A DNA stretch of 54,313 nt, from NCBI GenBank assembly GCA_964442785.1, contig CAYTZW010000003.1, positions 1 to 54,313 on the forward strand. Reading direction: 5' to 3'. This document shows, piece after piece, positions 1 through 54,313 of this stretch. The DNA comes from an uncultured Erysipelotrichaceae bacterium (GTDB lineage Bacteria > Bacillota_I > Bacilli_A > RFN20 > DUOF01). Made by a program: the position numbers and the translations under genes. The number at the start of each line of letters is the position of its first letter. Position 1 is the first letter of the stretch. The notes beneath the pieces are model-generated. The model ran no database searches. It saw only the letters and a program-made list of their open reading frames with translations, and was not told the DNA's origin.

Positions 1-1
1 A

Positions 2-1075
2 GTTCATAAGGATTTAAAAACAAATACGTGGTTTTTTAGAAAACGAGTACAAAATATAGATGGTTCTGTTCGTAATTGCAAAAGAAGCGGTTTTAAAACA
101 AAAAAAGAAGCTTTGAAAGCTGAAGTTGAGTTTGGCTTTGATGATGTAAAAGAAAAGATAACTATTAATGACTTGTATTGTTATTTTCTTCAAGACCAAA
201 AGAAAAAAATAAAAGCTAGCCACTTATATAATAAAAAAATAGCTATAGAAAAATATATTTTGCCTATTTTTGGTGAAAAGGATTGTAATAAAATTACAAT
301 TAATGATATTAGACAATGGCAAAATCAGTTAATGACTGAGAAAATAAGTGTAGGTAGAATTAATACTGTTCATTCGTTCTTTAGTCAGATGTTAGAGTAC
401 GGACGTTTGTTTTATAATGTTGAAAAAAATCCTGTTAAAATGATAGGACCTTTAAAAAATAATTCAATTAAAAAATCTACTATAGAAGTATGGACAAAGG
501 AAGAATTTAATCAATTTATATCAAAAGTAGAAAATCCTGTTTATAATACTCTTTTTAATTTACTATATTATACAGGATTGCGAATTGGTGAGGCATTAGC
601 TTTATCTTTTGAAGATGTAAATTTAGAAACTAAAATTCTTATTGTTAATAAATCTATTAGTTTTAAGTCGGATTCTGGCAAATATGATGTGTCAACTCCT
701 AAAACAATAAATTCTAATAGAGTTATAAATCTACCTTCGAGTTTAATTGAAAACCTAGATAAATATTTTGCGTTTTTGAAAACAAATAAAATTAAGCCAA
801 AAAACACTGATTTTTTATTTGGAATAAATAAACCTCTTTCTAAGACTACAATAGCAAGGATTAAGGACAAAGCTTGCAATTTAGCAAAAGTTAAAAGAAT
901 TAGAATTCACGATTTTAGACATACGCACGCTTCGACACTAATATTAATGGGATTAGACCCTATTTATATTAAAGAAAGGTTAGGTCATGAAGATGTGTCA
1001 ACAACATTAAATACATACTCTCATTTATTTGCTGAGAGTAGAAAAAACATTATTAGTATTATTGAAAAAATGTAA
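2..1075 (+). CDS. Tyrosine recombinase / phage-type integrase (5' partial, runs off the window)
   Basis: The frame is open from nt 2 (VHKDLKTNTWFFRKRVQNIDGSVRNCKRSGFKTKKEALKAEVEF, arm-binding-type N-domain) into tracked ORF 113..1075. Catalytic signature: TGLRIGEAL (R), HDFRHTHAS (HxxR), LGH, TYSH (Y). Confidence 0.9.
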   Translation, partial: VHKDLKTNTWFFRKRVQNIDGSVRNCKRSGFKTKKEALKAEVEFGFDDVKEKITINDLYCYFLQDQKKKIKASHLYNKKIAIEKYILPIFGEKDCNKITINDIRQWQNQLMTEKISVGRINTVHSFFSQMLEYGRLFYNVEKNPVKMIGPLKNNSIKKSTIEVWTKEEFNQFISKVENPVYNTLFNLLYYTGLRIGEALALSFEDVNLETKILIVNKSISFKSDSGKYDVSTPKTINSNRVINLPSSLIENLDKYFAFLKTNKIKPKNTDFLFGINKPLSKTTIARIKDKACNLAKVKRIRIHDFRHTHASTLILMGLDPIYIKERLGHEDVSTTLNTYSHLFAESRKNIISIIEKM

Positions 1076-1111
1076 AAATGTTCCCTAAATGTTCCTTTTC
1101 CAGTATTTAAG

Positions 1112-1141
1112 TAATCAAAAACCCTTACTACGTAAGGGTTT
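1112..1141 (-). terminator. Intrinsic terminator of tRNA-Gly (also closes the convergent integrase gene)
   Basis: Hairpin acccttac/gtaagggt (1121-1128 / 1132-1139), followed on the minus strand by TTTTT. Confidence 0.7.
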
Positions 1142-1151
1142 ATCAACAAAA

Positions 1152-1225
1152 TGGAGCAAGTGACGGGAATCGAACCCGCGTAGTCAGCTTGGAAGGCTGA
1201 AGTTCTACCATTGAACTACACTTGC
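1152..1225 (-). tRNA. tRNA-Gly (anticodon UCC)
   Basis: The reverse complement reads GCAAGTGTAGTTCAATGGTAGAACTTCAGCCTTCCAAGCTGACTACGCGGGTTCGATTCCCGTCACTTGCTCCA. It has a 7-bp acceptor stem, anticodon loop CTTCCAA, T-loop GGTTCGATTCC and an encoded CCA. Confidence 0.95.
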
Positions 1226-1350
1226 GTGTATATGAACAATCACTTTCGTGGTTGACATATGGAAGTATAACACAATTAAAAAACTAATTCAATACAAAAA
1301 AATATTTTTTTCTAATTTGCTGGGGAATTTGTCAGTTTTAAAATGCTTTT

Positions 1351-2106
1351 TTATTTATTTTTTCTCATTTGAGCATAATAAGCAACTTTTAGTATTGTTT
1401 TTTCACTCATAAAGCGAGAGAAGAATTTATTCAATTTCATACTGAATCCAGGGATTATTAGCATTTTTTTCTTTTCTAATCCTTTGACAGTAACTTTAGC
1501 AACATATTCACTGGTTAGTGGTTTGTCAGCAAATTTCACATCAGCAACATTGTTGAAATTAGTATCAACAGGTCCAGGACATAAAGCACTTATGCTGACA
1601 TTAGATTTCATTTTTCTTAATTCTTCATAGATAGAAGCCGTTAAGCAGTAAATGTAATTTTTGGTAGCATAGTAGGTAGCCATTCTAGGTCCTGTATAAA
1701 AAGCAGCACTTGAACAAACGTTTAAAATTTGTCCTTTATTTTTTTGGACGAAATCTTTTAAAAATAACTTGGTTAAAATATGATAAGCAATATCATTGAC
1801 TTTTATCATTTCTAATTCTTTTTCTAAATCTGTTTCTACAAAATTTCCATAGACACCAAATCCTGCATTATTAACTAATAAATCAATATCTAGATTTTTG
1901 GTTTTTTCATGTAATTCGTAGCAATTTTCTTCTTTTGATAAATCACAAGGAATAATGGCTACCTTTACATTAGATAATTCTTCCTTAAGTTCTTTTAACT
2001 TATCTTCTCTCCTTGCAGTTATTACTAAATCATAACCTTTTTTGGCTAATTCACGAGAAATATCTTTTCCTATTCCAGAACTAGCACCTGTAACTAATGC
2101 TAACAT
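1351..2106 (-). CDS. Short-chain dehydrogenase/reductase (SDR) family oxidoreductase
   Basis: TGASSGIGKD Rossmann motif, NNAG, catalytic YxxxK (YYATKNY). AGGAGA SD upstream of ATG 2106. Confidence 0.9.
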   Translation of the reverse strand: MLALVTGASSGIGKDISRELAKKGYDLVITARREDKLKELKEELSNVKVAIIPCDLSKEENCYELHEKTKNLDIDLLVNNAGFGVYGNFVETDLEKELEMIKVNDIAYHILTKLFLKDFVQKNKGQILNVCSSAAFYTGPRMATYYATKNYIYCLTASIYEELRKMKSNVSISALCPGPVDTNFNNVADVKFADKPLTSEYVAKVTVKGLEKKKMLIIPGFSMKLNKFFSRFMSEKTILKVAYYAQMRKNK

Positions 2107-2215
2107 TTTATCATCTCCTAAAGGTAATTATACAAAAGATAAAACTAATATTAAATGTTTTTTCTTTTTTATTTTGTCCAAACATACTATAATTATTAAA
2201 AATGAGGTTTTGAAA

Positions 2216-3340
2216 ATGGAAGAAATTATTTTAAAAAGGGTAACTAATAAAAAAATGTTAAAGAAGTTCATTAAATTTCCAAATCAACTTTATAAAGACA
2301 ATCCTTATTATGTTCCTGATTTAATAAGTGGTGAAATAGAATACTTTGATAGGAAGAAAAATCCTTCTTATGAGTATTGCGAATCTATTGAAGTTTTAGC
2401 CTATAAAAACAAAAAAATTGTAGGAAGAATATGTGGATTAATAAATCATAGATATAATGAAAAAATCCAAGCTAAACAACTTCGTTTTAATCATTTTGAT
2501 TTTATTGATGATTTAGAAGTTAGCAAGGCATTACTAGGCTATATTGCCACTTGGGGAAAAGAAAAAGGAATGACTCATTTCAATGGACCTATTGGGTGTA
2601 CTGATCTTGATAAGCAAGGAATGTTACTTGAAGGATATGAGAAACTTTCTTTGAATTTCACTTATTATAATTATCCATATTATGTTAAACATATGGAAGA
2701 AATGGGATTTATTAAAGATGTTGATTGGGTAGAATATTTAATAACTATTCCTCAAGAAATAGATCCAAGATTAGAAAAAATATCTTCCTTTTTATTAGAA
2801 AGACAAGGTTATCAATTAATAAAATTCAAAAAAGGGAAAGAAGCTTTACCTACTATTTTAGAAGCTTTTAAAGTTTATAATGAAGCTTTTGACAAGTTAC
2901 ACGGAACTGTTTTTTTAACGGAAAAACAAATAAGAAAATACATAAAAGATTATATTTCAATGGCTAATTTTGATTATATTCCTTTCATTGCAGATAGCAA
3001 AGGTAAGATAAAAGGTTTTGCTTTTGTAGCGCCTTCGATATCTACTGCTTTACAAAAATCTAAAGGGAAAATTTTTCCATTTGGGTGGTATCATCTTTTA
3101 AAATCTTTAAAGAAAAATGATGTTTTAGATATGTATTTAATTGCCGTTGATCCAAATACACAAGGACTTGGAATAAATGGTATAATGATGTATGACATCT
3201 TAAAAACTTCTTTAAAAAATGGAATTAAATATGCTGAAACAGGTCCTGAATTAGAAGATAATAAGGAAGTACAAGCTCAATGGAAAAATTATCAAAAAGA
3301 AATAATTAGAAAAAGACGTTGTTGGATAAAGGAAATATAA
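2216..3340 (+). CDS. GNAT-like N-acyltransferase family protein
   Basis: Start moved to ATG 2216 (GAGG at 2204-2207), because the longer tracked ORF overlaps the SDR gene. C-terminal QGLGINGIMM resembles an acetyl-CoA-binding segment. Family assigned by eye. Confidence 0.55.
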   Translation: MEEIILKRVTNKKMLKKFIKFPNQLYKDNPYYVPDLISGEIEYFDRKKNPSYEYCESIEVLAYKNKKIVGRICGLINHRYNEKIQAKQLRFNHFDFIDDLEVSKALLGYIATWGKEKGMTHFNGPIGCTDLDKQGMLLEGYEKLSLNFTYYNYPYYVKHMEEMGFIKDVDWVEYLITIPQEIDPRLEKISSFLLERQGYQLIKFKKGKEALPTILEAFKVYNEAFDKLHGTVFLTEKQIRKYIKDYISMANFDYIPFIADSKGKIKGFAFVAPSISTALQKSKGKIFPFGWYHLLKSLKKNDVLDMYLIAVDPNTQGLGINGIMMYDILKTSLKNGIKYAETGPELEDNKEVQAQWKNYQKEIIRKRRCWIKEI

Positions 3341-3342
3341 AA

Positions 3343-3603
3343 ATGGAAGATATTATAAAAATTGATTTAGCGATAGAATATTTAAAAAATAAAATTGCTT
3401 TATATACAATAATAGATAAGAATAAGGTTTATTTTAAAGGAAATGAAAATGTTGTTAGGATAACTAATCCTAATGCTACTTATTCTATTTCTTATCAGGA
3501 ATTTAAAAATTTGTATCAAAAATATGCTTTCTTTATTTATGAAGAAACTGATTTTGAAATAGATGCTTTAAAAGATGAACAATACTATAAATGGAAAAAA
3601 TAA
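3343..3603 (+). CDS. Hypothetical small protein (86 aa)
   Basis: ATG 3343 follows AAGGAA and abuts the GNAT stop codon. No recognisable motifs. Confidence 0.5.
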   Translation: MEDIIKIDLAIEYLKNKIALYTIIDKNKVYFKGNENVVRITNPNATYSISYQEFKNLYQKYAFFIYEETDFEIDALKDEQYYKWKK

Positions 3604-3648
3604 GGATTATTAATTTTTTATAAGAAAAATATTTATTTAAGAATAATC

Positions 3649-3678
3649 AAAAAAAAGATTAACCGATGTTAATCTTTT
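3649..3678. terminator. Bidirectional intrinsic terminator
   Basis: 9-bp stem aagattaac/gttaatctt (3655-3663 / 3668-3676) between an A8 run and a T4 run. It is strong for the minus-strand HEPN gene. Confidence 0.7.
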
Positions 3679-3684
3679 GGTTCT

Positions 3685-5589
3685 TTAAATTTTCTTTGGT
3701 TTTTCTATTTCTAAAAGTTTTTCTTTGTAAAACACTGGATTACTACAAAGTTCCATTATGTTGTTAGCACTACATTTTATTGTTAGTCCGGTATTTTCCA
3801 TTTCAAAAATCAATTCGGTATCTTCAATATTATCTACTAAATTTGAATAGTTTATATAATATTTTCCGTGTAGTAAGATATTCCTTAATTGATTAAAAAT
3901 AAACATTTTATCTTTGTAGCCTTGTGGAGAATTGAATTCTTCGCTATTTTTTGTTTTGAATTGGAATCCGTCCATATCAATTTTCTTAATTGAATTGTAG
4001 ACATCATTTGTTAAAACAGGATATTCGTTGTTTTCATTTTTTTTGCAAGTTTTTTCGGTAAATTGAGTAGCTATTAAAGTATTATAAATAGAAGCACAAG
4101 AAACAACGAACGCTAATTCGTGGTCAGCAGTGTAAGACCTAAAATAATTATTAACAACTAATCTTTCATTTTTAGAAAAATCTCGCCCGCTTACCCTGTT
4201 AAGATAAGCATAAACATTTAAAGCCGTACTTGAAGATTTGTTTCTTAATAGTTTTGCAAACATTTCTAATTCATATTGTTTTAATTCTTCTAAATGGTCA
4301 ATGAAATGTTGGACAATTTTGACTTTTTCTAACCCTGGAACTTCAATTCTAGTTGATTCAATCATTGTTGAGAATAGAGAAAGGATAGCAGGAGTTAGTC
4401 CATTTTTGACTTTTTTATTTCCAAATCCTCCGTCTATTTTTAAGTTACTGGAAGTAGCTAGAAAATATATTTGTTCATTAATATCATTGATTTCATAAAA
4501 TTGTTTGTCGTATCTAAATCTATTTTTCCATTGTTCGACATAAAGAGAATAGTTTTGGTCATCTCTAGCAAAATTAAAATCGATTTCAAAGTCAGTAAAT
4601 CCTTGTTTTTCTAAAGCTTGTGCTAGATATGTTTTAATTGTTTCTTGATGTTTTTTTATAATAATGGAAGCTTCTTCAGGGCTTTTTTTGTTTAATTGAT
4701 ATTTTAATTTTTTATCCATTGCATATACTTTGTTAAATAATTGTTCTTCAATAAAATCTCTAGTAGCCATATAGTTATCTTTTAAGTTTTTGATAGTTAT
4801 CGTCGTATGAATAGTATTATTAAAAATACGTTCTAAATCTTCTTCACTTTGTAAAGGTTTGTTATCGATAAGGATATAACGTGGAAAATAGAAATTGGTT
4901 TCGTTTTCATTTGTTTTAAAATAGGCACTATGAAAATAAACTTTTTTAAATTCTCTTAGCCACGATTCACATAATAAAACATCTATATTTTCACTTTTGT
5001 CTTTAAATAAGTAACAAGTTTCGTTTAGATTAGGGAAAGTTCCTTCATAAAAAGAATTAAGTTCTTCTTTTCCGATTTTTCGATAATCATTATGAGCCAT
5101 ATTGTTACGAATAATGTTAACAATATGACGGGGACTTAATTTTTTTTGATTTAAGTAATTAGACACTAAAACACTGTTGCATTGGGCGGTAACTTCATAA
5201 TCTTTTCCTTTGTTTACTCTTACTTCTTTTCCAAATATATCTTTATAAATAATTTCATTACCATTACGGGTTGTTTTTAAGTCGGCTATTTTTTGTTGGA
5301 TTAAATCTCCTTCGTGAGTTTCTTTTTTTATGACTTTTTTGAAAGTTCCTTGTTCTACCATTGTTTTTAGTGTTTCATCATCAATATCTATTGAAGAATT
5401 ATTAAGCAAGGAAAGAAAAGCAAAATCGGTAATTTGGTCATAAATGAATTGAAAATTCAATTCTTTATTTCTACCAATTTGGTCATAAAAAACATAGTTT
5501 TTATTATCAACTAAATCTTCTTTCACATAATCTTTTTGAGTGGCTATATCAAATAAAAATTGCAAATATTTTTGGACATCTTGGTACAT
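3685..5589 (-). CDS. Orphan dual-HEPN protein (634 aa), predicted RNase
   Basis: Two R-x4-H motifs of the RN-type: IIRNNMAHNDY (nt 5109-5092) and NQLRNILLHGKYY (nt 3885-3868), about 400 aa apart. Start set at ATG 5589, 8 nt after AAGGAG (5603-5598). The tracked GTG 5598 overlaps the SD. Confidence 0.65.
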   Translation of the reverse strand: MYQDVQKYLQFLFDIATQKDYVKEDLVDNKNYVFYDQIGRNKELNFQFIYDQITDFAFLSLLNNSSIDIDDETLKTMVEQGTFKKVIKKETHEGDLIQQKIADLKTTRNGNEIIYKDIFGKEVRVNKGKDYEVTAQCNSVLVSNYLNQKKLSPRHIVNIIRNNMAHNDYRKIGKEELNSFYEGTFPNLNETCYLFKDKSENIDVLLCESWLREFKKVYFHSAYFKTNENETNFYFPRYILIDNKPLQSEEDLERIFNNTIHTTITIKNLKDNYMATRDFIEEQLFNKVYAMDKKLKYQLNKKSPEEASIIIKKHQETIKTYLAQALEKQGFTDFEIDFNFARDDQNYSLYVEQWKNRFRYDKQFYEINDINEQIYFLATSSNLKIDGGFGNKKVKNGLTPAILSLFSTMIESTRIEVPGLEKVKIVQHFIDHLEELKQYELEMFAKLLRNKSSSTALNVYAYLNRVSGRDFSKNERLVVNNYFRSYTADHELAFVVSCASIYNTLIATQFTEKTCKKNENNEYPVLTNDVYNSIKKIDMDGFQFKTKNSEEFNSPQGYKDKMFIFNQLRNILLHGKYYINYSNLVDNIEDTELIFEMENTGLTIKCSANNIMELCSNPVFYKEKLLEIEKPKKI

Positions 5590-5609
5590 AATTAACACTC
5601 CTTGACATT

Positions 5610-5638
5610 ATTATCTTTAAATCTAAAAGAGATGTAAA
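5610..5638 (-). promoter_or_regulatory. Sigma-70-type promoter for the dual-HEPN gene
   Basis: Minus strand has TTTACA (5638-5633), a 17-nt spacer, then GATAAT (5615-5610), inside the 75-nt gap (5590-5664) after the upstream gene. Confidence 0.5.
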
Positions 5639-5664
5639 TAGATTAAGGAAATTTTGTGATGAAA

Positions 5665-6156
5665 TTATTTTAAAAGCATACTAAAATGGGCAGTACAAAT
5701 ATTTGGTAAGACTTTTTGAGTTGCTCTAATTATTCCAATGTCATCTTCAAAGAAATAAACCATATATTCTTCATCTTTTAACATTTTTTCAATGTATTTT
5801 GATTTAAGAAAATTTTTTGTTTCTTTGTCATATTTTTCTTCTTTTAATTTGATTATTTGAACAAAGTTTTTATTAACAAAAGGCATATTAGTTTCTAGCC
5901 ATTTTAATTTATCTTGTTTTTGTTCTTCATATAAACAATTACTAACAATTCCTATCGTTATATTTTCTTCTTCACTTAGACTTTTAAAAATTTCAATCGT
6001 AGTTTGAATTGGTCTTCTTTTCAAATAGAAAGAAGGTGCGTTTGAGAGAATGTTTTTTTTCTCATTAATTCCAAATTCTGCGACTACTCCGTCCATATCA
6101 GTAAGTATTAATACATTAGTATATTTTGCTTGTTCTTTTATATCATCGATTATCAT
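5665..6156 (-). CDS. HAD-superfamily hydrolase, 5'(3')-deoxyribonucleotidase-like (NT5C/YorS-like)
   Basis: Motif I LTDMDGVV (DxDGV), motif II IVSN, motif IV FFEDD. Small 163-aa size. AAGGTGA SD. Confidence 0.5.
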   Translation of the reverse strand: MIIDDIKEQAKYTNVLILTDMDGVVAEFGINEKKNILSNAPSFYLKRRPIQTTIEIFKSLSEEENITIGIVSNCLYEEQKQDKLKWLETNMPFVNKNFVQIIKLKEEKYDKETKNFLKSKYIEKMLKDEEYMVYFFEDDIGIIRATQKVLPNICTAHFSMLLK

Positions 6157-6299
6157 TTTTTATCACCTTTTTTTTATTATAAGATAATTTTCTGTTGTTG
6201 AATATTAAAATTTTTATTAAAAAGAGAAAATTAGGATACTTTTTGTTTAAAAGTACCTTAGATTACTATATAATTTATATATACTAAGGAGTTAAAAAA

Positions 6300-7640
6300 A
6301 TGGGATTATTGCAAGAAATGTATGATAAATCAAATAATCTAAATATGGAACATAAAGAAGATATTCACGATGTGATTTATGTTTCTTTTTTTGATGTTTT
6401 AAAAGAAAAAAAAGTTAAAAGAAAAGTCTTTCAATTATCTACTTGTGTTTGTTTAGAAAGTCAAAATATTCATAAATTTTATGTAAAATGTCCTAAATGT
6501 GAAGGAACGGGAACAATAAATATTTTCAGCAATGATTTAACTTGTAATTGTTGTAAGGGAAAAGGAAAAATATGTAAAGAAATATGTCCTGTTTGTAAAG
6601 GAAAAACGACAATTATAAGAAAAAAAGAAATGGAGATTTCTCTTAATAAATCATTACTAGATAATCCTGTTTTAATTGTTTCTAAAAAGGGAATTAATCA
6701 AGGTGATTTGATTTTAAAAGTAGTCATTTTTGATAAATATTTTTATTCTATTAAAGATGATGATATTTATTCTAAAAAGGTTCTTTATTTTTCTAAAAAA
6801 GAATTTAAAAATAGTAAAGAAGTAGAAACTATGGTAGATTTTAGTTCTATCAAATTAGATAAAATTGTTTATCAACAAGTAATAAAACTAGAAGGAAAAG
6901 GTTTAAATGGAAAAGATTTTTATCAACCTATTCAATGTGAAGTTGCAGGAAATAAGGGAAAAAATAATTATGGAAACCTTATTTTAGAGAAAAAGGAAAA
7001 AGGAGTTTATGTTAAAAAAGAAAGTTTATATAGTCAAAATTTAGTTTTTGATTATAGTTTGACTAAACCTTTAAATGACCCAAATTATTTGTATTTAGAT
7101 TTAACAAATTTTAGTAAGAATTATGATATTTTAACTTTTAAAGAAATGGGATTTCCAAGTTTAGACGGTGGTGTCAATGGTGATTTATTAATCAAAGTTT
7201 TCGTTGGAAAATACTTTGTTAAAGATAATGCTTTATATCGTTATGATGAACAATTAACTAAAACAGAACTTAGTAGTCATAAAAAAAGTATTATTGTAGA
7301 TAATGAAAAGTATTTAGTTAATATGGACAAAAATCAGGAAAGTAATTATTTTTTGTCTATGGGTAATTTTGGTTTGTTGGACAAAAATAATAAACAAGGT
7401 GCTTTTTTTACTTTAATTAATCATTCTTATTCTATTTATCAAATAAGTACTTTTAACAAGGAAAATCATTTTTATATTGAAGATTATCAACATTTCTTTG
7501 GAGAAAAAGTAAAGAGTTATGCTTCTTGTTCCAATATGGAAGATTATATTGAAGTTAAAGTGTCTTCTAATCCTGTTAGAGTAAAAGATAGTAAAGGTAA
7601 TTTAGTAATTGTTTCTTTATTAAAAAAGGAGGAATTGTAA
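6300..7640 (+). CDS. DnaJ-like protein lacking the J-domain (Zn-finger plus DnaJ C-terminal substrate-binding domains)
   Basis: CxxCxGxG-type repeats CPKCEGTG, CNCCKGKG and CPVCKGKT (nt 6489-6609). Two GDL-strand motifs typical of DnaJ CTDs (NQGDLILKVVIF, VNGDLLIKVFV). No HPD/J helix region. AAGGAG SD. Confidence 0.7.
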   Translation: MGLLQEMYDKSNNLNMEHKEDIHDVIYVSFFDVLKEKKVKRKVFQLSTCVCLESQNIHKFYVKCPKCEGTGTINIFSNDLTCNCCKGKGKICKEICPVCKGKTTIIRKKEMEISLNKSLLDNPVLIVSKKGINQGDLILKVVIFDKYFYSIKDDDIYSKKVLYFSKKEFKNSKEVETMVDFSSIKLDKIVYQQVIKLEGKGLNGKDFYQPIQCEVAGNKGKNNYGNLILEKKEKGVYVKKESLYSQNLVFDYSLTKPLNDPNYLYLDLTNFSKNYDILTFKEMGFPSLDGGVNGDLLIKVFVGKYFVKDNALYRYDEQLTKTELSSHKKSIIVDNEKYLVNMDKNQESNYFLSMGNFGLLDKNNKQGAFFTLINHSYSIYQISTFNKENHFYIEDYQHFFGEKVKSYASCSNMEDYIEVKVSSNPVRVKDSKGNLVIVSLLKKEEL

Positions 7641-10600
7641 TGCTATATTTTGATTTTAGCCAAATTTATCAAAATCGTTATGTTAAAAGAGCTCAAGAAT
7701 CTGATTTTTTTAAAGAATTAGAATTGCTTGATATAACTTTTTCTTCTTATTTGAAAGATATTTTTTCTAAATATAAAAACTTTTATGTTTCTTGTCCTAA
7801 TATTGAAAGAAAAGTAGTCAAAGAAGTTAAAAAAGATGTTTACAAGAATTACTTTTTTCGTCCTGTAACGGATAATGAAAAAGAAATTACTTTAAAAACG
7901 GATTTAGTTTTTAGTGAAGAAAAAATTGCTATCGAAGTTAAAGATATTTATATAAATAAAAATAAGCCTAAACAAAAGTATGAAAATAAAATATCTTGTT
8001 CTGTTTCTACTTTTATCGAAAATAAAAAAGTTAAAAGTGATGCCGATTTATTGCGAAATATTATTTCAAATACGCCTTTTATATGTGATGAAAAAGGAAA
8101 AAATTTTATTAGAAAATGGCTTGATTATTTAGAATTTGAAAAAAACTTTTTTTATGACAAAATAGGTTATCTTTATAGTTTAAGTTTTGAAGTTTTAGAA
8201 ATAGTGGAAATAAAAAGAAATCTTGAAAATTTCCAAAAGTATAAAGATGTTCTTTATTATGATGATAGAAGTAATTATCTTTATGTTAAAAAGGAAGATT
8301 ATTTAGGAAATGAAAATTCGTTTTTTGTTGTCGAATTTGAAGTTTTTGTTAATGATGATAATTATAATTGGGTTTCTTCTTTTATAAGTGAAGATATCGA
8401 AATTGCTAATGTTAAAGAAGCGTTAGATGAAAATAAAAAATTGAAAAATAATACCCTTAGTGATATTGAGTTTTCTTTTAAAACAAAAAGATTAGGAAGT
8501 CTTTTAAAACCTTTAACTTGCAAAGATGAAAACATTTACACTTTTTCTAAATTTTGGGTAGGAGATGAATTGATTCTTGAAAGAATTAATGATTACATTT
8601 GTTCCTTTTTTGGAGAAAAACCTTTGCTTGTTAATATTTTAAGTGGTGATTTAGCATTGTATAAACGTGGAAAACAAGCAATGTGTGATTTGTTGGAAGG
8701 TAATGTTAAAAATCCTGGGATAATCTCTTATTTAATGAACCCCGAAAGTTTAACTTTAAATGATGATGTTGCTTTACAAGACATTAAGTGGTCAGCTTCT
8801 TATTTAGACCAATATCAAAAGGAAGCTATTTGGAAAGCTTTAAATAGTGATTCTTTATTTTTAATACAAGGCCCTCCTGGAACAGGAAAAACTCAAGTAA
8901 TTAGTGAACTTGTTTATCAAGCAAATAAAATAGGGAAAAAGGTTTTATTGTCTAGTCAAACTCATATTGCCATTGATAATGCTTTGGATAGATTACCTAA
9001 TCAATTAGATATTCTTCCAATAAGATTAATCAATTTGGAAAGAAAATCTAATTCTGTTAAAGATTTTTTACCAGATAAATTAGTGGATAATTTATACAAT
9101 AAAATAAAGGAAAATTATCATAATAAACAAGATGATTTTATAAAATTTTATAAACAAATAAAGGAAAATAAAAAAGAATTAAAGGAAATAAAAGATTTAA
9201 TAATTGAAAATAAAATAGAAAGAGAAAATTATTTATCTTTAAAAGAAACTATTAATCAATTAAAGACAAAAATATTAATTAACAATAATGAAATTAATAA
9301 CTTGTTTTTGTCCATAAAAGAAAACAAAAAAGATTTAGATGTTTTATCTTTGTTAAAAAATAATGATTATCAAATTAAAGATTATGGTTGTTATATCAAT
9401 TTGGATTTGTTCAAGGATTTTAATAAGATTATTGATAAATATCAACTTAATAGTTTTTATAATGTTGAAAATAATGATTTGAATCAATATTTTAAAATTT
9501 GTTTAAGTGAAAACTTATGGGGAAATGAAAAATTTAGAAAAGATTATCAAAATATAGTAGTTTCTTTTAAAATTGATAATCAAAAAGAAATAAGTATCAA
9601 GGAAAATGAAAAAGAAATTGAAAAGTTAACAAAGGAAAAAATAGTTTTCCTTTCACAATTAGAAAAAGAAGAAAAAGAAATAAGAATTTTAGAAAAAAGT
9701 AAAAAGAAAATCTTTAATCAAATAGATAATTATTTTGCGAATAATTTAGATTTTGATAATCTTGATATTCCTTTGACTGATTTAGATAAAGTTGCTTTTT
9801 TGGAAGAAGAACTAACAAAAAAAGAACAAGAATTAAAAGAAAAAGAAGAAAGATATTTACACTATAAATCTTTATATGATGATTGTGTTGAATTTTTAAA
9901 TAAGAAAAATGATATTGAAGATGATAGAAAAAAATTAACTCGATATTTATTGAATAATAACGCTAATGTCTATGGAATTACTTGTAATGCTAATTCTTCT
10001 TATTTGGAAGAAAAAAATGAATATTTGAAATCTTTAGGTTTAGGAAATGTCGATTTAAAGAATATTGATTTTGATATTACCATTATTGATGAAGTTTCCA
10101 AAGCCACTCCAATCGAATTATTAATTCCTATTTTATATTCTAAAAGCATTGTTTTAGTAGGAGACCACCGACAATTACCACCAACATTTAAGTATAAACC
10201 AAATATGTTAGATAGTTTGAGCAGTGAAAACAAAATAAGTGTCGACAAATTAAAAGAATATCAAAATATGGTCGAAGATAGTTTGTTTAGTAATTTATTC
10301 ACCCGTACTAAAAGTAATAAAGCAATGTTAGTTAATCAATATCGAGCTCATCAACAAATTGTTGAAGTTACTAATACTTTTTATGAAGATAAATTACAAA
10401 TCGCTGATGTTGAAAAACAAAATAAAGCGAAGGAACACCATATTCAAATTAGTTTAAAAGATAATCCTTTGTTTACTAAAAATGTTCATACTTATTGGTT
10501 CAATTCTTTTTATAATAAAGACGGCTCAATTTCTTATGAGAAAAAGTTGTCTAAAGGTAATGAATTGTCTTCTTCTTTTATCAATGAAGAAGAAATCTAT

Positions 10601-11059
10601 TTGACCGAAAATATTTTAAAAGAATTAGATAATTTCTTTGCAGAAAATGAAATTGAAATGTCTTCTATTGGTGTTATTAGTTTGTATAATGACCAAGTTA
10701 AAGAAATAAGAAAAAAAGTTTTAAAAACAAAATATAAAAAACTTCAAATAGATGCTAGTAAAATATCTAGTGTTGATGAATTTCAAGGAAAAGAAGAAGA
10801 TATTATTATTGTCAGTTTAGTAAGAAATAATCCTAAATTTAATGCAGGTGAATTTACTAAAAAATTTGAAAGAATAAATGTTGCTACTTCAAGGGCTAAA
10901 AAAATGCTTATTGTTTTAGGAGCGACACCTTTCTTTACTAAATTAGAAGTTCCAATTACTTCAATGGAAAATGGTGAAAAAGTAAATCGTAAATTATACA
11001 AAGAAGTTTATGAAAGATTTGTCGGAAAAATAGAAAATCCGAATGTATTTTTTGATTAA
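7640..11059 (+). CDS. Upf1/Sen1/Dna2-like SF1B helicase (AAA_11/AAA_12 type) with an unknown ~400-aa N-domain and a long coiled-coil insert
   Basis: Motif I GPPGTGKT (8870-8893), Ia SSQTHIAIDNALDRL, II IIDEVSKA (~10082-10105), III VGDHRQLPP, IV QYRAHQQI, V VDEFQGKEEDIIIVSLVR, VI INVATSRAKKMLIVLG. A K/E/N-rich heptad-like region spans ~9092-9947. The start overlaps the upstream stop codon (TAATG 7638-7642). Confidence 0.9.
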   Translation: MLYFDFSQIYQNRYVKRAQESDFFKELELLDITFSSYLKDIFSKYKNFYVSCPNIERKVVKEVKKDVYKNYFFRPVTDNEKEITLKTDLVFSEEKIAIEVKDIYINKNKPKQKYENKISCSVSTFIENKKVKSDADLLRNIISNTPFICDEKGKNFIRKWLDYLEFEKNFFYDKIGYLYSLSFEVLEIVEIKRNLENFQKYKDVLYYDDRSNYLYVKKEDYLGNENSFFVVEFEVFVNDDNYNWVSSFISEDIEIANVKEALDENKKLKNNTLSDIEFSFKTKRLGSLLKPLTCKDENIYTFSKFWVGDELILERINDYICSFFGEKPLLVNILSGDLALYKRGKQAMCDLLEGNVKNPGIISYLMNPESLTLNDDVALQDIKWSASYLDQYQKEAIWKALNSDSLFLIQGPPGTGKTQVISELVYQANKIGKKVLLSSQTHIAIDNALDRLPNQLDILPIRLINLERKSNSVKDFLPDKLVDNLYNKIKENYHNKQDDFIKFYKQIKENKKELKEIKDLIIENKIERENYLSLKETINQLKTKILINNNEINNLFLSIKENKKDLDVLSLLKNNDYQIKDYGCYINLDLFKDFNKIIDKYQLNSFYNVENNDLNQYFKICLSENLWGNEKFRKDYQNIVVSFKIDNQKEISIKENEKEIEKLTKEKIVFLSQLEKEEKEIRILEKSKKKIFNQIDNYFANNLDFDNLDIPLTDLDKVAFLEEELTKKEQELKEKEERYLHYKSLYDDCVEFLNKKNDIEDDRKKLTRYLLNNNANVYGITCNANSSYLEEKNEYLKSLGLGNVDLKNIDFDITIIDEVSKATPIELLIPILYSKSIVLVGDHRQLPPTFKYKPNMLDSLSSENKISVDKLKEYQNMVEDSLFSNLFTRTKSNKAMLVNQYRAHQQIVEVTNTFYEDKLQIADVEKQNKAKEHHIQISLKDNPLFTKNVHTYWFNSFYNKDGSISYEKKLSKGNELSSSFINEEEIYLTENILKELDNFFAENEIEMSSIGVISLYNDQVKEIRKKVLKTKYKKLQIDASKISSVDEFQGKEEDIIIVSLVRNNPKFNAGEFTKKFERINVATSRAKKMLIVLGATPFFTKLEVPITSMENGEKVNRKLYKEVYERFVGKIENPNVFFD

Positions 11060-11072
11060 TAGGAGGTATTTT

Positions 11073-11864
11073 ATGAAAATTAATTTTTTATCTTTCACGG
11101 ATTATAAATTAAAAATTAATACTTATAAAAAATGTGATTTAGATTTTTTTAGTTTTTTGTTACTTAAAATTATCACAAGTGAAAATAAAGAAAACAAGTC
11201 ATTAAAATCTATCCTTTTTGATTTTGAAATTACTGAACCTTTGATGTATTTAGCTTCTAATGCTTTTTATGAATTAATTGATAATCATTTAATCGAAACT
11301 TCTTTATCTTTTGAAGAAGTAAAATGTTTAGATATTATCACCAATGATTTGACTTATAAATGTTTAGAAAATAACTATTTTTTGATTTTAGAAGATAGTA
11401 AAGAACAAAGTGTTGCCATTAATCCTTTGAATTATAAAATTGTTTTTAATGATAACAAATATAAAGATGATTATCTTGTTTATAATAAAGAAATTAGTTT
11501 ATCTTTGTTAAATGAAATAATTAATGAAAACAAAAAAAGTTTATTTAATATTAGCGATGATTACCAAATAGAAGTAGAAATACTAGAAGCTAATCCTTTG
11601 TTTACAGAATTAAATTGTAAAGACGTGGAATTTCCTTTAGATTTGAAAGAAATTATTTATGACAATTTGCAATACTTTGAAAAAGAAAATCTAAAAGAAT
11701 ATGAAAAAGATTTCGTGATTTTAACAAAAGAATATGAACTAGAAAAAAATGATAAATATGATTTTATAGCAACTTTGAATAAAGAAAAATATGGCTGTTT
11801 TTATTATTTGGTTGCTTCTAATATTGGAAAAATACCAATGATAAAAAGGACAAAATTAAAATAA
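11073..11864 (+). CDS. Hypothetical protein (263 aa), operon member
   Basis: ATG 11073 follows AGGAGG (11061-11066), 14 nt after the helicase stop codon. No catalytic motifs recognised. The N-terminal ~90 aa may be a small helical/wHTH-like module (weak). Confidence 0.6.
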   Translation: MKINFLSFTDYKLKINTYKKCDLDFFSFLLLKIITSENKENKSLKSILFDFEITEPLMYLASNAFYELIDNHLIETSLSFEEVKCLDIITNDLTYKCLENNYFLILEDSKEQSVAINPLNYKIVFNDNKYKDDYLVYNKEISLSLLNEIINENKKSLFNISDDYQIEVEILEANPLFTELNCKDVEFPLDLKEIIYDNLQYFEKENLKEYEKDFVILTKEYELEKNDKYDFIATLNKEKYGCFYYLVASNIGKIPMIKRTKLK

Positions 11865-11879
11865 TAGGAGGTGAAAAAG

Positions 11880-13280
11880 ATGGATTATTACAAAACTTTG
11901 AAAATAAATGAAAATGCGACTAAAAAAGAAATCGAAGAAGCATATAAACTCTTAAGTGATACTTATAATCCTCTTTATAATACTTCTCCGATTGCTTATA
12001 AAAGATATCGAGAAATTCAATATGCGTACCAAATGCTTCAAAATAAAGAATTGATTACTTTTGAAGAAAATGAAATAACTATTCCTGAAGAAAAAGCAGA
12101 AAAATTTGATTATGAAAATTATTTTAATCATCAAAAAGAAATAAATTATATTCCACTGGAAAATGAAGATATCGAATTATATCAAAATGTTAAAACCGAA
12201 AACGAAACTTTAGACCTTTATAAATATCCTTGTGAGATAAATGTTGATTATTTAAAACTTCTTTTAAATTGCCAAATTGATGTTCTTGTTTTTGAAAAAG
12301 AAGAATGTAAAGAAGCTACTCTTTCCATTTGTCCCGTTTGTAATGGAATAGGAGTAGTAGAATATCAACAAAAAAATGTTGTTTGCCCTAAATGTAATGG
12401 AAAAAAGGAAATAAAAGAAGGCCATTGTCATCATAGTTTAAGAAAAGAAAAAAAAGTAAGATTAGATTTGTCAAAAATAGATGTTACAAAACCTTTGATA
12501 ATCTTGGATACTTACTTAACTTTTAACATTTTAAATAAGGACAAAGTAAAAGAAACTAAAGATGAAATATATGTTAATTATGATTTGTCAAAAGAAGAAA
12601 TATTAAAGGGCTTTAATCAAGAATATAATACCGATAAAGGTGTTTTATCTGTTAAGACAAAAAACTTTGAAGAAGACTATATTCTTAATTATGAAGATAA
12701 AAAACTTATTTTTCATTTCAATACTTTTTCTTTTGATGGAAACAATATTGAAAAAACGATTATTTTCAATAAAAAACATTTACATAAAACTTTATATCTT
12801 AACTTAGATAACTTAACTTATTCTTTAGAAAAAACCTCTCAATTTAATTATGAATTTGTTTTATCTAATCTAAAAGGTTCTTTTAAAGTCAAAGAAAAAG
12901 GAGAAAAAGGATATTTAGAAGGAAAAAATGGTGATTTAATTTTGAATTATTTTGCTTGTAATCATTATTTTGAAAGTAGCAAAAATATAATGATAGAAGA
13001 AACTAGTTTACTATCCAATCTTTTTAAAGATTTTAAAATAAAAGGAAAAAATTATTTGCTTGAAAAAGATGATAAATTAGTAATTTTAACAGGAACATCT
13101 TCTAAAAAAGATTACCTAAAAAACTATTTTTGGTTTAAAATCTTGATTTATTTTATTTGGTTATTAATACCACTTATTTTACTAATAGCACCTTTGAGTA
13201 AAGAATTATTTATTTCGATGTGTATTGTTTCTATAAGTTATGCTATTTTAGCAAATGTTTTGTTAAGATTAAAAATATAA
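11880..13280 (+). CDS. Membrane-anchored J-like/DnaJ-like Zn-finger protein with a degenerate HPD motif
   Basis: N-terminus DYYKTLKINENATKKEIEEAYKLLSDTYNPLYN...YREIQYAYQMLQN aligns to the J-domain, but HPD is replaced by NPL (11967-11975). Has CPVCNGIG (12330-12353), CPKCNGKK (12384-12407) and GKNGDLILNYF. Two C-terminal hydrophobic helices (~13125-13270). ATG 11880 lies 8 nt after AGGAGG. Confidence 0.7.
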   Translation: MDYYKTLKINENATKKEIEEAYKLLSDTYNPLYNTSPIAYKRYREIQYAYQMLQNKELITFEENEITIPEEKAEKFDYENYFNHQKEINYIPLENEDIELYQNVKTENETLDLYKYPCEINVDYLKLLLNCQIDVLVFEKEECKEATLSICPVCNGIGVVEYQQKNVVCPKCNGKKEIKEGHCHHSLRKEKKVRLDLSKIDVTKPLIILDTYLTFNILNKDKVKETKDEIYVNYDLSKEEILKGFNQEYNTDKGVLSVKTKNFEEDYILNYEDKKLIFHFNTFSFDGNNIEKTIIFNKKHLHKTLYLNLDNLTYSLEKTSQFNYEFVLSNLKGSFKVKEKGEKGYLEGKNGDLILNYFACNHYFESSKNIMIEETSLLSNLFKDFKIKGKNYLLEKDDKLVILTGTSSKKDYLKNYFWFKILIYFIWLLIPLILLIAPLSKELFISMCIVSISYAILANVLLRLKI

Positions 13281-13293
13281 AGGAGGAAATAAA

Positions 13294-15570
13294 ATGAAAA
13301 AAAATATTATTTTATGGTCATTTTTCTTGATTTTGCTTTCTTTCTTTATGATTTTTACTAGTGAAGAAATAAAAGCAAAAGAAGTATCTACCAATGATTT
13401 TGCTATCTCTGTTGGTAAAGATAATGTTATCTGGCCTTCTTTTGAAAAAAATGAAGATGATACTTATACTTTACATTTTGGAGTAGAAATAAAAGGAACT
13501 AGTCAAGAAGATTTAACTTTTTCTTTGAAAAGTGAAATAACTTATTTTATCAATGATGAAGAACAAAAAGAAATTGACGAGTTAGATAATAATGGAGATT
13601 ATTTTTCTTCCCAAGGAAGTTATACTTTTGATTTATATGATGAAGATATGCCTAGTTATGTTTTAGGAGAATCTCATATTGATAAGATTTATTTTCAATT
13701 TACTTTTGAATGTATAAGTAATCCAACTTACACGTATGCCATTCAAGTTAGTCCCCTTATCGAATTGGAAGTCCAATATGATTATACAAAACCTGTTCTT
13801 TGTGAAAATGAAAATGAATGTAATTATTTAAGCAATAATTCATATTTAACAGAAGATTATCAATTTAAGTTTACAGCGAGTGATGATGTTTCAGGGGTTG
13901 ATTATATTAAATACTTTTTTAGTACCTCTTATTTTATGAATATAAATAAAGATAAATTTGTTAATCAAATCGTTAATGGAGGGACTTTTTCCTACCAAGA
14001 AAATAGAGAATATTTAATTAATTATGGGCAAGCTACTATAAATATCTATTTATATGTTCTTGTCCAAGATAATGCGTCTAATTATTTGTGTATTTGTTTT
14101 AATTATCTTTACCTTTTAGAAGAAGTAGAAAACAATTTGATTTATAACAAAGAAAACAGTTCTATTCCTAATACCGATAACTATTATAAATCTATTAATA
14201 TCAAAATAGATGTTGAAAATGATTTGTATTATGGTATTAGTTATTATAATTATCTTGATGCTTCTAGTTTGAATAATAGCAAATATCTTTATGATAAAGA
14301 AAAAGGAATTGAAATTAATTTACCTTATACTTGTGAAATATATGTTTTTATTGTTTCGTTTGGTAGTGATGATAGTTTTACTTTTATGATTTTACGTTAT
14401 AAACTTGATAATACTGCTCCTACTGTTACTAGTGCCAATTATCCAGACCTTGACCTTACATATAAAAAGGTTACTTTGAATTTTCAATTTTCGGATAATT
14501 CAGGAACATTTAGTTCTTTTTATCAAATTTCTTCTACTATATTAGAGGATTTAGGAACGATTACTAATGTTTATGAAAATGGAACGGATTTAATTGTGGG
14601 AGAAAACCTAAATGGAGAATATTATATATATTTTGCTATTTATGATGCTTTAGAAAATGTTAATTGGTTTTATCTTCATTATATTTTTGATAATCTACCC
14701 CCTGTTTTAACCTTATCAATAAGTGAACAAGATGCTTTGCAAGTATCTAATGGGAAAAGCATCAAATTAACTTTAAATGAGTTAAAAGGAACTACTTTTA
14801 AATGTAAATGGGCTTTAGATAATTTAGAATTAAGCGAAAATGACTTAGATGCAACTTGTAACAAAGATTCTTACATATCCGCTCCTAATAATAGTGAAGG
14901 ATATTATCGTTTATGGGCTTATTTAGAAGATGATGCCGGTAATAGCACTCTTTATCATTCATATCCTTTTTTAATAGATAGCAAAGGTCCTATAGTAGAG
15001 ATTATTCCTACTTATAATGATACAACTTATCGAGAAACTAACCTTATTGATATTAAAGCAACAGATACCTATACAGGCGTTTCTACCGTGTATTATAAAT
15101 GGTTGACTTATGACCAAAATATAACTTCAGGTACAAGTGTTAATTATGAAGTAATTGATAAAATTGATTATCCTTCCGATAGTTATGGTGTTTATGCCTT
15201 GTGGGTTTATGCTATAGACGGTGCAGGAAATGCTACTTTGTACAAAGATAGCAATAAATACTATGTAGATACTGAAAAATATAATTTATCTTTAATTGGT
15301 AAAGAAAAAATAACAATAGTGAAAAATGAAAAATTTGTTGACCCTGGAGTTAAAGCTTTAAAAGGCGAAAGAAAAGTCGCTTACCAAATTGAAAGCGACC
15401 TAGATATTTCCAAAACAGGAGTTTATACCATTACATACAAATTAGACAATTTAACAATCGAAAGAAAAGTAGAAGTTACTAATACTACTTCGTATTATCT
15501 TCTTATTTCTATTTCAACTTTTCTAGGCTTAATTGTTAGTTTTCTTCCTTTAAGAAAGAAAAAGGTTTAG
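13294..15570 (+). CDS. Surface protein with signal peptide, repeated Ig-like domains and a C-terminal TM anchor
   Basis: N-terminal MKKNIILWSFFLILLSFFMIF; C-terminal YYLLISISTFLGLIVSFLPLRKKK. Recurrent D-x-[ST]G / D-x-AGN strand motifs (SDDVSGV, QDNASN, SDNSGT, EDDAGNST, TDTYTGV, IDGAGNAT). DUF5011-like KFVDPGVKA...GVYTITYKL. AAGGAGG SD. Confidence 0.75.
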   Translation: MKKNIILWSFFLILLSFFMIFTSEEIKAKEVSTNDFAISVGKDNVIWPSFEKNEDDTYTLHFGVEIKGTSQEDLTFSLKSEITYFINDEEQKEIDELDNNGDYFSSQGSYTFDLYDEDMPSYVLGESHIDKIYFQFTFECISNPTYTYAIQVSPLIELEVQYDYTKPVLCENENECNYLSNNSYLTEDYQFKFTASDDVSGVDYIKYFFSTSYFMNINKDKFVNQIVNGGTFSYQENREYLINYGQATINIYLYVLVQDNASNYLCICFNYLYLLEEVENNLIYNKENSSIPNTDNYYKSINIKIDVENDLYYGISYYNYLDASSLNNSKYLYDKEKGIEINLPYTCEIYVFIVSFGSDDSFTFMILRYKLDNTAPTVTSANYPDLDLTYKKVTLNFQFSDNSGTFSSFYQISSTILEDLGTITNVYENGTDLIVGENLNGEYYIYFAIYDALENVNWFYLHYIFDNLPPVLTLSISEQDALQVSNGKSIKLTLNELKGTTFKCKWALDNLELSENDLDATCNKDSYISAPNNSEGYYRLWAYLEDDAGNSTLYHSYPFLIDSKGPIVEIIPTYNDTTYRETNLIDIKATDTYTGVSTVYYKWLTYDQNITSGTSVNYEVIDKIDYPSDSYGVYALWVYAIDGAGNATLYKDSNKYYVDTEKYNLSLIGKEKITIVKNEKFVDPGVKALKGERKVAYQIESDLDISKTGVYTITYKLDNLTIERKVEVTNTTSYYLLISISTFLGLIVSFLPLRKKKV

Positions 15571-15821
15571 TCTTCTCTTTCGTGTTTTATTTTGCCCCAG
15601 AAAAAATAATAAACAATGATATAACTTATTCCAAAACCGATTAATTTATTACTTTGTGTTCCACCAATAAAAAGAACACCATTAATACCGACAGAAATAA
15701 AGATTAGAACTAGTTTCCACAAGAAATTATCTTGAACACGGGTAGCAAAATCAAAAAGAGATAAAGTTGTAAAACCTAAAACGAAACCTAAAGTTAATCC
15801 ATATAGAAACATTTTCATCAT
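15567..15821 (-). CDS. Small integral membrane protein (84 aa, ~3 TM)
   Basis: Hydrophobic ORF. Its 3' end overlaps the convergent surface-protein gene by 4 nt. Confidence 0.5.
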   Translation of the reverse strand: MMKMFLYGLTLGFVLGFTTLSLFDFATRVQDNFLWKLVLIFISVGINGVLFIGGTQSNKLIGFGISYIIVYYFFWGKIKHERED

Positions 15822-15901
15822 TCCTTTACTTTTTTAATATAACAAAAAAAGATATAAATTTCATTATTTTTGTAGTATTATTTATGCAAAGGGGTGCTAG
15901 T

Positions 15902-17230
15902 ATGGAAAAAATAAATCAAAAATGGTTAGAAAAAACAAATAAAGAATATCTAAATAATAAAACACAAACTATTGTAAGAAGGGCTTTATATAAAAGTGAT
16001 TTAAATCAAATTTCTCAAGTAATGGAAGAAAATGAAAAAAATCAATTTAGATTTTCTTGTGAAATTCCTACAATGGAAGCCACTAATCAAAAAGCAAGTG
16101 GAAGATGTTGGATTTTTGCAGGATTAAATGTTTTAAGAGAAATAATTGCTAAAAAGTATAATATTGAAAATTTTGAATTATCTCAAAACTATGTAGCTTT
16201 TTACGATAAACTAGAAAAGATTAATTATTACTTTGAATCTGTAATTAAACTTTTAGATGTTCCTGCTGATGATAGAACATTAGTTTGTATCAATGAAAAT
16301 GGTATCCAAGACGGTGGACAATGGGATATGCTTGTTAGTGTTATCGAAAAATATGGTTTAGTAACAAAAGAGGCAATGCCAGAAACTGCTTCTAGTTCAA
16401 ATACAAGAAAAATGAACGATTTAATCAATATTAAATTAAAACAATTCTGTGCTAAAGCAAGAGACTTACATCGTAAAAAAGAAGATGACAAAATTAAAGA
16501 ATTAAAAGAAGAATATTTACACGCTGCTTATACTTTATTATGTAGTTGTTTTGGAGTTCCACCTACTAAATTTAACTTTGAATATGTTAATAAAAAGAAA
16601 GAATATAAAATTGAAAAAGATATTACTCCTTTAAAATTCTATCAAGAATATATTGGAGATGTTTTAAAAGATTATGTCAGCATTATCAATTCTCCAACTG
16701 AAGATAAACCTTTTAATAAAGTATTTACTGTAGAATATATTGGTAATGTTGTTGGTGGACACCCAATCAAATACTTAAATTTACCAATGAATGAATTGAA
16801 AAAACTTGCTATAAAACAATTAAAAGACAATGAAGTAATTTGGTTTGGTTCTGATTGTGGTAAAGACGGTGATCGTGATGCTGGCTTATGGGATAATAAA
16901 ACTTATGATTATGGAACAACTTTTGAAACAAGTTTTGAATTATCAAAAGCAGAGATGTTAGATTATCGTTATAGTGCAATGAATCACGCTATGGTTTTAA
17001 CAGCGGTAAACCTAGAAGGAACTAAATCTACCAAATGGAAAATTGAAAATAGTTGGGGAACTGAAAGAGCTCATAAAGGTTATTATATTTGTTCGGATTC
17101 TTGGTTTGATAAATATGTTTTCCAAATTGTTGTCAATAAAAAACATTTAACAAAAGCTCAATTAAAACTACTAGAGGCAAAACCAATTAAATTAAATCCT
17201 TGGGATCCAATGGGAACTCTTGCAGATTAG
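15902..17230 (+). CDS. pepC: Aminopeptidase C / bleomycin hydrolase (C1 family)
   Basis: QKASGRCWIFAG (Cys), NHAMVLT (His), ENSWG (Asn). ATG 15902 follows AGGGGTG. Confidence 0.9.
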   Translation: MEKINQKWLEKTNKEYLNNKTQTIVRRALYKSDLNQISQVMEENEKNQFRFSCEIPTMEATNQKASGRCWIFAGLNVLREIIAKKYNIENFELSQNYVAFYDKLEKINYYFESVIKLLDVPADDRTLVCINENGIQDGGQWDMLVSVIEKYGLVTKEAMPETASSSNTRKMNDLINIKLKQFCAKARDLHRKKEDDKIKELKEEYLHAAYTLLCSCFGVPPTKFNFEYVNKKKEYKIEKDITPLKFYQEYIGDVLKDYVSIINSPTEDKPFNKVFTVEYIGNVVGGHPIKYLNLPMNELKKLAIKQLKDNEVIWFGSDCGKDGDRDAGLWDNKTYDYGTTFETSFELSKAEMLDYRYSAMNHAMVLTAVNLEGTKSTKWKIENSWGTERAHKGYYICSDSWFDKYVFQIVVNKKHLTKAQLKLLEAKPIKLNPWDPMGTLAD

Positions 17231-17241
17231 GAGGTAAATAT

Positions 17242-17457
17242 ATGAGTAAATTTGAAATAGTCAAAAAGGCTTTAGAGCCAAAAGTAAAAGGAAAAGAAAT
17301 AACTAAAAATTCAACTTTTAAAGAACTTGGATTAGATTCTTTGGATTTAGTAGAAGTAGTCTTAGAAGTAGAAGAATTATTAGACTACAAGTTTAAAGAT
17401 GAAGATTTAATATCTTTAAAAAGTATTCAAGATGTTTTAGACAGAGTAGGTGAATAA
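17242..17457 (+). CDS. Acyl carrier protein
   Basis: LGLDSLDLVEVV phosphopantetheinyl-Ser motif. 71 aa. AGGAGG SD 17228-17233. Confidence 0.8.
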   Translation: MSKFEIVKKALEPKVKGKEITKNSTFKELGLDSLDLVEVVLEVEELLDYKFKDEDLISLKSIQDVLDRVGE

Positions 17458-17458
17458 A

Positions 17459-17881
17459 ATGCTAATAAATGAACTAAAAAAAGCTAATATGGAAGCTTTA
17501 AAAAATAAAGATACTAATTCAAGAGCAATTCTTTCTGTTTTAATCAATAAATATATGCTTTTAGAAATTAATAAAAGAGAAAAAGGTGAAGAAGTAGTAG
17601 ATGCTGATGTTATTTCTTTAATCCAAAAAACGAAAAAAGAATTACAAGATGAAAAAGAGAATTTTCTAAAAGTTGGTAATGAAGAAAGAGTTTCTTTATT
17701 ATTAGAACAAGAAAAAGTTTTAGATAAATTTTTACCTAAAATGTTAAGCGAAGATGAAATTAGAAATATTATTAATAGTCTTTCTGATAAATCAATTCCT
17801 GCGGTAATGAAATATTTTAAAGAAAATTATGCAGGAAAATGTGAAATGGGAAAAGTTAGCCAAATCGCTAAAAACTTATAG
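17459..17881 (+). CDS. GatB/YqeY-domain protein
   Basis: N-terminus MLINELKKANMEALKNKD...RAILSVL and a size of ~140 aa are typical of YqeY. A hairpin gttgcca/tggcaac plus T-run follows at 17882-17903. Confidence 0.7.
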   Translation: MLINELKKANMEALKNKDTNSRAILSVLINKYMLLEINKREKGEEVVDADVISLIQKTKKELQDEKENFLKVGNEERVSLLLEQEKVLDKFLPKMLSEDEIRNIINSLSDKSIPAVMKYFKENYAGKCEMGKVSQIAKNL

Positions 17882-17952
17882 TTGCCATTGGCAACTTTTT
17901 TTATTGATTTTCTTTTTTATGTGATATAATCAAACAAAGAGGTTATTAGATT

Positions 17953-18441
17953 ATGCAATTAAAAGAGTATAAAATAAGAAAAGCAAATATAAAAGATATT
18001 GAAGGAATTATTCAAATTATCGAAAATCGCTGTAAATGGTTTAAAGAAAAAGGAATTAATCAATGGGAATATTATTTAGAGGTTTATGACAAAAACTACT
18101 TTAAAAGCCAAATAATGACTAATAAATTGTATGTTGCTTTAAAAGAAAATCTATTAGTAGGATTATATCTTTTAAAAGAAGAAGATTCTTATTGGAATGA
18201 TAATACATCTGCTTTTTATTTACATCATTTAGTAACCGATATAAATTGTAAAGGATTAGGAAAAATATTACTTGATAACGCTGTTGAAAAATGTCAAAAA
18301 TATCATAAAAAATATCTTCGTTTAGATTGCTTAAAAGAAAATGAAAAACTAAATGAATATTATAAAGAAAAAGGATTTAAGTATGTTTCTTCAGGAGAAG
18401 ATGAGTATTATAAATATAATCTATACGAACTAAAAATATAA
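17953..18441 (+). CDS. GNAT family N-acetyltransferase
   Basis: 162 aa. HHLVTDINCKGLGKILLDNAV matches the acetyl-CoA motif A region. Confidence 0.75.
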   Translation: MQLKEYKIRKANIKDIEGIIQIIENRCKWFKEKGINQWEYYLEVYDKNYFKSQIMTNKLYVALKENLLVGLYLLKEEDSYWNDNTSAFYLHHLVTDINCKGLGKILLDNAVEKCQKYHKKYLRLDCLKENEKLNEYYKEKGFKYVSSGEDEYYKYNLYELKI

Positions 18442-18453
18442 CAGGAGGTTAAA

Positions 18454-19128
18454 ATGAAAAAAGATAACATTTTGGTACTTATAATTGTTGTAATTGGTAT
18501 CCTTGTTAATTTATCTTTTGGAATATATTACCATAATAGTTTTGTAGCTATAACTTCATCAATATTAGGCTTGCTATATACCTATTTTGGAATTTTTGGT
18601 TCTCCTTTAGCATATATATTTAACATCACAGATTGCTTCTTTTATTCCTTTGTGTCCTATAAAACAGGACTATATGGTGAAACTTTTGTCTATTTGTTAA
18701 TGCTTTTACCTATTAGAATATATGGAGCATATTCTTGGATAAAAAACAAAAATGAAAAAACTCAAAAAGTAACGATAAATACAATAAGTAAAAAAGAAAC
18801 GATATTTTTAACTATTATTTCCCTTTCAATCTTTTCTATTTTCTATTTTGTTTTAAAATCACTTAATACCCAACAACTTATTATTTCTACTTTATCAATA
18901 GTATTCAATATATTAGCAACTTATCTAATTGCCAGAAGACATATTTATGGTTTTGTAGCCTATTTTGCGGTAGATACGGTTTCTCTTATCCTTTGGGGTG
19001 CTCCTATTTTAAAGGGAGATTTTTCTGCTATTTGTATCCTTTTTAGTGTCTTTTTATGGTATATTTTAGATATCATAGGATTTATAAACTGGATTAATTT
19101 AAGAAAAGAACAAGAAAGGAAAGAATAA
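18454..19128 (+). CDS. pnuC: Nicotinamide riboside transporter PnuC-like membrane protein
   Basis: ~7 TM, 224 aa. Two W-containing half-repeats (IRIYGAYSWIKNK; DTVSLILWG...INWINLRK) are typical of PnuC. Confidence 0.6.
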   Translation: MKKDNILVLIIVVIGILVNLSFGIYYHNSFVAITSSILGLLYTYFGIFGSPLAYIFNITDCFFYSFVSYKTGLYGETFVYLLMLLPIRIYGAYSWIKNKNEKTQKVTINTISKKETIFLTIISLSIFSIFYFVLKSLNTQQLIISTLSIVFNILATYLIARRHIYGFVAYFAVDTVSLILWGAPILKGDFSAICILFSVFLWYILDIIGFINWINLRKEQERKE

Positions 19129-19129
19129 A

Positions 19130-19756
19130 ATGGAAGATTTGAATATAAAAGTAAATTATCATAGCTCAATTTGCATAAATGATGAAATTTATATCGACCC
19201 CTTAAATATAAAAGAAGATAAAAATAATGCAAGTATCATCTTTATTACTCATAATCATTATGACCATTTAGACCAAAAATCTATTTTAAAACTTAAAAAT
19301 GAAAAAACTGTTTTTGTCTGTCCAAGAAATTGTAAGGCAGACTTAATAAATTTAGGAATTAATGAATATATGATAATACCTGTTATTCCTTTTGACAAAA
19401 TCAACTTAGGAGAAATGATAGTTGAAACTTATCCTGCATATAATATAAATAAAAATTTTCACCCTAAAAATCAAATGTGGGTTGGATACCTTTTAAAAAT
19501 TAATAATGTTTCCTATTATATATGTGGAGATACCGATTTAATTGAAGAAATAAAACATATAAAAACAAATGTTCTTTTTGTTCCTATCGGTGGTACTTAT
19601 ACAATGAATGCCAAAGAAGCAGCAGAGCTTGCCAATATCATTAAACCTGATTTAGTAATTCCTACTCATTATGGAGAAATTGCAGGTCAATTAAAAGACA
19701 AAGAAGAATTTATTAAAAATTTAGATAATATAAAATACCAAATTTTCATAAAATAA
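19130..19756 (+). CDS. MBL-fold metallo-hydrolase
   Basis: ITHNHYDHLD (HxHxDH), later CGDTD and PTHY. Confidence 0.8.
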   Translation: MEDLNIKVNYHSSICINDEIYIDPLNIKEDKNNASIIFITHNHYDHLDQKSILKLKNEKTVFVCPRNCKADLINLGINEYMIIPVIPFDKINLGEMIVETYPAYNINKNFHPKNQMWVGYLLKINNVSYYICGDTDLIEEIKHIKTNVLFVPIGGTYTMNAKEAAELANIIKPDLVIPTHYGEIAGQLKDKEEFIKNLDNIKYQIFIK

Positions 19757-19768
19757 ATTAATCCTTGC

Positions 19769-19797
19769 TAGACAATAAAAAAATATAATGTTATAAT
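19769..19797 (+). promoter_or_regulatory. Promoter of tRNA-Trp
   Basis: TAGACA (19769-19774), 17-nt spacer, TATAAT (19792-19797), 16 nt upstream of the mature tRNA 5' end. Confidence 0.55.
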
Positions 19798-19813
19798 TGA
19801 CTAGCAACCACAT

Positions 19814-19887
19814 AGGGATATAGTTCAAAGGTAGAATAACGGTCTCCAAAACCGCTGATGTGGGTTCAATTCCTACTATCCCTGCCA
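19814..19887 (+). tRNA. tRNA-Trp (anticodon CCA)
   Basis: AGGGATATAGTTCAAAGGTAGAATAACGGTCTCCAAAACCGCTGATGTGGGTTCAATTCCTACTATCCCTGCCA. Acceptor stem AGGGATA/TATCCCT, anticodon loop CTCCAAA, encoded CCA. Confidence 0.93.
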
Positions 19888-19889
19888 TT
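19874..19889 (+). repeat. Direct repeat copy 1 (3' end of tRNA-Trp), att-core-like
   Basis: tactatccctgccatt, identical to 20051-20066. Confidence 0.85.
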
Positions 19890-19898
19890 TTGTTGATA

Positions 19899-19923
19899 AG
19901 CCCTTACTGTGTAAGGGTTTTTA
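19899..19923 (+). terminator. Intrinsic terminator after tRNA-Trp
   Basis: cccttac-tgtg-taaggg hairpin followed by TTTTT. Near-identical to the tRNA-Gly trailer hairpin. Confidence 0.75.
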
Positions 19924-20050
19924 TATACCTAATTTTTTAAAAGGGAACATTTATATAGAAAAATATCTTTTAAATATTATTATAATTGATGAAAAAAGAC
20001 TTAAAATAAGCAAAATTATTCAATTTTCAAGCAGTATTACTTTTAGCACT

Positions 20051-20066
20051 TACTATCCCTGCCATT
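20051..20066 (+). repeat. Direct repeat copy 2 (orphan duplicate of the tRNA-Trp 3' end), followed by a second terminator hairpin at 20079-20102
   Basis: tactatccctgccatt, then ...acccttac-aca-gtaagggttttt. Confidence 0.85.
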
Positions 20067-20214
20067 GAGAATAAGATTACCCTTACACAGTAAGGGTTTT
20101 TGTTTATTAAATTATTCTAAATAAAGTATAAAACAATAAAAGTTAACAGTTTAAATATGTATAAGAATATTTGTTTTCTTTTTGTTATAATATAAAAAAA
20201 GGAGATAAGATATT

Positions 20215-20907
20215 ATGCTTCGTAAAATATTTAATAAGTTATTTGCTTCTAATATAGAATTAGATATGTATTCAAGTGATTATGAAAAAAATTTATATCG
20301 AAAATATGGAAAATGTAGCAAGATAAATGGTGATATTGCTCTATTAGTAATCTCAGATACTCACGGTTCTTTATCTTCTAGGGAAGAAGAATTTAAAGAG
20401 TTTTTAGCTGATAAGGAATATGATTTATGTATATTATTAGGAGACCACCTAAATCGTGATATTGATGTTATTTTAAAATATGTTGATAGAACTAAACTTT
20501 ATGGGCTTTTAGGAAATCACGATTATGATTATCTTAAAGAGTATGACATACCAAACTTAAATGGTAAAGTAATTGAATGTAAAGGTCTCAAATTGTTAGG
20601 AATACAAGGTAGTTTTAAGTATAAATCTATTGATTTTCCTTCTTTTACTCAAGAAGAATCGGTTTCTTTTTTAGAAGGAAAAGAAAAGGTGGATATTTTA
20701 CTTAGCCACGATAGAAAGTTTGAGTTAGAAAAAATGAATAATGATCCTGCTCATTCGGGTTTGTTAGGAATTACTACTTATCTTTATTCTAAAAATGTTC
20801 CTATTCATATTCACGGGCATATCCACGAAAATTATGAAAAAATATTGATAAACAATACCAAAGAATATAGTGTTTTTGACTATAAAATAATCAATATAAA
20901 AAAGTAA
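20215..20907 (+). CDS. Calcineurin-like metallophosphoesterase
   Basis: Motif set SDTHG, LGDH, GNHD, GHIH. Confidence 0.8.
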   Translation: MLRKIFNKLFASNIELDMYSSDYEKNLYRKYGKCSKINGDIALLVISDTHGSLSSREEEFKEFLADKEYDLCILLGDHLNRDIDVILKYVDRTKLYGLLGNHDYDYLKEYDIPNLNGKVIECKGLKLLGIQGSFKYKSIDFPSFTQEESVSFLEGKEKVDILLSHDRKFELEKMNNDPAHSGLLGITTYLYSKNVPIHIHGHIHENYEKILINNTKEYSVFDYKIINIKK

Positions 20908-21396
20908 TTATTTATTGTTGAATTTTTCTAAAGCAAAATGTCCTTCAGAAAAGATTAATTGTCCATTTTTATGTTCATATCCCATTTTACGATAAAAAGG
21001 AATTGCTGACATAGCTGCAGGAATTTCTATCCTTTTAGCACGCTTAAATAACTCATCTTGTTCTAATGTTTCAATGATTTTACGACCATATCCTTTTCCT
21101 TGGTACTCAGGGTCGACAAAGATAGAAAATAAGCTACTTTCGGTTTTACTTCCCCAATATTCTCCAATAGCACCACAGCCAATGATTTTTTCATCTTCAA
21201 TTAGAACATAGAAATGTGTCCAAGAAGCACGCTTTTTTACTCCTTCAGCATTTAAACTATTGACAACATTTTCAATTTCCACTTGAGGATAAAAGTTAGA
21301 AAAGACAGAAAATCTTACTGACCTTTCTATCATTTTTGCAGTTTCTTCATATTGAGTTTCTTTAATTATTTCAATTTTCATTTTTTTCTCCTCCAT
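20908..21396 (-). CDS. GNAT family N-acetyltransferase
   Basis: FVDPEYQGKGYGRKIIETL acetyl-CoA motif. GGAGGAG SD. Confidence 0.85.
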   Translation of the reverse strand: MEEKKMKIEIIKETQYEETAKMIERSVRFSVFSNFYPQVEIENVVNSLNAEGVKKRASWTHFYVLIEDEKIIGCGAIGEYWGSKTESSLFSIFVDPEYQGKGYGRKIIETLEQDELFKRAKRIEIPAAMSAIPFYRKMGYEHKNGQLIFSEGHFALEKFNNK

Positions 21397-21573
21397 TTTA
21401 TATGTTACTTATATACGTGCCTTCGCATTGTTATATAGCCTGATTGTAACAATTTTATTAAAAATAATAAAGGTATCAAATTACAAATTTGAGAATAAAT
21501 AATAGATATTTTTTTAGTTCTTTTAAATTTTGTAAGTTCAAGACATAAAAGCACTAGGAAATTTGTCTAAAAA

Positions 21574-21606
21574 AAGGACTAAGTATTATTTTACTTAATC
21601 CCATAT
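21574..21606 (-). terminator. Intrinsic terminator of the Sel1-repeat gene pair
   Basis: Minus strand has ggattaagta/tacttagtcc stems followed by TTTTTTT. Confidence 0.65.
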
Positions 21607-21657
21607 GCTAGTAGTTTTGATTTCATAATCAATCTTATAAAATTTCACAAAAAACCT

Positions 21658-22662
21658 TTAATTATATTTTCTCATTTCTTGTAGAAAGGAATCTTCCAAA
21701 TCTAATCCATTATTTTTAGCCATAATAAAATACTTTTCTGCCTTTGAAAAATCTTGTTCTACTCCTATTCCTTCCAAGTAAATTACTCCTAAATTGAAGG
21801 CTGCTTTTTCACTTCCTTCATTCGCTGCTTTTTCATACCAATATATCGCTTTTTCTTGATTTTGCAATTTACCAGTGTCTAAATCATAACAAATTCCTAA
21901 GTTAAAGGCTGCTCTTACATTGCCTTTATTAGCGGCTTTTGTATACCAATATACCGCTTTTTCTAAATCTTCTTTAACACCTTGTCCATTTCCATAACAA
22001 TAACCTAAATTGCACTCCGCTAACGTATTACCCTGATTTGCTGATGCAGTGTACCAATATACTGATTGGGTATAGTCTTGTTCCGTTCCTTCTCCATATT
22101 CATAGCAATATCCTAGATAAAATTGAGCCCTGTCATCTCCATTAGTTGCTGCCTTCATAAACCACTCGAAAGCCCGATAGTAACATTCGCCTTCATAATA
22201 TAATTTTCCTAAATTATATTGTGCTTTCATATACCCTTGATTTGCTGATGCAGTGTACCAATATATCGCTTTTTGATAGTCTTGTTCTACTCCTATCCCT
22301 TTTGAATAAACATACCCTAAATTATATTGACCATTAGCATATCCTTCATTAGCGGCTTTAGTGAATAATTCTATGGCTTTCTTTTCATCTGTTGGAACAC
22401 CATATCCAAAAGAATAACAATATCCTAAATAAGAATTTGCTCCAATATAGCCATTATTAATAGCGTTATTTAATAAAGTAATTGCCTTATTATAATCTTG
22501 ATTTATATCTTCTCCTTTTACGTATTTAATTGCAAGAACCGATTGAGCAACTACATCATTATCCTCACTTAGAGATTGCAATTCTTCAATACTCTTTTTT
22601 TCATATAAATCTCTTAATTCTTTGGCTTCTTTATAATTATTAGGTATATTCTTTCCTTTCAT
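21658..22662 (-). CDS. Sel1-like (SLR/TPR-family) repeat protein
   Basis: About eight ~36-aa repeats of the type A..WY.KAA.QG...AQ.NLG.CY..G.GV..D. Confidence 0.85.
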   Translation of the reverse strand: MKGKNIPNNYKEAKELRDLYEKKSIEELQSLSEDNDVVAQSVLAIKYVKGEDINQDYNKAITLLNNAINNGYIGANSYLGYCYSFGYGVPTDEKKAIELFTKAANEGYANGQYNLGYVYSKGIGVEQDYQKAIYWYTASANQGYMKAQYNLGKLYYEGECYYRAFEWFMKAATNGDDRAQFYLGYCYEYGEGTEQDYTQSVYWYTASANQGNTLAECNLGYCYGNGQGVKEDLEKAVYWYTKAANKGNVRAAFNLGICYDLDTGKLQNQEKAIYWYEKAANEGSEKAAFNLGVIYLEGIGVEQDFSKAEKYFIMAKNNGLDLEDSFLQEMRKYN

Positions 22663-22686
22663 AAAATTACCTCCAAAGTATAATAT

Positions 22687-24285
22687 CTATTTTAAACTAT
22701 TTTCTATATCTTTTATTTCTTTCTCTGTTGTGTATTTACGGTTTACCATTTCTTCTAAAACTTGTTCAGCTTTACCATGCCCTCCTTTTTTAGCCATAAG
22801 CAAATATTTTACCGCTAGTTTATAATCTTGTGGTAGTCCAGCAAATCCGTCGCAATAGCAAAGTCCTAAATTGTACATAGCCATAGTATTTCCCTTACTA
22901 GCGGCTTTTTTATATAAATCTATTCCTTTCTTACAATTCTCAACATTTGAAAAATCTCTACAATAAATCCAACCTAAATCACATTGTGCTTGGACATTTC
23001 CACTATTGGCTGCTTTTATAAGCCATTGTTCTGCAAAATAATAAGATTCTTGTTTTATATAAAAATTACCTAATCGTTGTTGCATTTCAGGGTCTCCTTG
23101 ATTTGCAGCTTTTACATACCAATACTCTGCCTTATTTTCATCTTTTACAACATTATAGTCTCCAAACTCCAAACAAGTACCTAAAAAAACTTGTGATTCT
23201 ACATCTCCGTGTTCAGCAGCTTTGGTATACCATTTTATTCCTAAAGAATAATCTTGTTTTACTATTTCTCCATTTAGATAGAAATAACCTAGGTTTTTTT
23301 CTGCAAATTTATTTCCCTTATTTGCGGATTTTTGATATAAAGAAAAAGCTTTTTCTTTGTCCTTTTCTATTCCTACACCATTATAATAACAATCTGCTAA
23401 TAGGTATTGTGCTTGAGCGTAATTTTTATTTGCGGATTTAGTATATAGTTTAATCATTTCTTTGTAATCTTGTTTTACTCCTAAACCTTTTGCATAAAGT
23501 TCTCCTAAATCACACATTGCTCTTTCATCATCTTGTTCGACAGCTTTTTTGTACCACTCTACTGCTTTTGTGTAATCTTGTTTTACTCCCCTACCCGTCT
23601 TATAGCAATAAGCCAAATTAGTTTGAGCAGTAACATCATTTTGTTCGGCAGCTTTAGTATACCAATACACAGCATTTTCTAAATTTTTGGCAATTCCTGC
23701 TCCACGCTCATAACAATATCCTAAATCAGATTGTGCATCTGCATTTCCTTGCTTTGCCGCTTTTTTGTACCATTCTACTGCTTTGGCTTCGTCCATATTT
23801 ACGCCTCTACCATAATAATAGCGTTCTCCTAAAGAATGTTGTGCAGCATCATAACCTTGTTTTGCTGATAAAGTATACCACTTTACTGCTTTCTTGTAAT
23901 CTTGTTTTACTCCAAGTCCCTTATAATAACAGACGCCTAAATTATGTTGACCAACTGCATATCCTCCCTCAGCGGATTTAGTAAACACTTCGATTGCCTT
24001 TTTTAAGTCTTTTTCTACTCCAATACCATTAATATAAAAATAGCCCAATTTAGACATTGCTTCAACATATCCATTATCACTAATACTAGTTAGTAATTTT
24101 ATTCCTTTTTCGCAATCTTTTTTTATTTTTTCTCCTAAAACATATCTTATAGCAAGAGTAATTTGAGCGGCTACATCATTTTCAGTAGCAAGTTTTATTA
24201 GTGTTTCATTATCTTTGTTTTCATAATTATCCATTATTTCTTTATTTTTTTGATAATTCTTTTCTATCGTTTTTAATTTTCCCAT
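22687..24285 (-). CDS. Sel1-like repeat protein (paralog of the downstream gene)
   Basis: About 13 SLR repeats. Its N-terminal ~80 aa align with those of the 21658-22662 product. Confidence 0.85.
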   Translation of the reverse strand: MGKLKTIEKNYQKNKEIMDNYENKDNETLIKLATENDVAAQITLAIRYVLGEKIKKDCEKGIKLLTSISDNGYVEAMSKLGYFYINGIGVEKDLKKAIEVFTKSAEGGYAVGQHNLGVCYYKGLGVKQDYKKAVKWYTLSAKQGYDAAQHSLGERYYYGRGVNMDEAKAVEWYKKAAKQGNADAQSDLGYCYERGAGIAKNLENAVYWYTKAAEQNDVTAQTNLAYCYKTGRGVKQDYTKAVEWYKKAVEQDDERAMCDLGELYAKGLGVKQDYKEMIKLYTKSANKNYAQAQYLLADCYYNGVGIEKDKEKAFSLYQKSANKGNKFAEKNLGYFYLNGEIVKQDYSLGIKWYTKAAEHGDVESQVFLGTCLEFGDYNVVKDENKAEYWYVKAANQGDPEMQQRLGNFYIKQESYYFAEQWLIKAANSGNVQAQCDLGWIYCRDFSNVENCKKGIDLYKKAASKGNTMAMYNLGLCYCDGFAGLPQDYKLAVKYLLMAKKGGHGKAEQVLEEMVNRKYTTEKEIKDIENSLK

Positions 24286-24416
24286 TTTATTATCTCCTAA
24301 AATATTCTTCTACATTAAGAATAACACAAATTCATAAAAATCTTTATAGTTATTTACAAAAAAAATACAAATATACTTCAAACAAAGATATATTTGTATT
24401 CATTTAACATCTCTAA

Positions 24417-24914
24417 TTATTTTTTCTTTTTGACATCTTCATCTGCTAAAGAATGAATATACTCAATAAATTCATCTTCTGAAGGGGTACTCAATTTTTT
24501 CAAAACTCGATATTCTTGTTTATCTTCAACACTAATAACATATTCAAATTCGCCGTCATAAACCGCTAATTCTAAAATATAATACTTATATCCTGTTTTT
24601 GTTTTTCTAACGGCTACACAATAAGTATCTCCCTTTACTTCAGGGTCAGGCATATCAACAAATAAGATAGAACAAGAAGAATATTCAATTATTTTCATAT
24701 TAAAATTGAAATTTTTAAATCTTTCAACATCATAAATCTTTGTCTTAGCATTTAAAACACTCTCATATAAACTTGCTCTTAAATATTGATTAAATGCAGT
24801 TTCGCTATCTTCTAATTTATCAACGACATCATATATTTCATTACCTAAAAAAAGGTCTCTTAAAATAATGTGAGAAAAATAATAATTCGCTGTAATTTTG
24901 TTAACATATCTCAT
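24417..24914 (-). CDS. Hypothetical protein (165 aa)
   Basis: Clean ORF with an acidic/K-rich tail. No motifs recognised. Confidence 0.5.
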   Translation of the reverse strand: MRYVNKITANYYFSHIILRDLFLGNEIYDVVDKLEDSETAFNQYLRASLYESVLNAKTKIYDVERFKNFNFNMKIIEYSSCSILFVDMPDPEVKGDTYCVAVRKTKTGYKYYILELAVYDGEFEYVISVEDKQEYRVLKKLSTPSEDEFIEYIHSLADEDVKKKK

Positions 24915-25050
24915 CTAAATCACCCATCTATTCTTCCTAATTATAACATTTTCAAAGTAAAATTAAAGTATTTTCAAATAATTCAAAACTTAATCATTGT
25001 TAAGCAAAATCTAAAATGATAATATGGAAAGAAAAAGGAAGTGGATTTAT

Positions 25051-25677
25051 ATGATTAAAAATTTAGTTTATTCTATTCTTGCAGGTATCTGTATTTCCAT
25101 TGGAGGAATTGCTTTTCTTTCAATAAACAACTCTGTTCTAGGAGCTTTATTTTTCTGTATTGGATTATTTATAATACTAAACTATAAATTCAATCTTTTC
25201 ACTGGAAAACTTTGTTATACTTTCACTAACAATTTAAAATATTTTTACAGCCTTTTTATTACTTTAATCGGTAATTTTATTGGAACAAACCTTGTTGGTT
25301 TATCTTTAAATTTAACTAGATTAGTTTCTTTAAAAGAAAAGTGTGAAATGATTACAAATAATAAACTAAACGACAATTTATTAAGCATTTTCATTTTAGC
25401 AATATTTTGTAACTTACTAATTTATATTGCCGTTGAAGGCTTTAAAAGTGATAACCCTTTAACCAAATACCTTTCCCTATTCTTTGGAGTAGCTACTTTT
25501 GTCATCTGTGGATTTGAACATTGTGTTGCAGATATGTTTTATTTTTCCTTTGCTTTAAGTTATTCTTTTAAAACTTTTTTATGTCTTTTTGTCGTTATTC
25601 TAGGAAATTTTGTGGGTGGTAATCTTTTAGAATTAATCAAGTTACTTTTAAAAGATAAGGACACAAAAACTATTTAG
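25051..25677 (+). CDS. Formate/nitrite transporter (FNT) family protein
   Basis: GFEHCVADMF signature, ~6 TM. ATG 25051 follows AAGGAAGTGG. Confidence 0.7.
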   Translation: MIKNLVYSILAGICISIGGIAFLSINNSVLGALFFCIGLFIILNYKFNLFTGKLCYTFTNNLKYFYSLFITLIGNFIGTNLVGLSLNLTRLVSLKEKCEMITNNKLNDNLLSIFILAIFCNLLIYIAVEGFKSDNPLTKYLSLFFGVATFVICGFEHCVADMFYFSFALSYSFKTFLCLFVVILGNFVGGNLLELIKLLLKDKDTKTI

Positions 25678-26344
25678 AAGAAAGAGAATTTTTAGAAACT
25701 TCTTTTGTTTCCATATTTAATTGTTCACTTGCATAAAATATATCGTTATCATATCTTTTTAAATACTTTTCAGGTAATTTAATTTGAGTAAATCCTGTTA
25801 AAAGGGAAATGATACTCCATTTTATTAAATTAAAAGTCATCACAGGAACAATAAAAGTTATAAAATAGGTTTTGGAACTCATATTCATTTGTTCCATTAA
25901 TTGCCAACCTGTAGTAAAGGTTTGTCTTATGTTTGAAGGAGTTATAAAAAGATAATTCAAAAGCATTAAAGATGAAGTTGTAAAAACTAAAGCAACTAAA
26001 CAACTTAAAATGTATTTTAAAATATTTGATTTTACCTTATTATCAAATATTTTTTTAGTAATAGCATAAATAGACATAAAAATCATTGAACTACAAAAAG
26101 CTGCTATTTCTCCAAATATAGTTCCTCGACCATTAAAATATCTAACAAAACTTCTGATAAAAACTACCAAACTTGTTGATTTCCAGCCTAAATACACTAC
26201 ACATATTAAAACAATTATATCGTTAGGGTCAAACTTCATATAAGGTGCTATTGGATAAGGAATTTGAATTAAAGATAAAACTATCGCTAAAGAAGAAGCC
26301 ATAGCGATAAAGGTGATTTTTTTAACTTTTTCTGCTCTATTCAT
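25670..26344 (-). CDS. ribU: ECF-transporter S component, riboflavin-specific (RibU-like)
   Basis: Six-TM small protein directly downstream of an FMN riboswitch. AGGAGG SD (26357-26352). Confidence 0.75.
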   Translation of the reverse strand: MNRAEKVKKITFIAMASSLAIVLSLIQIPYPIAPYMKFDPNDIIVLICVVYLGWKSTSLVVFIRSFVRYFNGRGTIFGEIAAFCSSMIFMSIYAITKKIFDNKVKSNILKYILSCLVALVFTTSSLMLLNYLFITPSNIRQTFTTGWQLMEQMNMSSKTYFITFIVPVMTFNLIKWSIISLLTGFTQIKLPEKYLKRYDNDIFYASEQLNMETKEVSKNSLSSK

Positions 26345-26358
26345 AAAATATCCTCCTA

Positions 26359-26388
26359 TAAAAAAATACCTAAAATCTCAGGTATCCA
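26359..26388 (-). terminator. Expression-platform terminator of the FMN riboswitch
   Basis: Minus strand has atacct/aggtat stems followed by TTTTTTT, between the aptamer and the ribU SD. Confidence 0.65.
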
Positions 26389-26402
26389 AAAAGAATATTT
26401 TA

Positions 26403-26507
26403 CATCTTCTTCTATCCAGACTTTACTGTCGCCACTAGAATTTCACTAGTTCCTGCTTTCGCTCGCGGGGTTTACCGCCGATTAGGAATTTCACCTTACC
26501 CTGAAGA
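26403..26507 (-). promoter_or_regulatory. FMN riboswitch (RFN element) aptamer
   Basis: Minus strand reads TCTTCAGGGTAAGGTGAAATTCCTAATCGGCGGTAAACCCCGCGAGCGAAAGCAGGAACTAGTGAAATTCTAGTGGCGACAGTAAAGTCTGGATAGAAGAAG. It matches the conserved RFN blocks (AGGG..GGTGAAATTCC..CGGCGGTA..CCGCGAGC..GTGAAATTC..GCGACAGT.AAGTCTGGAT..GAAGA). Confidence 0.9.
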
Positions 26508-26629
26508 TTTTTACTCTTTAATTATAGTTTGTCTTTTTTGTATTGACAACAATTATTAACAATTTACATTTAAAACTATTTTTACTTATTTACAATAAAA
26601 GTATAATATTAGTAATTAGAGGTGAGAAT

Positions 26630-26998
26630 ATGGCAACTAAAAACAATGAAAATGAAGAATTAGTTATTTTACAAAAAGCTTTTTTTAGATTAATTCGTAA
26701 GATATGCATAGCAAGAAGAAAATATCTCAATTATGAAATCAAAATAGTATCATCTGCTACCAAAATTTCTAAAGAAAAATTGGTAAATTTTGAAAATGAA
26801 ACTGCCGATTTATCTTACAATGAACTTTTAACTTTATCAAAATTCTATGCTATTACTTTAGAAACCATTTTAACTTACCTAAATTCACAAACTAACAATA
26901 AAACAAAAAAAGAAATAAAGACCAAAAATCCTAATTTAACTGAAAATCAAATAAATGAATTAGAACGATTAGTAGGTTTTACAGGGTTTAAGTTTTAG
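26630..26998 (+). CDS. XRE-family helix-turn-helix protein
   Basis: ATG 26630 follows AGAGGTGAG. HTH-like SSATKISKEKLVNFENETADLSYNELLTLSKFYAITLETIL. Confidence 0.6.
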   Translation: MATKNNENEELVILQKAFFRLIRKICIARRKYLNYEIKIVSSATKISKEKLVNFENETADLSYNELLTLSKFYAITLETILTYLNSQTNNKTKKEIKTKNPNLTENQINELERLVGFTGFKF

Positions 26999-27008
26999 AG
27001 GGTAGAAT

Positions 27009-28688
27009 ATGAAAAAGAATTACCAAGAACTAATCAATAACCCTGAAGAATTAGCCTATAAACTACTAGATAAAGAAGAAATCAATCCTTTTAAACTTGC
27101 TAAAAAACTAAATATTGATATTTATTTAATGGGTCTTTCTCATAATCTTTATTCCTTTTATACAAAAGGCGAAAAAGGAAATCCAAGCATTATCTTAAAT
27201 GGTTCAATTCCCGTTCAAAGACAAAGATACAACACTGCTTTACAAATATATTTTCATCTAACAAATTCTAACAACATTGCTTATTATAAAGATTTTCAAA
27301 AAACTGAATTAATAGACAAAGCCAAGACTTTTGCTGCTTGTTATCTTTTACCAGAAAACAAATTAAAAGAAGCAATGAAGCCTTATCTTAAAAATGGCGA
27401 AATAGATTATGAAGACATTATCTATGTTGCTAATGAACTTGGAGTATCTTTTAAAACTACCGCTTTTAGAATTTTTTACAAATTTGATAATATTAAAAAC
27501 ATTCATTCGAGTGAAGAATTAAGAGCTAAAATAGGAACTCACATAACTTATCGAGATGAAAGAAAAAGCAAAGTTCCAGATTATCAAATCACGGATTTAA
27601 AATATCTTCAACAAATGATAGATTACATTTCTCTTTTACCTGTAGAACAAATGGAAAGTATTATGAAAACTAAATTAGTTAGAGATGTTATCTATGGAGA
27701 TATTAAAACCGCTGAACAAATGGATTTAAGTATTAGCGACATTAACAAAATAATTGCAGGTTATCAAAAAAATGGTTATGTAAAAATGCCTGTTGGACGC
27801 CACAGTGAAAAAACTTTACTTCTTCAAGAATTAGTAGAAGGTCAATTAGATGCTTACGAATTTATCTTTTCTGATTTATCTAAAGTTTATGCAACAGAAG
27901 AAAATGCTAAATATATTTTAGTTCATTTACACAATCTCTTATTTGGTAAAGTTACAACTGGAAGTAGTGAATATCTAGCAGGAGAAATGGTAGATGAAAA
28001 CACTCCTGACCGTACAGTAAATTTCCTTTTTGAAATACCAAGAGGTTATCGAGTTGAAAAAGCTAAAGAAAAAGTGGAAGAAAAACTAGAAAACCTTTTA
28101 AGAGATAAAGATACTCTTACAAATAGTGAGTACATTGATAGAGCCATTGATGTCTTTTTTGAAACTTATACTTCACAATTATTCAACGACGGTAATAGCA
28201 GAGTTTCCAAAACATTATTAAATTACTTACTACATTTAAAAGGTATTCCTTCATCATTTAGTGTTGCGGATAGTATTCGAGATGAATACTTGAAAGCTAT
28301 TGCCTTATTAGGATATGACCATAGAGTTCAAAAAGGACAAGAACAAAATGACTTTAATATGCGAGTAAAAAACAAGGAAGGAAAAATCGGAGAATATCAC
28401 TTCAATAATTTTGGTTATGAATGGGTTAAGTATCCTAATGAAGAAGAAAGAGATTATGACCCTGAAATAGAAACAATAGAATATCAAGTAACTGAATTAT
28501 TTGTTCCTAAATATCTTGAAAAGATTTTAGAAGAAAAAAAGAAAAAAACAGGTTGGGAACCATATCGAGAAATAGATTACAAACCTTTACAAGCAATCAT
28601 TTACAAAGGTATTATTTCAACCTATATAGATTGTATGAAAATGCCTGCATTAGAAAAAAATGTGGAACCAAATAAAAAGCTAAGTTAA
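27009..28688 (+). CDS. Fusion protein: ImmA/IrrE-like N-domain (no HExxH) plus Fic/DOC-like C-domain with a degenerate active-site motif
   Basis: N-terminal QRQRYNTALQIYFHL...FAACYLLPENKL resembles COG2856, but HExxH reads LQIYFH. Fic motif HPFxDGNGRxxR reads QLFNDGNSRVSK (28176-28211). Confidence 0.55.
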   Translation: MKKNYQELINNPEELAYKLLDKEEINPFKLAKKLNIDIYLMGLSHNLYSFYTKGEKGNPSIILNGSIPVQRQRYNTALQIYFHLTNSNNIAYYKDFQKTELIDKAKTFAACYLLPENKLKEAMKPYLKNGEIDYEDIIYVANELGVSFKTTAFRIFYKFDNIKNIHSSEELRAKIGTHITYRDERKSKVPDYQITDLKYLQQMIDYISLLPVEQMESIMKTKLVRDVIYGDIKTAEQMDLSISDINKIIAGYQKNGYVKMPVGRHSEKTLLLQELVEGQLDAYEFIFSDLSKVYATEENAKYILVHLHNLLFGKVTTGSSEYLAGEMVDENTPDRTVNFLFEIPRGYRVEKAKEKVEEKLENLLRDKDTLTNSEYIDRAIDVFFETYTSQLFNDGNSRVSKTLLNYLLHLKGIPSSFSVADSIRDEYLKAIALLGYDHRVQKGQEQNDFNMRVKNKEGKIGEYHFNNFGYEWVKYPNEEERDYDPEIETIEYQVTELFVPKYLEKILEEKKKKTGWEPYREIDYKPLQAIIYKGIISTYIDCMKMPALEKNVEPNKKLS

Positions 28689-28773
28689 AAGGCGTTAAGA
28701 TTTTAAAATTCTAACGTCTTTTTTTTATGTCCATTATTTGATATAATGTTCCAGGAACGGAGATGATTTATAT

Positions 28774-29874
28774 ATGCCACTTACAGCAGGTATTGTAGGA
28801 CTTCCAAACGTAGGAAAATCAACTTTATTTAATGCGATTACATCATCTAAAGTTGAAGCGGCTAATTATCCTTTTGCAACTATTAATCCTAATACAGGAA
28901 CCGTTGAAGTTAGAGATGAAAGATTAGATATTTTAACTAAAATGTTTAATTCTCAAAAAACAATTCCAACAATTTTTGAATTTAAAGATATTGCAGGGCT
29001 TGTCAAAGGTGCTAGCAAAGGAGAAGGATTAGGAAATCAATTCTTATCTAACATTCGAGAAGTAGATGCTATTTGCCACGTTGTTCGTTGTTTTAAAGAT
29101 AATGATGTATTACACGTAGAAGGTTCAGTTGATTCTATAAGAGATGCTGAAATTATTAATTTGGAATTAATTATGGCTGACTTAGATTCTGTTACTAATA
29201 GAATTGATAGAATTGCTAAGAAAGCTCAAACAAAAGACAAAATAGCAGAAGAAGAATATAAAGCCTTAATGCCTATTAAAGAAGCTTTAGAGCAAGGAAG
29301 ACCCGCAAGAAGTGTTCCTTGTAATGATATTACCTATCCTTATATCAAAAATATGTTTTTATTAACTAGCAAACCTGTTATTTATGTTGCTAATATGGGT
29401 GAAGAAGATTTAACGGATTTAGATAGTAATGAAAATTATCTAAAATTAGCAAGATTAGCAGAGAAAGAGAATGCTAAAATAGTTCCTATATGTGCTAAAT
29501 TAGAAGAAGAATTGTCCGAATTATCAAAGGAAGAAAAAAATGAATTTCTTCAAGAATTAGGTTTGTCTTGTTCAGGACTTGATAATCTAATAAAAACTTC
29601 TTATGAAACATTAGGACTTCAAACTTTCTTTACTGCAGGAGAAAAAGAAAGTCGTGCTTGGACTTTCAAAAAAGGAATGAAAGCACCACAATGTGCAGGA
29701 ATTATCCATACCGATTTTGAAAAAGGTTTTATTAAAGCAGAAGTTTATAGTTTTCAAGATTTAGTAGAATGTGGTTCTGAAAATGCTTTAAAAGAAAAAG
29801 GAAAACTGCGTATTGAAGGAAAAGAATATGTTTTTCAAGACGGAGATGTAGCTCACTTTAGATTTAATGTTTAG
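28774..29874 (+). CDS. ychF: Ribosome-binding ATPase YchF
   Basis: GIVGLPNVGKSTLFNA P-loop, DIAGLV, C-terminal TGS-like domain. Confidence 0.95.
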   Translation: MPLTAGIVGLPNVGKSTLFNAITSSKVEAANYPFATINPNTGTVEVRDERLDILTKMFNSQKTIPTIFEFKDIAGLVKGASKGEGLGNQFLSNIREVDAICHVVRCFKDNDVLHVEGSVDSIRDAEIINLELIMADLDSVTNRIDRIAKKAQTKDKIAEEEYKALMPIKEALEQGRPARSVPCNDITYPYIKNMFLLTSKPVIYVANMGEEDLTDLDSNENYLKLARLAEKENAKIVPICAKLEEELSELSKEEKNEFLQELGLSCSGLDNLIKTSYETLGLQTFFTAGEKESRAWTFKKGMKAPQCAGIIHTDFEKGFIKAEVYSFQDLVECGSENALKEKGKLRIEGKEYVFQDGDVAHFRFNV

Positions 29875-29885
29875 GAGGTGTAAAT

Positions 29886-30767
29886 ATGAAGAAAAAAAGG
29901 CCTAGAATTGGACTAGTTTTAGCAGGTGGAGGAGCTAAAGGTTCTTATCAAGTTGGAGTTTGGAAAGCCCTTTGTGAATATGGACTTGATAAACAAATTG
30001 ATTGTATCGCTGCTAATTCCATAGGTTCTTTAAACACTTTAATGTTTATGCAATATACTCCTGATGAATGTATTGATATATGGAGAAATATTGATAACAA
30101 AATTGTTATGTCAAAATCTTCATTACTCACTAAAATAAAAACAAAGAGTTTATTTTCTCGAGACGGAGTAAGAAAACTTTTAGAGGAAAAAGTTGATACT
30201 GATATTTATAAAGACTTAGAAAAACCAATTTATATTACCACTACTGATGTAGATACAGGTAAAGCTTGTTATTTCAAATTAAATGGAAAAAGTCGAAAAG
30301 AAATATTTGATATTGTCCTAGCAAGTTCTGCTATACCAGGAGTTTTTGAGAATGTTAACATTGCAGGTGGTCGTTATATGGACGGACTATCTGCTAACAA
30401 TGTTCCTACCAAACCTTTACTAAATTTAGATTGTGAAATGCTTTTTGTCATTCCTTTAAATGGACAATATAAAGTTAGTGAAAAAGAATTATCTTATAAC
30501 ATTCCTATTATCAGTTTTGACTCTCCTTATACTGCTTTTGGTTTTGGAGGAGGAACGCTGTCTTTCAAAGAAGAATTTAGTTTGCTTCGAATTGACCACG
30601 GATATTATGTTGCTAAACAATTACTAGACAAGTTACGAAAAGAAGGAGTAATTGCAGTTACTAAATGGGAAAAATTCAAAAGGTTTTTTCATAAAAAGAA
30701 AATAGCTCCATTTTATGGACTTTCTAAAGAAGAAATAGAGCATAAGATTATATTTAGAAAAAAGTAA
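29886..30767 (+). CDS. Patatin-like phospholipase
   Basis: GLVLAGGGAKGSYQVG oxyanion motif. Nucleophile elbow ANSIGS (first Gly of GxSxG is Asn). Catalytic Asp in YMDGL. Confidence 0.8.
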   Translation: MKKKRPRIGLVLAGGGAKGSYQVGVWKALCEYGLDKQIDCIAANSIGSLNTLMFMQYTPDECIDIWRNIDNKIVMSKSSLLTKIKTKSLFSRDGVRKLLEEKVDTDIYKDLEKPIYITTTDVDTGKACYFKLNGKSRKEIFDIVLASSAIPGVFENVNIAGGRYMDGLSANNVPTKPLLNLDCEMLFVIPLNGQYKVSEKELSYNIPIISFDSPYTAFGFGGGTLSFKEEFSLLRIDHGYYVAKQLLDKLRKEGVIAVTKWEKFKRFFHKKKIAPFYGLSKEEIEHKIIFRKK

Positions 30768-30822
30768 TCTTATGCTTTTTTTATATCATATATTAAAATG
30801 GTGATGAACTATAAAACTTAAA

Positions 30823-31608
30823 ATTTTACTCCAATATGCTATATTAGGAATTATCCAAGGGCTAGCCGAAATAATTCCTATTTCTTCAAGTGGACACTTA
30901 TTTATCTTTCAAAAAATATTGCATATTCAAGAATTTAATTTAGCCTTAGAAATATTTTTACATTTGGCTTCTTTATTGGCACTTTTAATATTTTACCGAG
31001 AAAAGATTACTTCCATTATAAAAGGATTTTTTCTATATCCTTTAAAAAAAGAAGAAAAGTATCTTTTTTCTTTCCAAATGGGATTATATATTATTCTTGG
31101 TTCTTTACCTGCTGGAGTTTTAGGAATATTACTAAAAGATAAAATTGAAACTATATTATTAAATACTATAGGAGTAGGAATATCTTTAATTGTTACTAGT
31201 TTTCTGCTATTAATATCAAAAATTATCAAAAAGAAAAAACAAACACTAAGTTATAAAAGTGCTATCTCTATTGGCTTTTTTCAGGCAATAGGATTAATTC
31301 CGGGAATTTCAAGAAGTGGAGTTACCTTATTAGGAGTTAGACATAATGGTGTTAATGAAAAAGAAGGTGTCGATTTTGTTTTTTTACTTCTTATTCCTAT
31401 TTGTCTAGGAGCTTTCATTTTTTCATTAGATGACCTTTCTTTATTCTTTAATCAATTATATTTAATTCCTATTCTTATTTCTTTCATTTTAGCTTTTTTA
31501 TTTACCTTTATAGGACTTAAAATATTTTATAAAATTATTTTCCAAGAAAAAATGCAATATTTTGCAATTTATTGTTTTTTAATGGGAATATTAACTCTTT
31601 TCTTATAA
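30823..31608 (+). CDS. uppP: Undecaprenyl-diphosphate phosphatase (UppP/BacA); start codon unresolved
   Basis: The conserved N-terminal LGIIQGLAEIIPISSSGHL is encoded at 30844-30900, upstream of the tracked TTG 30919. The frame is open only from 30808 and has no ATG/GTG/TTG there. ATG 30804 lies in the neighbouring frame (see findings). Confidence 0.8.
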   Translation: MLLQYAILGIIQGLAEIIPISSSGHLFIFQKILHIQEFNLALEIFLHLASLLALLIFYREKITSIIKGFFLYPLKKEEKYLFSFQMGLYIILGSLPAGVLGILLKDKIETILLNTIGVGISLIVTSFLLLISKIIKKKKQTLSYKSAISIGFFQAIGLIPGISRSGVTLLGVRHNGVNEKEGVDFVFLLLIPICLGAFIFSLDDLSLFFNQLYLIPILISFILAFLFTFIGLKIFYKIIFQEKMQYFAIYCFLMGILTLFL

Positions 31609-32045
31609 AAGTATAAAGATATGATAGAAGCAATAAAACAGCCCCAGAAATTAAAAAAGATGTCTTCGTATGAGAAAGTATGATAAATAAACTTTTTATT
31701 TAAAAGGAACAAATATTCTTGTGATAATTCAATAAAAAAAGGAATTAAAAAAGATAAAAGAAGTAAAAGAAAATGATTTTTAATTTTAAAAAGAAAAACT
31801 AAATAAAAACCTAAAGGCATTAAAAAAATAAAATTTAATTTTTGATGTTTTCCAAAATGAAGCAATGTTTTTACAGAAAGAGTAATCGTTGGTAAAGACC
31901 AAAAAGCTAACCTAAAAAACCAACAAAGATAAAAGATAAAAGACGCTATTAATAAACAAGTTTTTATTTTCATTTTTCCTAATAAAAAACAGATAAAAGA
32001 AAACAAAGCAAATAATAAAGAAAAAACACCAAAATTAAAGTACAT
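31569..32045 (-). CDS. VanZ-like membrane protein
   Basis: 4-5 TM. C-terminal ELSQ...YEDIFFNFWGCFIA resembles the VanZ motif. Its 3' end overlaps convergent uppP by 40 nt. Confidence 0.4.
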   Translation of the reverse strand: MYFNFGVFSLLFALFSFICFLLGKMKIKTCLLIASFIFYLCWFFRLAFWSLPTITLSVKTLLHFGKHQKLNFIFLMPLGFYLVFLFKIKNHFLLLLLSFLIPFFIELSQEYLFLLNKKFIYHTFSYEDIFFNFWGCFIASIISLYFYKKRVNIPIKKQ

Positions 32046-32121
32046 AATATAGTCTCCTTTTAAAAAAAGTGCTATTATATTATAGGTGAAAGAGAAAAAA
32101 TCTATACCAAAAGGAGTTATT

Positions 32122-32787
32122 ATGATTATTGAAAAGAATTGGCAAGAAATATTAACGGAAGAATTTGAAAAACCTTATTTCAAAGAACTTAAAAAGAAAG
32201 TCGATTATGCTTACAAAACCGATAAAGTCTATCCTGAATATAAAGATATTTTTAAATGTTTTAAAATGACAAGATTAGAAAATGTTAAAGTTGTTATCAT
32301 TGGACAAGACCCTTATCATCAACAAGGACAAGCACACGGTTTATGTTTTTCTGTTAATTCAGGAGTTAAAATTCCTCCTAGTTTGGTAAATATTTATAAA
32401 GAAATTGAAAGTGATTTAGGAGTAAAAATGAAAAATGACGGCAATTTAGAATATTTAGCAAAACAAGGTGTTTTTCTTCTTAATGCTCTGTTAACCGTTA
32501 AAGATAGTCGTCCTATGTCTTTTGCAAATCAAGGCTGGGAAATCTTTAATCAAAGAATAATCGAAGTTTTAAATGAAGATGACCGCCCAAAAGTATTTTT
32601 ACTATGGGGAGCAAAAGCTAAGGAAAAAGCTCAATATATTACTAATCCACATCATTTAGTTTTAACCGCTAATCACCCTTCTCCTTTATCAGCTTTTCGT
32701 GGTTTCTTTGGCTGTAAACATTTTTCTAAAACAAATCAATTTTTAATTGAAAACAATTTAAAACCTATTAAATGGGATAATAATTAA
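32122..32787 (+). CDS. ung: Uracil-DNA glycosylase
   Basis: VVIIGQDPYH, GQAHGLCFSV, LLLNALLTV, HPSPLSA. ATG 32122 follows AAAGGAG. Confidence 0.95.
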   Translation: MIIEKNWQEILTEEFEKPYFKELKKKVDYAYKTDKVYPEYKDIFKCFKMTRLENVKVVIIGQDPYHQQGQAHGLCFSVNSGVKIPPSLVNIYKEIESDLGVKMKNDGNLEYLAKQGVFLLNALLTVKDSRPMSFANQGWEIFNQRIIEVLNEDDRPKVFLLWGAKAKEKAQYITNPHHLVLTANHPSPLSAFRGFFGCKHFSKTNQFLIENNLKPIKWDNN

Positions 32788-32853
32788 TTTTTTGTTTCTA
32801 TTGTTTAAAGTTAATTAAAATGATAGTATTAGCAAAAAAGTAGGTTGAAAAAA

Positions 32854-33291
32854 ATGGAAATTTATAAAGGAAAATATTTTGAAGTTGTTTTTTGTGATTG
32901 GTGTCAAGATTTTTTAGGACAATGTATAATTTCAGGTAAAAAACAATCTCTTTTTGATATGGAACCTGAAGAATGGTTAGAATTAGCAAAATTAGAAAAT
33001 GAACTGGAAAGAATTTGTAAAAAATTATTCAATGCAACAATGTTTAATTTTTGTTGTTTAATGAATCAAGCATACAAGAACAATATACAACCTCACGTTC
33101 ATTATTGGTTATATCCTCGATATAGGGAAAAAGTAAATATATTTGGTAAGGAGTTTGAGGATATTCATTTTGGGTATAACTTTTGGAAATGGAATGATAA
33201 TAAAGAATTATGTCAAAAAGATATTTTTACTAAAGAAGAAAAAGAAAAAATATTTAATATGATAAAAAATGAATGGTCTATATACAATTAA
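32854..33291 (+). CDS. HIT-like domain protein
   Basis: QPHVHYWLYPRY resembles the histidine-triad HxHxHxx motif, with the third His replaced by Trp. Confidence 0.45.
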   Translation: MEIYKGKYFEVVFCDWCQDFLGQCIISGKKQSLFDMEPEEWLELAKLENELERICKKLFNATMFNFCCLMNQAYKNNIQPHVHYWLYPRYREKVNIFGKEFEDIHFGYNFWKWNDNKELCQKDIFTKEEKEKIFNMIKNEWSIYN

Positions 33292-33398
33292 ACATCTTTT
33301 AACCTTATAAAATATTAAGTATTTGTTTTTTGAACTTTTTGTTTTATAAAATATAATTTTATACTATAATATGAGAAAATAATAGCTGGTGATAAAGA

Positions 33399-35846
33399 AT
33401 GGGAAAAGAGAAAAAGAGAAAAGAGATTGAAGAAAAAAAGTCTTTATTAAGTTTTGAAGCTGAAGTATCTCTTTTTGGCTTGCTTTTATTTACTATCAGT
33501 TTAATTGGAATGATTAATCAAGGCATCATTGGTGGTTTGTTAACTTTCATATTGTCTTTTTGTTTTGGTTCTTTTTATTGGATTTTTTTATTACTTGGTT
33601 TGTTCTATGGATTATATATTTTCATTAATAAAAAAAGACCTAGAATTAAAATTGGCATTAAACTTATGGCGGTTTTAATTATTTTAATATTTGGACTTAT
33701 TTGGGCAAGTGATGGTGGTGTTTCTTCTCCTTCTATAAAAAATGCTTTAAACGATTATTCTATTCGTTTTGATTATGTAGCTGTTTCAAGAATTAGAGTG
33801 GACTTGAATAAAGTTAAAAGTCTAGGTGGTGGTGCTGTTGGTTATTTCCTTTATAGCCTTTTATACACTTTGACTAGTGAAATTGGAACTAAACTTATTT
33901 ATTTGATTATGGTTTTTTCTTCTCTTTTCATTTTATTAAAACCAATTATCAAAAAATCTTATTTATTTGTAAAAACCGTGATAAAGAAATTGAAAATTGC
34001 TTCAACTTTATCAATGAAAGATTTAGAAAACAAAGAAGAAATAAAACTTACTACTGAAAAAGAAATTCAACCTTTTTCAAATGAAGATAAAGAAGAAACA
34101 GTTACTCCTATGGAAGAATATGATTATCGTAAAGACTTTTTTTCTCGTAAAATCGTTGATGATTTAAAAGAAGAAAAAGAAGTAAAAAAAGAAAATCGAT
34201 TTAATATTTTTAAAGAAACGATTATTGAAGATGAAAAACCTAGTTCTCCTTTTATTGATTTTGAAGAAAAGAATAACATTGAAAAGCCACAAATTGTAAC
34301 CGAAAAAATTGAAGAAAAAAACATTATTGAAAATACTGCTCCAATTATGGAAGAAAAAATGGTTTCGGAAATTAATCCTGTTAAACCTTATATTAATTAT
34401 CAAGCGGAAGAATATCAATTACCACCTTTGGATTTACTTGAAGAAAATCCTGATAATTCTTTGAATGTTTTACTTTTAGAAGAAGTTGAAAATTCTAAAA
34501 ATATTTTGAACAACAAGCTAAACGAATTAAAAATTAAAGCTCAAGTTACCGGTTTTACTATTGGTCCTACAGTTACTAGATTTGAAATTGTCCCTGAAGC
34601 AGGAAGTAACACTAAAGTTAGTAATATTGAAAGTATCAAAAATGATTTAATGTTATCGATTGCAGCGACAAAGGTTAGAATGGAATCTCCAATTCCTGGA
34701 ATGAGTGCAGTTGGTTTAGAAATTCCTAATAAGGTTCGAAAAAATGTTTTCTTAAAAGAAATATTAGAAAATTCTGCTGATAATAAAGAACTTTTAATGG
34801 TAGGTTTAGGAAAAGATATAAATGGTAAATCTATTGTTATTTGTTTAAATAAAATGCCACATTTATTAATTGCAGGACAAACTGGAAGTGGTAAATCTAT
34901 TTGTATTAGTTCCATTATTATCTCTCTTATTATGAGAACTAATCCTGAAGAAGTAAAACTAATGCTAATTGACCCTAAAAAAGTTGAGATGCTACTATAT
35001 GCTAATATGCCACATTTAATGTGTCCTGTGATAACTGACGCTAAAAAAGCTAGTGTTGCATTAAATAAGGTTGTTTTGGAAATGGATAAAAGATATGATT
35101 TATTTTCTTCAGTAGGAGTTAGAAATATTGAAGGTTACAATCAATATGCGGTAGAAAATCAAATAAAAAAGATGCCTTATTTAGTTATTATTATTGATGA
35201 ATTAGCAGATTTAATGCTTGTAGCTTCTAAAGATGTTGAAGATAGTATTCAAAGAATTACCCAACTTGCTAGAGCCGCAGGAATTCATTTAGTTGTGGCT
35301 ACTCAAAGACCTTCTGTTAATGTTATTACAGGAGTTATTAAAGCGAATATTCCTAGTCGTATTTCCTTTGCTGTTTCTAGTCAAATTGATTCTCGAACTA
35401 TTTTGGATTCAATAGGAGCAGAAGATTTGTTAGGAAAAGGAGATATGCTTTTATCAGTAACGGGAATGGATTTAAAACGTATTCAAGGTGCTTTCGTTTC
35501 TGATAAAGAAATAAGTAAAGTAGTTCAATATATTAAACAAAAAGCTTCGACTTCTTATATGAGTGATTTTATGAATTTAGACCCTGAACCTATTCCTGTT
35601 TCAATCGGTTTTGAAGGGTTAGATGAAACTAATGATGATGATATTTATGAAGATATTAAAATGTTTGTCATTAAGGAAAGAAAGGCTTCTGCTTCTTTGC
35701 TCCAAAGGAAGTTTTCCATAGGATTTATAAGAGCAGCAAGGCTTATTGATAGATTGGAGGAAGATGGCATAATAGGACCTGCTAATGGAGCGAAACCAAG
35801 AGAAATATTAGTTGATGATAAAGGAGAAGAAAATGGAAAAAATTGA
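33399..35846 (+). CDS. ftsK: DNA translocase FtsK/SpoIIIE
   Basis: N-terminal TM helices, K/E-rich linker, GQTGSGKS Walker A, IIIDELADL Walker B, C-terminal gamma wHTH (LLQRKFSIGFIRAARLID). Confidence 0.95.
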   Translation: MGKEKKRKEIEEKKSLLSFEAEVSLFGLLLFTISLIGMINQGIIGGLLTFILSFCFGSFYWIFLLLGLFYGLYIFINKKRPRIKIGIKLMAVLIILIFGLIWASDGGVSSPSIKNALNDYSIRFDYVAVSRIRVDLNKVKSLGGGAVGYFLYSLLYTLTSEIGTKLIYLIMVFSSLFILLKPIIKKSYLFVKTVIKKLKIASTLSMKDLENKEEIKLTTEKEIQPFSNEDKEETVTPMEEYDYRKDFFSRKIVDDLKEEKEVKKENRFNIFKETIIEDEKPSSPFIDFEEKNNIEKPQIVTEKIEEKNIIENTAPIMEEKMVSEINPVKPYINYQAEEYQLPPLDLLEENPDNSLNVLLLEEVENSKNILNNKLNELKIKAQVTGFTIGPTVTRFEIVPEAGSNTKVSNIESIKNDLMLSIAATKVRMESPIPGMSAVGLEIPNKVRKNVFLKEILENSADNKELLMVGLGKDINGKSIVICLNKMPHLLIAGQTGSGKSICISSIIISLIMRTNPEEVKLMLIDPKKVEMLLYANMPHLMCPVITDAKKASVALNKVVLEMDKRYDLFSSVGVRNIEGYNQYAVENQIKKMPYLVIIIDELADLMLVASKDVEDSIQRITQLARAAGIHLVVATQRPSVNVITGVIKANIPSRISFAVSSQIDSRTILDSIGAEDLLGKGDMLLSVTGMDLKRIQGAFVSDKEISKVVQYIKQKASTSYMSDFMNLDPEPIPVSIGFEGLDETNDDDIYEDIKMFVIKERKASASLLQRKFSIGFIRAARLIDRLEEDGIIGPANGAKPREILVDDKGEENGKN

Positions 35847-37080
35847 TAAATTAAATTTAAAAAATAGCCCTATTTATTTTTATGAAAGCGATAAATATAA
35901 AAAGGCAAATATTCAAATCCAGTTTGAAATTAAAGCATCTGAAGTTAATTTGTTAGCCTTAAAAGTTTTAAGTGCTTTATTAACTTGTGCTTGTAAGGAA
36001 TATAATTCAATTCCAGCGATGTCAAATTATTTAGAGTCATTATATGGAACCACTATTTTTGGAGATGTTTCTATTGAAGGAGAAACTGCTGTTTTTGTTC
36101 TTAATGCAAGTTATTTATCTGAGTTATATACCGAAAAAGGCAATACTGAAAAAGTTATTGATATAATGTCTAAAATGATTTATGAACCAAATTTTAAAAA
36201 TGGTCATTTTGAAAAAGGTTTTTATAAAATGATTATAGATAGAATAGTTAATATTTATAAAAGTGCTTTAGAGAAAAAAGAAAATTACGCTTTAAGTCAA
36301 TATTCTAAAATGTTTGAAGGAACTTTATTTCATCAATTAGACATAATTGATATTGGAAAAGTTTCTAAAATGAGCCAAGAAGAAATATTGAAAGCTTATG
36401 AAATTCTTTTAAAAGCTCCGATTAAAGTTTTTGTATCAGGAGATAACAACAAAGAGCAAATTTTAAATTTGTTAGACAAACATTTTGATTTTTCCAAAAA
36501 ACAAATTACTACTTCATATAATTATTCAATAACTAAATATGAAGAAGCAAAAGTTGAAAAAAGCAAAAAATATTCTCAATCTTTTTTAGTAATGTTGTAT
36601 AAACATAATATTTTTGTTAATCAAGAAGACTATTATAAAATTATGGTCGCTACTGCCTTGTTAAATAACAAATTATTTAAACAAGTTCGTGAAAAAAATG
36701 GATTGTGTTATATGATATTTGCTAGAAATTTAAGTCATAATGGTGTTTTTGAAGTTTTAACAGGTATTGAAGCTTCAAATTATCGTAAAGCAATTAAACT
36801 TATAGAAAAACAATTTGTGGCTTTAAAAGAAGGTAAAATAACGAAAAAAGAGTTCAAAATGGCTAAAGAATCCGTGATAGGTTCTAATATTTCTGCTAAA
36901 GATTCTTTAAATTATATGGTAAAAAGATTAATTAACTATTCAATGTATAATCAATTTATAAGTGTTGAAGAAATTATCGAAAAACTAGAAAAAGTTACGA
37001 TTGAAGATGTAATTGAAGTTATTTCTAAAACAGAATATTTAACTCATTATTTTTTGAAAGGAGTTGGTGAAAATGCATAA
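35833..37080 (+). CDS. M16-family peptidase-like protein, non-catalytic subunit (YmfF-like)
   Basis: M16 fold-type length and context after ftsK. No HxxEH. AAGGAG SD 35821-35826. Confidence 0.7.
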   Translation: MEKIDKLNLKNSPIYFYESDKYKKANIQIQFEIKASEVNLLALKVLSALLTCACKEYNSIPAMSNYLESLYGTTIFGDVSIEGETAVFVLNASYLSELYTEKGNTEKVIDIMSKMIYEPNFKNGHFEKGFYKMIIDRIVNIYKSALEKKENYALSQYSKMFEGTLFHQLDIIDIGKVSKMSQEEILKAYEILLKAPIKVFVSGDNNKEQILNLLDKHFDFSKKQITTSYNYSITKYEEAKVEKSKKYSQSFLVMLYKHNIFVNQEDYYKIMVATALLNNKLFKQVREKNGLCYMIFARNLSHNGVFEVLTGIEASNYRKAIKLIEKQFVALKEGKITKKEFKMAKESVIGSNISAKDSLNYMVKRLINYSMYNQFISVEEIIEKLEKVTIEDVIEVISKTEYLTHYFLKGVGENA

Positions 37081-38335
37081 AATCGAATACAAAAATTTGA
37101 AAGAAACTATCTATACTCATACATTAAATAATGGTCTTAAAGTAATTATGGTTCCTAAAAAAGATTACAATCATTTATGTGCTTATTTTACTACTCGATT
37201 TGGTGGTGCTTATTATGGATTAGATGTTGAAGATAAAAAATTATTATCAGGACTAGCACATTTTTTAGAGCATAGATTATTTGATAATCCTAAAGGAGAA
37301 GTAATGGATTTATTTGATAGTTATGGAGCTTCTTATTGCAATGCTTATACTTCTTTTGACATTACCACTTTTATTTTTAAATCTTCTGTAAATATTAATA
37401 AATGTCTTAATTTGTTATTAGATTTTGTTCAAATGGTCGAATTTACTCAAGAAAGAGTAGATAATGAAAAGAAAATTATTACCCAAGAATATCATATGGT
37501 TGCTGATAAACCTTCTACTAAATTATTCTATGGCTTACTTGCTAACAGTTTAGTGGAATATCCATATAATAAGCGTGTTATAGGAACTTTAGAAGATATT
37601 GCCTCTACGACAAAAGAAGATTTATATTTAGCTCATAATACTTTCTATAATCCTAATAATATGTATTTAGTTTTAGTAGGTGCTTTCTCTCCTAAAAAAA
37701 TTATCAATTTAATTGAAAAAAATCAAAATGGCAAAGAATTTAAAAATACTTCTTGTCCTAAAATAAATGTTATTGAACCTAAAAAAGTAAATAAAGAATA
37801 CGAAGAAGTTAAAGTTGGTTTACCTTATTACAAAGTGGGAGTGTCTTATAAATTAACTCCTAGAATATATGAAAATAAAAAAGATAAGGTAAAAGATGAA
37901 TTAACTTATGATTTCCTTTTCAAATTATTGTTTGGTTCTTCTTCTCCTTTAGCAGAAAGTTTGTTAAAAGAGGAAATTGTTAACAATTTTATTGAATATG
38001 ATACTTTTTTAGACAATGGAATAAATATGTCAATTTTTGTCGCTGATTGTAATGACAAAGACAAATTTATTGAAAAACTAGATGAAATAATTAACAACCC
38101 TTATCCTTATTTACAAGAAGAAAACTTTGTAAATATCAAAAGGAAAAAATACGCTCAAATGGTTAAAGAATTAGATGAACCTGAAGATTATGCCGATAGA
38201 ATAATGAATGCTTACAAAGATGAAATTATTTATTTGGATTATTTTGATATAATGAATTCTATTGAATTTATTGATTTGGTAGAAAAAGCTAAAGAACTAA
38301 AGGATAACATAAAATCAGTTTATGTTTTGCATTAA
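37073..38335 (+). CDS. M16-family zinc peptidase (YmfH-like)
   Basis: HFLEHRLF inverted zinc motif (HxxEH). ATG 37073 follows AAAGGAG and overlaps the upstream stop codon. Confidence 0.8.
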   Translation: MHKIEYKNLKETIYTHTLNNGLKVIMVPKKDYNHLCAYFTTRFGGAYYGLDVEDKKLLSGLAHFLEHRLFDNPKGEVMDLFDSYGASYCNAYTSFDITTFIFKSSVNINKCLNLLLDFVQMVEFTQERVDNEKKIITQEYHMVADKPSTKLFYGLLANSLVEYPYNKRVIGTLEDIASTTKEDLYLAHNTFYNPNNMYLVLVGAFSPKKIINLIEKNQNGKEFKNTSCPKINVIEPKKVNKEYEEVKVGLPYYKVGVSYKLTPRIYENKKDKVKDELTYDFLFKLLFGSSSPLAESLLKEEIVNNFIEYDTFLDNGINMSIFVADCNDKDKFIEKLDEIINNPYPYLQEENFVNIKRKKYAQMVKELDEPEDYADRIMNAYKDEIIYLDYFDIMNSIEFIDLVEKAKELKDNIKSVYVLH

Positions 38336-38337
38336 TT

Positions 38338-38661
38338 ATGATAAAAGGCGTTGGAATTGATATGACTAGAATTAGTCGTTATGATATAAATAATGAAAAA
38401 TTAGTTAATAGAATTTTATCAAAAGATGAAAAAGATGTTTTTAATAGTTTAAATGACTTTGAAAAGCAAAAATATTTAGCATCAAGATTTTCTTTAAAGG
38501 AAGCCTATTTTAAGGCTTCTTTTGACAAAAATCCTTTTTCTAGTTTTTCTTTTCTTAATGATAAGGAAGGAAAACCTTACTTAAAAGGAAGAAAAGATGT
38601 TTTTGTTTCAGTAAGTGATGAAGATGATTATGTAGTTTCTTATGTGATAATTGATAATTAA
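38338..38661 (+). CDS. acpS: Holo-ACP synthase (4'-phosphopantetheinyl transferase)
   Basis: MIKGVGIDMTRISR..., ...FSLKEAYFKA, ~107 aa. Confidence 0.8.
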   Translation: MIKGVGIDMTRISRYDINNEKLVNRILSKDEKDVFNSLNDFEKQKYLASRFSLKEAYFKASFDKNPFSSFSFLNDKEGKPYLKGRKDVFVSVSDEDDYVVSYVIIDN

Positions 38662-38762
38662 TATTATTTTAATGTTGCAATTAAGCTAAATTTAATTTAA
38701 TATTCATTATCTATTTGATAAAATATAACTAACATATTATATGTGATATTTAGAGGTGATTG

Positions 38763-39437
38763 ATGATGAAAATATTAATAGTAGAAGATGAAGTGGCTCT
38801 AGCAGATTCAATAGGAGATAACTTAAGAAGTAAAGGATATGAGGTCTATTGTGCTTATGACGGTAGCAAAGGATTTGATTACATTACTGATAGGAAATTC
38901 GATTTAATTTTGTTAGACTTAATGCTTCCTCGTATAAGTGGACTTGAAATACTCGAGAGAATGAGAAAAGCTAAGAATAATACTCCTGTTATTATTTTAA
39001 CTGCTCTTGATAGTGTTGAAGATAAAGTTGCTGGACTTGACTGTGGAGCAAACGACTATATGACAAAACCTTTTTCAACTGAGGAATTGCTAGCAAGGAT
39101 TAGAGTTTATGAAAGAAAAAATACGAACACTAGTCCAAAAAGCGATATCATTAGATATAAAAATACAAGATTAGATATTTCAACATTTGAAGTTTATACT
39201 GAAAAAGAATCCATTAGATTATCTGCTATGGAACTTAAAATCTTAAAATACTTTATGGAAAGACCAAAAAAGGTCATACCAAAGAGTGAATTATATGGTG
39301 CTATCTGGGGATATGAAGAAGCCTTAGAATCTAATTCTGCTGAAGTATATATTACTTTTATTAGAAAAAAATTATTTTTTGTCCATTCTGACCTTGAAAT
39401 AATTGCTGTCAGAGGGGCAGGATATAGGCTAGAATAA
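38763..39437 (+). CDS. OmpR-family response regulator
   Basis: ILIVEDE, DLILLDLMLP (phospho-Asp), TALD, DYMTKPF. C-terminal winged helix ...VRGAGYRL. Confidence 0.9.
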   Translation: MMKILIVEDEVALADSIGDNLRSKGYEVYCAYDGSKGFDYITDRKFDLILLDLMLPRISGLEILERMRKAKNNTPVIILTALDSVEDKVAGLDCGANDYMTKPFSTEELLARIRVYERKNTNTSPKSDIIRYKNTRLDISTFEVYTEKESIRLSAMELKILKYFMERPKKVIPKSELYGAIWGYEEALESNSAEVYITFIRKKLFFVHSDLEIIAVRGAGYRLE

Positions 39438-40702
39438 TGTTTTCAAAACTTCGATTTAGATTAGCTTCCGTTATTTTAATTTCTTGCGTTTTAGTTTTTA
39501 GCGTTAGCTTTTTAATCTCTAATAAATTGACTAGTAAATCAATGAATACTAGTGTTAAAGATAGTTTAAATGAAGTATATAAAGTGGATTTAGTTACTTC
39601 GGCTTCTGATGTTAGTTTGTATAAAACAGCAACCGTATTTTTAACTTATGAAGACCAAATTTTGACTTTCACTGATTCTTATTCGGCAGACATATTAGAC
39701 AAAATATGTAAAGCCATTATCAAAGATGACAAAGATGAAGGAAAAATTAAAGTTGGAGATTTAAAAATTGCTTATGCTAAAAAAAAAGCAACACTTAATT
39801 TAGAAACCGACTTCAATGATTATTTTGAATATATAAACGGATTTAAAGTATATGATGAGTATATTTTCGTAGATTACACTGATAAATATCAAAGTCTTTT
39901 AGATTCTCAACAAGCATTATTATTTTCAGGATTTTTTCTTGTTGCTTTATTATCAATAGTTTCCTTTTTTATTTCCTATAAACTAATAGTTCCTGTTGAA
40001 AAATCATATAAAAGAGAAAGACAATTACTAGGAGATGTTTCTCACGAACTGAAAACTCCTGTTGCCATTATTACTTCTAATTTGGAAACTATCGAAAATA
40101 AAAAAGACGATTTAGTGGAAAATCAAGAAAAATGGTTAACAAACATTAAAAATCAAACAATCAGAATGCAATATTTGATTAAAGAATTACTTAATTTTTC
40201 ATCACATAGAACAAAATTTGACAAAAAGAACAAATACCCTGCTTGTAATTTATCACGTACTTTAGAAAAAATAATTCTTTCTTATGAAGAATTAGCCTAT
40301 AAAAAAGGTATTAAAATAGAATATGATATTGTAGAAAACATTGAATATAATTGTTCCAAAGAAGATATTAATAAATTGTTTTCAATTTTGATAGATAATG
40401 CCATAAAATACAATAATAAAAAAGGTTATATAAAAATATGTTTAAAAGAAAAAAGTAAAAAAATCTTCTTTTCTATAAAGAACAGTGGACACGGGATTGC
40501 TCCTGAAAATATCAATAAAATATTTGACCGCTTTTATCGAGAATCTTATGCAAGAACTCAAGAAAACGAAATTAGTTTTGGACTTGGACTATCAATAGCC
40601 AAAAGTATAGTAGACTATTACAAAGGTCAAATTGTCGTTAGAAGTGAATTAGAAGTAGAAACCGAATTTGAAATTACCTTTAATAAGAAATCTTCTAAAT
40701 AA
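39437..40702 (+). CDS. Sensor histidine kinase
   Basis: Two TM helices, H-box DVSHELKTP, N-box IDNAIKYN, G-boxes NSGHGI and GLGLSIA. The start overlaps the RR stop codon. Confidence 0.88.
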   Translation: MFSKLRFRLASVILISCVLVFSVSFLISNKLTSKSMNTSVKDSLNEVYKVDLVTSASDVSLYKTATVFLTYEDQILTFTDSYSADILDKICKAIIKDDKDEGKIKVGDLKIAYAKKKATLNLETDFNDYFEYINGFKVYDEYIFVDYTDKYQSLLDSQQALLFSGFFLVALLSIVSFFISYKLIVPVEKSYKRERQLLGDVSHELKTPVAIITSNLETIENKKDDLVENQEKWLTNIKNQTIRMQYLIKELLNFSSHRTKFDKKNKYPACNLSRTLEKIILSYEELAYKKGIKIEYDIVENIEYNCSKEDINKLFSILIDNAIKYNNKKGYIKICLKEKSKKIFFSIKNSGHGIAPENINKIFDRFYRESYARTQENEISFGLGLSIAKSIVDYYKGQIVVRSELEVETEFEITFNKKSSK

Positions 40703-40706
40703 TACA

Positions 40707-40746
40707 AAGAATACTTGGTATCATTTATTTGCTAAGTATTCTTTTT
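40707..40746 (+). terminator. Intrinsic terminator after the two-component operon
   Basis: agaatactt...aagtattct stems followed by TTTTTT. Confidence 0.6.
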
Positions 40747-40777
40747 TATTGTATTATAAAAGTAGGAAGTGATTTTT

Positions 40778-41623
40778 ATGAATGTAGCATTTGAAAAATT
40801 AAAAGAAAGAGCAATTAATGCAGTTAAAAACAATAATATAGATGAATTATTAAAAGTTTGTGATAGGAAAGATGTCATTACCAAAATAGGAAATAAAAAT
40901 GACAAACTAATCTCTAAAGATATTTTAAATCTTTCTGAGGTTATTTGTAATTATGAAGGAAAAGATTATTCTTTAATAGGTCTTGCTATTAAAAACGTTA
41001 ATCCTACAATGCTTAGAATGCTAAGTTATCTAGGCTGTAACCCACTTTTCCCTGCCTACAAAGAAAATGATAAGGAAGTTTCTGTTTTAAGCTATATCAA
41101 GGAAAAAACAGAAGAAGTTAAAAAGGATTTTGATTTATCCATTGATATGGGAGAGATTAACTATGCTTTCTATAAAAATCATTTGTTTTCTATAACTCCT
41201 GATGTAATGTTAGATAATTTTCAAAAACATTCCAAAGGAGAAATTAATGATTTAAAGCTATTTGAAACAATCTTTTTCTACAAATACGATATTGTAGATT
41301 GTGAATTTGAATTTGAAACTGAAAAGCAAAAATATTATCCAATGGAATATTTGTTAAAAAAACATAAAAAAGATTTACTAGATAATAATTATCATAAACT
41401 AAAAGAAGATGCTTTAATACCTTTCCACGGTATTGATGTAGAAACTTTAGTTGATAAAGTAACTGCAAAAGGATATATAATGAAAACCGAAACACTTGGA
41501 AAACAAATAATAAGTAAAAATGGTAAATATCCTTTAGAAGTTATCGATAAAAGTATTGCCCAAGAAGAAAAATATTTAAAAAGCATTGAAATGCAAAAAC
41601 CTAATATGAATTGGGCTCGATAA
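40778..41623 (+). CDS. Hypothetical protein (281 aa), possible single ankyrin-like repeat
   Basis: ATG 40778 lies 8 nt after AGGAAG. GLAIKNVNPTMLRMLSYLGCNP is ankyrin-like (weak). Confidence 0.5.
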   Translation: MNVAFEKLKERAINAVKNNNIDELLKVCDRKDVITKIGNKNDKLISKDILNLSEVICNYEGKDYSLIGLAIKNVNPTMLRMLSYLGCNPLFPAYKENDKEVSVLSYIKEKTEEVKKDFDLSIDMGEINYAFYKNHLFSITPDVMLDNFQKHSKGEINDLKLFETIFFYKYDIVDCEFEFETEKQKYYPMEYLLKKHKKDLLDNNYHKLKEDALIPFHGIDVETLVDKVTAKGYIMKTETLGKQIISKNGKYPLEVIDKSIAQEEKYLKSIEMQKPNMNWAR

Positions 41624-41745
41624 TTTACTTTAAGCCTCAAAAAGAGATTAACTTCTCTTTTTTTTACAATATAAAAACCCCTTTCGTTTTTAATCTATTT
41701 TGATTATTCAACTTTAGGGGTTATTTTTTTTAATATTTTATTATA

Positions 41746-43893
41746 TTAACTTACTTTTACAAACCAAATTGCTTCTTTATAATTATCTGTTTTAAATAAA
41801 GTAATAGAACCTTTTTTTAATTCTACATCAATATAAGTTTCTTGTTTTGTAGTTGAATCATATTCAGCAATTATTCTAACACTTTTAAAATTATCTTCAT
41901 CTAATATATAAATATTTTCACAATTATAATCCTCGTCATACCATTTAGAAAAATCTCTAGCATTTGTATTTGCAGCATAAAATCTATATGTTCCAGATTC
42001 AGGAATATTAAATTTGTATAAATCATTATAACCAGTAAAAATTAGATTTGTAGTTGTGGTCTTCCAATTATCACTATTAATAATATGAACATCAGAATAA
42101 TCAGTAAAGCCACAAGAATTAACATCGATTGCTTTTTCATAAGTATAATTACCACCAACTGATGATTTAAGTCTTACATAATATTTAATTTGTGCAGTTA
42201 TTTCATAAGTGAATTTATCATTACTTCCACTGCTTGTATATGAAGTTAAAACATTTTTATCTTCGTCCATAATGGTAAGGGTTGTATTTGCTGATGCAAA
42301 TGTCCACCTATGTTTTCTAGTTACTGTATCAAGTATTCCATATACATCATTGTAAGCAATAGTTCTTGTGTAAGTTCCTTCTCTCATTGTTCCTGATGCT
42401 GCAAAAGAATCTTTAATGATTAAGCTTGAATTTGAAGTTGATGTATTCATTATTCCAATATATATAATATCATTAGCATTTAGTTGTATCGTTGTACTTG
42501 AAGACATTTTTTGATATTTAAACTCAGAATCAAAAATAAAAGCAGAATATCCTGAAGATAAAGTGTATTTGTCTTCTTCACTAGCTTGGAATTTGTACCA
42601 ACTCATTGATGTTTCGCTTGCTTCTACTTCTACAGAAGTATTTTTGGATAAACTTGTTATTTCACTTTCTGCAGGTTTTGTAAGGTAATATACATTTTTA
42701 TAATAACTATATTTATCAAACTTCATTTCAACATAATAGAAATCTTTTTCAACTTTCATTTCTTCTAAAGAAATACTTTCTGTATAGATACCATTTGCGT
42801 TTTGACTTTCATTCTCTAAAGTCTTTACTAAATTTCTTTCTCCGTCATAAATATTAATAGTTGTTATGGTAGAAGAACCTGAAAGTAGCATTATATTACT
42901 TCCTATAGTAGGTCTGATAATTGTTTTATAAACATCATCTTCTTCATCTGCTAAAGGAGTTACTTTTCCAAAAGTATCATATACAGTTTCTCCATTTTGA
43001 TTTTTATACTCAATTATATTTGTTATTTCTTCAGTCCCATTATATTCAATGGTTACTTTGTACCAATTATTAGCTACTAAATCAATAGAATAAACACGTA
43101 AAATCCAATTTCCTGTTACCGCATTATCTTCCATATCAGTAATGGTTACATTTACTCCTGTATTGTAATTAAAGGTAAAATCATACTCTCCTGATAAATG
43201 TGCATATAGTTTTCTAGTATAAACTCCTTCAGTAAATTCTAAAGTGTTCGTTTTACTTACTAAAACGGTTTCTATTTCTTTTTCCACAGTTTCACTTAAT
43301 AAAACAGAAGAAACCGCTCCACTAATAGTCATTCGATAGGTAGTATTTAAAGTTAACTCTAATTCACTTTCGATAACACCTTCACTACTAGAAGTTGTAA
43401 AAACACTGCTATTAGTGCTTTTATTAATTATAGAAACACTTAAATTTCCAGTTCCTGTTATAGACAATGTCGTATTTTTGTCAGTAATATGAGCATATTC
43501 TAATTTTGTTGTGGAATTACTATCTTTTAAAGAAAATGTTTTTTGTTCATTAAAATTAATAGTTTCATATTCTAAAACAAAACGAGCATACAAAGTCATA
43601 TTTTTATCAGGAATGGTATCAAAATCATATTTATTATCAAAAGTTTCTTCTAAATACCAACCTTCAAAAACATAATCGGTCTTCGTAGGCTTTTTTGGTT
43701 CTATAAATTTATTTCCTTTTCGAACTAAATAAGTTGTTGTTTCTCCTTCAACATTTAAGATAATTCGATATGAATCATCGTTTCCACTTCCAGTGTTTCC
43801 TGATGAACCACCACACCCTGTAAGGCATGATACACTACAAATTATCATTAAACAAGTTAAAAGAAAACTAATTAATTTATTAGATTTTTTCAT
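41746..43893 (-). CDS. Lipoprotein with a Listeria-Bacteroides (Flg_new) repeat and a beta-rich body
   Basis: Signal peptide with lipobox LTGC. YVFEGWYLEETFDNKYDFDTIPDKNMTLYARF repeat signature. Confidence 0.8.
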   Translation of the reverse strand: MKKSNKLISFLLTCLMIICSVSCLTGCGGSSGNTGSGNDDSYRIILNVEGETTTYLVRKGNKFIEPKKPTKTDYVFEGWYLEETFDNKYDFDTIPDKNMTLYARFVLEYETINFNEQKTFSLKDSNSTTKLEYAHITDKNTTLSITGTGNLSVSIINKSTNSSVFTTSSSEGVIESELELTLNTTYRMTISGAVSSVLLSETVEKEIETVLVSKTNTLEFTEGVYTRKLYAHLSGEYDFTFNYNTGVNVTITDMEDNAVTGNWILRVYSIDLVANNWYKVTIEYNGTEEITNIIEYKNQNGETVYDTFGKVTPLADEEDDVYKTIIRPTIGSNIMLLSGSSTITTINIYDGERNLVKTLENESQNANGIYTESISLEEMKVEKDFYYVEMKFDKYSYYKNVYYLTKPAESEITSLSKNTSVEVEASETSMSWYKFQASEEDKYTLSSGYSAFIFDSEFKYQKMSSSTTIQLNANDIIYIGIMNTSTSNSSLIIKDSFAASGTMREGTYTRTIAYNDVYGILDTVTRKHRWTFASANTTLTIMDEDKNVLTSYTSSGSNDKFTYEITAQIKYYVRLKSSVGGNYTYEKAIDVNSCGFTDYSDVHIINSDNWKTTTTNLIFTGYNDLYKFNIPESGTYRFYAANTNARDFSKWYDEDYNCENIYILDEDNFKSVRIIAEYDSTTKQETYIDVELKKGSITLFKTDNYKEAIWFVKVS

Positions 43894-44035
43894 CTTTTTC
43901 TCTCCTTTTTCTTTGCTTTAATTATATATATGTATATATGAGAAGTCAATTTAATACCAGAATTTTTAAAAATATCCTTGCTAATTTTAATGGTTTTTAT
44001 CTTCAACAATTCAATATTTCAAGAAGAAATAAAGC

Positions 44036-44154
44036 AAAGTCCCTTGAAAAAGTTTATACATTTGTCAAAAAGTCCCTTGAAAAAGTTTGTTGTTTCACTA
44101 AAAAGTCGTTGGAAAAAGTTTCTACTTTTAATAAAAAGTCCCTTGAAAAAGTTT
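44036..44154 (+). repeat. Four direct repeats of a 20-bp box with exact 33-bp phasing
   Basis: aaagtcccttgaaaaagttt at 44036, 44069 and 44135; variant aaagtcgttggaaaaagttt at 44102. Located in the divergent intergenic region upstream of the ATPase gene. Confidence 0.9.
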
Positions 44155-44206
44155 TGATTATAGCTTATGATAATTATGCAATATAATAAGTAAGGAGAGT
44201 TTGATT

Positions 44207-45526
44207 ATGCTAAAAAGAAAAATAGAACAAGCCTTAATTGATTGGAAAAACACGCCAAATCACAGTCCACTTATAATCAAAGGATGCCGTCAATGCGGAA
44301 AAACTTTTTCTGTCCGTGAATTTGCTAAAAAAAATTATAAATACGAAGTATACCTTAACTTTTTTAAAAATCCTTCTTATATTTCAATCTTTGAAGGTTC
44401 TCTTGAAGTAGATAATCTTATAATTATGATGTCAGCATTACTTGGTACAAGTGCAGTTTTCAAGCCTGGTGAAACAATTATAATTCTTGATGAAATTCAA
44501 GATTGTCCTGAAGCACGAACAGCACTCAAATTTTTCAAAGAAGATGGCAGATTTGATGTGATTGGAACAGGCTCTTTACTAGGCGTAAAAGGTTATGGAA
44601 AACAGCCTAAGTCTATTCCTGTAGGTTCTGAAACAATTTTAGAAATGCACCCATTAGATTTTGAAGAATTTCTATGGGCAAACGATATTTCTGAAGAAGT
44701 TATAGAAAAACTTAAAGATTGTTTAATAAAGGAAGAACCAGTGCCTAAGGCTTTGCACGAAAAAATGAACCAATTATTGTTACAGTATACAGTAGTAGGT
44801 GGAATGCCCGAAGTAGTTGAAACATTTATACAAACTAAACAAATGAACAAAGTTTTATCTTTACAAAGAGACATTATTCGTTCTTATGAAGATGATATGA
44901 TTAAATATGCTGAAGATACAGATAAACCTCTCATAAGAGAATGTTTTAAATCTATTCCAAAACAACTTAGTAAAGAAAACAAAAAATTTCAATATTCAAT
45001 TATAAAAAAAGGTGGAACAGCATCTAAATTTTTAGGTAGTTTACAATGGATAGAAGATGCCGGTATCATTTCTCGTTGTTACAACCTTAATTTACCTGAA
45101 CTTCCATTAGAAGGAAATGCTATAAATGATATTTTTAAAGTTTATATGCAAGACACTGGATTATTTGTAAGTATGTTAGAAGACGGAACACAATACGATA
45201 TTCTTCAAGGTAATTTATATGGATATAAAGGGGCGATATTTGAAAATTTAATGGCTGATATCTTCACCAAAATGGGAAGAAAGTTATATTATTATCATAA
45301 AGATTCTGGACTTGAAGTTGACTTTGTTACAAGATATAAAAGTGGTGCAACTTTAATTGAAGTAAAAGCAACAACAGGAAATATAAAAAGCACCAAGACT
45401 ATACTTATGCACCCTGAAAAATATAATGTTGCTGGAGCTATAAAACTTGGAAATTACAACATTGGAAGAAATGACAAAATCCTTACGCTTCCTTTATATA
45501 TGGCATTTTTACTCAATGAATTTTAA
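44207..45526 (+). CDS. AAA+ ATPase of the AAA_14/DUF4143 (COG1373) type
   Basis: IIKGCRQCGKT Walker A, IIILDEIQ Walker B. ATG 44207 follows AAGGAGAG. Confidence 0.8.
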   Translation: MLKRKIEQALIDWKNTPNHSPLIIKGCRQCGKTFSVREFAKKNYKYEVYLNFFKNPSYISIFEGSLEVDNLIIMMSALLGTSAVFKPGETIIILDEIQDCPEARTALKFFKEDGRFDVIGTGSLLGVKGYGKQPKSIPVGSETILEMHPLDFEEFLWANDISEEVIEKLKDCLIKEEPVPKALHEKMNQLLLQYTVVGGMPEVVETFIQTKQMNKVLSLQRDIIRSYEDDMIKYAEDTDKPLIRECFKSIPKQLSKENKKFQYSIIKKGGTASKFLGSLQWIEDAGIISRCYNLNLPELPLEGNAINDIFKVYMQDTGLFVSMLEDGTQYDILQGNLYGYKGAIFENLMADIFTKMGRKLYYYHKDSGLEVDFVTRYKSGATLIEVKATTGNIKSTKTILMHPEKYNVAGAIKLGNYNIGRNDKILTLPLYMAFLLNEF

Positions 45527-45710
45527 TAATATTTTCTTTTCCTACAAAAAAATATTATTAGTACTCTCTAATTATCTAAATAGACTTAATTGATTTTTTT
45601 AAAATTTCAAACATTTAAAAAAATCTTATGTTTTTTTCAATGATATTTTTTTGCACTTATTCCATAATAGTGTGGTATAATAAAAGTAGTGAAAATAAGG
45701 GGGAATGGTA

Positions 45711-46904
45711 ATGAAAAAGATTTTTTCAATTTTTGCTTCTTTGATTTTAACTTTTGGAATTGCAGGTTGTGATTTTAGTTTTGTTCCTGAAGACCAAAAA
45801 TGTCAAGAAGACCCAAGTTTATGTGATACTAAATTAGGTGATAAAGATGATAGTAGTCAGGATACTGGAAATAGTGAAACAGTTAACTATTGTGAAGAAA
45901 ATCCTTCTGCTTGTATTACCACGATAGAAAATAACAATACTTCTACAAATGAAGATTTAACAGAAGTATATAAAAGAGCGGTAAAATCAACGGTTACTGT
46001 TTTAACTTATAATAGTAAATATTCTGCTTTATCAAGTGGAAGTGGCGTAATTTATGCTACTTCTTCTGATGAAAATTCTGTTTTTGTATATACTAATGCT
46101 CACGTAATTAATGGTGGTTCTATCTATGAAATCATTTACTATAACAACATTAGAGTTAGTGCTTCTGTTTTAGTAGAAGACGGAGAAGAAGATGTAGCCG
46201 TTTTAAAAGCTGATATTGAGCCTAATAATGATTACCTTGAAGTTTCTATTGGAAATAGTAATAAATTAGAAATTGGAGAAACAATTTTTTCAATCGGTTC
46301 TCCATTAGGAACTAATTATCGTAACACAATGACTAAAGGAATTGTATCCGGTCTTAATGTTGAAATGACTACTGATAATGATTCCGACGGAGAAGAAACT
46401 ACAATGTATTTAATTCAAACTGATGCTGCCCTTAGTTCTGGTAATAGTGGTGGTCCTATGTTTAATGCAAAGGGAGAATTTATTGGAATTAATACTTTAA
46501 AACTTACAGAAAGTGGAAGCAGTGTGGTTGAAGGATTTAATTTTTCTATTCCTGTTAATCACTTTATAAAAGTGGCTACCGAATTGCTTAAAAACGGAAC
46601 TTATAAAAGACCTTTAATAGGAGTTCAAGTAATGGATATAGGAGAATTATCTTTGTCCACTCGTGAAAAATATGATATTAATGTTTCTTTAGGATTATAT
46701 ATTGATAGCATTGTTTCTGGTGGTGCGTGCGATGGTTTAATTAAAGCTAAAAGAGTTATTACTAAAATCAATGATGTAACAATAGATTCTACTTCTACCT
46801 TTATTGCAAAGTTGTATGATTATTTACCAGGAGATAAAATTTTTATCACTACAACAGACTTAAATGGATTAGATTCTAAAACAGTTGAAATTACTTTACA
46901 ATAA
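45711..46904 (+). CDS. htrA: HtrA/DegP-family serine protease with PDZ domain, lipoprotein
   Basis: Lipobox IAGC, TNAHVI (His), EDVAVLK (Asp), GNSGGPMF (Ser), C-terminal PDZ-like region. Confidence 0.9.
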   Translation: MKKIFSIFASLILTFGIAGCDFSFVPEDQKCQEDPSLCDTKLGDKDDSSQDTGNSETVNYCEENPSACITTIENNNTSTNEDLTEVYKRAVKSTVTVLTYNSKYSALSSGSGVIYATSSDENSVFVYTNAHVINGGSIYEIIYYNNIRVSASVLVEDGEEDVAVLKADIEPNNDYLEVSIGNSNKLEIGETIFSIGSPLGTNYRNTMTKGIVSGLNVEMTTDNDSDGEETTMYLIQTDAALSSGNSGGPMFNAKGEFIGINTLKLTESGSSVVEGFNFSIPVNHFIKVATELLKNGTYKRPLIGVQVMDIGELSLSTREKYDINVSLGLYIDSIVSGGACDGLIKAKRVITKINDVTIDSTSTFIAKLYDYLPGDKIFITTTDLNGLDSKTVEITLQ

Positions 46905-46924
46905 AAGAAAAAAATGTATTTTAT

Positions 46925-46955
46925 GACAAGCAACTAAAATTATAGTTGCTTTTTT
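46925..46955 (+). terminator. Intrinsic terminator after htrA
   Basis: aagcaact...agttgctt stems followed by TTTTTT. Confidence 0.65.
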
Positions 46956-47001
46956 TGTTATAAAATTACCTTTATAGCAATATTTTATAATGGTGAATTT
47001 T

Positions 47002-47643
47002 ATGAAGTTAATAAAAATTATTTCCTTGTTTTGTTTACTTCTCACAAATTGTAGCAAACAAGAAAAAACAATAAGAACTAATGCTAACCGAATAATTTTA
47101 ATTGACCCTGGACACGGTGGAAAAGATAATGGCACTAGTTTTGAAAATATAATGGAAGATGAAATAAATCTTCAAGTAGGCTTGTTTTTATATCAAATAT
47201 TACTAGAAAATGGTTTTTTTGCTTTAATAACCCGTACAGGAGATTACGATTTATCTAGTTTAAATGCTAAAAATCATAAAGAACAAGATTTAAAAAATCG
47301 AGTAAAACTTATCAATGATAATCAGGTCTCTTTATTCATATCTTTACATCTAAATAGTTATTTAGATAATATGGTAAGTGGAGCACAAGTTTTTTATCAA
47401 AAAAGCAATCCTGAAAGTAAAAATTTTTCCTTGATTTTGCAACAAAAGTTAAATGAATTATATGCTAAACAAAGAAAGGTAAAAGTTGGAAATTATTATA
47501 TACTCGAAGAAAGTAAAGCAACAGGAGTTCTTGTAGAACTTGGATTTCTATCTTGTCAAAACGATAGAGAAAAGTTAAATGATGAGAATTTCCAAAAAAA
47601 TTTAGCAGAAAAGATTTTTCTTAGTGTAAAAGATTATTTTTAA
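47002..47643 (+). CDS. N-acetylmuramoyl-L-alanine amidase (Amidase_3, CwlD-like)
   Basis: IILIDPGHGGKDNG, SLHLNS, VLVELGFLS. N-terminal hydrophobic anchor. Confidence 0.8.
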   Translation: MKLIKIISLFCLLLTNCSKQEKTIRTNANRIILIDPGHGGKDNGTSFENIMEDEINLQVGLFLYQILLENGFFALITRTGDYDLSSLNAKNHKEQDLKNRVKLINDNQVSLFISLHLNSYLDNMVSGAQVFYQKSNPESKNFSLILQQKLNELYAKQRKVKVGNYYILEESKATGVLVELGFLSCQNDREKLNDENFQKNLAEKIFLSVKDYF

Positions 47644-47696
47644 TAGGTAACAAAAAAATGCTTTTTCATATCAGAATAAAGCATTTTAAATGTTTT

Positions 47697-48038
47697 TTAA
47701 TTTTTTAAGTTTTTCAAAACTTCTTCAATTTCTTGGGCTTCATCAAAAGAATTATCTAATTTGAAAACAATCTCAGGAGTTTTATAAATGGTCAATTTTT
47801 CTGCTAATCTGCTTCTTATAAAACCTTTAGCTTTTTCTAAAGCTTCTAAGCCTTTATTTTTGCTTACTTCATCGATGTAAGAAACATAAATATAAGCATA
47901 TGAATAATCATTAGTAACTTTAGCGTTAGTAACCGTTACAAAACCAATATCTTTATCTTTTAACTCAAATTGAATAATTTCTGAAACATACTTTTGTACC
48001 ATATTAGAAATACGGTCATTTTTAAAATTTTTTGCCAT
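47697..48038 (-). CDS. rbfA: Ribosome-binding factor A
   Basis: Position after infB. RISNMVQKYVSEII...VTVTNAKVTNDYSYAYIYVS is typical of RbfA. Confidence 0.9.
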   Translation of the reverse strand: MAKNFKNDRISNMVQKYVSEIIQFELKDKDIGFVTVTNAKVTNDYSYAYIYVSYIDEVSKNKGLEALEKAKGFIRSRLAEKLTIYKTPEIVFKLDNSFDEAQEIEEVLKNLKN

Positions 48039-48044
48039 AATTTT

Positions 48045-49907
48045 CTACTTCCTTTTTATTTCTTCCATAATGTAACCTTCAATAATATCTAATTCTTTTA
48101 TATCATTGAAATTTTCAATCATCATACCACATTCAAAGCCTTTATTGACTTCTTTGGCATCATTTTGTTCCCTTTTTAAAGATAACAATTTTCCTTCAAA
48201 AACTACTATTCCGTCCCTTATTAAACGAACACCACAATCTCTTTTAATAGAGCCTTCGGTAACATAAGAACCTGCAATAGTTCCTAATTTAGATACTTTG
48301 AATAATTTTCTTACTTCAGCTTGACCTGTTACAACTTCTTTATATATAGGTTTTAACATACCTTTCATAGCTTGTTCGATTTCTTCAAAAATTGCATAAA
48401 TAACATTGTGTAATCTAATATCTACTTTATTTTCTTCTGCAGCTCTCCTGACATTAGAATCTGGTCTTACATTAAAACCATAGATAATAGCATTTGATGC
48501 ACTAGCAAGTAAAACATCAGATTCCGTAATTCCACCTGAAGTAGCTCTTATAACATTAACTCTTACATCTTCCATTTGAAGTTTTTGTAAAGAACCTTTT
48601 ATTGCTTCTGCTGAACCTTGAGTATCGGTTTTTATGATAATATTAATGTTTTTTAGATTTCCTTCTTGGATTTGGTCATACAAATCATCTAAAGTAACAC
48701 TAGCATTTTCTTTTCTATCTGCTTGAACTTTTTCAATTAACCTTTTGTCTGCTATTTCTCTTGCTTGCTTATCACTAGCAAAAACCATAAAAGGATCTCC
48801 TGCTGTTGGAACCGCTTCAAGTCCCATTATTTCTACTGGAGTAGCGGGTAAAGCTTCTTTTACAAGTTGTCCTAAATCATTTCTCATTTGTCTAACACGA
48901 CCAAACATCGTACCAGCAACAATCGTATCTCCTGTTTTTAAAGTACCATTTGCAACTAATACTGTAGCCATTGGACCTTTATTTTTATCAAGTCTTCCTT
49001 CAATTACATTTCCAGAAGCTAGTCTTTTAGGATTAGCTTTTAATTCTTGCATTTCAGCAACTACTAAAATTGTTTCTAAAAGTTCGGAAATACCAATTTT
49101 TTTCAAAGCAGAGATTTGCTTATAAATAACATTTCCACCCCATTCTTCTGGAAGTAATCCTAAATCAGTCATCGCTGACATTATTTTATCAGGGTCTGCT
49201 CCAACTTTATCAATTTTATTAATAGCTACAATTATCGGTACATTAGCCGCTTTCGCGTGGTCAATAGCTTCTTTTGTTTGAGGCATAACTCCGTCATCTG
49301 CAGCAACTACGATAACAACGATATCTGTAATTTTTGCTCCTCTAGCACGCATAGCAGTAAATGCAGCGTGTCCTGGAGTATCTAAGAAAGTAATTTTTTT
49401 ACCATTAACTTCTACTTGATAAGCTCCAATTTGTTGAGTAATTCCACCAAATTCACCTTCAACAACACGAGAATCTCTTATAGCATCAAGTAAAGTTGTT
49501 TTTCCGTGGTCTACGTGTCCCATAATAGTAACTACAGGAGCTCTTTCCACCAAATCTTTGGGATCATCAATAATATCAATTTCTTCAAAATGTTGCTCTA
49601 AAATAATTTTTTCTTTTCGATAATCTAAATCATATTGTAAACAAATAGTGCCTACTGTATCTTCATCTAATGTACTATTAATAGTTACCATTTTTCCTTG
49701 CATAAATAGGAACTTAATAATCTCACTTGGAGTTCTTCCTATTGCAGCAGCTAATTCACTTAAAGTTACTTCTTGACTAAAAATAAAAGTTCCATCTTCT
49801 ATCCTTGCATTCTTACTATTAACTCTTTCAGGTTTAGAAGTTGGGATATTAGAAATACGGCTTTTATCAAAAGATTTCTTTGCTTTAAAATTATTCTTTG
49901 CCATCAT
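48045..49907 (-). CDS. infB: Translation initiation factor IF-2 (short N-terminal form)
   Basis: [13 protein letters not shown]1, DTPGH, NKID, C-terminal domains. ATG 49907/49904 follows AAGGAAGG. Confidence 0.95.
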
Positions 49908-50208
49908 TCTCACCTTCCTTTATTTTTATATTTATTAATTTTACAAAATCACTACTTGTTATACCAATAGCACTAACTTGGTCTTTTCCGATAGAAAAAC
50001 CTAATTGTTGTTTAGTACCTTTAATCAAATAATTAATATGATAATAACTACATTTATTTTTCCATTTTTTCAAAGAATTATCACTGCTATTTTCAGCAAT
50101 AATAACTAATTCTACTTTACCTTTTTTTATATTTTCTTCCAATTTTATGGAAATAACTACTTTGCCTGCTTTTTTAGCAAGTCCTAAAGTATTTAACCAT
50201 TTATCCAT
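49891..50208 (-). CDS. ylxQ: L7Ae-family RNA-binding protein YlxQ
   Basis: [11 protein letters not shown] motif. Lies between ylxR and infB. Confidence 0.75.
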
Positions 50209-50458
50209 TTATTATTTGTTTTAATTCTTCATAAATAGATACAGGTATTTCACACTCAAGGGCTCTTGCTAAAGATTTTCTTTTAATTGCAATTTCTAAA
50301 GCTTCATTAGATTTTTTTAGATATGCACCACGACCATTTTTCTTTCTCGTTAAATCTACAAATACATTTCCTTCTTTATCTTTAACAATTCTAATTAAAT
50401 CTTTTTTTTCTAATTGCTCACTAGTAGCAACACATTTTCTCAAAGGAATTTTTTTCAT
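50201..50458 (-). CDS. ylxR: YlxR/RnpM (DUF448) RNA-binding protein
   Basis: RKCVATSE...GRGAYL motif. Immediately downstream of nusA. Confidence 0.8.
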   Translation of the reverse strand: MKKIPLRKCVATSEQLEKKDLIRIVKDKEGNVFVDLTRKKNGRGAYLKKSNEALEIAIKRKSLARALECEIPVSIYEELKQIING

Positions 50459-51918
50459 TAATCTTCATCGTAGTATTTGTCATAACTTTCGTAGTCGATG
50501 TCTTCATCATATTTGCTACTATAATCTTCTTCATCTTCTAATTCTTCTAATTCATCATCAGAATAAACAGGCATATAATTCATTTTCTTTTCTTCAGCTT
50601 CTTTAAGTCTTGCTTTAATATCATCTTTTTCTTCTTCAACTTTCTTTTCAGTTTTCTTCTTATTTACTTTTTGTTCTACAGGTTTTGAAGATAAACTATT
50701 TTCCAAGTCTGATAAAGAAACTCTTTTTGGTTCAATACTAATTGAAGGAGAAACATATATTTCTTCTACCTTTTCTTCCTTAACAGGTTTCTTAACTTCT
50801 TCAACAACTTTTTCTTCTTCTACTTTCTTAGCATTTATTTCAGCAATAATTGAAGAAATTGTCTTGAATTCAATTCCTAATTCTTTAACTTCATTTAAAG
50901 GTTTTACATCAATTTTATATCCAGTTAATTTAGCAGCAAGTCGAGCGTTTTGACCTTTTTTACCAATCGCTAAACTAAGTTCGGTATCCATAACAACTGC
51001 TAATGCTTTTTTGTTTTCTTCATCAATATTAATTCCATATATTTCAGCTGGTTTTAAAGCTTCAACAATATATAAAATAGGATTTTCATTATAATTGATA
51101 ACATCAATTTTTTCTCCCATTATTTGATTAGATATTTTTTGAATTCTCATTCCCTTTTGTCCAATACAAGCACCAGTTGGGTCGACACTTGGATTTCTAC
51201 TTAATACAGAAACCTTTGCTCTAGAACCAGCATCTCTAGCAATAGAAACAATTTCAACAGTGCCGTCATATATTTCGTGTATTTCTTGTTCAAACAATCT
51301 TTTTAAAAATTCAGGAGCCGTTCTAGAAACAATTATTTGAGCACCTTGATTAGTTTTTTCTACTCCTACTAAATAAACTTTAACAGGTTGATTAACATAA
51401 TAATTCTCATTAGGTATCATATGAGATTTAGGCATCAAAGCAGCCCCTTTTCCTAAGTTAACTAACAAGTAATTATCTTCTACTCTTTCAACGATACCTG
51501 CCATTGTTTCGCCAACTTTATCAGCATATAAATCGTATAAAACAGTTTTTTCTGCTTCTCTTAATTTTTGTCGCAAAATTTGAGCAGCGTGTCTAGCAGC
51601 CATTCTATTTAATTCTTCAGGATCAATTTCTTCGATAACTTCATCACCAATTTTATATTTTTTATCAAGTTCTAAAGCATCTTCTAATTCCATTTCAATA
51701 GCGTCATCTTCAACTTCTTCGACAATATGCTTAATTCTAAACATTCTAATTGTTCCTTTTTTCTCATCAATGTCAACACGAACTTCTGCATAAGGGTCAT
51801 TAGTTTTTTTCCACGCTTTTTCTAATGCTTCTTTTAAGTCATTAAGAATTGTTTCTTTCTTGATTCCTTTTTGTTCTACTAAAGCATCAACTGCTTTTAA
51901 AAATTCTTTTGTTTTCAT
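50458..51918 (-). CDS. nusA: Transcription termination/antitermination factor NusA with a K/E- then D/E/Y-rich C-terminal tail
   Basis: N-domain, S1, and KH1/KH2 (GACIGQKGMRIQ, AIGKKGQNARLA). Confidence 0.95.
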   Translation of the reverse strand: MKTKEFLKAVDALVEQKGIKKETILNDLKEALEKAWKKTNDPYAEVRVDIDEKKGTIRMFRIKHIVEEVEDDAIEMELEDALELDKKYKIGDEVIEEIDPEELNRMAARHAAQILRQKLREAEKTVLYDLYADKVGETMAGIVERVEDNYLLVNLGKGAALMPKSHMIPNENYYVNQPVKVYLVGVEKTNQGAQIIVSRTAPEFLKRLFEQEIHEIYDGTVEIVSIARDAGSRAKVSVLSRNPSVDPTGACIGQKGMRIQKISNQIMGEKIDVINYNENPILYIVEALKPAEIYGINIDEENKKALAVVMDTELSLAIGKKGQNARLAAKLTGYKIDVKPLNEVKELGIEFKTISSIIAEINAKKVEEEKVVEEVKKPVKEEKVEEIYVSPSISIEPKRVSLSDLENSLSSKPVEQKVNKKKTEKKVEEEKDDIKARLKEAEEKKMNYMPVYSDDELEELEDEEDYSSKYDEDIDYESYDKYYDED

Positions 51919-51935
51919 TTTTTTCTAACTTCCTC

Positions 51936-52382
51936 CTAAAATTTAATAGCTAATCTAGCACTTTCTATTTTATCTATATCAATTACAACTTTTTTAATTC
52001 TTCCTTTTAAATTGATTTTGACAACCAAATTATTTTCATTAACTTCTTCAAGATAACCAGTATATTCTTCATTACCTATCTTTACATAAACATATTCATT
52101 CAAGGCCTTTTTATATTCTTGGATATTTCTTAAAGGCTTCTCAGCACCTGCAGAACAAACTTCTAGCATATATTCATTTTCAATCGGGTCTTCCTTATCT
52201 AAAATTGGATTAATTGCTTCACTTACCATAACACAATCATCTAACGAAATCTTGCCATTATCAGTATCTATCATAATTCTTAAAATCCAGTTTTCATCTT
52301 CCTTTTGATATTCCACATCATAAAGGATAAATCCTAAATCATTGATAGTTTTTTCTAATAACGCTCTAATTTTTTCTTCCAT
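51936..52382 (-). CDS. rimP: Ribosome maturation factor RimP
   Basis: First gene of the nusA operon. LEVCSAGAEKPL motif. Confidence 0.9.
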   Translation of the reverse strand: MEEKIRALLEKTINDLGFILYDVEYQKEDENWILRIMIDTDNGKISLDDCVMVSEAINPILDKEDPIENEYMLEVCSAGAEKPLRNIQEYKKALNEYVYVKIGNEEYTGYLEEVNENNLVVKINLKGRIKKVVIDIDKIESARLAIKF

Positions 52383-52558
52383 TAAATCACTCCCTTAAAT
52401 AAAGCAAAGAGTAGGGCTTCCCCTACTCGACACTAAAATGATAGCACAAAAGCATATTTTTTACAAGTATTTAAAAAACAAAGTGAGTTATCAACATTAT
52501 TTAACTAAATACTAAACTAACTTATAAAAATAAAATAAACTAACCACAGGTGATAAAA

Positions 52559-53155
52559 ATGTATTATTGGTTAAAACTAGAAGAAATATCAAACGATGGT
52601 AAAATATGTCTTACCAAGTTAAAAGAAACTTTAGACAAAATGTGTAAAAAACGCAATGAAATGATAGCAAAAACATATCCACTTCACGAAGAAGACTTAT
52701 ACTCATATAAAATCTTGGCAAGTGATTTAAAGTTTATGCCCGCATTAGTAAACCCTTGTTTTCTTGTACAAACTTCCGCAAGATATTATGTCAAAAACTT
52801 TTATAATGGCACTTTAAAAGAAACTAGAAAAGAAGCCATAAATGATATAACAGAAAAAATAGTGCAACTTGACCTTGAATTAATAAAAGATACTATGGAA
52901 GAAATGGAAGAAGATATTGCTTCAATAAGAAAATTTAAAAAAACAAAAGAAAATCCTGAATTAGAAAAAGATTTAGAAGATGTACACGAATTAAATCAAG
53001 AATTACAAATTGACCTTGATAGCTTTATTCAAAAAGTTGTTTATCCTCATATTAGTCTAGCAGAAGAATATAACATTCAAACTAGAGATTATATTACTTT
53101 CTATCTAAAAATCCCTCATTTATCTAAGGAAGAAGAAGCAAAATTAAAGAAATAA
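52559..53155 (+). CDS. Hypothetical protein (198 aa)
   Basis: ATG 52559 follows AGGTGA. Charged, helical composition. Confidence 0.5.
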   Translation: MYYWLKLEEISNDGKICLTKLKETLDKMCKKRNEMIAKTYPLHEEDLYSYKILASDLKFMPALVNPCFLVQTSARYYVKNFYNGTLKETRKEAINDITEKIVQLDLELIKDTMEEMEEDIASIRKFKKTKENPELEKDLEDVHELNQELQIDLDSFIQKVVYPHISLAEEYNIQTRDYITFYLKIPHLSKEEEAKLKK

Positions 53156-53254
53156 ACACATTATTAACTAAAAAAATGTAAAAAAGTTAGTCGCGTTTAT
53201 TTACTACTTAGCATATTTATGATATAATTTTTAAAAAATCAGGAGGGCAAAGTT

Positions 53255-53731
53255 ATGTTTAATAATTTAAAAGAAACAATTAAAGAATTAAATGCAGATG
53301 CTAATAAAGTCGTTAATAGTGAAAAGGCTAAAAAGTTAAAAAAGAAATTGTTATCTATAGGATTACCATTAACTATAATTAGTGGTATGGGTGTTCTTAT
53401 TAGTTTCATATTATTTATATTATTTAGTTCTAAAGGTAAAGTAACATTAATAATAGTTGCCCTTATACTGTGTATGGTTTTTGCGGTTATTTGTTCTATC
53501 AGTGCTGAAATTACTTCATTAGGTATGTCAATAGTTATATCCGAATACACTACTAATTTAATCAATGAAACAGTAGGCAATAATTGTCATAATTGTGGTG
53601 AAACAATTACTTCAGAAATGATATTTTGTTCAAAATGCGGAACAAAAGTAAGAAAAGAATGTTCTAATTGCAAACATATCAATAGTTACAAAAATGATTT
53701 TTGTGAAAAATGTGGAACAAAATTAGATTAA
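53255..53731 (+). CDS. Membrane protein with a C-terminal double zinc-ribbon
   Basis: GGAGGG SD. Two TM helices. CHNCG...CSKCG and CSNC...CEKCG pairs. Confidence 0.6.
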   Translation: MFNNLKETIKELNADANKVVNSEKAKKLKKKLLSIGLPLTIISGMGVLISFILFILFSSKGKVTLIIVALILCMVFAVICSISAEITSLGMSIVISEYTTNLINETVGNNCHNCGETITSEMIFCSKCGTKVRKECSNCKHINSYKNDFCEKCGTKLD

Positions 53732-53761
53732 TCCTATTTAGAATTTTTTAGAGATTATATA

Positions 53762-53782
53762 GGTTCTTTAAATTTTCTGGGG
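53762..53782 (+). repeat. Left arm of a perfect 21-bp inverted repeat
   Basis: ggttctttaaattttctgggg is the reverse complement of 54169-54189. Confidence 0.9.
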
Positions 53783-54168
53783 GTTTTTGGGGGTCGGTGA
53801 TAAAATCAAAATCACTGGCACTTGTGGGGTCGAGTATAAAATTACTCGGTCCTTTTTTATTTACAATAATATTGTTATAAAATCTTTTATGATTACGATA
53901 GCCACAAAATTTGCTTTTTCTGTAGTTAGGGATAATTTCTATCCAAAACACAACTTATCCATTTTTAGAATAATTTGATATTTTTTTATTTGATTTTTCT
54001 TAGCACCTAAGGAAAATAAGATATTATAACAATCTATAAAAAAACTCCTTTGATTACTTATTAGCATCTTAATTATAGGACATTTTTTACTATACGGGAA
54101 TAGAACGCAAATTCACTGGCGCCTGTGGGGTTTGACCTCCCCAAATAATTTAAAGCAATTTTTACGAT

Positions 54169-54189
54169 CCCCAGAAAATTTAAAGAACC
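54169..54189 (-). repeat. Right arm of a perfect 21-bp inverted repeat
   Basis: ccccagaaaatttaaagaacc. Confidence 0.9.
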
Positions 54190-54197
54190 AAAAAAAA

Positions 54198-54230
54198 CAC
54201 TTTACAACAATATTGTAAGGTGTTTTTTTT
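54198..54230. terminator. Bidirectional intrinsic terminator immediately after the right IR arm
   Basis: 10-bp stem cactttacaa/ttgtaaggtg (one G-U) between an A8 run (54190-54197) and a T8 run (54223-54230). Confidence 0.7.
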
Positions 54231-54313
54231 ATGTAATGATATATTGTTATAAACATAGTTTATTGATGTTTCTTAAAAATTCAGTTTTACACTTTTTTCT
54301 AAGTTAACCTTGA

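Follow-up and report, generated by a model that had tools for sequence, protein, structure and literature searches.

The window, a stretch of 54,313 nucleotides from an uncultured low-GC gut bacterium, contains a tightly packed plus-strand operon of five genes, in which a UPF1-like SF1B helicase is encoded together with a winged-helix-like partner, two DnaJ derivatives and an Ig-repeat surface protein. We tentatively regard it as a lineage-fixed, fast-evolving derivative of the helicase plus winged-helix modules on which Mokosh and, within CoCoNuT, the CnuH-CnuE pair are built. Its likeliest role would be anti-phage or anti-mobile-element surveillance, a reading to which we give a little less than an even chance.

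Organization of the locus

The operon genes are termed g1 to g5 in 5' to 3' order, g2 being the helicase. Together with two minus-strand genes upstream they are:

3685-5589, minus strand: 634-aa HEPN-like candidate, outside the operon
5665-6156, minus strand: 163-aa HAD/NT5C-like nucleotidase, outside the operon
6300-7640, plus strand: g1, soluble DnaJ-derived protein, 446 aa (Pfam DnaJ_C and a weak zinc finger)
7640-11059, plus strand: g2, UPF1-like SF1B helicase, 1139 aa (Pfam AAA_11/AAA_12)
11073-11864, plus strand: g3, winged-helix-like partner, 263 aa (AF2, Foldseek and hhalign)
11880-13280, plus strand: g4, membrane-tethered DnaJ paralog, 466 aa (Pfam DnaJ)
13294-15570, plus strand: g5, Ig-repeat surface protein, 758 aa (Pfam Bact_surface_Ig-like and Big_3_2)

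All seven open reading frames called in an earlier note on this DNA were recovered at its positions, and the gene junctions it described were verified in the sequence. g1 and g2 overlap in a TAATG (7638-7642), the g2/g3, g3/g4 and g4/g5 gaps measure 13, 15 and 13 nt, and each gene (5/5) has an AGGAG-type Shine-Dalgarno site ahead of it. A scan of the locus sequence for terminator-like sites found none between g3 and g4. The upstream flank, annotated in that note as GNAT, does match this family, but only marginally (E 9e-4).

The helicase and its winged-helix partner

g2 is predicted to be an ATPase-competent UPF1-like helicase carrying a coiled-coil insert. It matches Pfam AAA_11/AAA_12, and the SF1B motifs are legible in its sequence (GPPGTGKT, DEVS, VGDHRQLPP, QYRAH, VDEFQGKEED and NVATSRAK); an alignment of 27 orthologs shows no variation in Walker A, DEVS or motifs III-VI. 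The AF2 model (mean pLDDT 74) delimits a family-specific N-domain (aa 1-390, nt 7640-8809) and, after Walker A, a helical/coiled-coil insert (aa 478-774, nt 9071-9961); the RecA core is intact. The best Foldseek matches are SETX, Aquarius, IGHMBP2, UPF1 and DNA2. The helicase architecture that had been read from the sequence is confirmed. Its assignment to a helicase clade used by defence systems also holds, since g2 belongs to the MkoA/CnuH clade and is matched by the PADLOC MkoA profile at 1.5e-100, the match spanning profile positions 448-1091 of 1112 only.

g3, previously noted as a 263-aa product without a family, indeed found no family match in Pfam and NCBIfam profile searches. Its N-terminal domain (aa ~10-115) is winged-helix-like, with an AF2 pLDDT of ~90 over aa 10-115 that falls below 50 beyond aa 176. 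Foldseek aligns it with the RuvB winged helix (prob 0.96, E 0.16) and also with linker histone and MarR. Moreover, hhalign relates the g3 N-terminus to that of the protein encoded downstream of the sister helicases described below (94%, E 1.3e-7). The C-terminal part evolves fast, and the ortholog alignment contains no conserved catalytic motif or residues, the C-terminal part included. g3 is a conserved winged-helix partner downstream of the helicase.

Two DnaJ-derived proteins and a surface protein

g1 and g4 are paralogous (hhalign 99.4%) DnaJ derivatives which retain zinc finger and CTD, the client-binding parts. g1 matches Pfam DnaJ_C (5.5e-8) and, weakly, the zinc finger DnaJ_CXXCXGXG (7e-4), and the Pfam search found no J-domain, as the earlier note had stated. 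Four Cys pairs occupy its zinc-finger region, with C49/51/64/67/82/85/96/99 invariant in 10 orthologs, and two CTD-like beta-sandwich repeats bear a GDLxxKV motif; the C-terminal ~140 aa are without a domain match. In g4, the J-like domain (Pfam DnaJ, 4e-10) has NPL where HPD is expected. The protein further contains a single zinc centre (one CxxC pair-of-pairs), CTD-like repeats and a C-terminal two-helix TM hairpin (aa ~417-464), which bears out the architecture proposed for it. Both proteins score far under the NCBIfam DnaJ equivalog cut-offs (g1 reaches 78 bits for DnaJ_bact against 377) and have weak NCBIfam matches to TopJ; the g1 zinc finger also weakly matches PADLOC PDC-M01B.

The J-domain has been lost from g1 and inactivated in g4, where the HPD position reads [D/N]-P-x in 10/10 orthologs. 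Because HPD is missing in all of them, the g4 J-domain should be unable to stimulate Hsp70 in the canonical manner, which makes classical chaperoning unlikely. J-like proteins without HPD are exemplified by Pam16/Tim16. Compared with class A DnaJ/Hsp40 proteins, g1 and g4 retain the CxxCxGxG zinc-finger repeats and the GDL-motif CTD beta-sandwich, and the J-fold sequence of g4 is still recognisable. They differ in the missing J-domain of g1, in the [D/N]-P-x and terminal TM hairpin of g4, and in their genomic setting, where a helicase and a surface protein take the place of dnaK/grpE.

g5 matches Pfam Bact_surface_Ig-like (5.3e-9) and Big_3_2. An N-terminal signal/TM segment, Ig-like repeats, a C-terminal TM anchor and a KKK tail are consistent with the surface protein described earlier. 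Of the five products, TM prediction places only g4 and g5 in the membrane. In two lineages (L005/L017 and L039) the g4 stop and the g5 start abut or overlap; elsewhere they lie 1-13 nt apart. Thus, g4 is membrane-anchored and closely linked to g5.

Conservation, inheritance and evolutionary rates

The order g1-g2-g3-g4-g5 is unbroken in 12/12 distinct loci with sufficient flank, which come from gut, rumen and digester 'Bacilli bacterium' MAGs with helicase identity down to ~41%. The earlier note had asked whether the helicase and both DnaJ-like genes co-occur; they do so strictly, as does the five-gene module it had centred on the helicase, and its interpretation is supported in part. The operon is vertically inherited at one syntenic chromosomal slot and present in every related locus sampled, and its five-gene form is confined to one narrow lineage. 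It was not found in phage, plasmid or viral-contig collections, and the patchy distribution that had been considered did not emerge. Of the vertically inherited core operon with a housekeeping phenotype, which the earlier note would have held against its proposal, the vertical half was found.

All five genes, always co-inherited, evolve several-fold faster than their flanks. With similar dS, dN/dS is 0.1-0.45 in the operon and 0.02-0.12 in the flanks (pepC, glp genes and AbiL). Values are 0.10-0.17 for g2 and 0.19-0.45 for g1, g3, g4 and g5, the highest of the block being those of g5 (0.23-0.45). Since dN/dS stays <1 throughout, the fast evolution could also mean relaxed constraint or surface exposure. 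In one sublineage the stop of the housekeeping gene coaE overlaps the g1 start. AbiLi/AbiLii (5.4e-66) lies downstream of the operon in relatives, where the cargo on the upstream side varies and includes PDC-S01, HipA-like and ADP-ribosylglycohydrolase genes.

The HEPN-like gene and the nucleotidase

The 634-aa orphan is a candidate dual-HEPN RNase. Its two R-N-x3-H motifs (RNNMAH at aa ~162, RNILLH at aa ~569), the basis on which it had been called dual-HEPN, are real and conserved in its few homologs, but Pfam and PDB searches gave no match. The family comprises only 5 clusters among 1.84 billion representatives and is also found beside rpmE. The dedicated promoter proposed for this gene is a weaker point, since promoter-like hexamers occur at chance level in this AT-rich DNA (99 versus 91 +/- 10 expected). 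The nucleotidase has a DMDGV motif. Its score for Pfam NT5C stays just under the cut-off (24.2 versus 24.8 bits), which an ortholog clears at 25.7 bits. It is 96.5% identical to the copy in L022 and 75% identical to the NT5C-like gene preceding the HEPN-like gene P0130 in L040, and is a conserved upstream partner of the HEPN-like gene.

The two genes are a separate conserved pair and not members of the operon; the earlier note had provisionally included them in its wider system. They adjoin it only in the window and its 86%-identical relative; in a 72% relative, operon and pair share one contig (L001) ~33 kb apart, and the pair adjoins UDG. In the window, a UDG-BacA-patatin-YchF block lies at 28.8-32.8 kb, so the adjacency is a local rearrangement. 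At the position of the pair, coaE or unrelated genes occur in the other 8 operon loci whose upstream flank is available.

Relation to known systems

The closest relatives of g2 are the ~1300-aa helicases of an unnamed sister operon (L006-L010), which share its N-domain, insert and core at 28-36% identity. There the helicase is followed by a large protein headed by a wHTH homologous to the g3 N-terminus, in some cases with a Ppx/GppA ASKHA domain, and by a ~320-aa protein, a ClpB-like AAA_2 ATPase and a small radical-SAM/Fer4_12 protein. Every partner besides the helicase and winged-helix gene thus differs. The sister operon occurs in Bacteroidota, spirochaetes and Spiroplasma, whereas the DnaJ-type operon occupies one slot in one lineage. 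Sister operons adjoin type I RM, McrBC, RloB/AAA_21 and Zac-like genes, and are stably placed beside leuS in Spiroplasma genomes. The helicase and winged-helix gene are a conserved two-gene core common to both operons, distantly related to the MkoA/CnuH helicases.

The succession of g2 and g3 fits the published rule that a wHTH-plus-effector gene lies next downstream of CnuH-family helicases (PMC11090510). CnuH itself has SmpB-like and RelE-like N-terminal domains (Bell et al. 2024, eLife, PMC11090510). Like CnuH-CnuE of type II/III CoCoNuTs, the operon combines a UPF1-like helicase bearing a helical insert after Walker A with a winged-helix-headed gene, and both have recruited chaperone families, the Hsp70-like CnuD there and the Hsp40-like g1/g4 here. 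In contrast to CnuE, g3 lacks a HEPN, PLD or Vsr nuclease; the operon also lacks CnuB/McrB GTPase, CnuC/McrC and TerY-P, and has the membrane and surface components that CoCoNuTs do not. Mokosh type I consists of the MkoA helicase and the MkoB PLD nuclease (Millman et al. 2022, bioRxiv 10.1101/2022.05.11.491447). It shares with our multigene operon a COG1112-type UPF1-like SF1B helicase, whose ATPase is presumably the motor in both. However, g2 aligns with no more than the C-terminal 60% of the MkoA profile and has no Ser/Thr-kinase domain, the operon has no PLD nuclease, and the helicase is instead accompanied by DnaJ derivatives, a winged-helix protein and a surface protein. With no nuclease, PLD or McrBC partner, the operon is neither Mokosh nor CoCoNuT. 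PADLOC yielded no named system for the whole module, only MkoA (g2 core) and the weak PDC-M01B match (g1), and literature searches found no published description of it, in agreement with the earlier view that the pairing of such a helicase with DnaJ derivatives is undescribed.

Alternative readings and proposed function

A lineage-specific housekeeping module for envelope/surface-protein biogenesis or RNA quality control is rather unlikely in our estimate. In such a module g4 and its soluble paralog g1 would hold or fold g5, as TopJ does for the Mycoplasma terminal organelle, and the helicase and wHTH protein would deal with the corresponding mRNA or link translation with the membrane. The fixed locus and vertical descent with dS equal to the flanks, the presence in all relatives sampled, the coaE overlap, the TopJ matches, the sister operon beside leuS and the lack of a recognisable toxin or nuclease in profile searches are consistent with it, as is g5 evolving fastest, as exposed proteins do. 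However, outside this operon the helicase clade is known from defence, with sister operons in RM/McrBC/Abi islands, AbiL and variable defence-like cargo border the locus, the evolutionary rates of cytosolic g1 and g3 match that of the surface protein, and the loss of HPD in all g4 orthologs speaks against classical chaperoning.

That a cytosolic helicase module (g1-g3) merely neighbours an unrelated envelope module (g4-g5) is improbable. Membrane proteins and the highest dN/dS do coincide in g4 and g5, and the helicase plus wHTH core occurs elsewhere without them; yet the paralogs g1 and g4 fall on either side of the supposed boundary, across which the 13-15-nt gaps with Shine-Dalgarno sites continue without a terminator-like site, and the order is intact in 12 loci despite divergence to ~30% identity. 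A wider system in which the dual-HEPN protein serves as RNase effector and the nucleotidase as accessory, under shared divergent intergenic regulation, is very improbable. CoCoNuT types II and III-A do pair CnuH helicases with HEPN effectors (PMC11090510), and the HEPN/nucleotidase pair is adjacent and divergent in two genomes, but synteny contradicts this arrangement, the HEPN family is tiny and also occurs beside rpmE, and the promoter motifs are at chance level. A mis-parsed Mokosh (type I) or CoCoNuT system is the least credible reading: the MkoA score, the post-Walker A insert and the downstream winged-helix gene resemble these systems, but the profile is matched only from position 448, and PLD nuclease, helicase kinase domain, McrB GTPase and McrC are absent in and beside the operon at all loci.

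Defence against phages is plausible given the helicase family, neighbourhood and evolutionary rate. The order kept in 12/12 loci, the MkoA/UPF1 family, the islands of the sister operons, the two-gene core, the AbiL genes and cargo and the fast rates are all consistent with it, and a precedent exists in the host DnaJ that has been shown to mediate phage sensing by bNACHT25 (PMC12169576). Against it stand the coaE-g1 overlap, the narrow lineage, dN/dS <1 and the result of profile searches, which found no nuclease, PLD, HEPN, TIR or other known effector inside the operon; moreover, vertical inheritance, a fixed slot and absence from mobile elements are unlike the patchy mobile island of typical defence. 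As a defence module, all five products may form one membrane-associated complex. The helicase would work on RNA or ssDNA, and g1/g4 would bind non-native or foreign polypeptide or restrain the helicase, without driving Hsp70. The g4/g5 membrane pair could serve as input (envelope sensing) or output (membrane damage or exclusion) and may stand in for the missing nuclease. What is new is the union of a Upf1/Mokosh-type helicase, two defective DnaJ copies and a surface protein in one operon, most likely serving surveillance against phages or mobile elements.

Organization and products of the operon

Five plus-strand genes (g1 to g5) are found in the window, whose GC content is ~25%. They are preceded by two minus-strand genes.

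Genes of the operon and its minus-strand neighbours (window coordinates)
3685-5589, minus: 634-aa HEPN-like gene (ORF)
5665-6156, minus: NT5C-like nucleotidase gene (ORF)
6300-7640, plus: g1, DnaJ_C and weak zinc finger, without J-domain (profile search)
7640-11059, plus: g2, AAA_11/AAA_12 helicase (profile search)
11073-11864, plus: g3, no family match in profile search
11880-13280, plus: g4, J-domain, 4e-10 (profile search)
13294-15570, plus: g5, Ig-like surface domains (profile search)

The five genes are packed as tightly as the earlier note had described: g1 and g2 overlap in TAATG (7638-7642), the later gaps measure 13, 15 and 13 nt, and each start has an AGGAG-type Shine-Dalgarno site ahead of it. 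Profile searches also upheld the domain assignments made there for all five products. The remarks on genes having their 'own promoter', however, carry no weight, since promoter-like hexamers are no commoner than in shuffled sequence (99 versus 91 +/- 10). Hydropathy places a two-helix hairpin at the C-terminus of g4 and an N-terminal and a C-terminal transmembrane (TM) segment in g5, and all other products are soluble. Between g5 and pepC, an 84-aa two-TM ORF lies on the opposite strand (15567-15821, minus). An 81-aa ORF occupies the same place in locus L025 (91% identity; dN/dS 0.05, aligned), and the ORF is also present in L001, a relative at 72% identity.

By hhalign (99.4%), the products of g1 and g4 are paralogs, with homology spanning the zinc finger and the two CTD-like repeats. 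Four Cys pairs are invariant among g1 orthologs, and g1 has two CTD-like repeats with GDLxxKV; g4 has two Cys pairs and a CTD. DnaJ_C matches g1 of the window at 5.5e-8 and its ortholog in L011 at 1.2e-18. Both proteins have the CxxCxGxG zinc-finger repeats and client-binding CTDs of class A DnaJ proteins but fail to provide a J-domain with HPD: Pfam detects no J-domain in g1, and the HPD site of g4 reads YNPLYN, with [D/N]-P-x in 10/10 orthologs. Loss of HPD from a J-domain abolishes canonical Hsp70 stimulation.

The helicase and its winged-helix partner

Walker A (aa 411-418), DEVS (aa 817-820) and motifs III-VI are invariant among g2 orthologs, and the best structural matches of g2 in Foldseek are SETX/Sen1, Aquarius, IGHMBP2, UPF1 and DNA2. 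The AF2 model of g2 (pLDDT 74) resolves the N-domain (aa 1-390) well: a beta-barrel spans aa ~45-125 and an alpha/beta unit aa ~176-306. Long helices make up an insert (aa 478-774) between Walker A and DEVS. A profile of the N-domain matched no PDB sequence, and whole-model Foldseek searches of PDB and BFVD returned helicase matches only, dominated by the core.

The nearest helicases outside the g2 family (about 1300 aa; Bacteroidota, Treponema, Spiroplasma and others) have the N-domain and the insert in common with g2 but head a different operon. This sister operon encodes the helicase, a large wHTH-headed protein, a ~320-aa protein, a ClpB-like AAA_2 ATPase and a small radical-SAM/Fer4_12 protein. 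The large protein has a Ppx/GppA ASKHA domain in some loci, such as L007. Neighbouring genes are type I RM, McrBC, RloB/AAA_21 and Zac-like genes in Bacteroidota-type contigs, and leuS in Spiroplasma. No whole-system model in PADLOC covers the sister operon, and BLASTP finds no homology between its proteins and g1, g4 or g5.

Representative sister operons
L006 (Spiroplasma monobiae CP025543): 10001-19643
L007: 9557-20077
L009: 10001-19199

The N-terminal ~110 residues of g3 are modelled confidently (AF2, pLDDT about 90) and weakly match winged-helix domains in Foldseek (RuvB, prob 0.96; linker histone; MarR). The remainder has a pLDDT below 50; the ortholog alignment reveals no conserved catalytic residues in it, and Pfam detects no nuclease family or motif in g3. 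The N-terminus of g3 is homologous to that of the gene following the sister helicases (hhalign 94%, E 1.3e-7), so that the helicase and a winged-helix-headed partner form a conserved two-gene core.

A nuclease within g2 itself was also considered. In the AF2 model, aa 195-256 (nt about 8223-8407) have the secondary structure alpha-beta-beta-beta-alpha-beta, which resembles a PD-(D/E)xK core, and D208, D209, E232 and E254 are invariant within the g2 family. Against this reading, the segment has no ExK lysine, and the acidic residues are not kept in the sister helicases.

The N-domain recurs, at 28% identity, in a 1542-aa helicase of Anaeroplasma bactoclasticum (L021, NZ_QXEV01000001, 9995-16189) that is extended by a long stretch at its C-terminus. 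An RNase_T-like exonuclease gene lies before the helicase gene and one for a DUF2130 protein after it, which gives this helicase subfamily a third set of partners.

Distribution, inheritance and rate of evolution

Some 35 full-length orthologs of g2 (40-86% identity) were found, every one of them in metagenomes or MAGs. The order g1-g2-g3-g4-g5 is unbroken at every locus with enough flank (the window, L001, L003/L014, L005/L018, L011, L012, L013, L015, L017, L025 and L039). Helicase and both DnaJ-like genes thus occur together at each of them, which answers in the affirmative the question of co-occurrence that the earlier note had raised. When 185,579 species genomes were scanned with the g2 N-domain, the DnaJ-type operon turned up in only nine 'Bacilli bacterium' or unclassified MAGs (human, sheep and digester samples), along with two distant relatives that have other operons, one in a Bacteroidetes MAG and one in A. 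bactoclasticum. A phage or plasmid origin of the operon was rejected, as neither a viral_contigs scan nor tblastn of the g2 N-domain against phages and plasmids gave a match; a PHROGs search returned generic DnaJ and helicase families only.

Most lineages have common flanks, with glp genes, DUF1667 and coaE upstream and an AAA_21 plus RloB-like pair and an M48 peptidase downstream. The window and its 72-86% relatives have a downstream pepC-YqeY-NMN transporter block in common. Protein identity is 72-94% for the flanks, compared to 28-61% for g1, g3, g4 and g5 and 44-73% for g2, whereas dS is alike in the block and the flanks (about 0.5-1.4).

dN/dS in three genome pairs (Nei-Gojobori)
g1: 0.19-0.26
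g2: 0.10-0.17
g3: 0.23-0.27
g4: 0.23-0.45
g5: 0.23-0.45
pepC, glp genes, AAA_21/RloB pair: 0.02-0.12

These values, together with the similar dS, indicate that the block is functional and co-inherited with its surroundings. Constraint on g1 to g5 is markedly weaker, or more diversifying, than on the flanks.

The AAA_21 and RloB-like genes, directly after g5 in most lineages, correspond to the AbiLi ATPase and its RloB/TOPRIM-like partner AbiLii: the L003 proteins match AbiLi (5.4e-66) and AbiLii (2.4e-4), and the L011 orthologs match Pfam AAA_21 and RloB. The pair is absent from the 54-kb window. A search of metagenomes for empty sites, anchored on AbiLi, yielded 12 loci. The distant ones belong to another lineage, and both close orthologs with upstream flank (63% and 87% identity) retain g5 upstream. 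In relatives, the DUF1667-coaE stretch that immediately precedes the operon is a hotspot of variable cargo, including PDC-S01 (AAA_14/DUF4143), the HipA-like PDC-M03A, an ADP-ribosylglycohydrolase, a 665-aa protein weakly matching Cas5-IIId and several unknowns. AbiL and the variable cargo lend the locus a defence-island flavour, although AbiL itself is conserved like a core or housekeeping gene (62-96% identity, dN/dS 0.02-0.08).

AbiLi/AbiLii pairs and cargo hotspots in relatives
AbiLi/AbiLii pair: L003 18455-20216; L005 15594-17346; L011 13142-14912; L017 18463-20215; L039 11360-13121
Cargo hotspot: L020 5571-7999; L015 6675-7499; L005 2774-5796; L013 5212-7982

A tyrosine integrase (Phage_integrase 5e-24) and an adjacent tRNA gene (1155-1225, minus) at the start of the window (113-1225) probably mark one end of an integrated element that runs leftwards out of the window. 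As an island border of the block they were rejected, because the 3' end of the tRNA points away from the block. Downstream of the operon in L001 there is a 94-aa integrase fragment, 67% identical to the window integrase. Elsewhere, the window contains an FMN riboswitch (26400-26512, minus; 101 bits) upstream of a minus-strand ORF (25670-26344), an intergenic 33-bp tandem repeat (44036-44154; 3.6 copies, 77% matches) before an ORF at 44201-45526, and a 108-bp repeat (21788-22011; 2.1 copies) inside a minus-strand ORF (21658-22662).

The HEPN-like and NT5C-like genes

The earlier note had tentatively counted the two minus-strand genes into the system. Its five plus-strand genes are indeed real and unusual, but the seven-gene version is not supported, as the HEPN-like gene abuts the operon in the window and the 86% relative (L022) only. 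In the 72% relative, the operon and a homolog (~33-34% identical; L040) occupy one contig but are separated by about 33 kb, the homolog adjoining UDG; in the window the UDG-BacA-patatin-YchF block lies at 28.8-32.8 kb. There, the NT5C-like gene (75% identical to the window copy) again precedes the HEPN-like gene, with an extra 142-aa nucleoside-2-deoxyribosyltransferase-like (Nuc_deoxyrib_tr-like) gene between them. This synteny shows that the pair is a module of its own, put beside g1 by rearrangement.

NT5C-like and HEPN-like pair
Window: 3685-6156, minus
L040: 6963-9923
L022: 4745-7159

The family of the 634-aa protein comprises only five clusters in 1.84 billion representatives. The protein contains RNNMAH and RNILLH, which conform to the HEPN R-x4-6-H motif, and RN-x3-H is kept in all four full-length members, in an alignment that is shallow (6 rows). 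No member has a Pfam match at E up to 10 or a PDB sequence match. The motifs alone therefore make the protein a candidate dual HEPN. A CRISPR or repeat partner was sought by a tandem-repeat scan and by reading both intergenic regions, and none was found. Between genomes, the NT5C-like protein is 75-96% and the HEPN-like protein 33-76% identical; the latter is the fastest-evolving of its neighbourhood (~33% versus 75-91%; UDG 91%, YchF 91%). In L022 (about 4680-4760) ATA replaces the ATG of the NT5C-like gene. The gene as called begins at the internal Met of DMDGV, whereby the first catalytic Asp would be lost. The NT5C and dual-R-x4-H pair is of interest as a near-orphan, very fast-evolving candidate RNase family.

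Comparison with Mokosh and CoCoNuT

The best PADLOC match of g2 is MkoA (PDLC03920, E 1.5e-100), which aligns g2 aa 190-1121 with profile positions 448-1091 of 1112 and leaves 1-447 unmatched. Mokosh is defined by a COG1112 helicase plus a PLD nuclease, type I MkoA also having a kinase domain (Millman et al. 2022, 10.1101/2022.05.11.491447). While g2 qualifies as a UPF1-like COG1112 RNA helicase of type I, the PLD partner (MkoB, or the fused PLD of type II) is absent: Pfam, NCBIfam and PADLOC detect no PLDc in g1 to g5 or the immediate flanks, nor is there one at orthologous loci. The Ser/Thr kinase domain of type I has no counterpart either, as Pfam gives no kinase family match on g2.

In the CnuH helicase family, the downstream CnuE gene encodes an 'elongated wHTH + variable effector' and Hsp70-like CnuD proteins are also found (PMC11090510); the helicase and winged-helix-headed core described here agrees with this CnuH-CnuE rule. 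The modelled helical insertion of g2 after Walker A matches the coiled coil of CnuH at this position. The CnuH N-terminus of CoCoNuT types II and III-A has SmpB-like OB and RelE-like domains (PMC11090510). CnuE of types II and III, however, combines wHTH with a nuclease (HEPN, PLD or Vsr), whereas in g3 only the winged-helix-like N-terminus is recognized. The CnuB/McrB NxD GTPase and the CnuC/McrC homolog are also missing, with no AAA_5/McrB or McrC/DUF2357 match in the operon or orthologous loci. Since PLD, kinase, HEPN/Vsr effector, McrB GTPase and McrC are all absent, the operon is related to Mokosh and CoCoNuT but a member of neither. It is best placed as a variant within the MkoA/CnuH helicase-partner kind. 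Literature searches retrieved no described system that joins such a helicase to DnaJ derivatives, in line with the earlier claim; literature on PDC-M01 was uninformative.

Possible functions

The five products may assemble into one membrane-associated complex. In it, the Hsp70-uncoupled DnaJ modules would bind proteins, whether clients or foreign ones, or else gate the helicase, whose substrate would be RNA or ssDNA, and g4 and g5 would supply envelope input or membrane output instead of a nuclease. A conflict or defence role for the operon is a serious possibility, if not quite an even one. That the operon instead has a lineage-specific housekeeping role in the envelope or in RNA is rather unlikely, and the probability of the remaining readings is low. 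Within the defence reading, a more specific proposal is speculative and on balance doubtful: a new helicase-centred immune class that has become part of the core genome in a Mollicutes-like lineage of uncultured gut bacteria. Its duplicated DnaJ modules, uncoupled from Hsp70, would serve a UPF1-like helicase as dedicated protein sensors or adaptors. Its membrane hairpin would wire the complex to the extracellular Ig-repeat protein, coupling an envelope event (e.g. phage adsorption, DNA/RNA entry) to cytoplasmic RNA/ssDNA surveillance without a nuclease.

If the operon has a housekeeping function, it would use a UPF1-like helicase together with membrane-located J-like proteins in an unusual, lineage-specific way. 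If it serves defence or surveillance, helicase modules of the MkoA/CnuH type can trade nuclease effectors for chaperone-derived and membrane or surface parts. Hsp40 scaffolds would then join Hsp70-like CnuD and host DnaJ (bNACHT25 sensing) among the parts of prokaryotic immunity, and a conflict-type module that is chromosomally fixed yet fast-evolving would bear on the domestication of defence in small-genome, host-associated bacteria.

Follow-up and report, generated by a model that had tools for sequence, protein, structure and literature searches.

The orphan protein P0001, a 634-amino-acid product of a 54,313-nucleotide stretch of bacterial DNA (here called the window), is tentatively assigned as a stand-alone, single-chain tandem HEPN-like RNase that is probably conflict related, a reading to which we give a probability of roughly 45%. 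The assignment draws on two RNxxxH motifs that are conserved in distant relatives and predicted to lie at helix ends, and from these features we infer a HEPN fold, juxtaposition of the motifs, RNase activity and a role in defense.

The P0001 gene has its own predicted promoter and terminator

The P0001 gene occupies positions 3685 to 5589 on the minus strand, and its frame of 634 amino acids plus a stop codon is free of internal stops. Translation was assigned to the ATG at 5589 in preference to a GTG at 5598 because an AAGGAG ribosome binding site (5598 to 5603) sits 8 nt upstream of the ATG. The dN/dS ratio of the gene against close relatives was 0.13 to 0.17, and we therefore conclude that the gene is real and under purifying selection; the ratio was approximately twice that of its metabolic neighbors. 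The host is an uncultured low-GC bacterium.

A putative promoter was identified upstream of the start codon at 5610 to 5659 on the minus strand, consisting of a TCACAAAA box (5652 to 5659), a −35 element TTTACA (5633 to 5638) and, after 17 nt, a −10 element GATAAT (5610 to 5615). All three elements were conserved in the related loci L001, L013, L005 and L010 despite 33% coding identity, and the gene upstream of the conserved promoter varied by locus, being NT5C-like, NDT-like or NUDIX. The promoter looks plain and sigma-70-like. Just past the stop codon of P0001, a hairpin with a T-run resembles an intrinsic terminator (3649 to 3678, minus strand), and comparable structures follow the stop codon of the family gene in L002, L004, L005, L010 and L013; in L005, a terminator also stands ahead of the family gene's promoter. 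The spacer upstream of the family gene was 75 to 105 nt long and held only the promoter and ribosome binding site, with 12 nt remaining in L004, and the downstream gap was 23 nt in L005. We conclude that the P0001 gene, as judged by these sequence signals, is predicted to be monocistronic, with its own conserved promoter and terminator.

Two RNxxxH motifs are conserved across the family

The HEPN motif is Rx4-6H, in which the R is followed by a polar residue (N, D or H), typically N (Anantharaman et al. 2013, PMC3710099). P0001 contains this pattern twice, conserved within the family in both cases. Motif 1, R161-N162-x3-H166 (IIRNNMAHN; 5092 to 5109, minus strand), was invariant across all clades, and motif 2, R569-N570-x3-H574-G575 (QLRNILLHG; 3868 to 3885, minus strand), was invariant across clades A, B and C. 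An earlier note on this DNA had placed the two R/H pairs at these positions, and retranslation reproduced them exactly. Both motifs were kept in every intact family member of clades A to C at an overall identity of 32 to 37%, and further invariant polar residues were found outside them (E208, R212, E213, K215, K216, R237, D292, D333 and K392).

In 20,000 shuffles of P0001 at the same composition, RNxxxH occurred 0.028 times on average and the probability of two or more occurrences was 0.0003; for the looser pattern Rx4H, the corresponding probability was 0.036. The other 47 open reading frames of the window (15,739 amino acids) contained five instances of Rx4H and none of RNxxxH. As the RNxxxH motif was picked post hoc, its conservation in relatives is stronger evidence than the shuffle statistics.

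The motifs are predicted to lie at helix ends in two similar modules

An AF2 model of P0001 built from a six-sequence alignment had a pLDDT of 72, while a two-sequence run gave a pLDDT of 43 and was unusable. Motif 1 ends the modeled helix of residues 153 to 165, with H166 as the first residue past the helix, and motif 2 lies in the last turns of the helix of residues 557 to 574, which ends at H574; local pLDDT at both motif helices was 78 to 89. The HEPN motif sits where helix-3 ends and the loop leading to helix-4 starts (PMC3710099), and a position at a helix end is predicted for both motifs of P0001.

The N-module, residues 153 to 221 (4927 to 5133, minus strand; pLDDT 68 to 87), is predicted to run helix(RNxxxH)-strand-short helix-beta-hairpin-helix, and its final helix, ESWLREFKK, shows the strongest conservation in the family. 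The elements of the C-module, residues 557 to 621 (3727 to 3921, minus strand), are ordered in the same way, and the two predicted secondary structures are nearly superimposable. Alignment of the N-module to the C-module by hhalign gave a score of 30.3 (P = 6.5e-5); other tiles scored 9.6 to 15.7, and the highest score in 100 column shuffles was 18.1. When the 9-residue motif was masked, the score dropped to 14.7 versus 11.0 ± 2.1 for shuffles, and extending the repeat to the upstream helices (TDFAFL versus HELAFV) gave no significant signal. We conclude that the hhalign signal between the two modules comes mostly from the RNxxxH motif itself.

P0001 as a whole is predicted to be mixed alpha/beta, with 49% helix and 18% strand, the strand content rising to 27% in the first 270 residues. 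The AF2 secondary structure of the module looks closer to alpha-beta-beta-beta-alpha than to a simple four-helix bundle: helices flank each motif helix, and strand, short helix and beta-hairpin elements come before the next helix. Beta-hairpin elaborations of HEPN are known in Csx1 (PMC3710099).

Weak profile matches in relatives are all to HEPN-type models

Full-length P0001 returned nothing meaningful from Pfam, PADLOC, NCBIfam or PHROGs, its domain segments returned unrelated noise from Pfam and NCBIfam at E values up to 10, and family consensus sequences had no match in PADLOC. Searches of PDB sequences with whole-family, merged-module and C-domain profiles gave noise (LDH, Cas4, GFAT and RanBP2) at E values of at least 0.14, and no HEPN family was matched in the Pfam, NCBIfam, PHROG or PDB-sequence searches. 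Foldseek comparison of the P0001 model with PDB and BFVD yielded nothing below E = 0.3, even though solved structures of Cas13, Csm6, RnlA and AbiF are in PDB.

PADLOC matches were obtained from clade B and C relatives, and all were weak and to HEPN-type models (E = 4e-4 to 3e-2). These included CARF2--CARF_HEPN (6.4e-4), RTasHEPN (0.006 to 0.03), Csm6 (0.005) and, for the N-terminal segment of one clade C relative, a Cas13a sub-profile of 179 positions (4.4e-4); neither the window's P0001 nor any other clade A member matched a PADLOC model. Within clade B, the weak RTasHEPN and CARF_HEPN matches fell on motif 2. The weak matches are mostly centered on the motif that first drew attention to P0001 and so do not count as independent evidence. 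The earlier note had raised the idea of an RNase that acts alone, with two HEPN units pairing inside the molecule, and this remains the best reading, since the motifs are conserved at predicted helix ends and the weak profile matches in relatives are to HEPN models only. The motifs of that proposal are real, and the pair that they would form is a putative one.

The family is small, fast diverging and syntenic in close relatives

Five representatives of the P0001 family were found among 1.84 billion proteins, and word-indexed homologue searches, the family alignment included, had a single return, a 76% relative. Pattern scans with the family alignment found no loci in GTDB genomes, JGI metagenomes or IMG/VR; the family was absent from 185,579 species-representative genomes, within the reach of the pattern scan, and tblastn found no match in phage and plasmid collections. 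The family comprises three clades, A, B and C, with a mutual identity of only 32 to 37%. Of the genes syntenic between the window and L010, P0001 had diverged furthest: its identity was 32.5%, versus 43% for a surface Ig-like protein and 87 to 93% for UDG and patatin. In every close relative sampled (clades A and B), the family gene apparently lies at the syntenic position, a distribution that is less typical of patchy defense genes and speaks against a conflict role. Clade C genes adjoin rpmE and prfA, and the copy in L008 is frameshifted, a possible sequencing error at 2× coverage.

Neighbors of the family gene were an NT5C-like phosphatase, an NDT-like protein, a NUDIX protein or a 119-amino-acid orphan. 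The window encodes an NT5C-type HAD phosphatase of 163 amino acids with the motif I sequence DMDGV (5665 to 6156, minus strand), which matched Pfam NT5C at 3.6e-5 and PHROG polynucleotide kinase at 1e-6. In clades A and B, the NT5C-like gene lies upstream on the same strand with zero to four genes between, and clade C lacks it; no loci came from pattern scans run with the NT5C-like alignment. Its link to P0001 is, as far as gene order indicates, positional. The helicase next to P0001 matched MkoA (1.5e-100), and its operon, encoding a DnaJ_C-like protein, the MkoA-like helicase and a J-domain protein, runs divergently from P0001. This operon adjoins the family gene in the window, L001, L013, L010 and L011; other genes take its place in L005, and it is absent beside the L004 copy too. 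Neither the helicase operon nor the nucleotide-metabolism cluster was near the family gene in L004 and L008. No antitoxin (RNA or protein), partner, mobile-element gene or defense gene conserved across clades was seen at the family loci.

Alternative readings of P0001

P0001 could be neither an RNase nor a HEPN protein, in which case RNxxxH would serve structure or ligand binding in a new alpha/beta module that occurs in duplicate (alpha-beta-beta-beta-alpha, resembling dsRBD in topology alone), and the protein would have another role, such as nucleic acid or nucleotide binding or scaffolding. Such a module would fit the mixed prediction, in which strand makes up 27% of the first 270 residues, and the failure of P0001 to match any HEPN protein by fold or profile, and the invariant polar residues outside the motifs mean that the functional center could be elsewhere. 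We nonetheless consider this possibility doubtful: two hydrophobic residues followed by R-N-x3-H-[GN] at a helix end, occurring twice and invariant at 32 to 37% identity, are a hallmark of the HEPN catalytic site, and the weak PADLOC matches in relatives were all HEPN type. Alternatively, a tandem HEPN-like RNase could be a lineage-specific housekeeping enzyme of RNA processing or decay, comparable to Las1 or Swt1, rather than a defense protein or toxin. The syntenic chromosomal position in all sampled clade A and B relatives, the clade C copies beside rpmE and prfA, purifying selection on the whole gene, a plain sigma-70-like promoter and the lack of an antitoxin-like partner, mobile-element gene or defense gene conserved across clades are all consistent with a housekeeping enzyme. 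Core RNA-processing enzymes, however, seldom fall to 33% identity where UDG and patatin stay at 87 to 93%; moreover, the L008 copy is frameshifted (with the reservation on coverage given above), and the family was absent from the species-representative genomes within the scan's reach. We regard a housekeeping role as unlikely. Lone transcription, the lack of an array, the lack of a conserved antitoxin or partner and the fastest divergence fit better with the preferred reading of a conflict or abortive-infection role than with core metabolism.

P0001 might also be the effector or partner of its neighbors, either the divergent helicase operon, as the earlier note had suggested, or the NT5C-NDT-cupin-AP_endonuc_2-NUDIX nucleotide-metabolism cluster. 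The helicase operon does adjoin the gene at several loci (the window, L001, L013, L010 and L011), and the NT5C-like gene stays upstream on the same strand in clades A and B though both outer flanks are rearranged. The RNA ends produced by HEPN enzymes are phosphorylated, and the NT5C-like protein shows similarity to the phosphatase portion of polynucleotide kinase. Partnership is nevertheless very improbable, as L005 has other genes in place of the helicase operon, L004 and L008 are without both clusters, and the family gene has its own predicted promoter and terminator, with zero to four intervening genes; the NT5C and helicase linkage may be inherited synteny because the clade A and B loci all come from close relatives. 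Least credible of all is RNA-guided action in the manner of Cas13, with P0001 as a type VI protein that is degenerate, ancestral or orphaned and whose guide is encoded elsewhere, a kinship that the earlier note had also entertained. P0001's motif placement, at approximately residue 160 and near the C terminus, recalls Cas13b, and one clade C N-terminal segment weakly matched the PADLOC Cas13a sub-profile. Against it, searches for a repeat-spacer array were negative in the 54-kb window, in agreement with an earlier reading by eye, and in L001, L002, L004, L005 and L008, and Rfam indicated no RNA near the P0001 gene and no CRISPR direct-repeat match. A conserved noncoding RNA would have no room in the 12 nt upstream in L004 or the 23 nt downstream in L005. 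Moreover, P0001 matched no Cas13 model of PADLOC or NCBIfam, the best 50 of 200 PDB matches from Foldseek included no Cas13 structure, none of the matches listed reached E = 0.001, and the prediction was mixed alpha/beta.

Comparison with known HEPN systems

HEPN superfamily RNases are characterized by a four-helix up-down bundle, an exposed motif histidine and metal-independent endoRNase activity that yields 2',3'-cyclic phosphate. Like the RNases of the HEPN superfamily (PMC3710099), P0001 has two hydrophobic residues followed by R-N-x3-H at a predicted helix end, two copies that could provide a composite site, and a sequence that evolves fast beyond the motif; unlike them, it has no significant match to a curated family or solved structure and is predicted to have a strand, a short helix and a beta-hairpin after the motif helix. 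The Csm6/Csx1 CARF-HEPN RNases represent a HEPN branch with beta-hairpin elaborations, and the best weak clade B and C matches were to CARF2--CARF_HEPN and Csm6, both far below trusted thresholds. Unlike those homodimers, P0001 carries two motifs in one chain, and it has no CARF or recognizable sensor domain and no type III CRISPR context. Compact Cas13 proteins (Cas13b, bt and X) are likewise single polypeptides with RNxxxH approximately 160 residues from the N terminus and again near the C terminus, but P0001 has 634 residues and much beta structure, lacks profile and structural similarity to them and has no array, and no accessory genes were seen in a search for cas genes among the window's open reading frames that was not exhaustive. 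Type VI CRISPR membership was rejected, as neither an array in the window or the five related loci searched nor similarity of P0001 to Cas13a-d, X or Y was found.

The HEPN toxins AbiF/AbiD (Abi_2), whose RNA antitoxin is encoded in cis, have been proposed as Cas13 precursors (reviewed in PMC12737573). P0001 is similar to them in being a stand-alone HEPN-type protein with no CRISPR array and a plausible abortive-infection logic, but AbiF is a homodimer with one HEPN, whereas P0001 carries two motifs per chain. AbiF/AbiD membership was rejected, as P0001 had no Abi_2 match and no upstream conserved noncoding RNA, repeats or Rfam match. Mokosh, which pairs the MkoA helicase with a PLD-type nuclease, was also rejected: P0001 is divergent from the MkoA-like helicase, is separately transcribed by promoter layout and has no PLD domain, and no helicase lies beside the family gene in L005 or L004. 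Membership among HEPN-MNT type II toxin-antitoxin systems, in which a minimal nucleotidyltransferase encoded next door is the antitoxin, was rejected as well, no MNT being found among the neighbors of the family gene.

Proposed mechanism and implications

We propose that P0001 would act as a cytoplasmic, stand-alone protein in which two related modules (residues ~153 to 221 and ~557 to 621) each present a HEPN-type RNxxxH at a helix end. The modules would pack together inside a single chain and jointly make up one composite endoRNase site that needs no metal, built as in HEPN dimers and Cas13. The N-terminal 150 residues and the central 330 residues may keep the site shut while no trigger is sensed. 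A bolder version of this proposal, which we think quite unlikely to hold, is that P0001 founds a new RNase architecture in which two compact helix(RNxxxH)-beta-beta-beta-helix modules without a structural neighbor in PDB or BFVD serve as a single-chain catalytic pair. Such a protein would be either a HEPN derivative carried to an extreme by beta elaboration or a fold that arrived at the RNxxxH site by convergence, and in its uncultured low-GC lineage it would combine sensor and effector in one self-contained immune protein.

If the motifs are noncatalytic, P0001 is merely a conserved orphan protein with no assigned function. If they form an RNase site, P0001, at 634 amino acids, represents an unannotated single-chain tandem HEPN-like family outside CRISPR, with no detectable relative in the curated libraries searched or in the structure databases PDB and BFVD. 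Such proteins would then bear on the origin of double-HEPN effectors like Cas13 from stand-alone toxins, and could be a source of new compact RNA-cleaving scaffolds. The P0001 family illustrates the fast-evolving, lineage-restricted genes of poorly sampled bacteria that are missing from catalogues of defense systems.

Two invariant RNxxxH motifs

The target ORF (3685-5589, minus strand) is intact and encodes 634 aa from an ATG at 5589 that is preceded by AAGGAG at 8-nt spacing. Translation placed motif 1, IIRNNMAHN (R161/H166; nt 5109-5092, minus strand), and motif 2, QLRNILLHG (R569/H574; nt 3885-3868, minus strand), where the earlier note had read them, and that observation was strengthened by family conservation, as both RNxxxH motifs are invariant in all intact family members (IIRNxxxH[NG] and [LI]RNxxxHG). 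In 20,000 shuffles of the Lys/Asn-rich target protein, at least two RNxxxH motifs arose by chance in 0.03% of cases and at least two of the looser Rx4H strings in 3.6%. Moreover, across the remaining 47 ORFs of the window (15,739 aa), Rx4H strings occur five times and RNxxxH never. We conclude that the motif evidence is good.

Predicted structure and resemblance to HEPN proteins

An AlphaFold2 model of the target (six-sequence alignment; pLDDT 71.9, pTM 0.68) predicts that helix 153-165 stops just ahead of H166 and that H574 closes helix 557-574, with local pLDDT of 78-89 at both motifs. The same order of elements follows each motif helix in the model: a strand, a short helix, a 6+6-residue beta-hairpin, and a helix. 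When the N-module (residues ~153-221) and the C-module (~557-621) were compared with hhalign, they aligned in register over 80 columns with a score of 30.3 (P = 6.5e-5), against 9.6-15.7 for other nonoverlapping 100-aa tiles of the target and 11.8 ± 2.6 (maximum, 18.1) for 100 column shuffles. Masking the nine motif residues reduced the score to 14.7 versus 11.0 ± 2.1, and therefore, at the sequence level, the case for an internal duplication comes mostly from the motif itself; separate support comes from the matching predicted secondary structure. Extension of the repeat into the helices upstream of the modules gave no significance.

Foldseek comparison of the pLDDT-72 model with PDB and BFVD returned no match below E = 0.3, profiles of the family, the merged modules, and the C-domain gave only noise against PDB sequences, and domain segments gave only unrelated weak matches in Pfam and NCBIfam. 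A PADLOC scan of domain segments and relatives at E ≤ 10 returned HEPN-type models exclusively: CARF2--CARF_HEPN for residues 460-589 of the clade B protein P0004 (E = 6.4e-4), an RT-associated HEPN for both clade B proteins, centered on motif 2 (E = 0.006-0.03), a 179-position Cas13a sub-profile for the N-segment of the clade C protein P0003 (E = 4.4e-4), and Csm6 for the C-terminal half in clade C (E = 0.005). Clade A, including the window's protein, had zero PADLOC matches, and those of the relatives were weak and centered mostly on the motif. These matches are consistent with, and do not prove, a very divergent HEPN-like site.

A rare and rapidly diverging family

Pfam, PADLOC, NCBIfam, PHROGs, and PDB sequences held no match for the window's protein, and when 1.84 billion cluster representatives were scanned exhaustively with HMMER, five family members were found in all. 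Those proteins and loci recovered later form three clades with 32-37% identity between them: clade A (the window, P0002 in L001-L003, and L013; 75-91% identity), clade B (P0004 in L005-L007 and a 642-aa protein in L010 and L011; 64% identity), and clade C (P0003 in L004 and a copy in L008). The L008 copy (77-1995), on a contig with ~2x coverage, is broken by a frameshift into two overlapping ORFs, called as P0005 and P0006; the cause is either an error in sequencing or pseudogenization. Pattern scans, a limited test with two short peptide patterns only, recovered no family member from 185,579 GTDB r232 species-representative genomes, a metagenome collection, or IMG/VR, and the GTDB set likewise yielded no NT5C-like neighbor; tblastn of phage and plasmid collections gave no match. 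When 5.8 billion clusters were searched through a word index, the NT5C-like protein had just five relatives. Sampling of the host lineage seems to be very sparse, and we conclude that the target family is confined to this lineage.

Between the window and L010, the target has the lowest identity of all syntenic genes (32.5%), below patatin (93%), UDG (87%), the NT5C-like gene (75%), and genes of the divergent helicase operon (helicase, 73%; DnaJ_C-like, 63%; Ig-like surface protein, 43%), an operon that itself diverges fast (43-73% versus 87-93% for housekeeping genes). Within clade A, the target dN/dS of 0.13-0.17 indicates clear purifying selection on a real gene and is about twice that of the neighboring SDR, GNAT, and NT5C-like genes (0.04-0.10). 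The fall to 33% identity between clades exceeds the prediction from the dN/dS rate ratio, which suggests episodic acceleration or allele replacement. Conflict genes typically show such behavior, although this does not prove a conflict role.

Transcription unit and genomic neighborhood

The putative promoter region of the target comprises a TCACAAAA box, TTTAC[AT], 17 nt, and GATAAT, followed by the RBS. This arrangement is kept in the window, L001, L013, L005, and L010 despite a differing upstream gene (NT5C-like, NDT-like, or NUDIX). A hairpin and T-run lie 3' of the target stop in all clades, and in L005 a terminator also lies ahead of the promoter. We conclude from these sequence features that the target is a predicted autonomous transcription unit.

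The window is chromosomal (IF-2, FtsK, YchF, UDG, and PnuC genes and an FMN riboswitch; G+C, ~26%). Upstream of the target in clades A and B lies a same-strand gene for an NT5C-type HAD phosphatase (5665-6156 in the window; motif DMDGV), separated from it by 0 to 4 genes: none in the window, NDT-like in L005, and NDT-like, cupin, AP_endonuc_2, and NUDIX in L010. In L009, an insertion of methyltransferase and inositol-monophosphatase-like genes follows the NT5C-like gene, and the contig stops before any target copy. The interval resembles a small nucleoside/nucleotide-metabolism cluster of plastic composition. Clade C copies instead neighbor an APH-like kinase, a 119-aa orphan, rpmE, and prfA.

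The divergent helicase operon (6300-15570, plus strand) has five genes, encoding a DnaJ_C-like protein (446 aa; weak PADLOC PDC-M01B match), an Upf1/MkoA-like SF1 helicase (1139 aa; PADLOC MkoA, 1.5e-100), an orphan (273 aa), a J-domain protein (469 aa), and an Ig-like surface protein (758 aa). It lacks a PLD/MkoB partner and perhaps represents a helicase-plus-J-domain system not yet described. The operon adjoins the target in the window, L001, L013, L010, and L011 and is also kept in L009.

Candidate functions of the target

The best reading, to which we give a probability of about 45%, is that the target is a stand-alone, single-chain tandem HEPN-like RNase. The two modules together would make one composite RNase site, the noncatalytic regions would gate its activity, and the role would likely lie in conflict or abortive infection. 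The same RNase chemistry could serve a lineage-specific housekeeping role, which would fit the purifying selection and sits poorly with the excess divergence between clades; we regard this as rather improbable. Another reading is that the target carries a new, duplicated alpha/beta module with a noncatalytic RNxxxH. Strands make up 18% of the whole model (27% of the first 270 aa) and helices 49%, and the fold is structurally unmatched; with both motifs invariant and every PADLOC match of HEPN type, we consider this reading unlikely, if a serious one. If HEPN-like, the target would be an unannotated, beta-elaborated tandem arrangement outside CRISPR.

The earlier note had also likened the target to Cas13 and suggested that it could be the effector of the helicase operon. 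Cas13 is essentially all-alpha, in contrast to the mixed model, the 54,313-nt window contains no repeat-spacer array, and no array, repeat, or Rfam RNA was found near any target copy; the Cas13 analogy is thus unsupported, and a Cas13-like guided nuclease is highly improbable despite the paired motifs. A partnership with the helicase operon or the nucleotide-metabolism cluster draws on shared neighbors, which perhaps reflect plain inherited synteny, as the clade A and B loci belong to close relatives. The helicase operon is not adjacent to the target in L005 or L004, no partner gene is kept in all three clades, and the target is apparently transcribed autonomously. The effector proposal thus found no support, and partnership of either kind is very unlikely.

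Other features of the window

The sole short-period repeat of the window (44036-44154) consists of four copies of a 20-nt box, AAAGTCCCTTGAAAAAGTTT, with a 33-nt period and 13-nt spacers, and is intergenic, upstream of ORF 44201-45526. It was rejected as CRISPR since the spacers are too short, and the box may serve as a repeated operator or binding site. The FMN riboswitch (26400-26512, minus strand; 101 bits) lies upstream of a 224-aa ORF (25670-26344, minus strand). Two adjoining Sel1/TPR-repeat proteins (334 and 532 aa) are encoded at 21658-24285 (minus strand), a stretch with raised G+C (0.29-0.34 versus ~0.26) and a 108-nt tandem repeat at 21788-22011. Finally, a tyrosine integrase gene (113-1075, plus strand) adjoins the 3' end of tRNA-Gly(TCC) (1152-1225, minus strand), which suggests an integrated element running leftwards beyond the window.

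Follow-up and report, generated by a model that had tools for sequence, protein, structure and literature searches.

UPF1-like helicases of the CnuH type carry a large helical coiled-coil insertion after the Walker A motif and are followed by the downstream gene encoding CnuE, a partner composed of a winged-helix domain and a nuclease (Bell et al., eLife 2024, PMC11090510). In these helicases, RecA1 is preceded by an OB-fold and stalk helices. The N-terminal partner domain of CnuE was described as an elongated wHTH, which was placed on the CnuH insertion in an AF2-multimer model, and the C-terminal effectors are HEPN, PLD or Vsr nucleases; of these, HEPN is the one usually present in CnuE, and Type III-A CoCoNuT has two such domains (PMC11090510). 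The same authors reported that CnuH-type helicases are associated with chaperone-type proteins, namely Hsp70-like domains in Type III-A (PMC11090510). In Mokosh type I, a serine/threonine kinase domain is present in the helicase gene, which is accompanied by the PLD nuclease MkoB (Millman et al. 2022, 10.1101/2022.05.11.491447). In type II, the PLD occurs as a fusion.

The operon described here lies in a window of 54,313 nucleotides (the whole stretch of DNA that was analysed) from an uncultured Erysipelotrichaceae bacterium and encodes a helicase of this kind together with four partners (Table 1). Since both the helicase and its coil fall within a published family, the finding at the level of the single gene is largely explained. 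The informative feature is the conserved five-gene operon and its descent from a nuclease-bearing cassette, beyond the helicase alone.

Table 1. Positions of the operon genes and of the helicase segments within the window
Feature	Coordinates	Strand	Size or extent	Basis
P0002, soluble DnaJ paralogue without J-domain	6300..7640	+	446 aa	Pfam, NCBIfam
P0001, UPF1-like SF1B helicase of the MkoA/CnuH branch (predicted)	7640..11059	+	1139 aa	
P0001, N-terminal region	7640..8803	+	aa 1-388	AF2; PADLOC MkoA envelope from aa 190
P0001, start of RecA1 with motif I GPPGTGKT (nt 8870-8893) and motif Ia	8804..9070	+		Motifs, Pfam, alignment
P0001, helical coiled-coil hairpin between motifs Ia and II	9071..9958	+	aa 478-773	AF2, heptad statistics
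P0001, remainder of RecA1 and RecA2 (motifs IV-VI)	9959..11056	+		Motifs, Pfam, alignment, PDB matches
P0003, nuclease-less partner	11073..11864	+	263 aa	HMM and jackhmmer links of N-domain
P0004, membrane-anchored J-like protein	11880..13280	+	~466 aa	Pfam DnaJ 4e-10
P0005, Ig-like surface protein, last conserved operon gene	13294..15570	+	758 aa	Pfam

The first-pass annotation placed P0001 in the Upf1/Sen1 clade of SF1B helicases, and this assignment was borne out by Pfam (AAA_11 and AAA_12, the latter at aa 879-1095), by PDB sequence matches (IGHMBP2, Dna2, Sen1 and Upf1) and by Foldseek searches with the AF2 model (pLDDT 85, pTM 0.77). IGHMBP2 was the best structural match (E 3.6e-24) and SETX scored 1.7e-23; Aquarius, Upf1 (7e-21), Dna2 (4e-20) and ZNFX1 were matched as well. 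Motifs I, Ia, II, III, IV, V and VI are all intact in two RecA-like domains, and every motif quoted in that annotation was found in its place: GPPGTGKT (motif I, aa 411-418), SSQTHIAIDNALDRL (aa 438-452), IIDEVSKA (motif II, aa 815-822, with DE at nt 10088), GDHRQLPP (motif III, aa 841-848), QYRAHQQI (aa 900-907), VDEFQGKEEDIIIVSLVR (aa 1045-1062) and INVATSRAKK (aa 1079-1088). The catalytic residues K417, D817, E818, Q845, R902 and R1085 are invariant in an alignment of 60 sequences. The best profile match in any library was PADLOC MkoA PDLC03920 (E 1.5e-100, 336 bits), scoring far above PDC-S37, MkoC, DpdJ and Hhe, and PDLC03921 was also matched (E 2.2e-81). The alignment to PDLC03920 joins aa 190-1121 to profile positions 448-1091 and covers the pre-helicase region and both RecA domains. 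P0001 is a UPF1-like SF1B helicase with all catalytic residues in place; its membership of the prokaryotic MkoA/CnuH branch is part of the overall explanation given below and shares its grade.

According to the AF2 secondary structure, the hairpin consists of an outward arm (aa 478-574), a small apex (aa 575-647) which forms a 73-aa helical bundle with no conserved Cys, and a return arm (aa 648-773). Because the helices are long and confident (pLDDT 73-92 for the hairpin blocks), Pro and Gly are scarce (at most 1% together in both arms) and the heptad signal exceeds that of shuffled sequences, the insert is coiled-coil-like and not disordered low-complexity sequence. In terms of a/d heptad hydrophobicity, 59% of the 28-residue windows in the outward arm and 26% of those in the return arm were above the 95th percentile of shuffles, whereas the N-terminal region and the sequence following the insert gave 1-3%; for the outward arm, 0.2% of shuffles reached the observed 3.5-residue Fourier power. 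The coiled coil proposed between motifs Ia and II is therefore real. The secondary structure, the matching arm lengths and the pTM of 0.77 suggest that the two arms are packed in antiparallel fashion. The hairpin occupies the site which we take to be that of subdomain 1C in Upf1-like structures.

The length of the insert, initially considered exceptional, proved to be ordinary among prokaryotic relatives and is long only in comparison with eukaryotic Upf1, Sen1 and IGHMBP2. The distance from Walker A to motif III is 430 aa in P0001 and 464-535 aa in its nearest relatives; it reaches 625-664 aa in one clade of Bacillales and 779-831 aa in one of cyanobacteria, compared with ~130-210 aa in the shortest Upf1-like relatives collected. 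The inserts of the prokaryotic relatives amount to 290-650 extra residues, and, set beside its nearest relatives, the P0001 clade has the shortest inserts. An enlarged insertion between motifs Ia and II may well be common to the whole MkoA/CnuH branch, which we hold as firmly as the overall explanation to which it belongs.

The description of the coil as SMC-like is apt for its apparent topology, with two arms of matching length and a small apex, but no SMC/ABC head, hinge or sequence similarity is present. An SMC/Rad50-like protein was rejected as a candidate: the ATPase is of the SF1 RecA type, the coil is inserted within RecA1 and there is no SMC or Rad50 family match in Pfam or NCBIfam. 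A function in DNA replication or repair, with P0001 as a helicase resembling Dna2, RecD2 or Pif1 and its coil as a Rad50/SMC-like DNA tether, is also very improbable. P0001 is encoded together with DnaJ-like and surface proteins instead of repair factors, RNases are coupled to its nearest relatives, and it has neither a nuclease or other repair domain nor an SMC, Rad50 or ABC signature (Pfam, NCBIfam). Dna2 is indeed among the best PDB and fold matches and the hairpin outline recalls the Rad50 and SMC arms, but the matches to IGHMBP2, SETX and MkoA are stronger.

The N-terminal region was modelled separately (AF2, pLDDT 87) and is beta-rich, with beta-rich modules and long helices at aa 47-353. 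Foldseek of this model against the PDB gave a best match of E 0.013 and repeated weak matches to those parts of Aquarius and Sen1 that precede the helicase (probability 0.3-0.7, E at least 0.03); the BFVD fold search returned nothing significant, and the profile search against PDB and Pfam gave no sequence match. The ~400 aa had been described as unassigned apart from one segment. This holds for ~190 aa, as no fold or family could be assigned to aa 1-189 in any search (PDB, Pfam, Foldseek, BFVD), but residues ~190-388 can be aligned with the pre-helicase portion of the PADLOC MkoA profile and so are not wholly without assignment. Among the N-terminal motifs, WLDYLEFEKNFF (aa 160-171, Y163-E167 invariant) is the best conserved and had seemed reminiscent of the pre-helicase barrel; in the N-terminal model it sits in a long helix and not in a barrel strand, and the resemblance was not upheld. 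No nuclease was detected in P0001 by Pfam, PADLOC, NCBIfam, the profile search of the N-terminus (PDB, Pfam) or the N-terminal fold search, in agreement with the original reading that the helicase carries no nuclease in cis. A nuclease-helicase fusion like Dna2, Nhi or Hhe was rejected, there being no nuclease domain in the polypeptide; the Hhe profile matches the helicase part only (E 1.5e-7).

The product of the next gene, P0003, has no family match in Pfam, PADLOC or NCBIfam; it may adopt a wHTH fold, as suggested by its sequence pattern and a weak MarR-type match (HpaR, E 0.056). Its N-terminal ~135 aa have homologues at the N-termini of PIN- or HEPN-like proteins whose genes directly follow those of related helicases, and HMM and jackhmmer searches connected this domain with the gene immediately following the helicase in 13 distant loci. 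The domain is common to 535 representative clusters, in which it is always N-terminal, and in most of the long members examined the C-terminal end is formed by a PIN or HEPN-like RNase module. Pfam detected PIN_4 in five of the ten long members tested (E 1e-16 to 4e-23), and other members have C-terminal HEPN-type motifs (R..RN...H). Because of this homology with partners encoded directly after related helicases, P0003 is CnuE-like by position and architecture. Its orthologues in other genera comprise 328-344 aa, and no RxxxxH or PIN motif is conserved across nine orthologues. Judged by its sequence, P0003 is truncated, and the RNase domain has been lost in the P0001 lineage.

A nuclease might instead be supplied in trans, in which case the operon would be a bona fide Mokosh- or CoCoNuT-like RNA-targeting system. 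The window contains a candidate, a divergently encoded orphan protein of 637 aa (3685-5598) with two HEPN-like motifs, RNNMAH and RNILLH, and both the strong MkoA profile match and the role of HEPN as the usual CnuE effector, with two such domains in Type III-A, agree with this possibility. We nevertheless regard it as improbable. None of the other loci has the HEPN-like gene beside the cassette, its product is not matched by the HMM of the P0003 N-domain, and neither a kinase domain nor a McrB or McrC homologue is present in the cassette. The sole PLD protein of the genome (507 aa, two PLDc_2 domains, MkoB score E 2.4e-4) is encoded on another contig (C20) and looks like a cardiolipin synthase.

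Related cassettes are arranged in the order helicase, wHTH-PIN/HEPN RNase, ~370-aa protein, ClpB-like AAA+ protein and NrdG-like radical-SAM enzyme, and were seen in Moraxella, Stutzerimonas, Microbacterium, Fibrobacter, Lachnospiraceae, Anaeroplasmataceae and Spiroplasma; we found no description of this five-gene cassette in the literature. The tree shows the P0001 clade as monophyletic (100/99) and nested within a larger clade, supported at 100/100, that comprises radical-SAM-type helicases of Bacillota and Mycoplasmatota; the relative L019 is sister to the P0001 clade (92/78). P0001 and L019 are 31% identical over aa 2-612, and their N-terminal regions are homologous. The radical-SAM cassettes thus contain the nearest helicase group, with a coil at the same position (about 100 aa longer than that of P0001) and a partner with the same N-terminal domain. 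They differ in having kept the RNase domain and in the presence of the unfoldase and the radical-SAM enzyme, which the P0001 operon lacks. That the operon is a derived, nuclease-less descendant of this widespread mobile cassette is the central element of the overall explanation and is held at the same strength.

The radical-SAM cassettes are flanked by Wadjet, IS66 and integrases, and relatives were found on conjugative plasmids. The window itself holds an integrase (2-1075) in addition to the HEPN-like orphan. Such conflict-type surroundings speak in favour of a conflict or surveillance role.

The stop codon of P0002 overlaps the ATG of P0001. P0002 is composed of a CxxCxGxG zinc finger and DnaJ_C client-binding domains (Pfam DnaJ_C 5.5e-8, DnaJ_CXXCXGXG 7e-4; NCBIfam DnaJ_bact, aa 13-204 aligned to profile positions 110-318); Pfam and NCBIfam detected no J-domain, and no TM segment was found. 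Its paralogue P0004, the ORF of which opens at GTG 11871 although the orthologues start at ATG 11880, contains a J-like domain that reads NPL in place of HPD, as well as a CxxC zinc finger and a DnaJ_C-like region. The C-terminal ~50 aa form a membrane anchor, and this hydrophobic C-terminus is conserved among the orthologues. The HPD tripeptide of the J-domain is required for Hsp70 activation. Its position is occupied by [DN]-P-x in P0004 and all eight orthologues (9/9). P0002 and P0004 were therefore rejected as functional Hsp40/DnaJ co-chaperones, the former having no J-domain and the latter having lost HPD; the genome encodes one canonical dnaK-dnaJ pair elsewhere. Compared with the loci of the relatives, the DnaJ-like partners are restricted to the P0001 clade. 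P0005 has an N-terminal signal or TM segment, Ig-like domains (Pfam Bact_surface_Ig-like 5.3e-9) and a C-terminal TM anchor; hydrophobic segments were found at the N-terminus in eight of nine orthologues and at the C-terminus likewise in eight of nine. We found no literature description of a helicase combined with HPD-less DnaJ paralogues and an Ig-like protein.

Nine loci from four genera share the gene order P0002, P0001, P0003, P0004, P0005. The helicase occurs in 9 of the 11 genomes of its family with 43-49% identity, compared with 51-55% for NusA and 49-58% for FtsK in the same genomes; the two helicase-less genomes are uninformative, since the flanking genes are also missing there. The conserved order and the divergence close to that of NusA and FtsK indicate that the operon is vertically inherited. 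Three genera have the same downstream flank, consisting of AAA_21, a ~194-aa gene and an M48 peptidase. The P0001 clade had no member in the phage collection, and no plasmid match covered more than 34% of the protein. This indicates a near-core, vertically inherited pattern unlike that of typical patchy defence systems and weighs against a defence reading.

The helicase distribution and divergence, the stable synteny, the retention of a 9.3-kb operon in a genome of 1.17 Mb, the disappearance of the nuclease domain from the partner and the fixed membership of a secreted Ig-like protein and a membrane J-like protein would all suit a domesticated, lineage-specific housekeeping module. A defence-derived helicase-adaptor pair would then have lost its nuclease and would now serve a cell function, such as the surveillance or remodelling of RNA, with DnaJ-derived adaptors coupling it to membrane or surface-protein biogenesis. 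We consider such domestication possible but doubtful, as all identifiable relatives of the helicase-partner pair are RNase-armed, mobile, patchy and adjacent to defence genes. Moreover, the accessory operon proteins (25-36% identity) diverge much faster than NusA, and such a set of proteins occurs in no known housekeeping pathway.

Our best explanation, which as a whole has in our estimate about an even chance of being correct, is a helicase of the MkoA/CnuH branch in a nuclease-less cassette descendant with a role in conflict or surveillance. The most likely role is that of a conflict or surveillance system with a protein- or membrane-directed, not nucleolytic, output. The operon has no recognisable effector, which speaks against this explanation. 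P0001 would use ATP to act as nucleic-acid motor or sensor for an operon of five translationally coupled genes and, by family precedent, may translocate 5'->3' on ssRNA or ssDNA. By analogy with the CnuH-CnuE model, the hairpin may be a docking arm for P0003, contacted through the N-terminal domain of the latter. In the P0001 lineage, the partner would have lost its RNase domain, and the unfoldase and radical-SAM genes would have been replaced by those of two Hsp40-derived proteins, one soluble and one membrane-anchored. These would have retained the zinc finger and client-binding domains and could still bind clients, Hsp70 activation being impossible. Finally, the operon would have gained the Ig-like surface protein.

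A bolder version, which we think rather unlikely, is a nuclease-free, chaperone-derived immune or surveillance system in which the helicase hub would sense foreign or aberrant nucleic acid and signal via the coil and the winged-helix adaptor to the membrane Hsp40-derived proteins and the Ig-like protein; the signal may also run the opposite way. If this were true, MkoA/CnuH-type helicases would have recruited Hsp40, Hsp70 and Hsp100 as output modules, and the nuclease would be dispensable. All three chaperone families are named because ClpB-like relatives were found and Hsp70-like CoCoNuT III-A partners are known from the literature, in addition to the Hsp40-derived proteins.

The locus contains a helicase-adaptor pair of the Mokosh/CoCoNuT type without a nuclease, fixed together with two Hsp70-incompetent DnaJ paralogues and a surface protein, and an entire family of gut bacteria with small genomes has kept this set by vertical descent. 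Should it serve in defence, its output would not be the cutting of nucleic acid and would be coupled to the membrane. If it is domesticated, a bacterial immune helicase module would have been turned to a cell function; a parallel may be seen in proposals that eukaryotic Upf1-based RNA surveillance arose as defence against foreign RNA (PMC5031192).

P0001 resembles eukaryotic Upf1, Sen1/SETX and IGHMBP2 in the SF1B fold, in its motifs and in where the accessory elements sit on RecA1 (Foldseek E 1e-24 to 1e-16), whereas in these proteins motifs Ia and II are much closer together and DnaJ-like or wHTH partners are lacking. With MkoA of Mokosh type I it shares membership of the COG1112/Upf1-like helicases and its best profile match. 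However, the coil adds ~290 residues (932 residues on 644 profile positions), and the first 189 residues of P0001 and MkoA profile positions 1-447 are unmatched. No kinase family was found in P0001 (Pfam, NCBIfam) and no MkoB or PLD family in the operon proteins or the scanned upstream neighbours; lacking a PLD nuclease and a kinase domain, the operon is not Mokosh proper. A CoCoNuT system proper was likewise rejected, with no CnuB or CnuC match in the operon; no McrB-like or McrC-like protein was found among the five operon proteins or their neighbours (Pfam, PADLOC, NCBIfam). Among the closest known systems are CnuH-CnuE of CoCoNuT II/III and their stand-alone relatives. P0001 and CnuH are both UPF1-like SF1 helicases with a coiled-coil insertion after Walker A and, by the published description, with beta-rich and helical elements before RecA1. 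P0003 and CnuE, compared in the same way, are both encoded immediately downstream and begin with a helicase-partner domain; the C-terminal nuclease of CnuE is absent from P0003, the relatives of which have PIN_4 or HEPN-like tails. In place of McrB/McrC (CnuB/CnuC) and TerY-P, the P0001 operon contains two HPD-less DnaJ paralogues and an Ig-like surface protein.

The Upf1-like helicase P0001 is the second of five closely packed genes on the same strand, the helicase operon (see the table). Its assignment to the SF1B Upf1-like helicases is secure because motifs, invariant residues, Pfam domains, and sequence and fold matches agree. All helicase motifs quoted in the first-pass annotation, which had placed the protein in the Upf1/Sen1 clade, were found, and K417, D817, E818, Q845, R902 and R1085 showed no variation in a 60-sequence alignment. 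The Pfam domains are AAA_11 and AAA_12, and the closest solved structures by sequence are IGHMBP2, Dna2, Sen1 and Upf1. The AlphaFold2 model, for which the same alignment served as input (pLDDT 85, pTM 0.77), matched the fold of IGHMBP2 (E 3.6e-24), then those of SETX, Aquarius, Upf1, Dna2 and ZNFX1. Identity with a 'PLuB system' was rejected, as the 157-bit score for NCBIfam NF040671 falls well short of its cut-off (999) and reflects generic RecA2 similarity only; no mention of 'PLuB' as a term was found in the literature.

Features of the helicase operon, of the P0001 protein and of the surrounding window
Feature	Position	Strand	Description or basis
Tyrosine integrase	2-1075	+	Phage_integrase, SAM-like and Arm DNA-binding domains; cut by the left window edge
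Dual-HEPN-like orphan	3685-5598	-	637 aa; RNNMAH at aa 164, RNILLH at aa 572; divergent from the operon
Promoter-like site	6246-6274		rest of promoter and terminator scan at background level
P0002	6300-7640	+	DnaJ zinc finger and C-terminal domains, without J-domain; soluble
P0001	7640-11059	+	Upf1-like helicase, 1139 residues
Walker A GPPGTGKT	aa 411-418, nt 8870	+	sequence reading
Motif Ia	aa 438-452	+	sequence reading
Outward-arm helices	aa 478-523, 525-574	+	AlphaFold2 model
Small helical apex	aa 575-647	+	AlphaFold2 model
Return-arm helices	aa 648-702, 714-754, 759-773	+	AlphaFold2 model
DE (motif II)	aa 817-818, nt 10088	+	sequence reading
GDHRQLPP	aa 841-848	+	sequence reading
QYR	aa 900-902	+	sequence reading
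Motif V	aa 1045-1062	+	sequence reading
Motif VI	aa 1079-1088	+	sequence reading
P0003	11073-11864	+	263 aa; no family match
P0004	11880-13280	+	J-like domain, zinc finger, DnaJ_C-like region, C-terminal membrane anchor
P0005	13294-15570	+	signal or TM segment, Ig-like domains, C-terminal anchor
532-aa protein	22687-24285	-	looks like tandem Sel1-like repeats, KAVEWY.K.A.QG...AQ..LG.CY..G.G (translation only)

For residues 1-385 of P0001, modelled separately (pLDDT 87), Foldseek found nothing significant in PDB or BFVD (best E 0.01); weak matches recurred to the regions of Aquarius and Sen1 that precede the helicase. A 19-sequence profile of the N-terminal region matched nothing in PDB and Pfam. 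A nuclease in the N-terminus was rejected on these profile and fold searches, in line with the original view that the helicase carries none. The PADLOC MkoA profile aligns with aa 190-1121 (profile 448-1091 of 1112), which identifies residues ~190-388 as the MkoA-type pre-helicase region. The N-terminal ~400 aa had been regarded as unassigned, and this description still applies to aa 1-189 but not to the part aligned with MkoA.

The insert between motifs Ia and II had been described as coiled-coil, SMC-like and far longer than in typical family members. Its modelled blocks have pLDDT 73-92, and Pro+Gly account for at most 1% of both arms. In the outward arm, 59% of the 28-residue windows exceeded the 95th percentile of shuffles in a/d heptad hydrophobicity, and the 3.5-residue periodicity was equalled by 0.2% of shuffles; by the same heptad measure the return arm reached 26%, and the N-terminal region and the post-insert part 1-3%. 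Given the low Pro+Gly content, the heptad excess and the periodicity, the insert is not disordered low-complexity sequence, and heptad statistics and predicted helices both agree with a coiled coil. From the matching arm lengths and the pTM, the arms are predicted to form an antiparallel hairpin. The site between motifs Ia and II is that of subdomain 1C in Upf1-like structures (the 'prong' of Sen1). The SMC likeness is confined to two helical arms round a small apex, since no SMC/Rad50 head, hinge or sequence signature was found in the hairpin.

The length of the insert did not prove exceptional. In aligned homologues it spans 312-327 aa in the own clade of P0001 (the helicases of such operons) and 387-426 aa in more distant proteins. 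The distance from Walker A to motif III, 430 aa in the own clade, falls into classes of 130-300, ~350-380, 430, 464-535, 625-664 and 779-831 aa among 89 prokaryotic relatives; a long insert is thus not special to P0001. The 779-831-aa class comprises helicases of cyanobacteria and Chloroflexota (L036, L037, L040, L043, L053, L102, L104), and the 625-664-aa class those of Bacillales (L039-L051, L076, L109); the genes downstream of these two clades gave no match to the P0003 N-domain profile. The distance is shorter (291-353 aa) in the Mollicute relatives from Mycoplasma sp. (L101 7324-16238) and Ureaplasma diversum (L108 7432-16166), whose gene set consists of a helicase and ~690-aa, ~327-aa and ~600-668-aa genes, with no radical-SAM gene.

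The five-gene order is identical in nine loci from four genera. The C-terminal anchor of P0004 is kept in all nine orthologues, and each hydrophobic segment of P0005 is present in 8/9. P0002 and P0004 are paralogous. The HPD tripeptide of J-domains is needed for Hsp70 activation; the corresponding position reads [DN]-P-x in P0004 and 8/8 orthologues. Away from the operon, the genome contains a single ordinary dnaK-dnaJ pair. The zinc-finger region of P0002 (aa 12-120) weakly matched the PADLOC candidate PDC-M01B (E 1.6e-5, profile 229-332), and this other candidate defence system may therefore also have DnaJ-type zinc fingers. An apparent fusion of P0003 with a J-like protein (P0157, 789 aa; L113 279-2648) was dismissed as a gene-calling read-through artefact because the contig yields it only with TAG read as Gln.

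A related five-gene set, the radical-SAM-type cassette, opens with a helicase gene (product of 1270-1540 aa). The second product, of 700-837 aa, is a wHTH-PIN or wHTH-HEPN protein and the third has ~370 aa; a ClpB-D2-like AAA+ protein of ~610 aa and an NrdG-like radical-SAM enzyme of ~185 aa complete the set. The cassette is very regular, occurs in at least five phyla and often adjoins Wadjet, IS66 or integrases. Its hosts include Moraxella, Stutzerimonas, Microbacterium, Fibrobacter, Lachnospiraceae, Anaeroplasmataceae, Clostridia and Spiroplasma (L019 8001-17253; L016, L017, L018, L030-L035, L038, L041, L054, L077). PADLOC recognized parts only (MkoA, PDC-M37B/DolB and a weak pVip), and no description of this cassette or of the DnaJ-type operon was found in the literature. 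In the maximum-likelihood tree of helicase cores, the own clade (support 100/99) has L019 as its sister (92/78) and is nested among radical-SAM-type helicases of Bacillota and Mycoplasmatota, which together form a 100/100 clade; the N-terminal region of P0001 is also shared by more distant homologues (31% identity over aa 2-612 with L019). By this nesting, the DnaJ-type operon is derived from the radical-SAM-type cassette. The DnaJ-like partners were seen in the own clade only among the related loci examined, and their homology to the ~370-aa or ClpB-like cassette proteins was rejected, no matches between them being found.

The P0003 HMM matches the N-terminus of the 700-837-aa cassette protein, and jackhmmer converged on 13 such proteins. 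When 1.84 billion representatives were searched with a profile, the domain appeared in 535 clusters, always N-terminally and mostly in proteins of 700-900 aa. Of ten long proteins tested, five end in a PIN_4 domain (Pfam E 1e-16 to 4e-23); other C-termini show R..RN...H HEPN-type motifs. The shared N-terminal domain and the RNase-type tails of its relatives mark P0003 as a truncated, nuclease-less member of a family of partners like CnuE, the CoCoNuT nuclease partner. A nuclease might instead be supplied in trans by the nearby dual-HEPN-like orphan; this is unlikely because the orphan does not accompany the cassette at other loci. Its candidacy as the missing CnuE was rejected on this ground and because the P0003 N-domain HMM did not match it.

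The helicase is present in 9/11 genomes of its family and, at full length, in none of the other families of the order; the genome considered here has 1.17 Mb. Helicase identity to other genera (43-49%) is close to that of NusA (51-55%) and FtsK (49-58%), and the accessory operon proteins diverge faster (25-36%). Near-core presence, NusA/FtsK-like divergence and shared synteny together indicate long vertical retention of the operon. Absence from two family genomes (G001, G002) was rejected as a sign of dispensability because the flanking genes tested are also missing there. In three genera (L001 18455-21434; L003 15594-18458; L021-L025), the cassette is immediately followed by three genes, for an AAA_21 protein (PADLOC AbiLi, E 5e-66), for a protein of ~194 aa that weakly matches AbiLii/HEC-01B, and for an M48 peptidase; no such trio follows it in the window or in L004. 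The AbiLi/AbiLii pair was not accepted as evidence of a defence island, since identity of the ~194-aa protein between the three genera is 62-81%, above that of the cassette proteins, which makes the pair ambiguous. The tyrosine integrase lies ~5 kb upstream of the operon, with an SDR gene and one gene without known identity between.

The biological role of the module, like its translocation polarity, substrate and protein contacts, is something we infer. Chances are about even that the operon is a conflict or surveillance module without a nuclease, in which the helicase is the ATP-driven motor or sensor acting on nucleic acid. By analogy, the helicase coil might serve as a docking arm for P0003, and the two Hsp40-derived proteins, P0002 and P0004, would act at the membrane as adaptors that bind clients or tether. 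The main rival, domestication of the operon to a lineage-specific cell function, is favoured by the near-core, vertical inheritance pattern and seems a possible though less probable explanation than a conflict or surveillance module.

Among known systems, Mokosh type I combines a COG1112 helicase bearing a kinase domain with a PLD nuclease (Millman et al. 2022, bioRxiv 10.1101/2022.05.11.491447). P0001 matches MkoA strongly, but neither a kinase domain nor a PLD partner is present at the locus or in the genome, so the operon is not Mokosh; a genome search for MkoB and PLDc_2 had a single match, a protein of 507 aa that carries two PLDc_2 domains and looks like a cardiolipin synthase. CnuH, the helicase of Type II/III CoCoNuT, is UPF1-like, with an OB/stalk module before RecA1 and a large, partly coiled-coil helical insertion after Walker A; downstream of it, CnuE typically joins an elongated wHTH to a nuclease, and an AF2-multimer model placed this wHTH on the CnuH insertion (Bell et al. 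2024, PMC11090510). The P0001 operon is not a CoCoNuT because McrB and McrC homologues are missing. By the published descriptions, P0001 and P0003 nevertheless resemble CnuH and its CnuE-like partner minus the nuclease, and the operon does appear to fit this broader 'CnuH plus CnuE-like partner' architecture in a form without nuclease.
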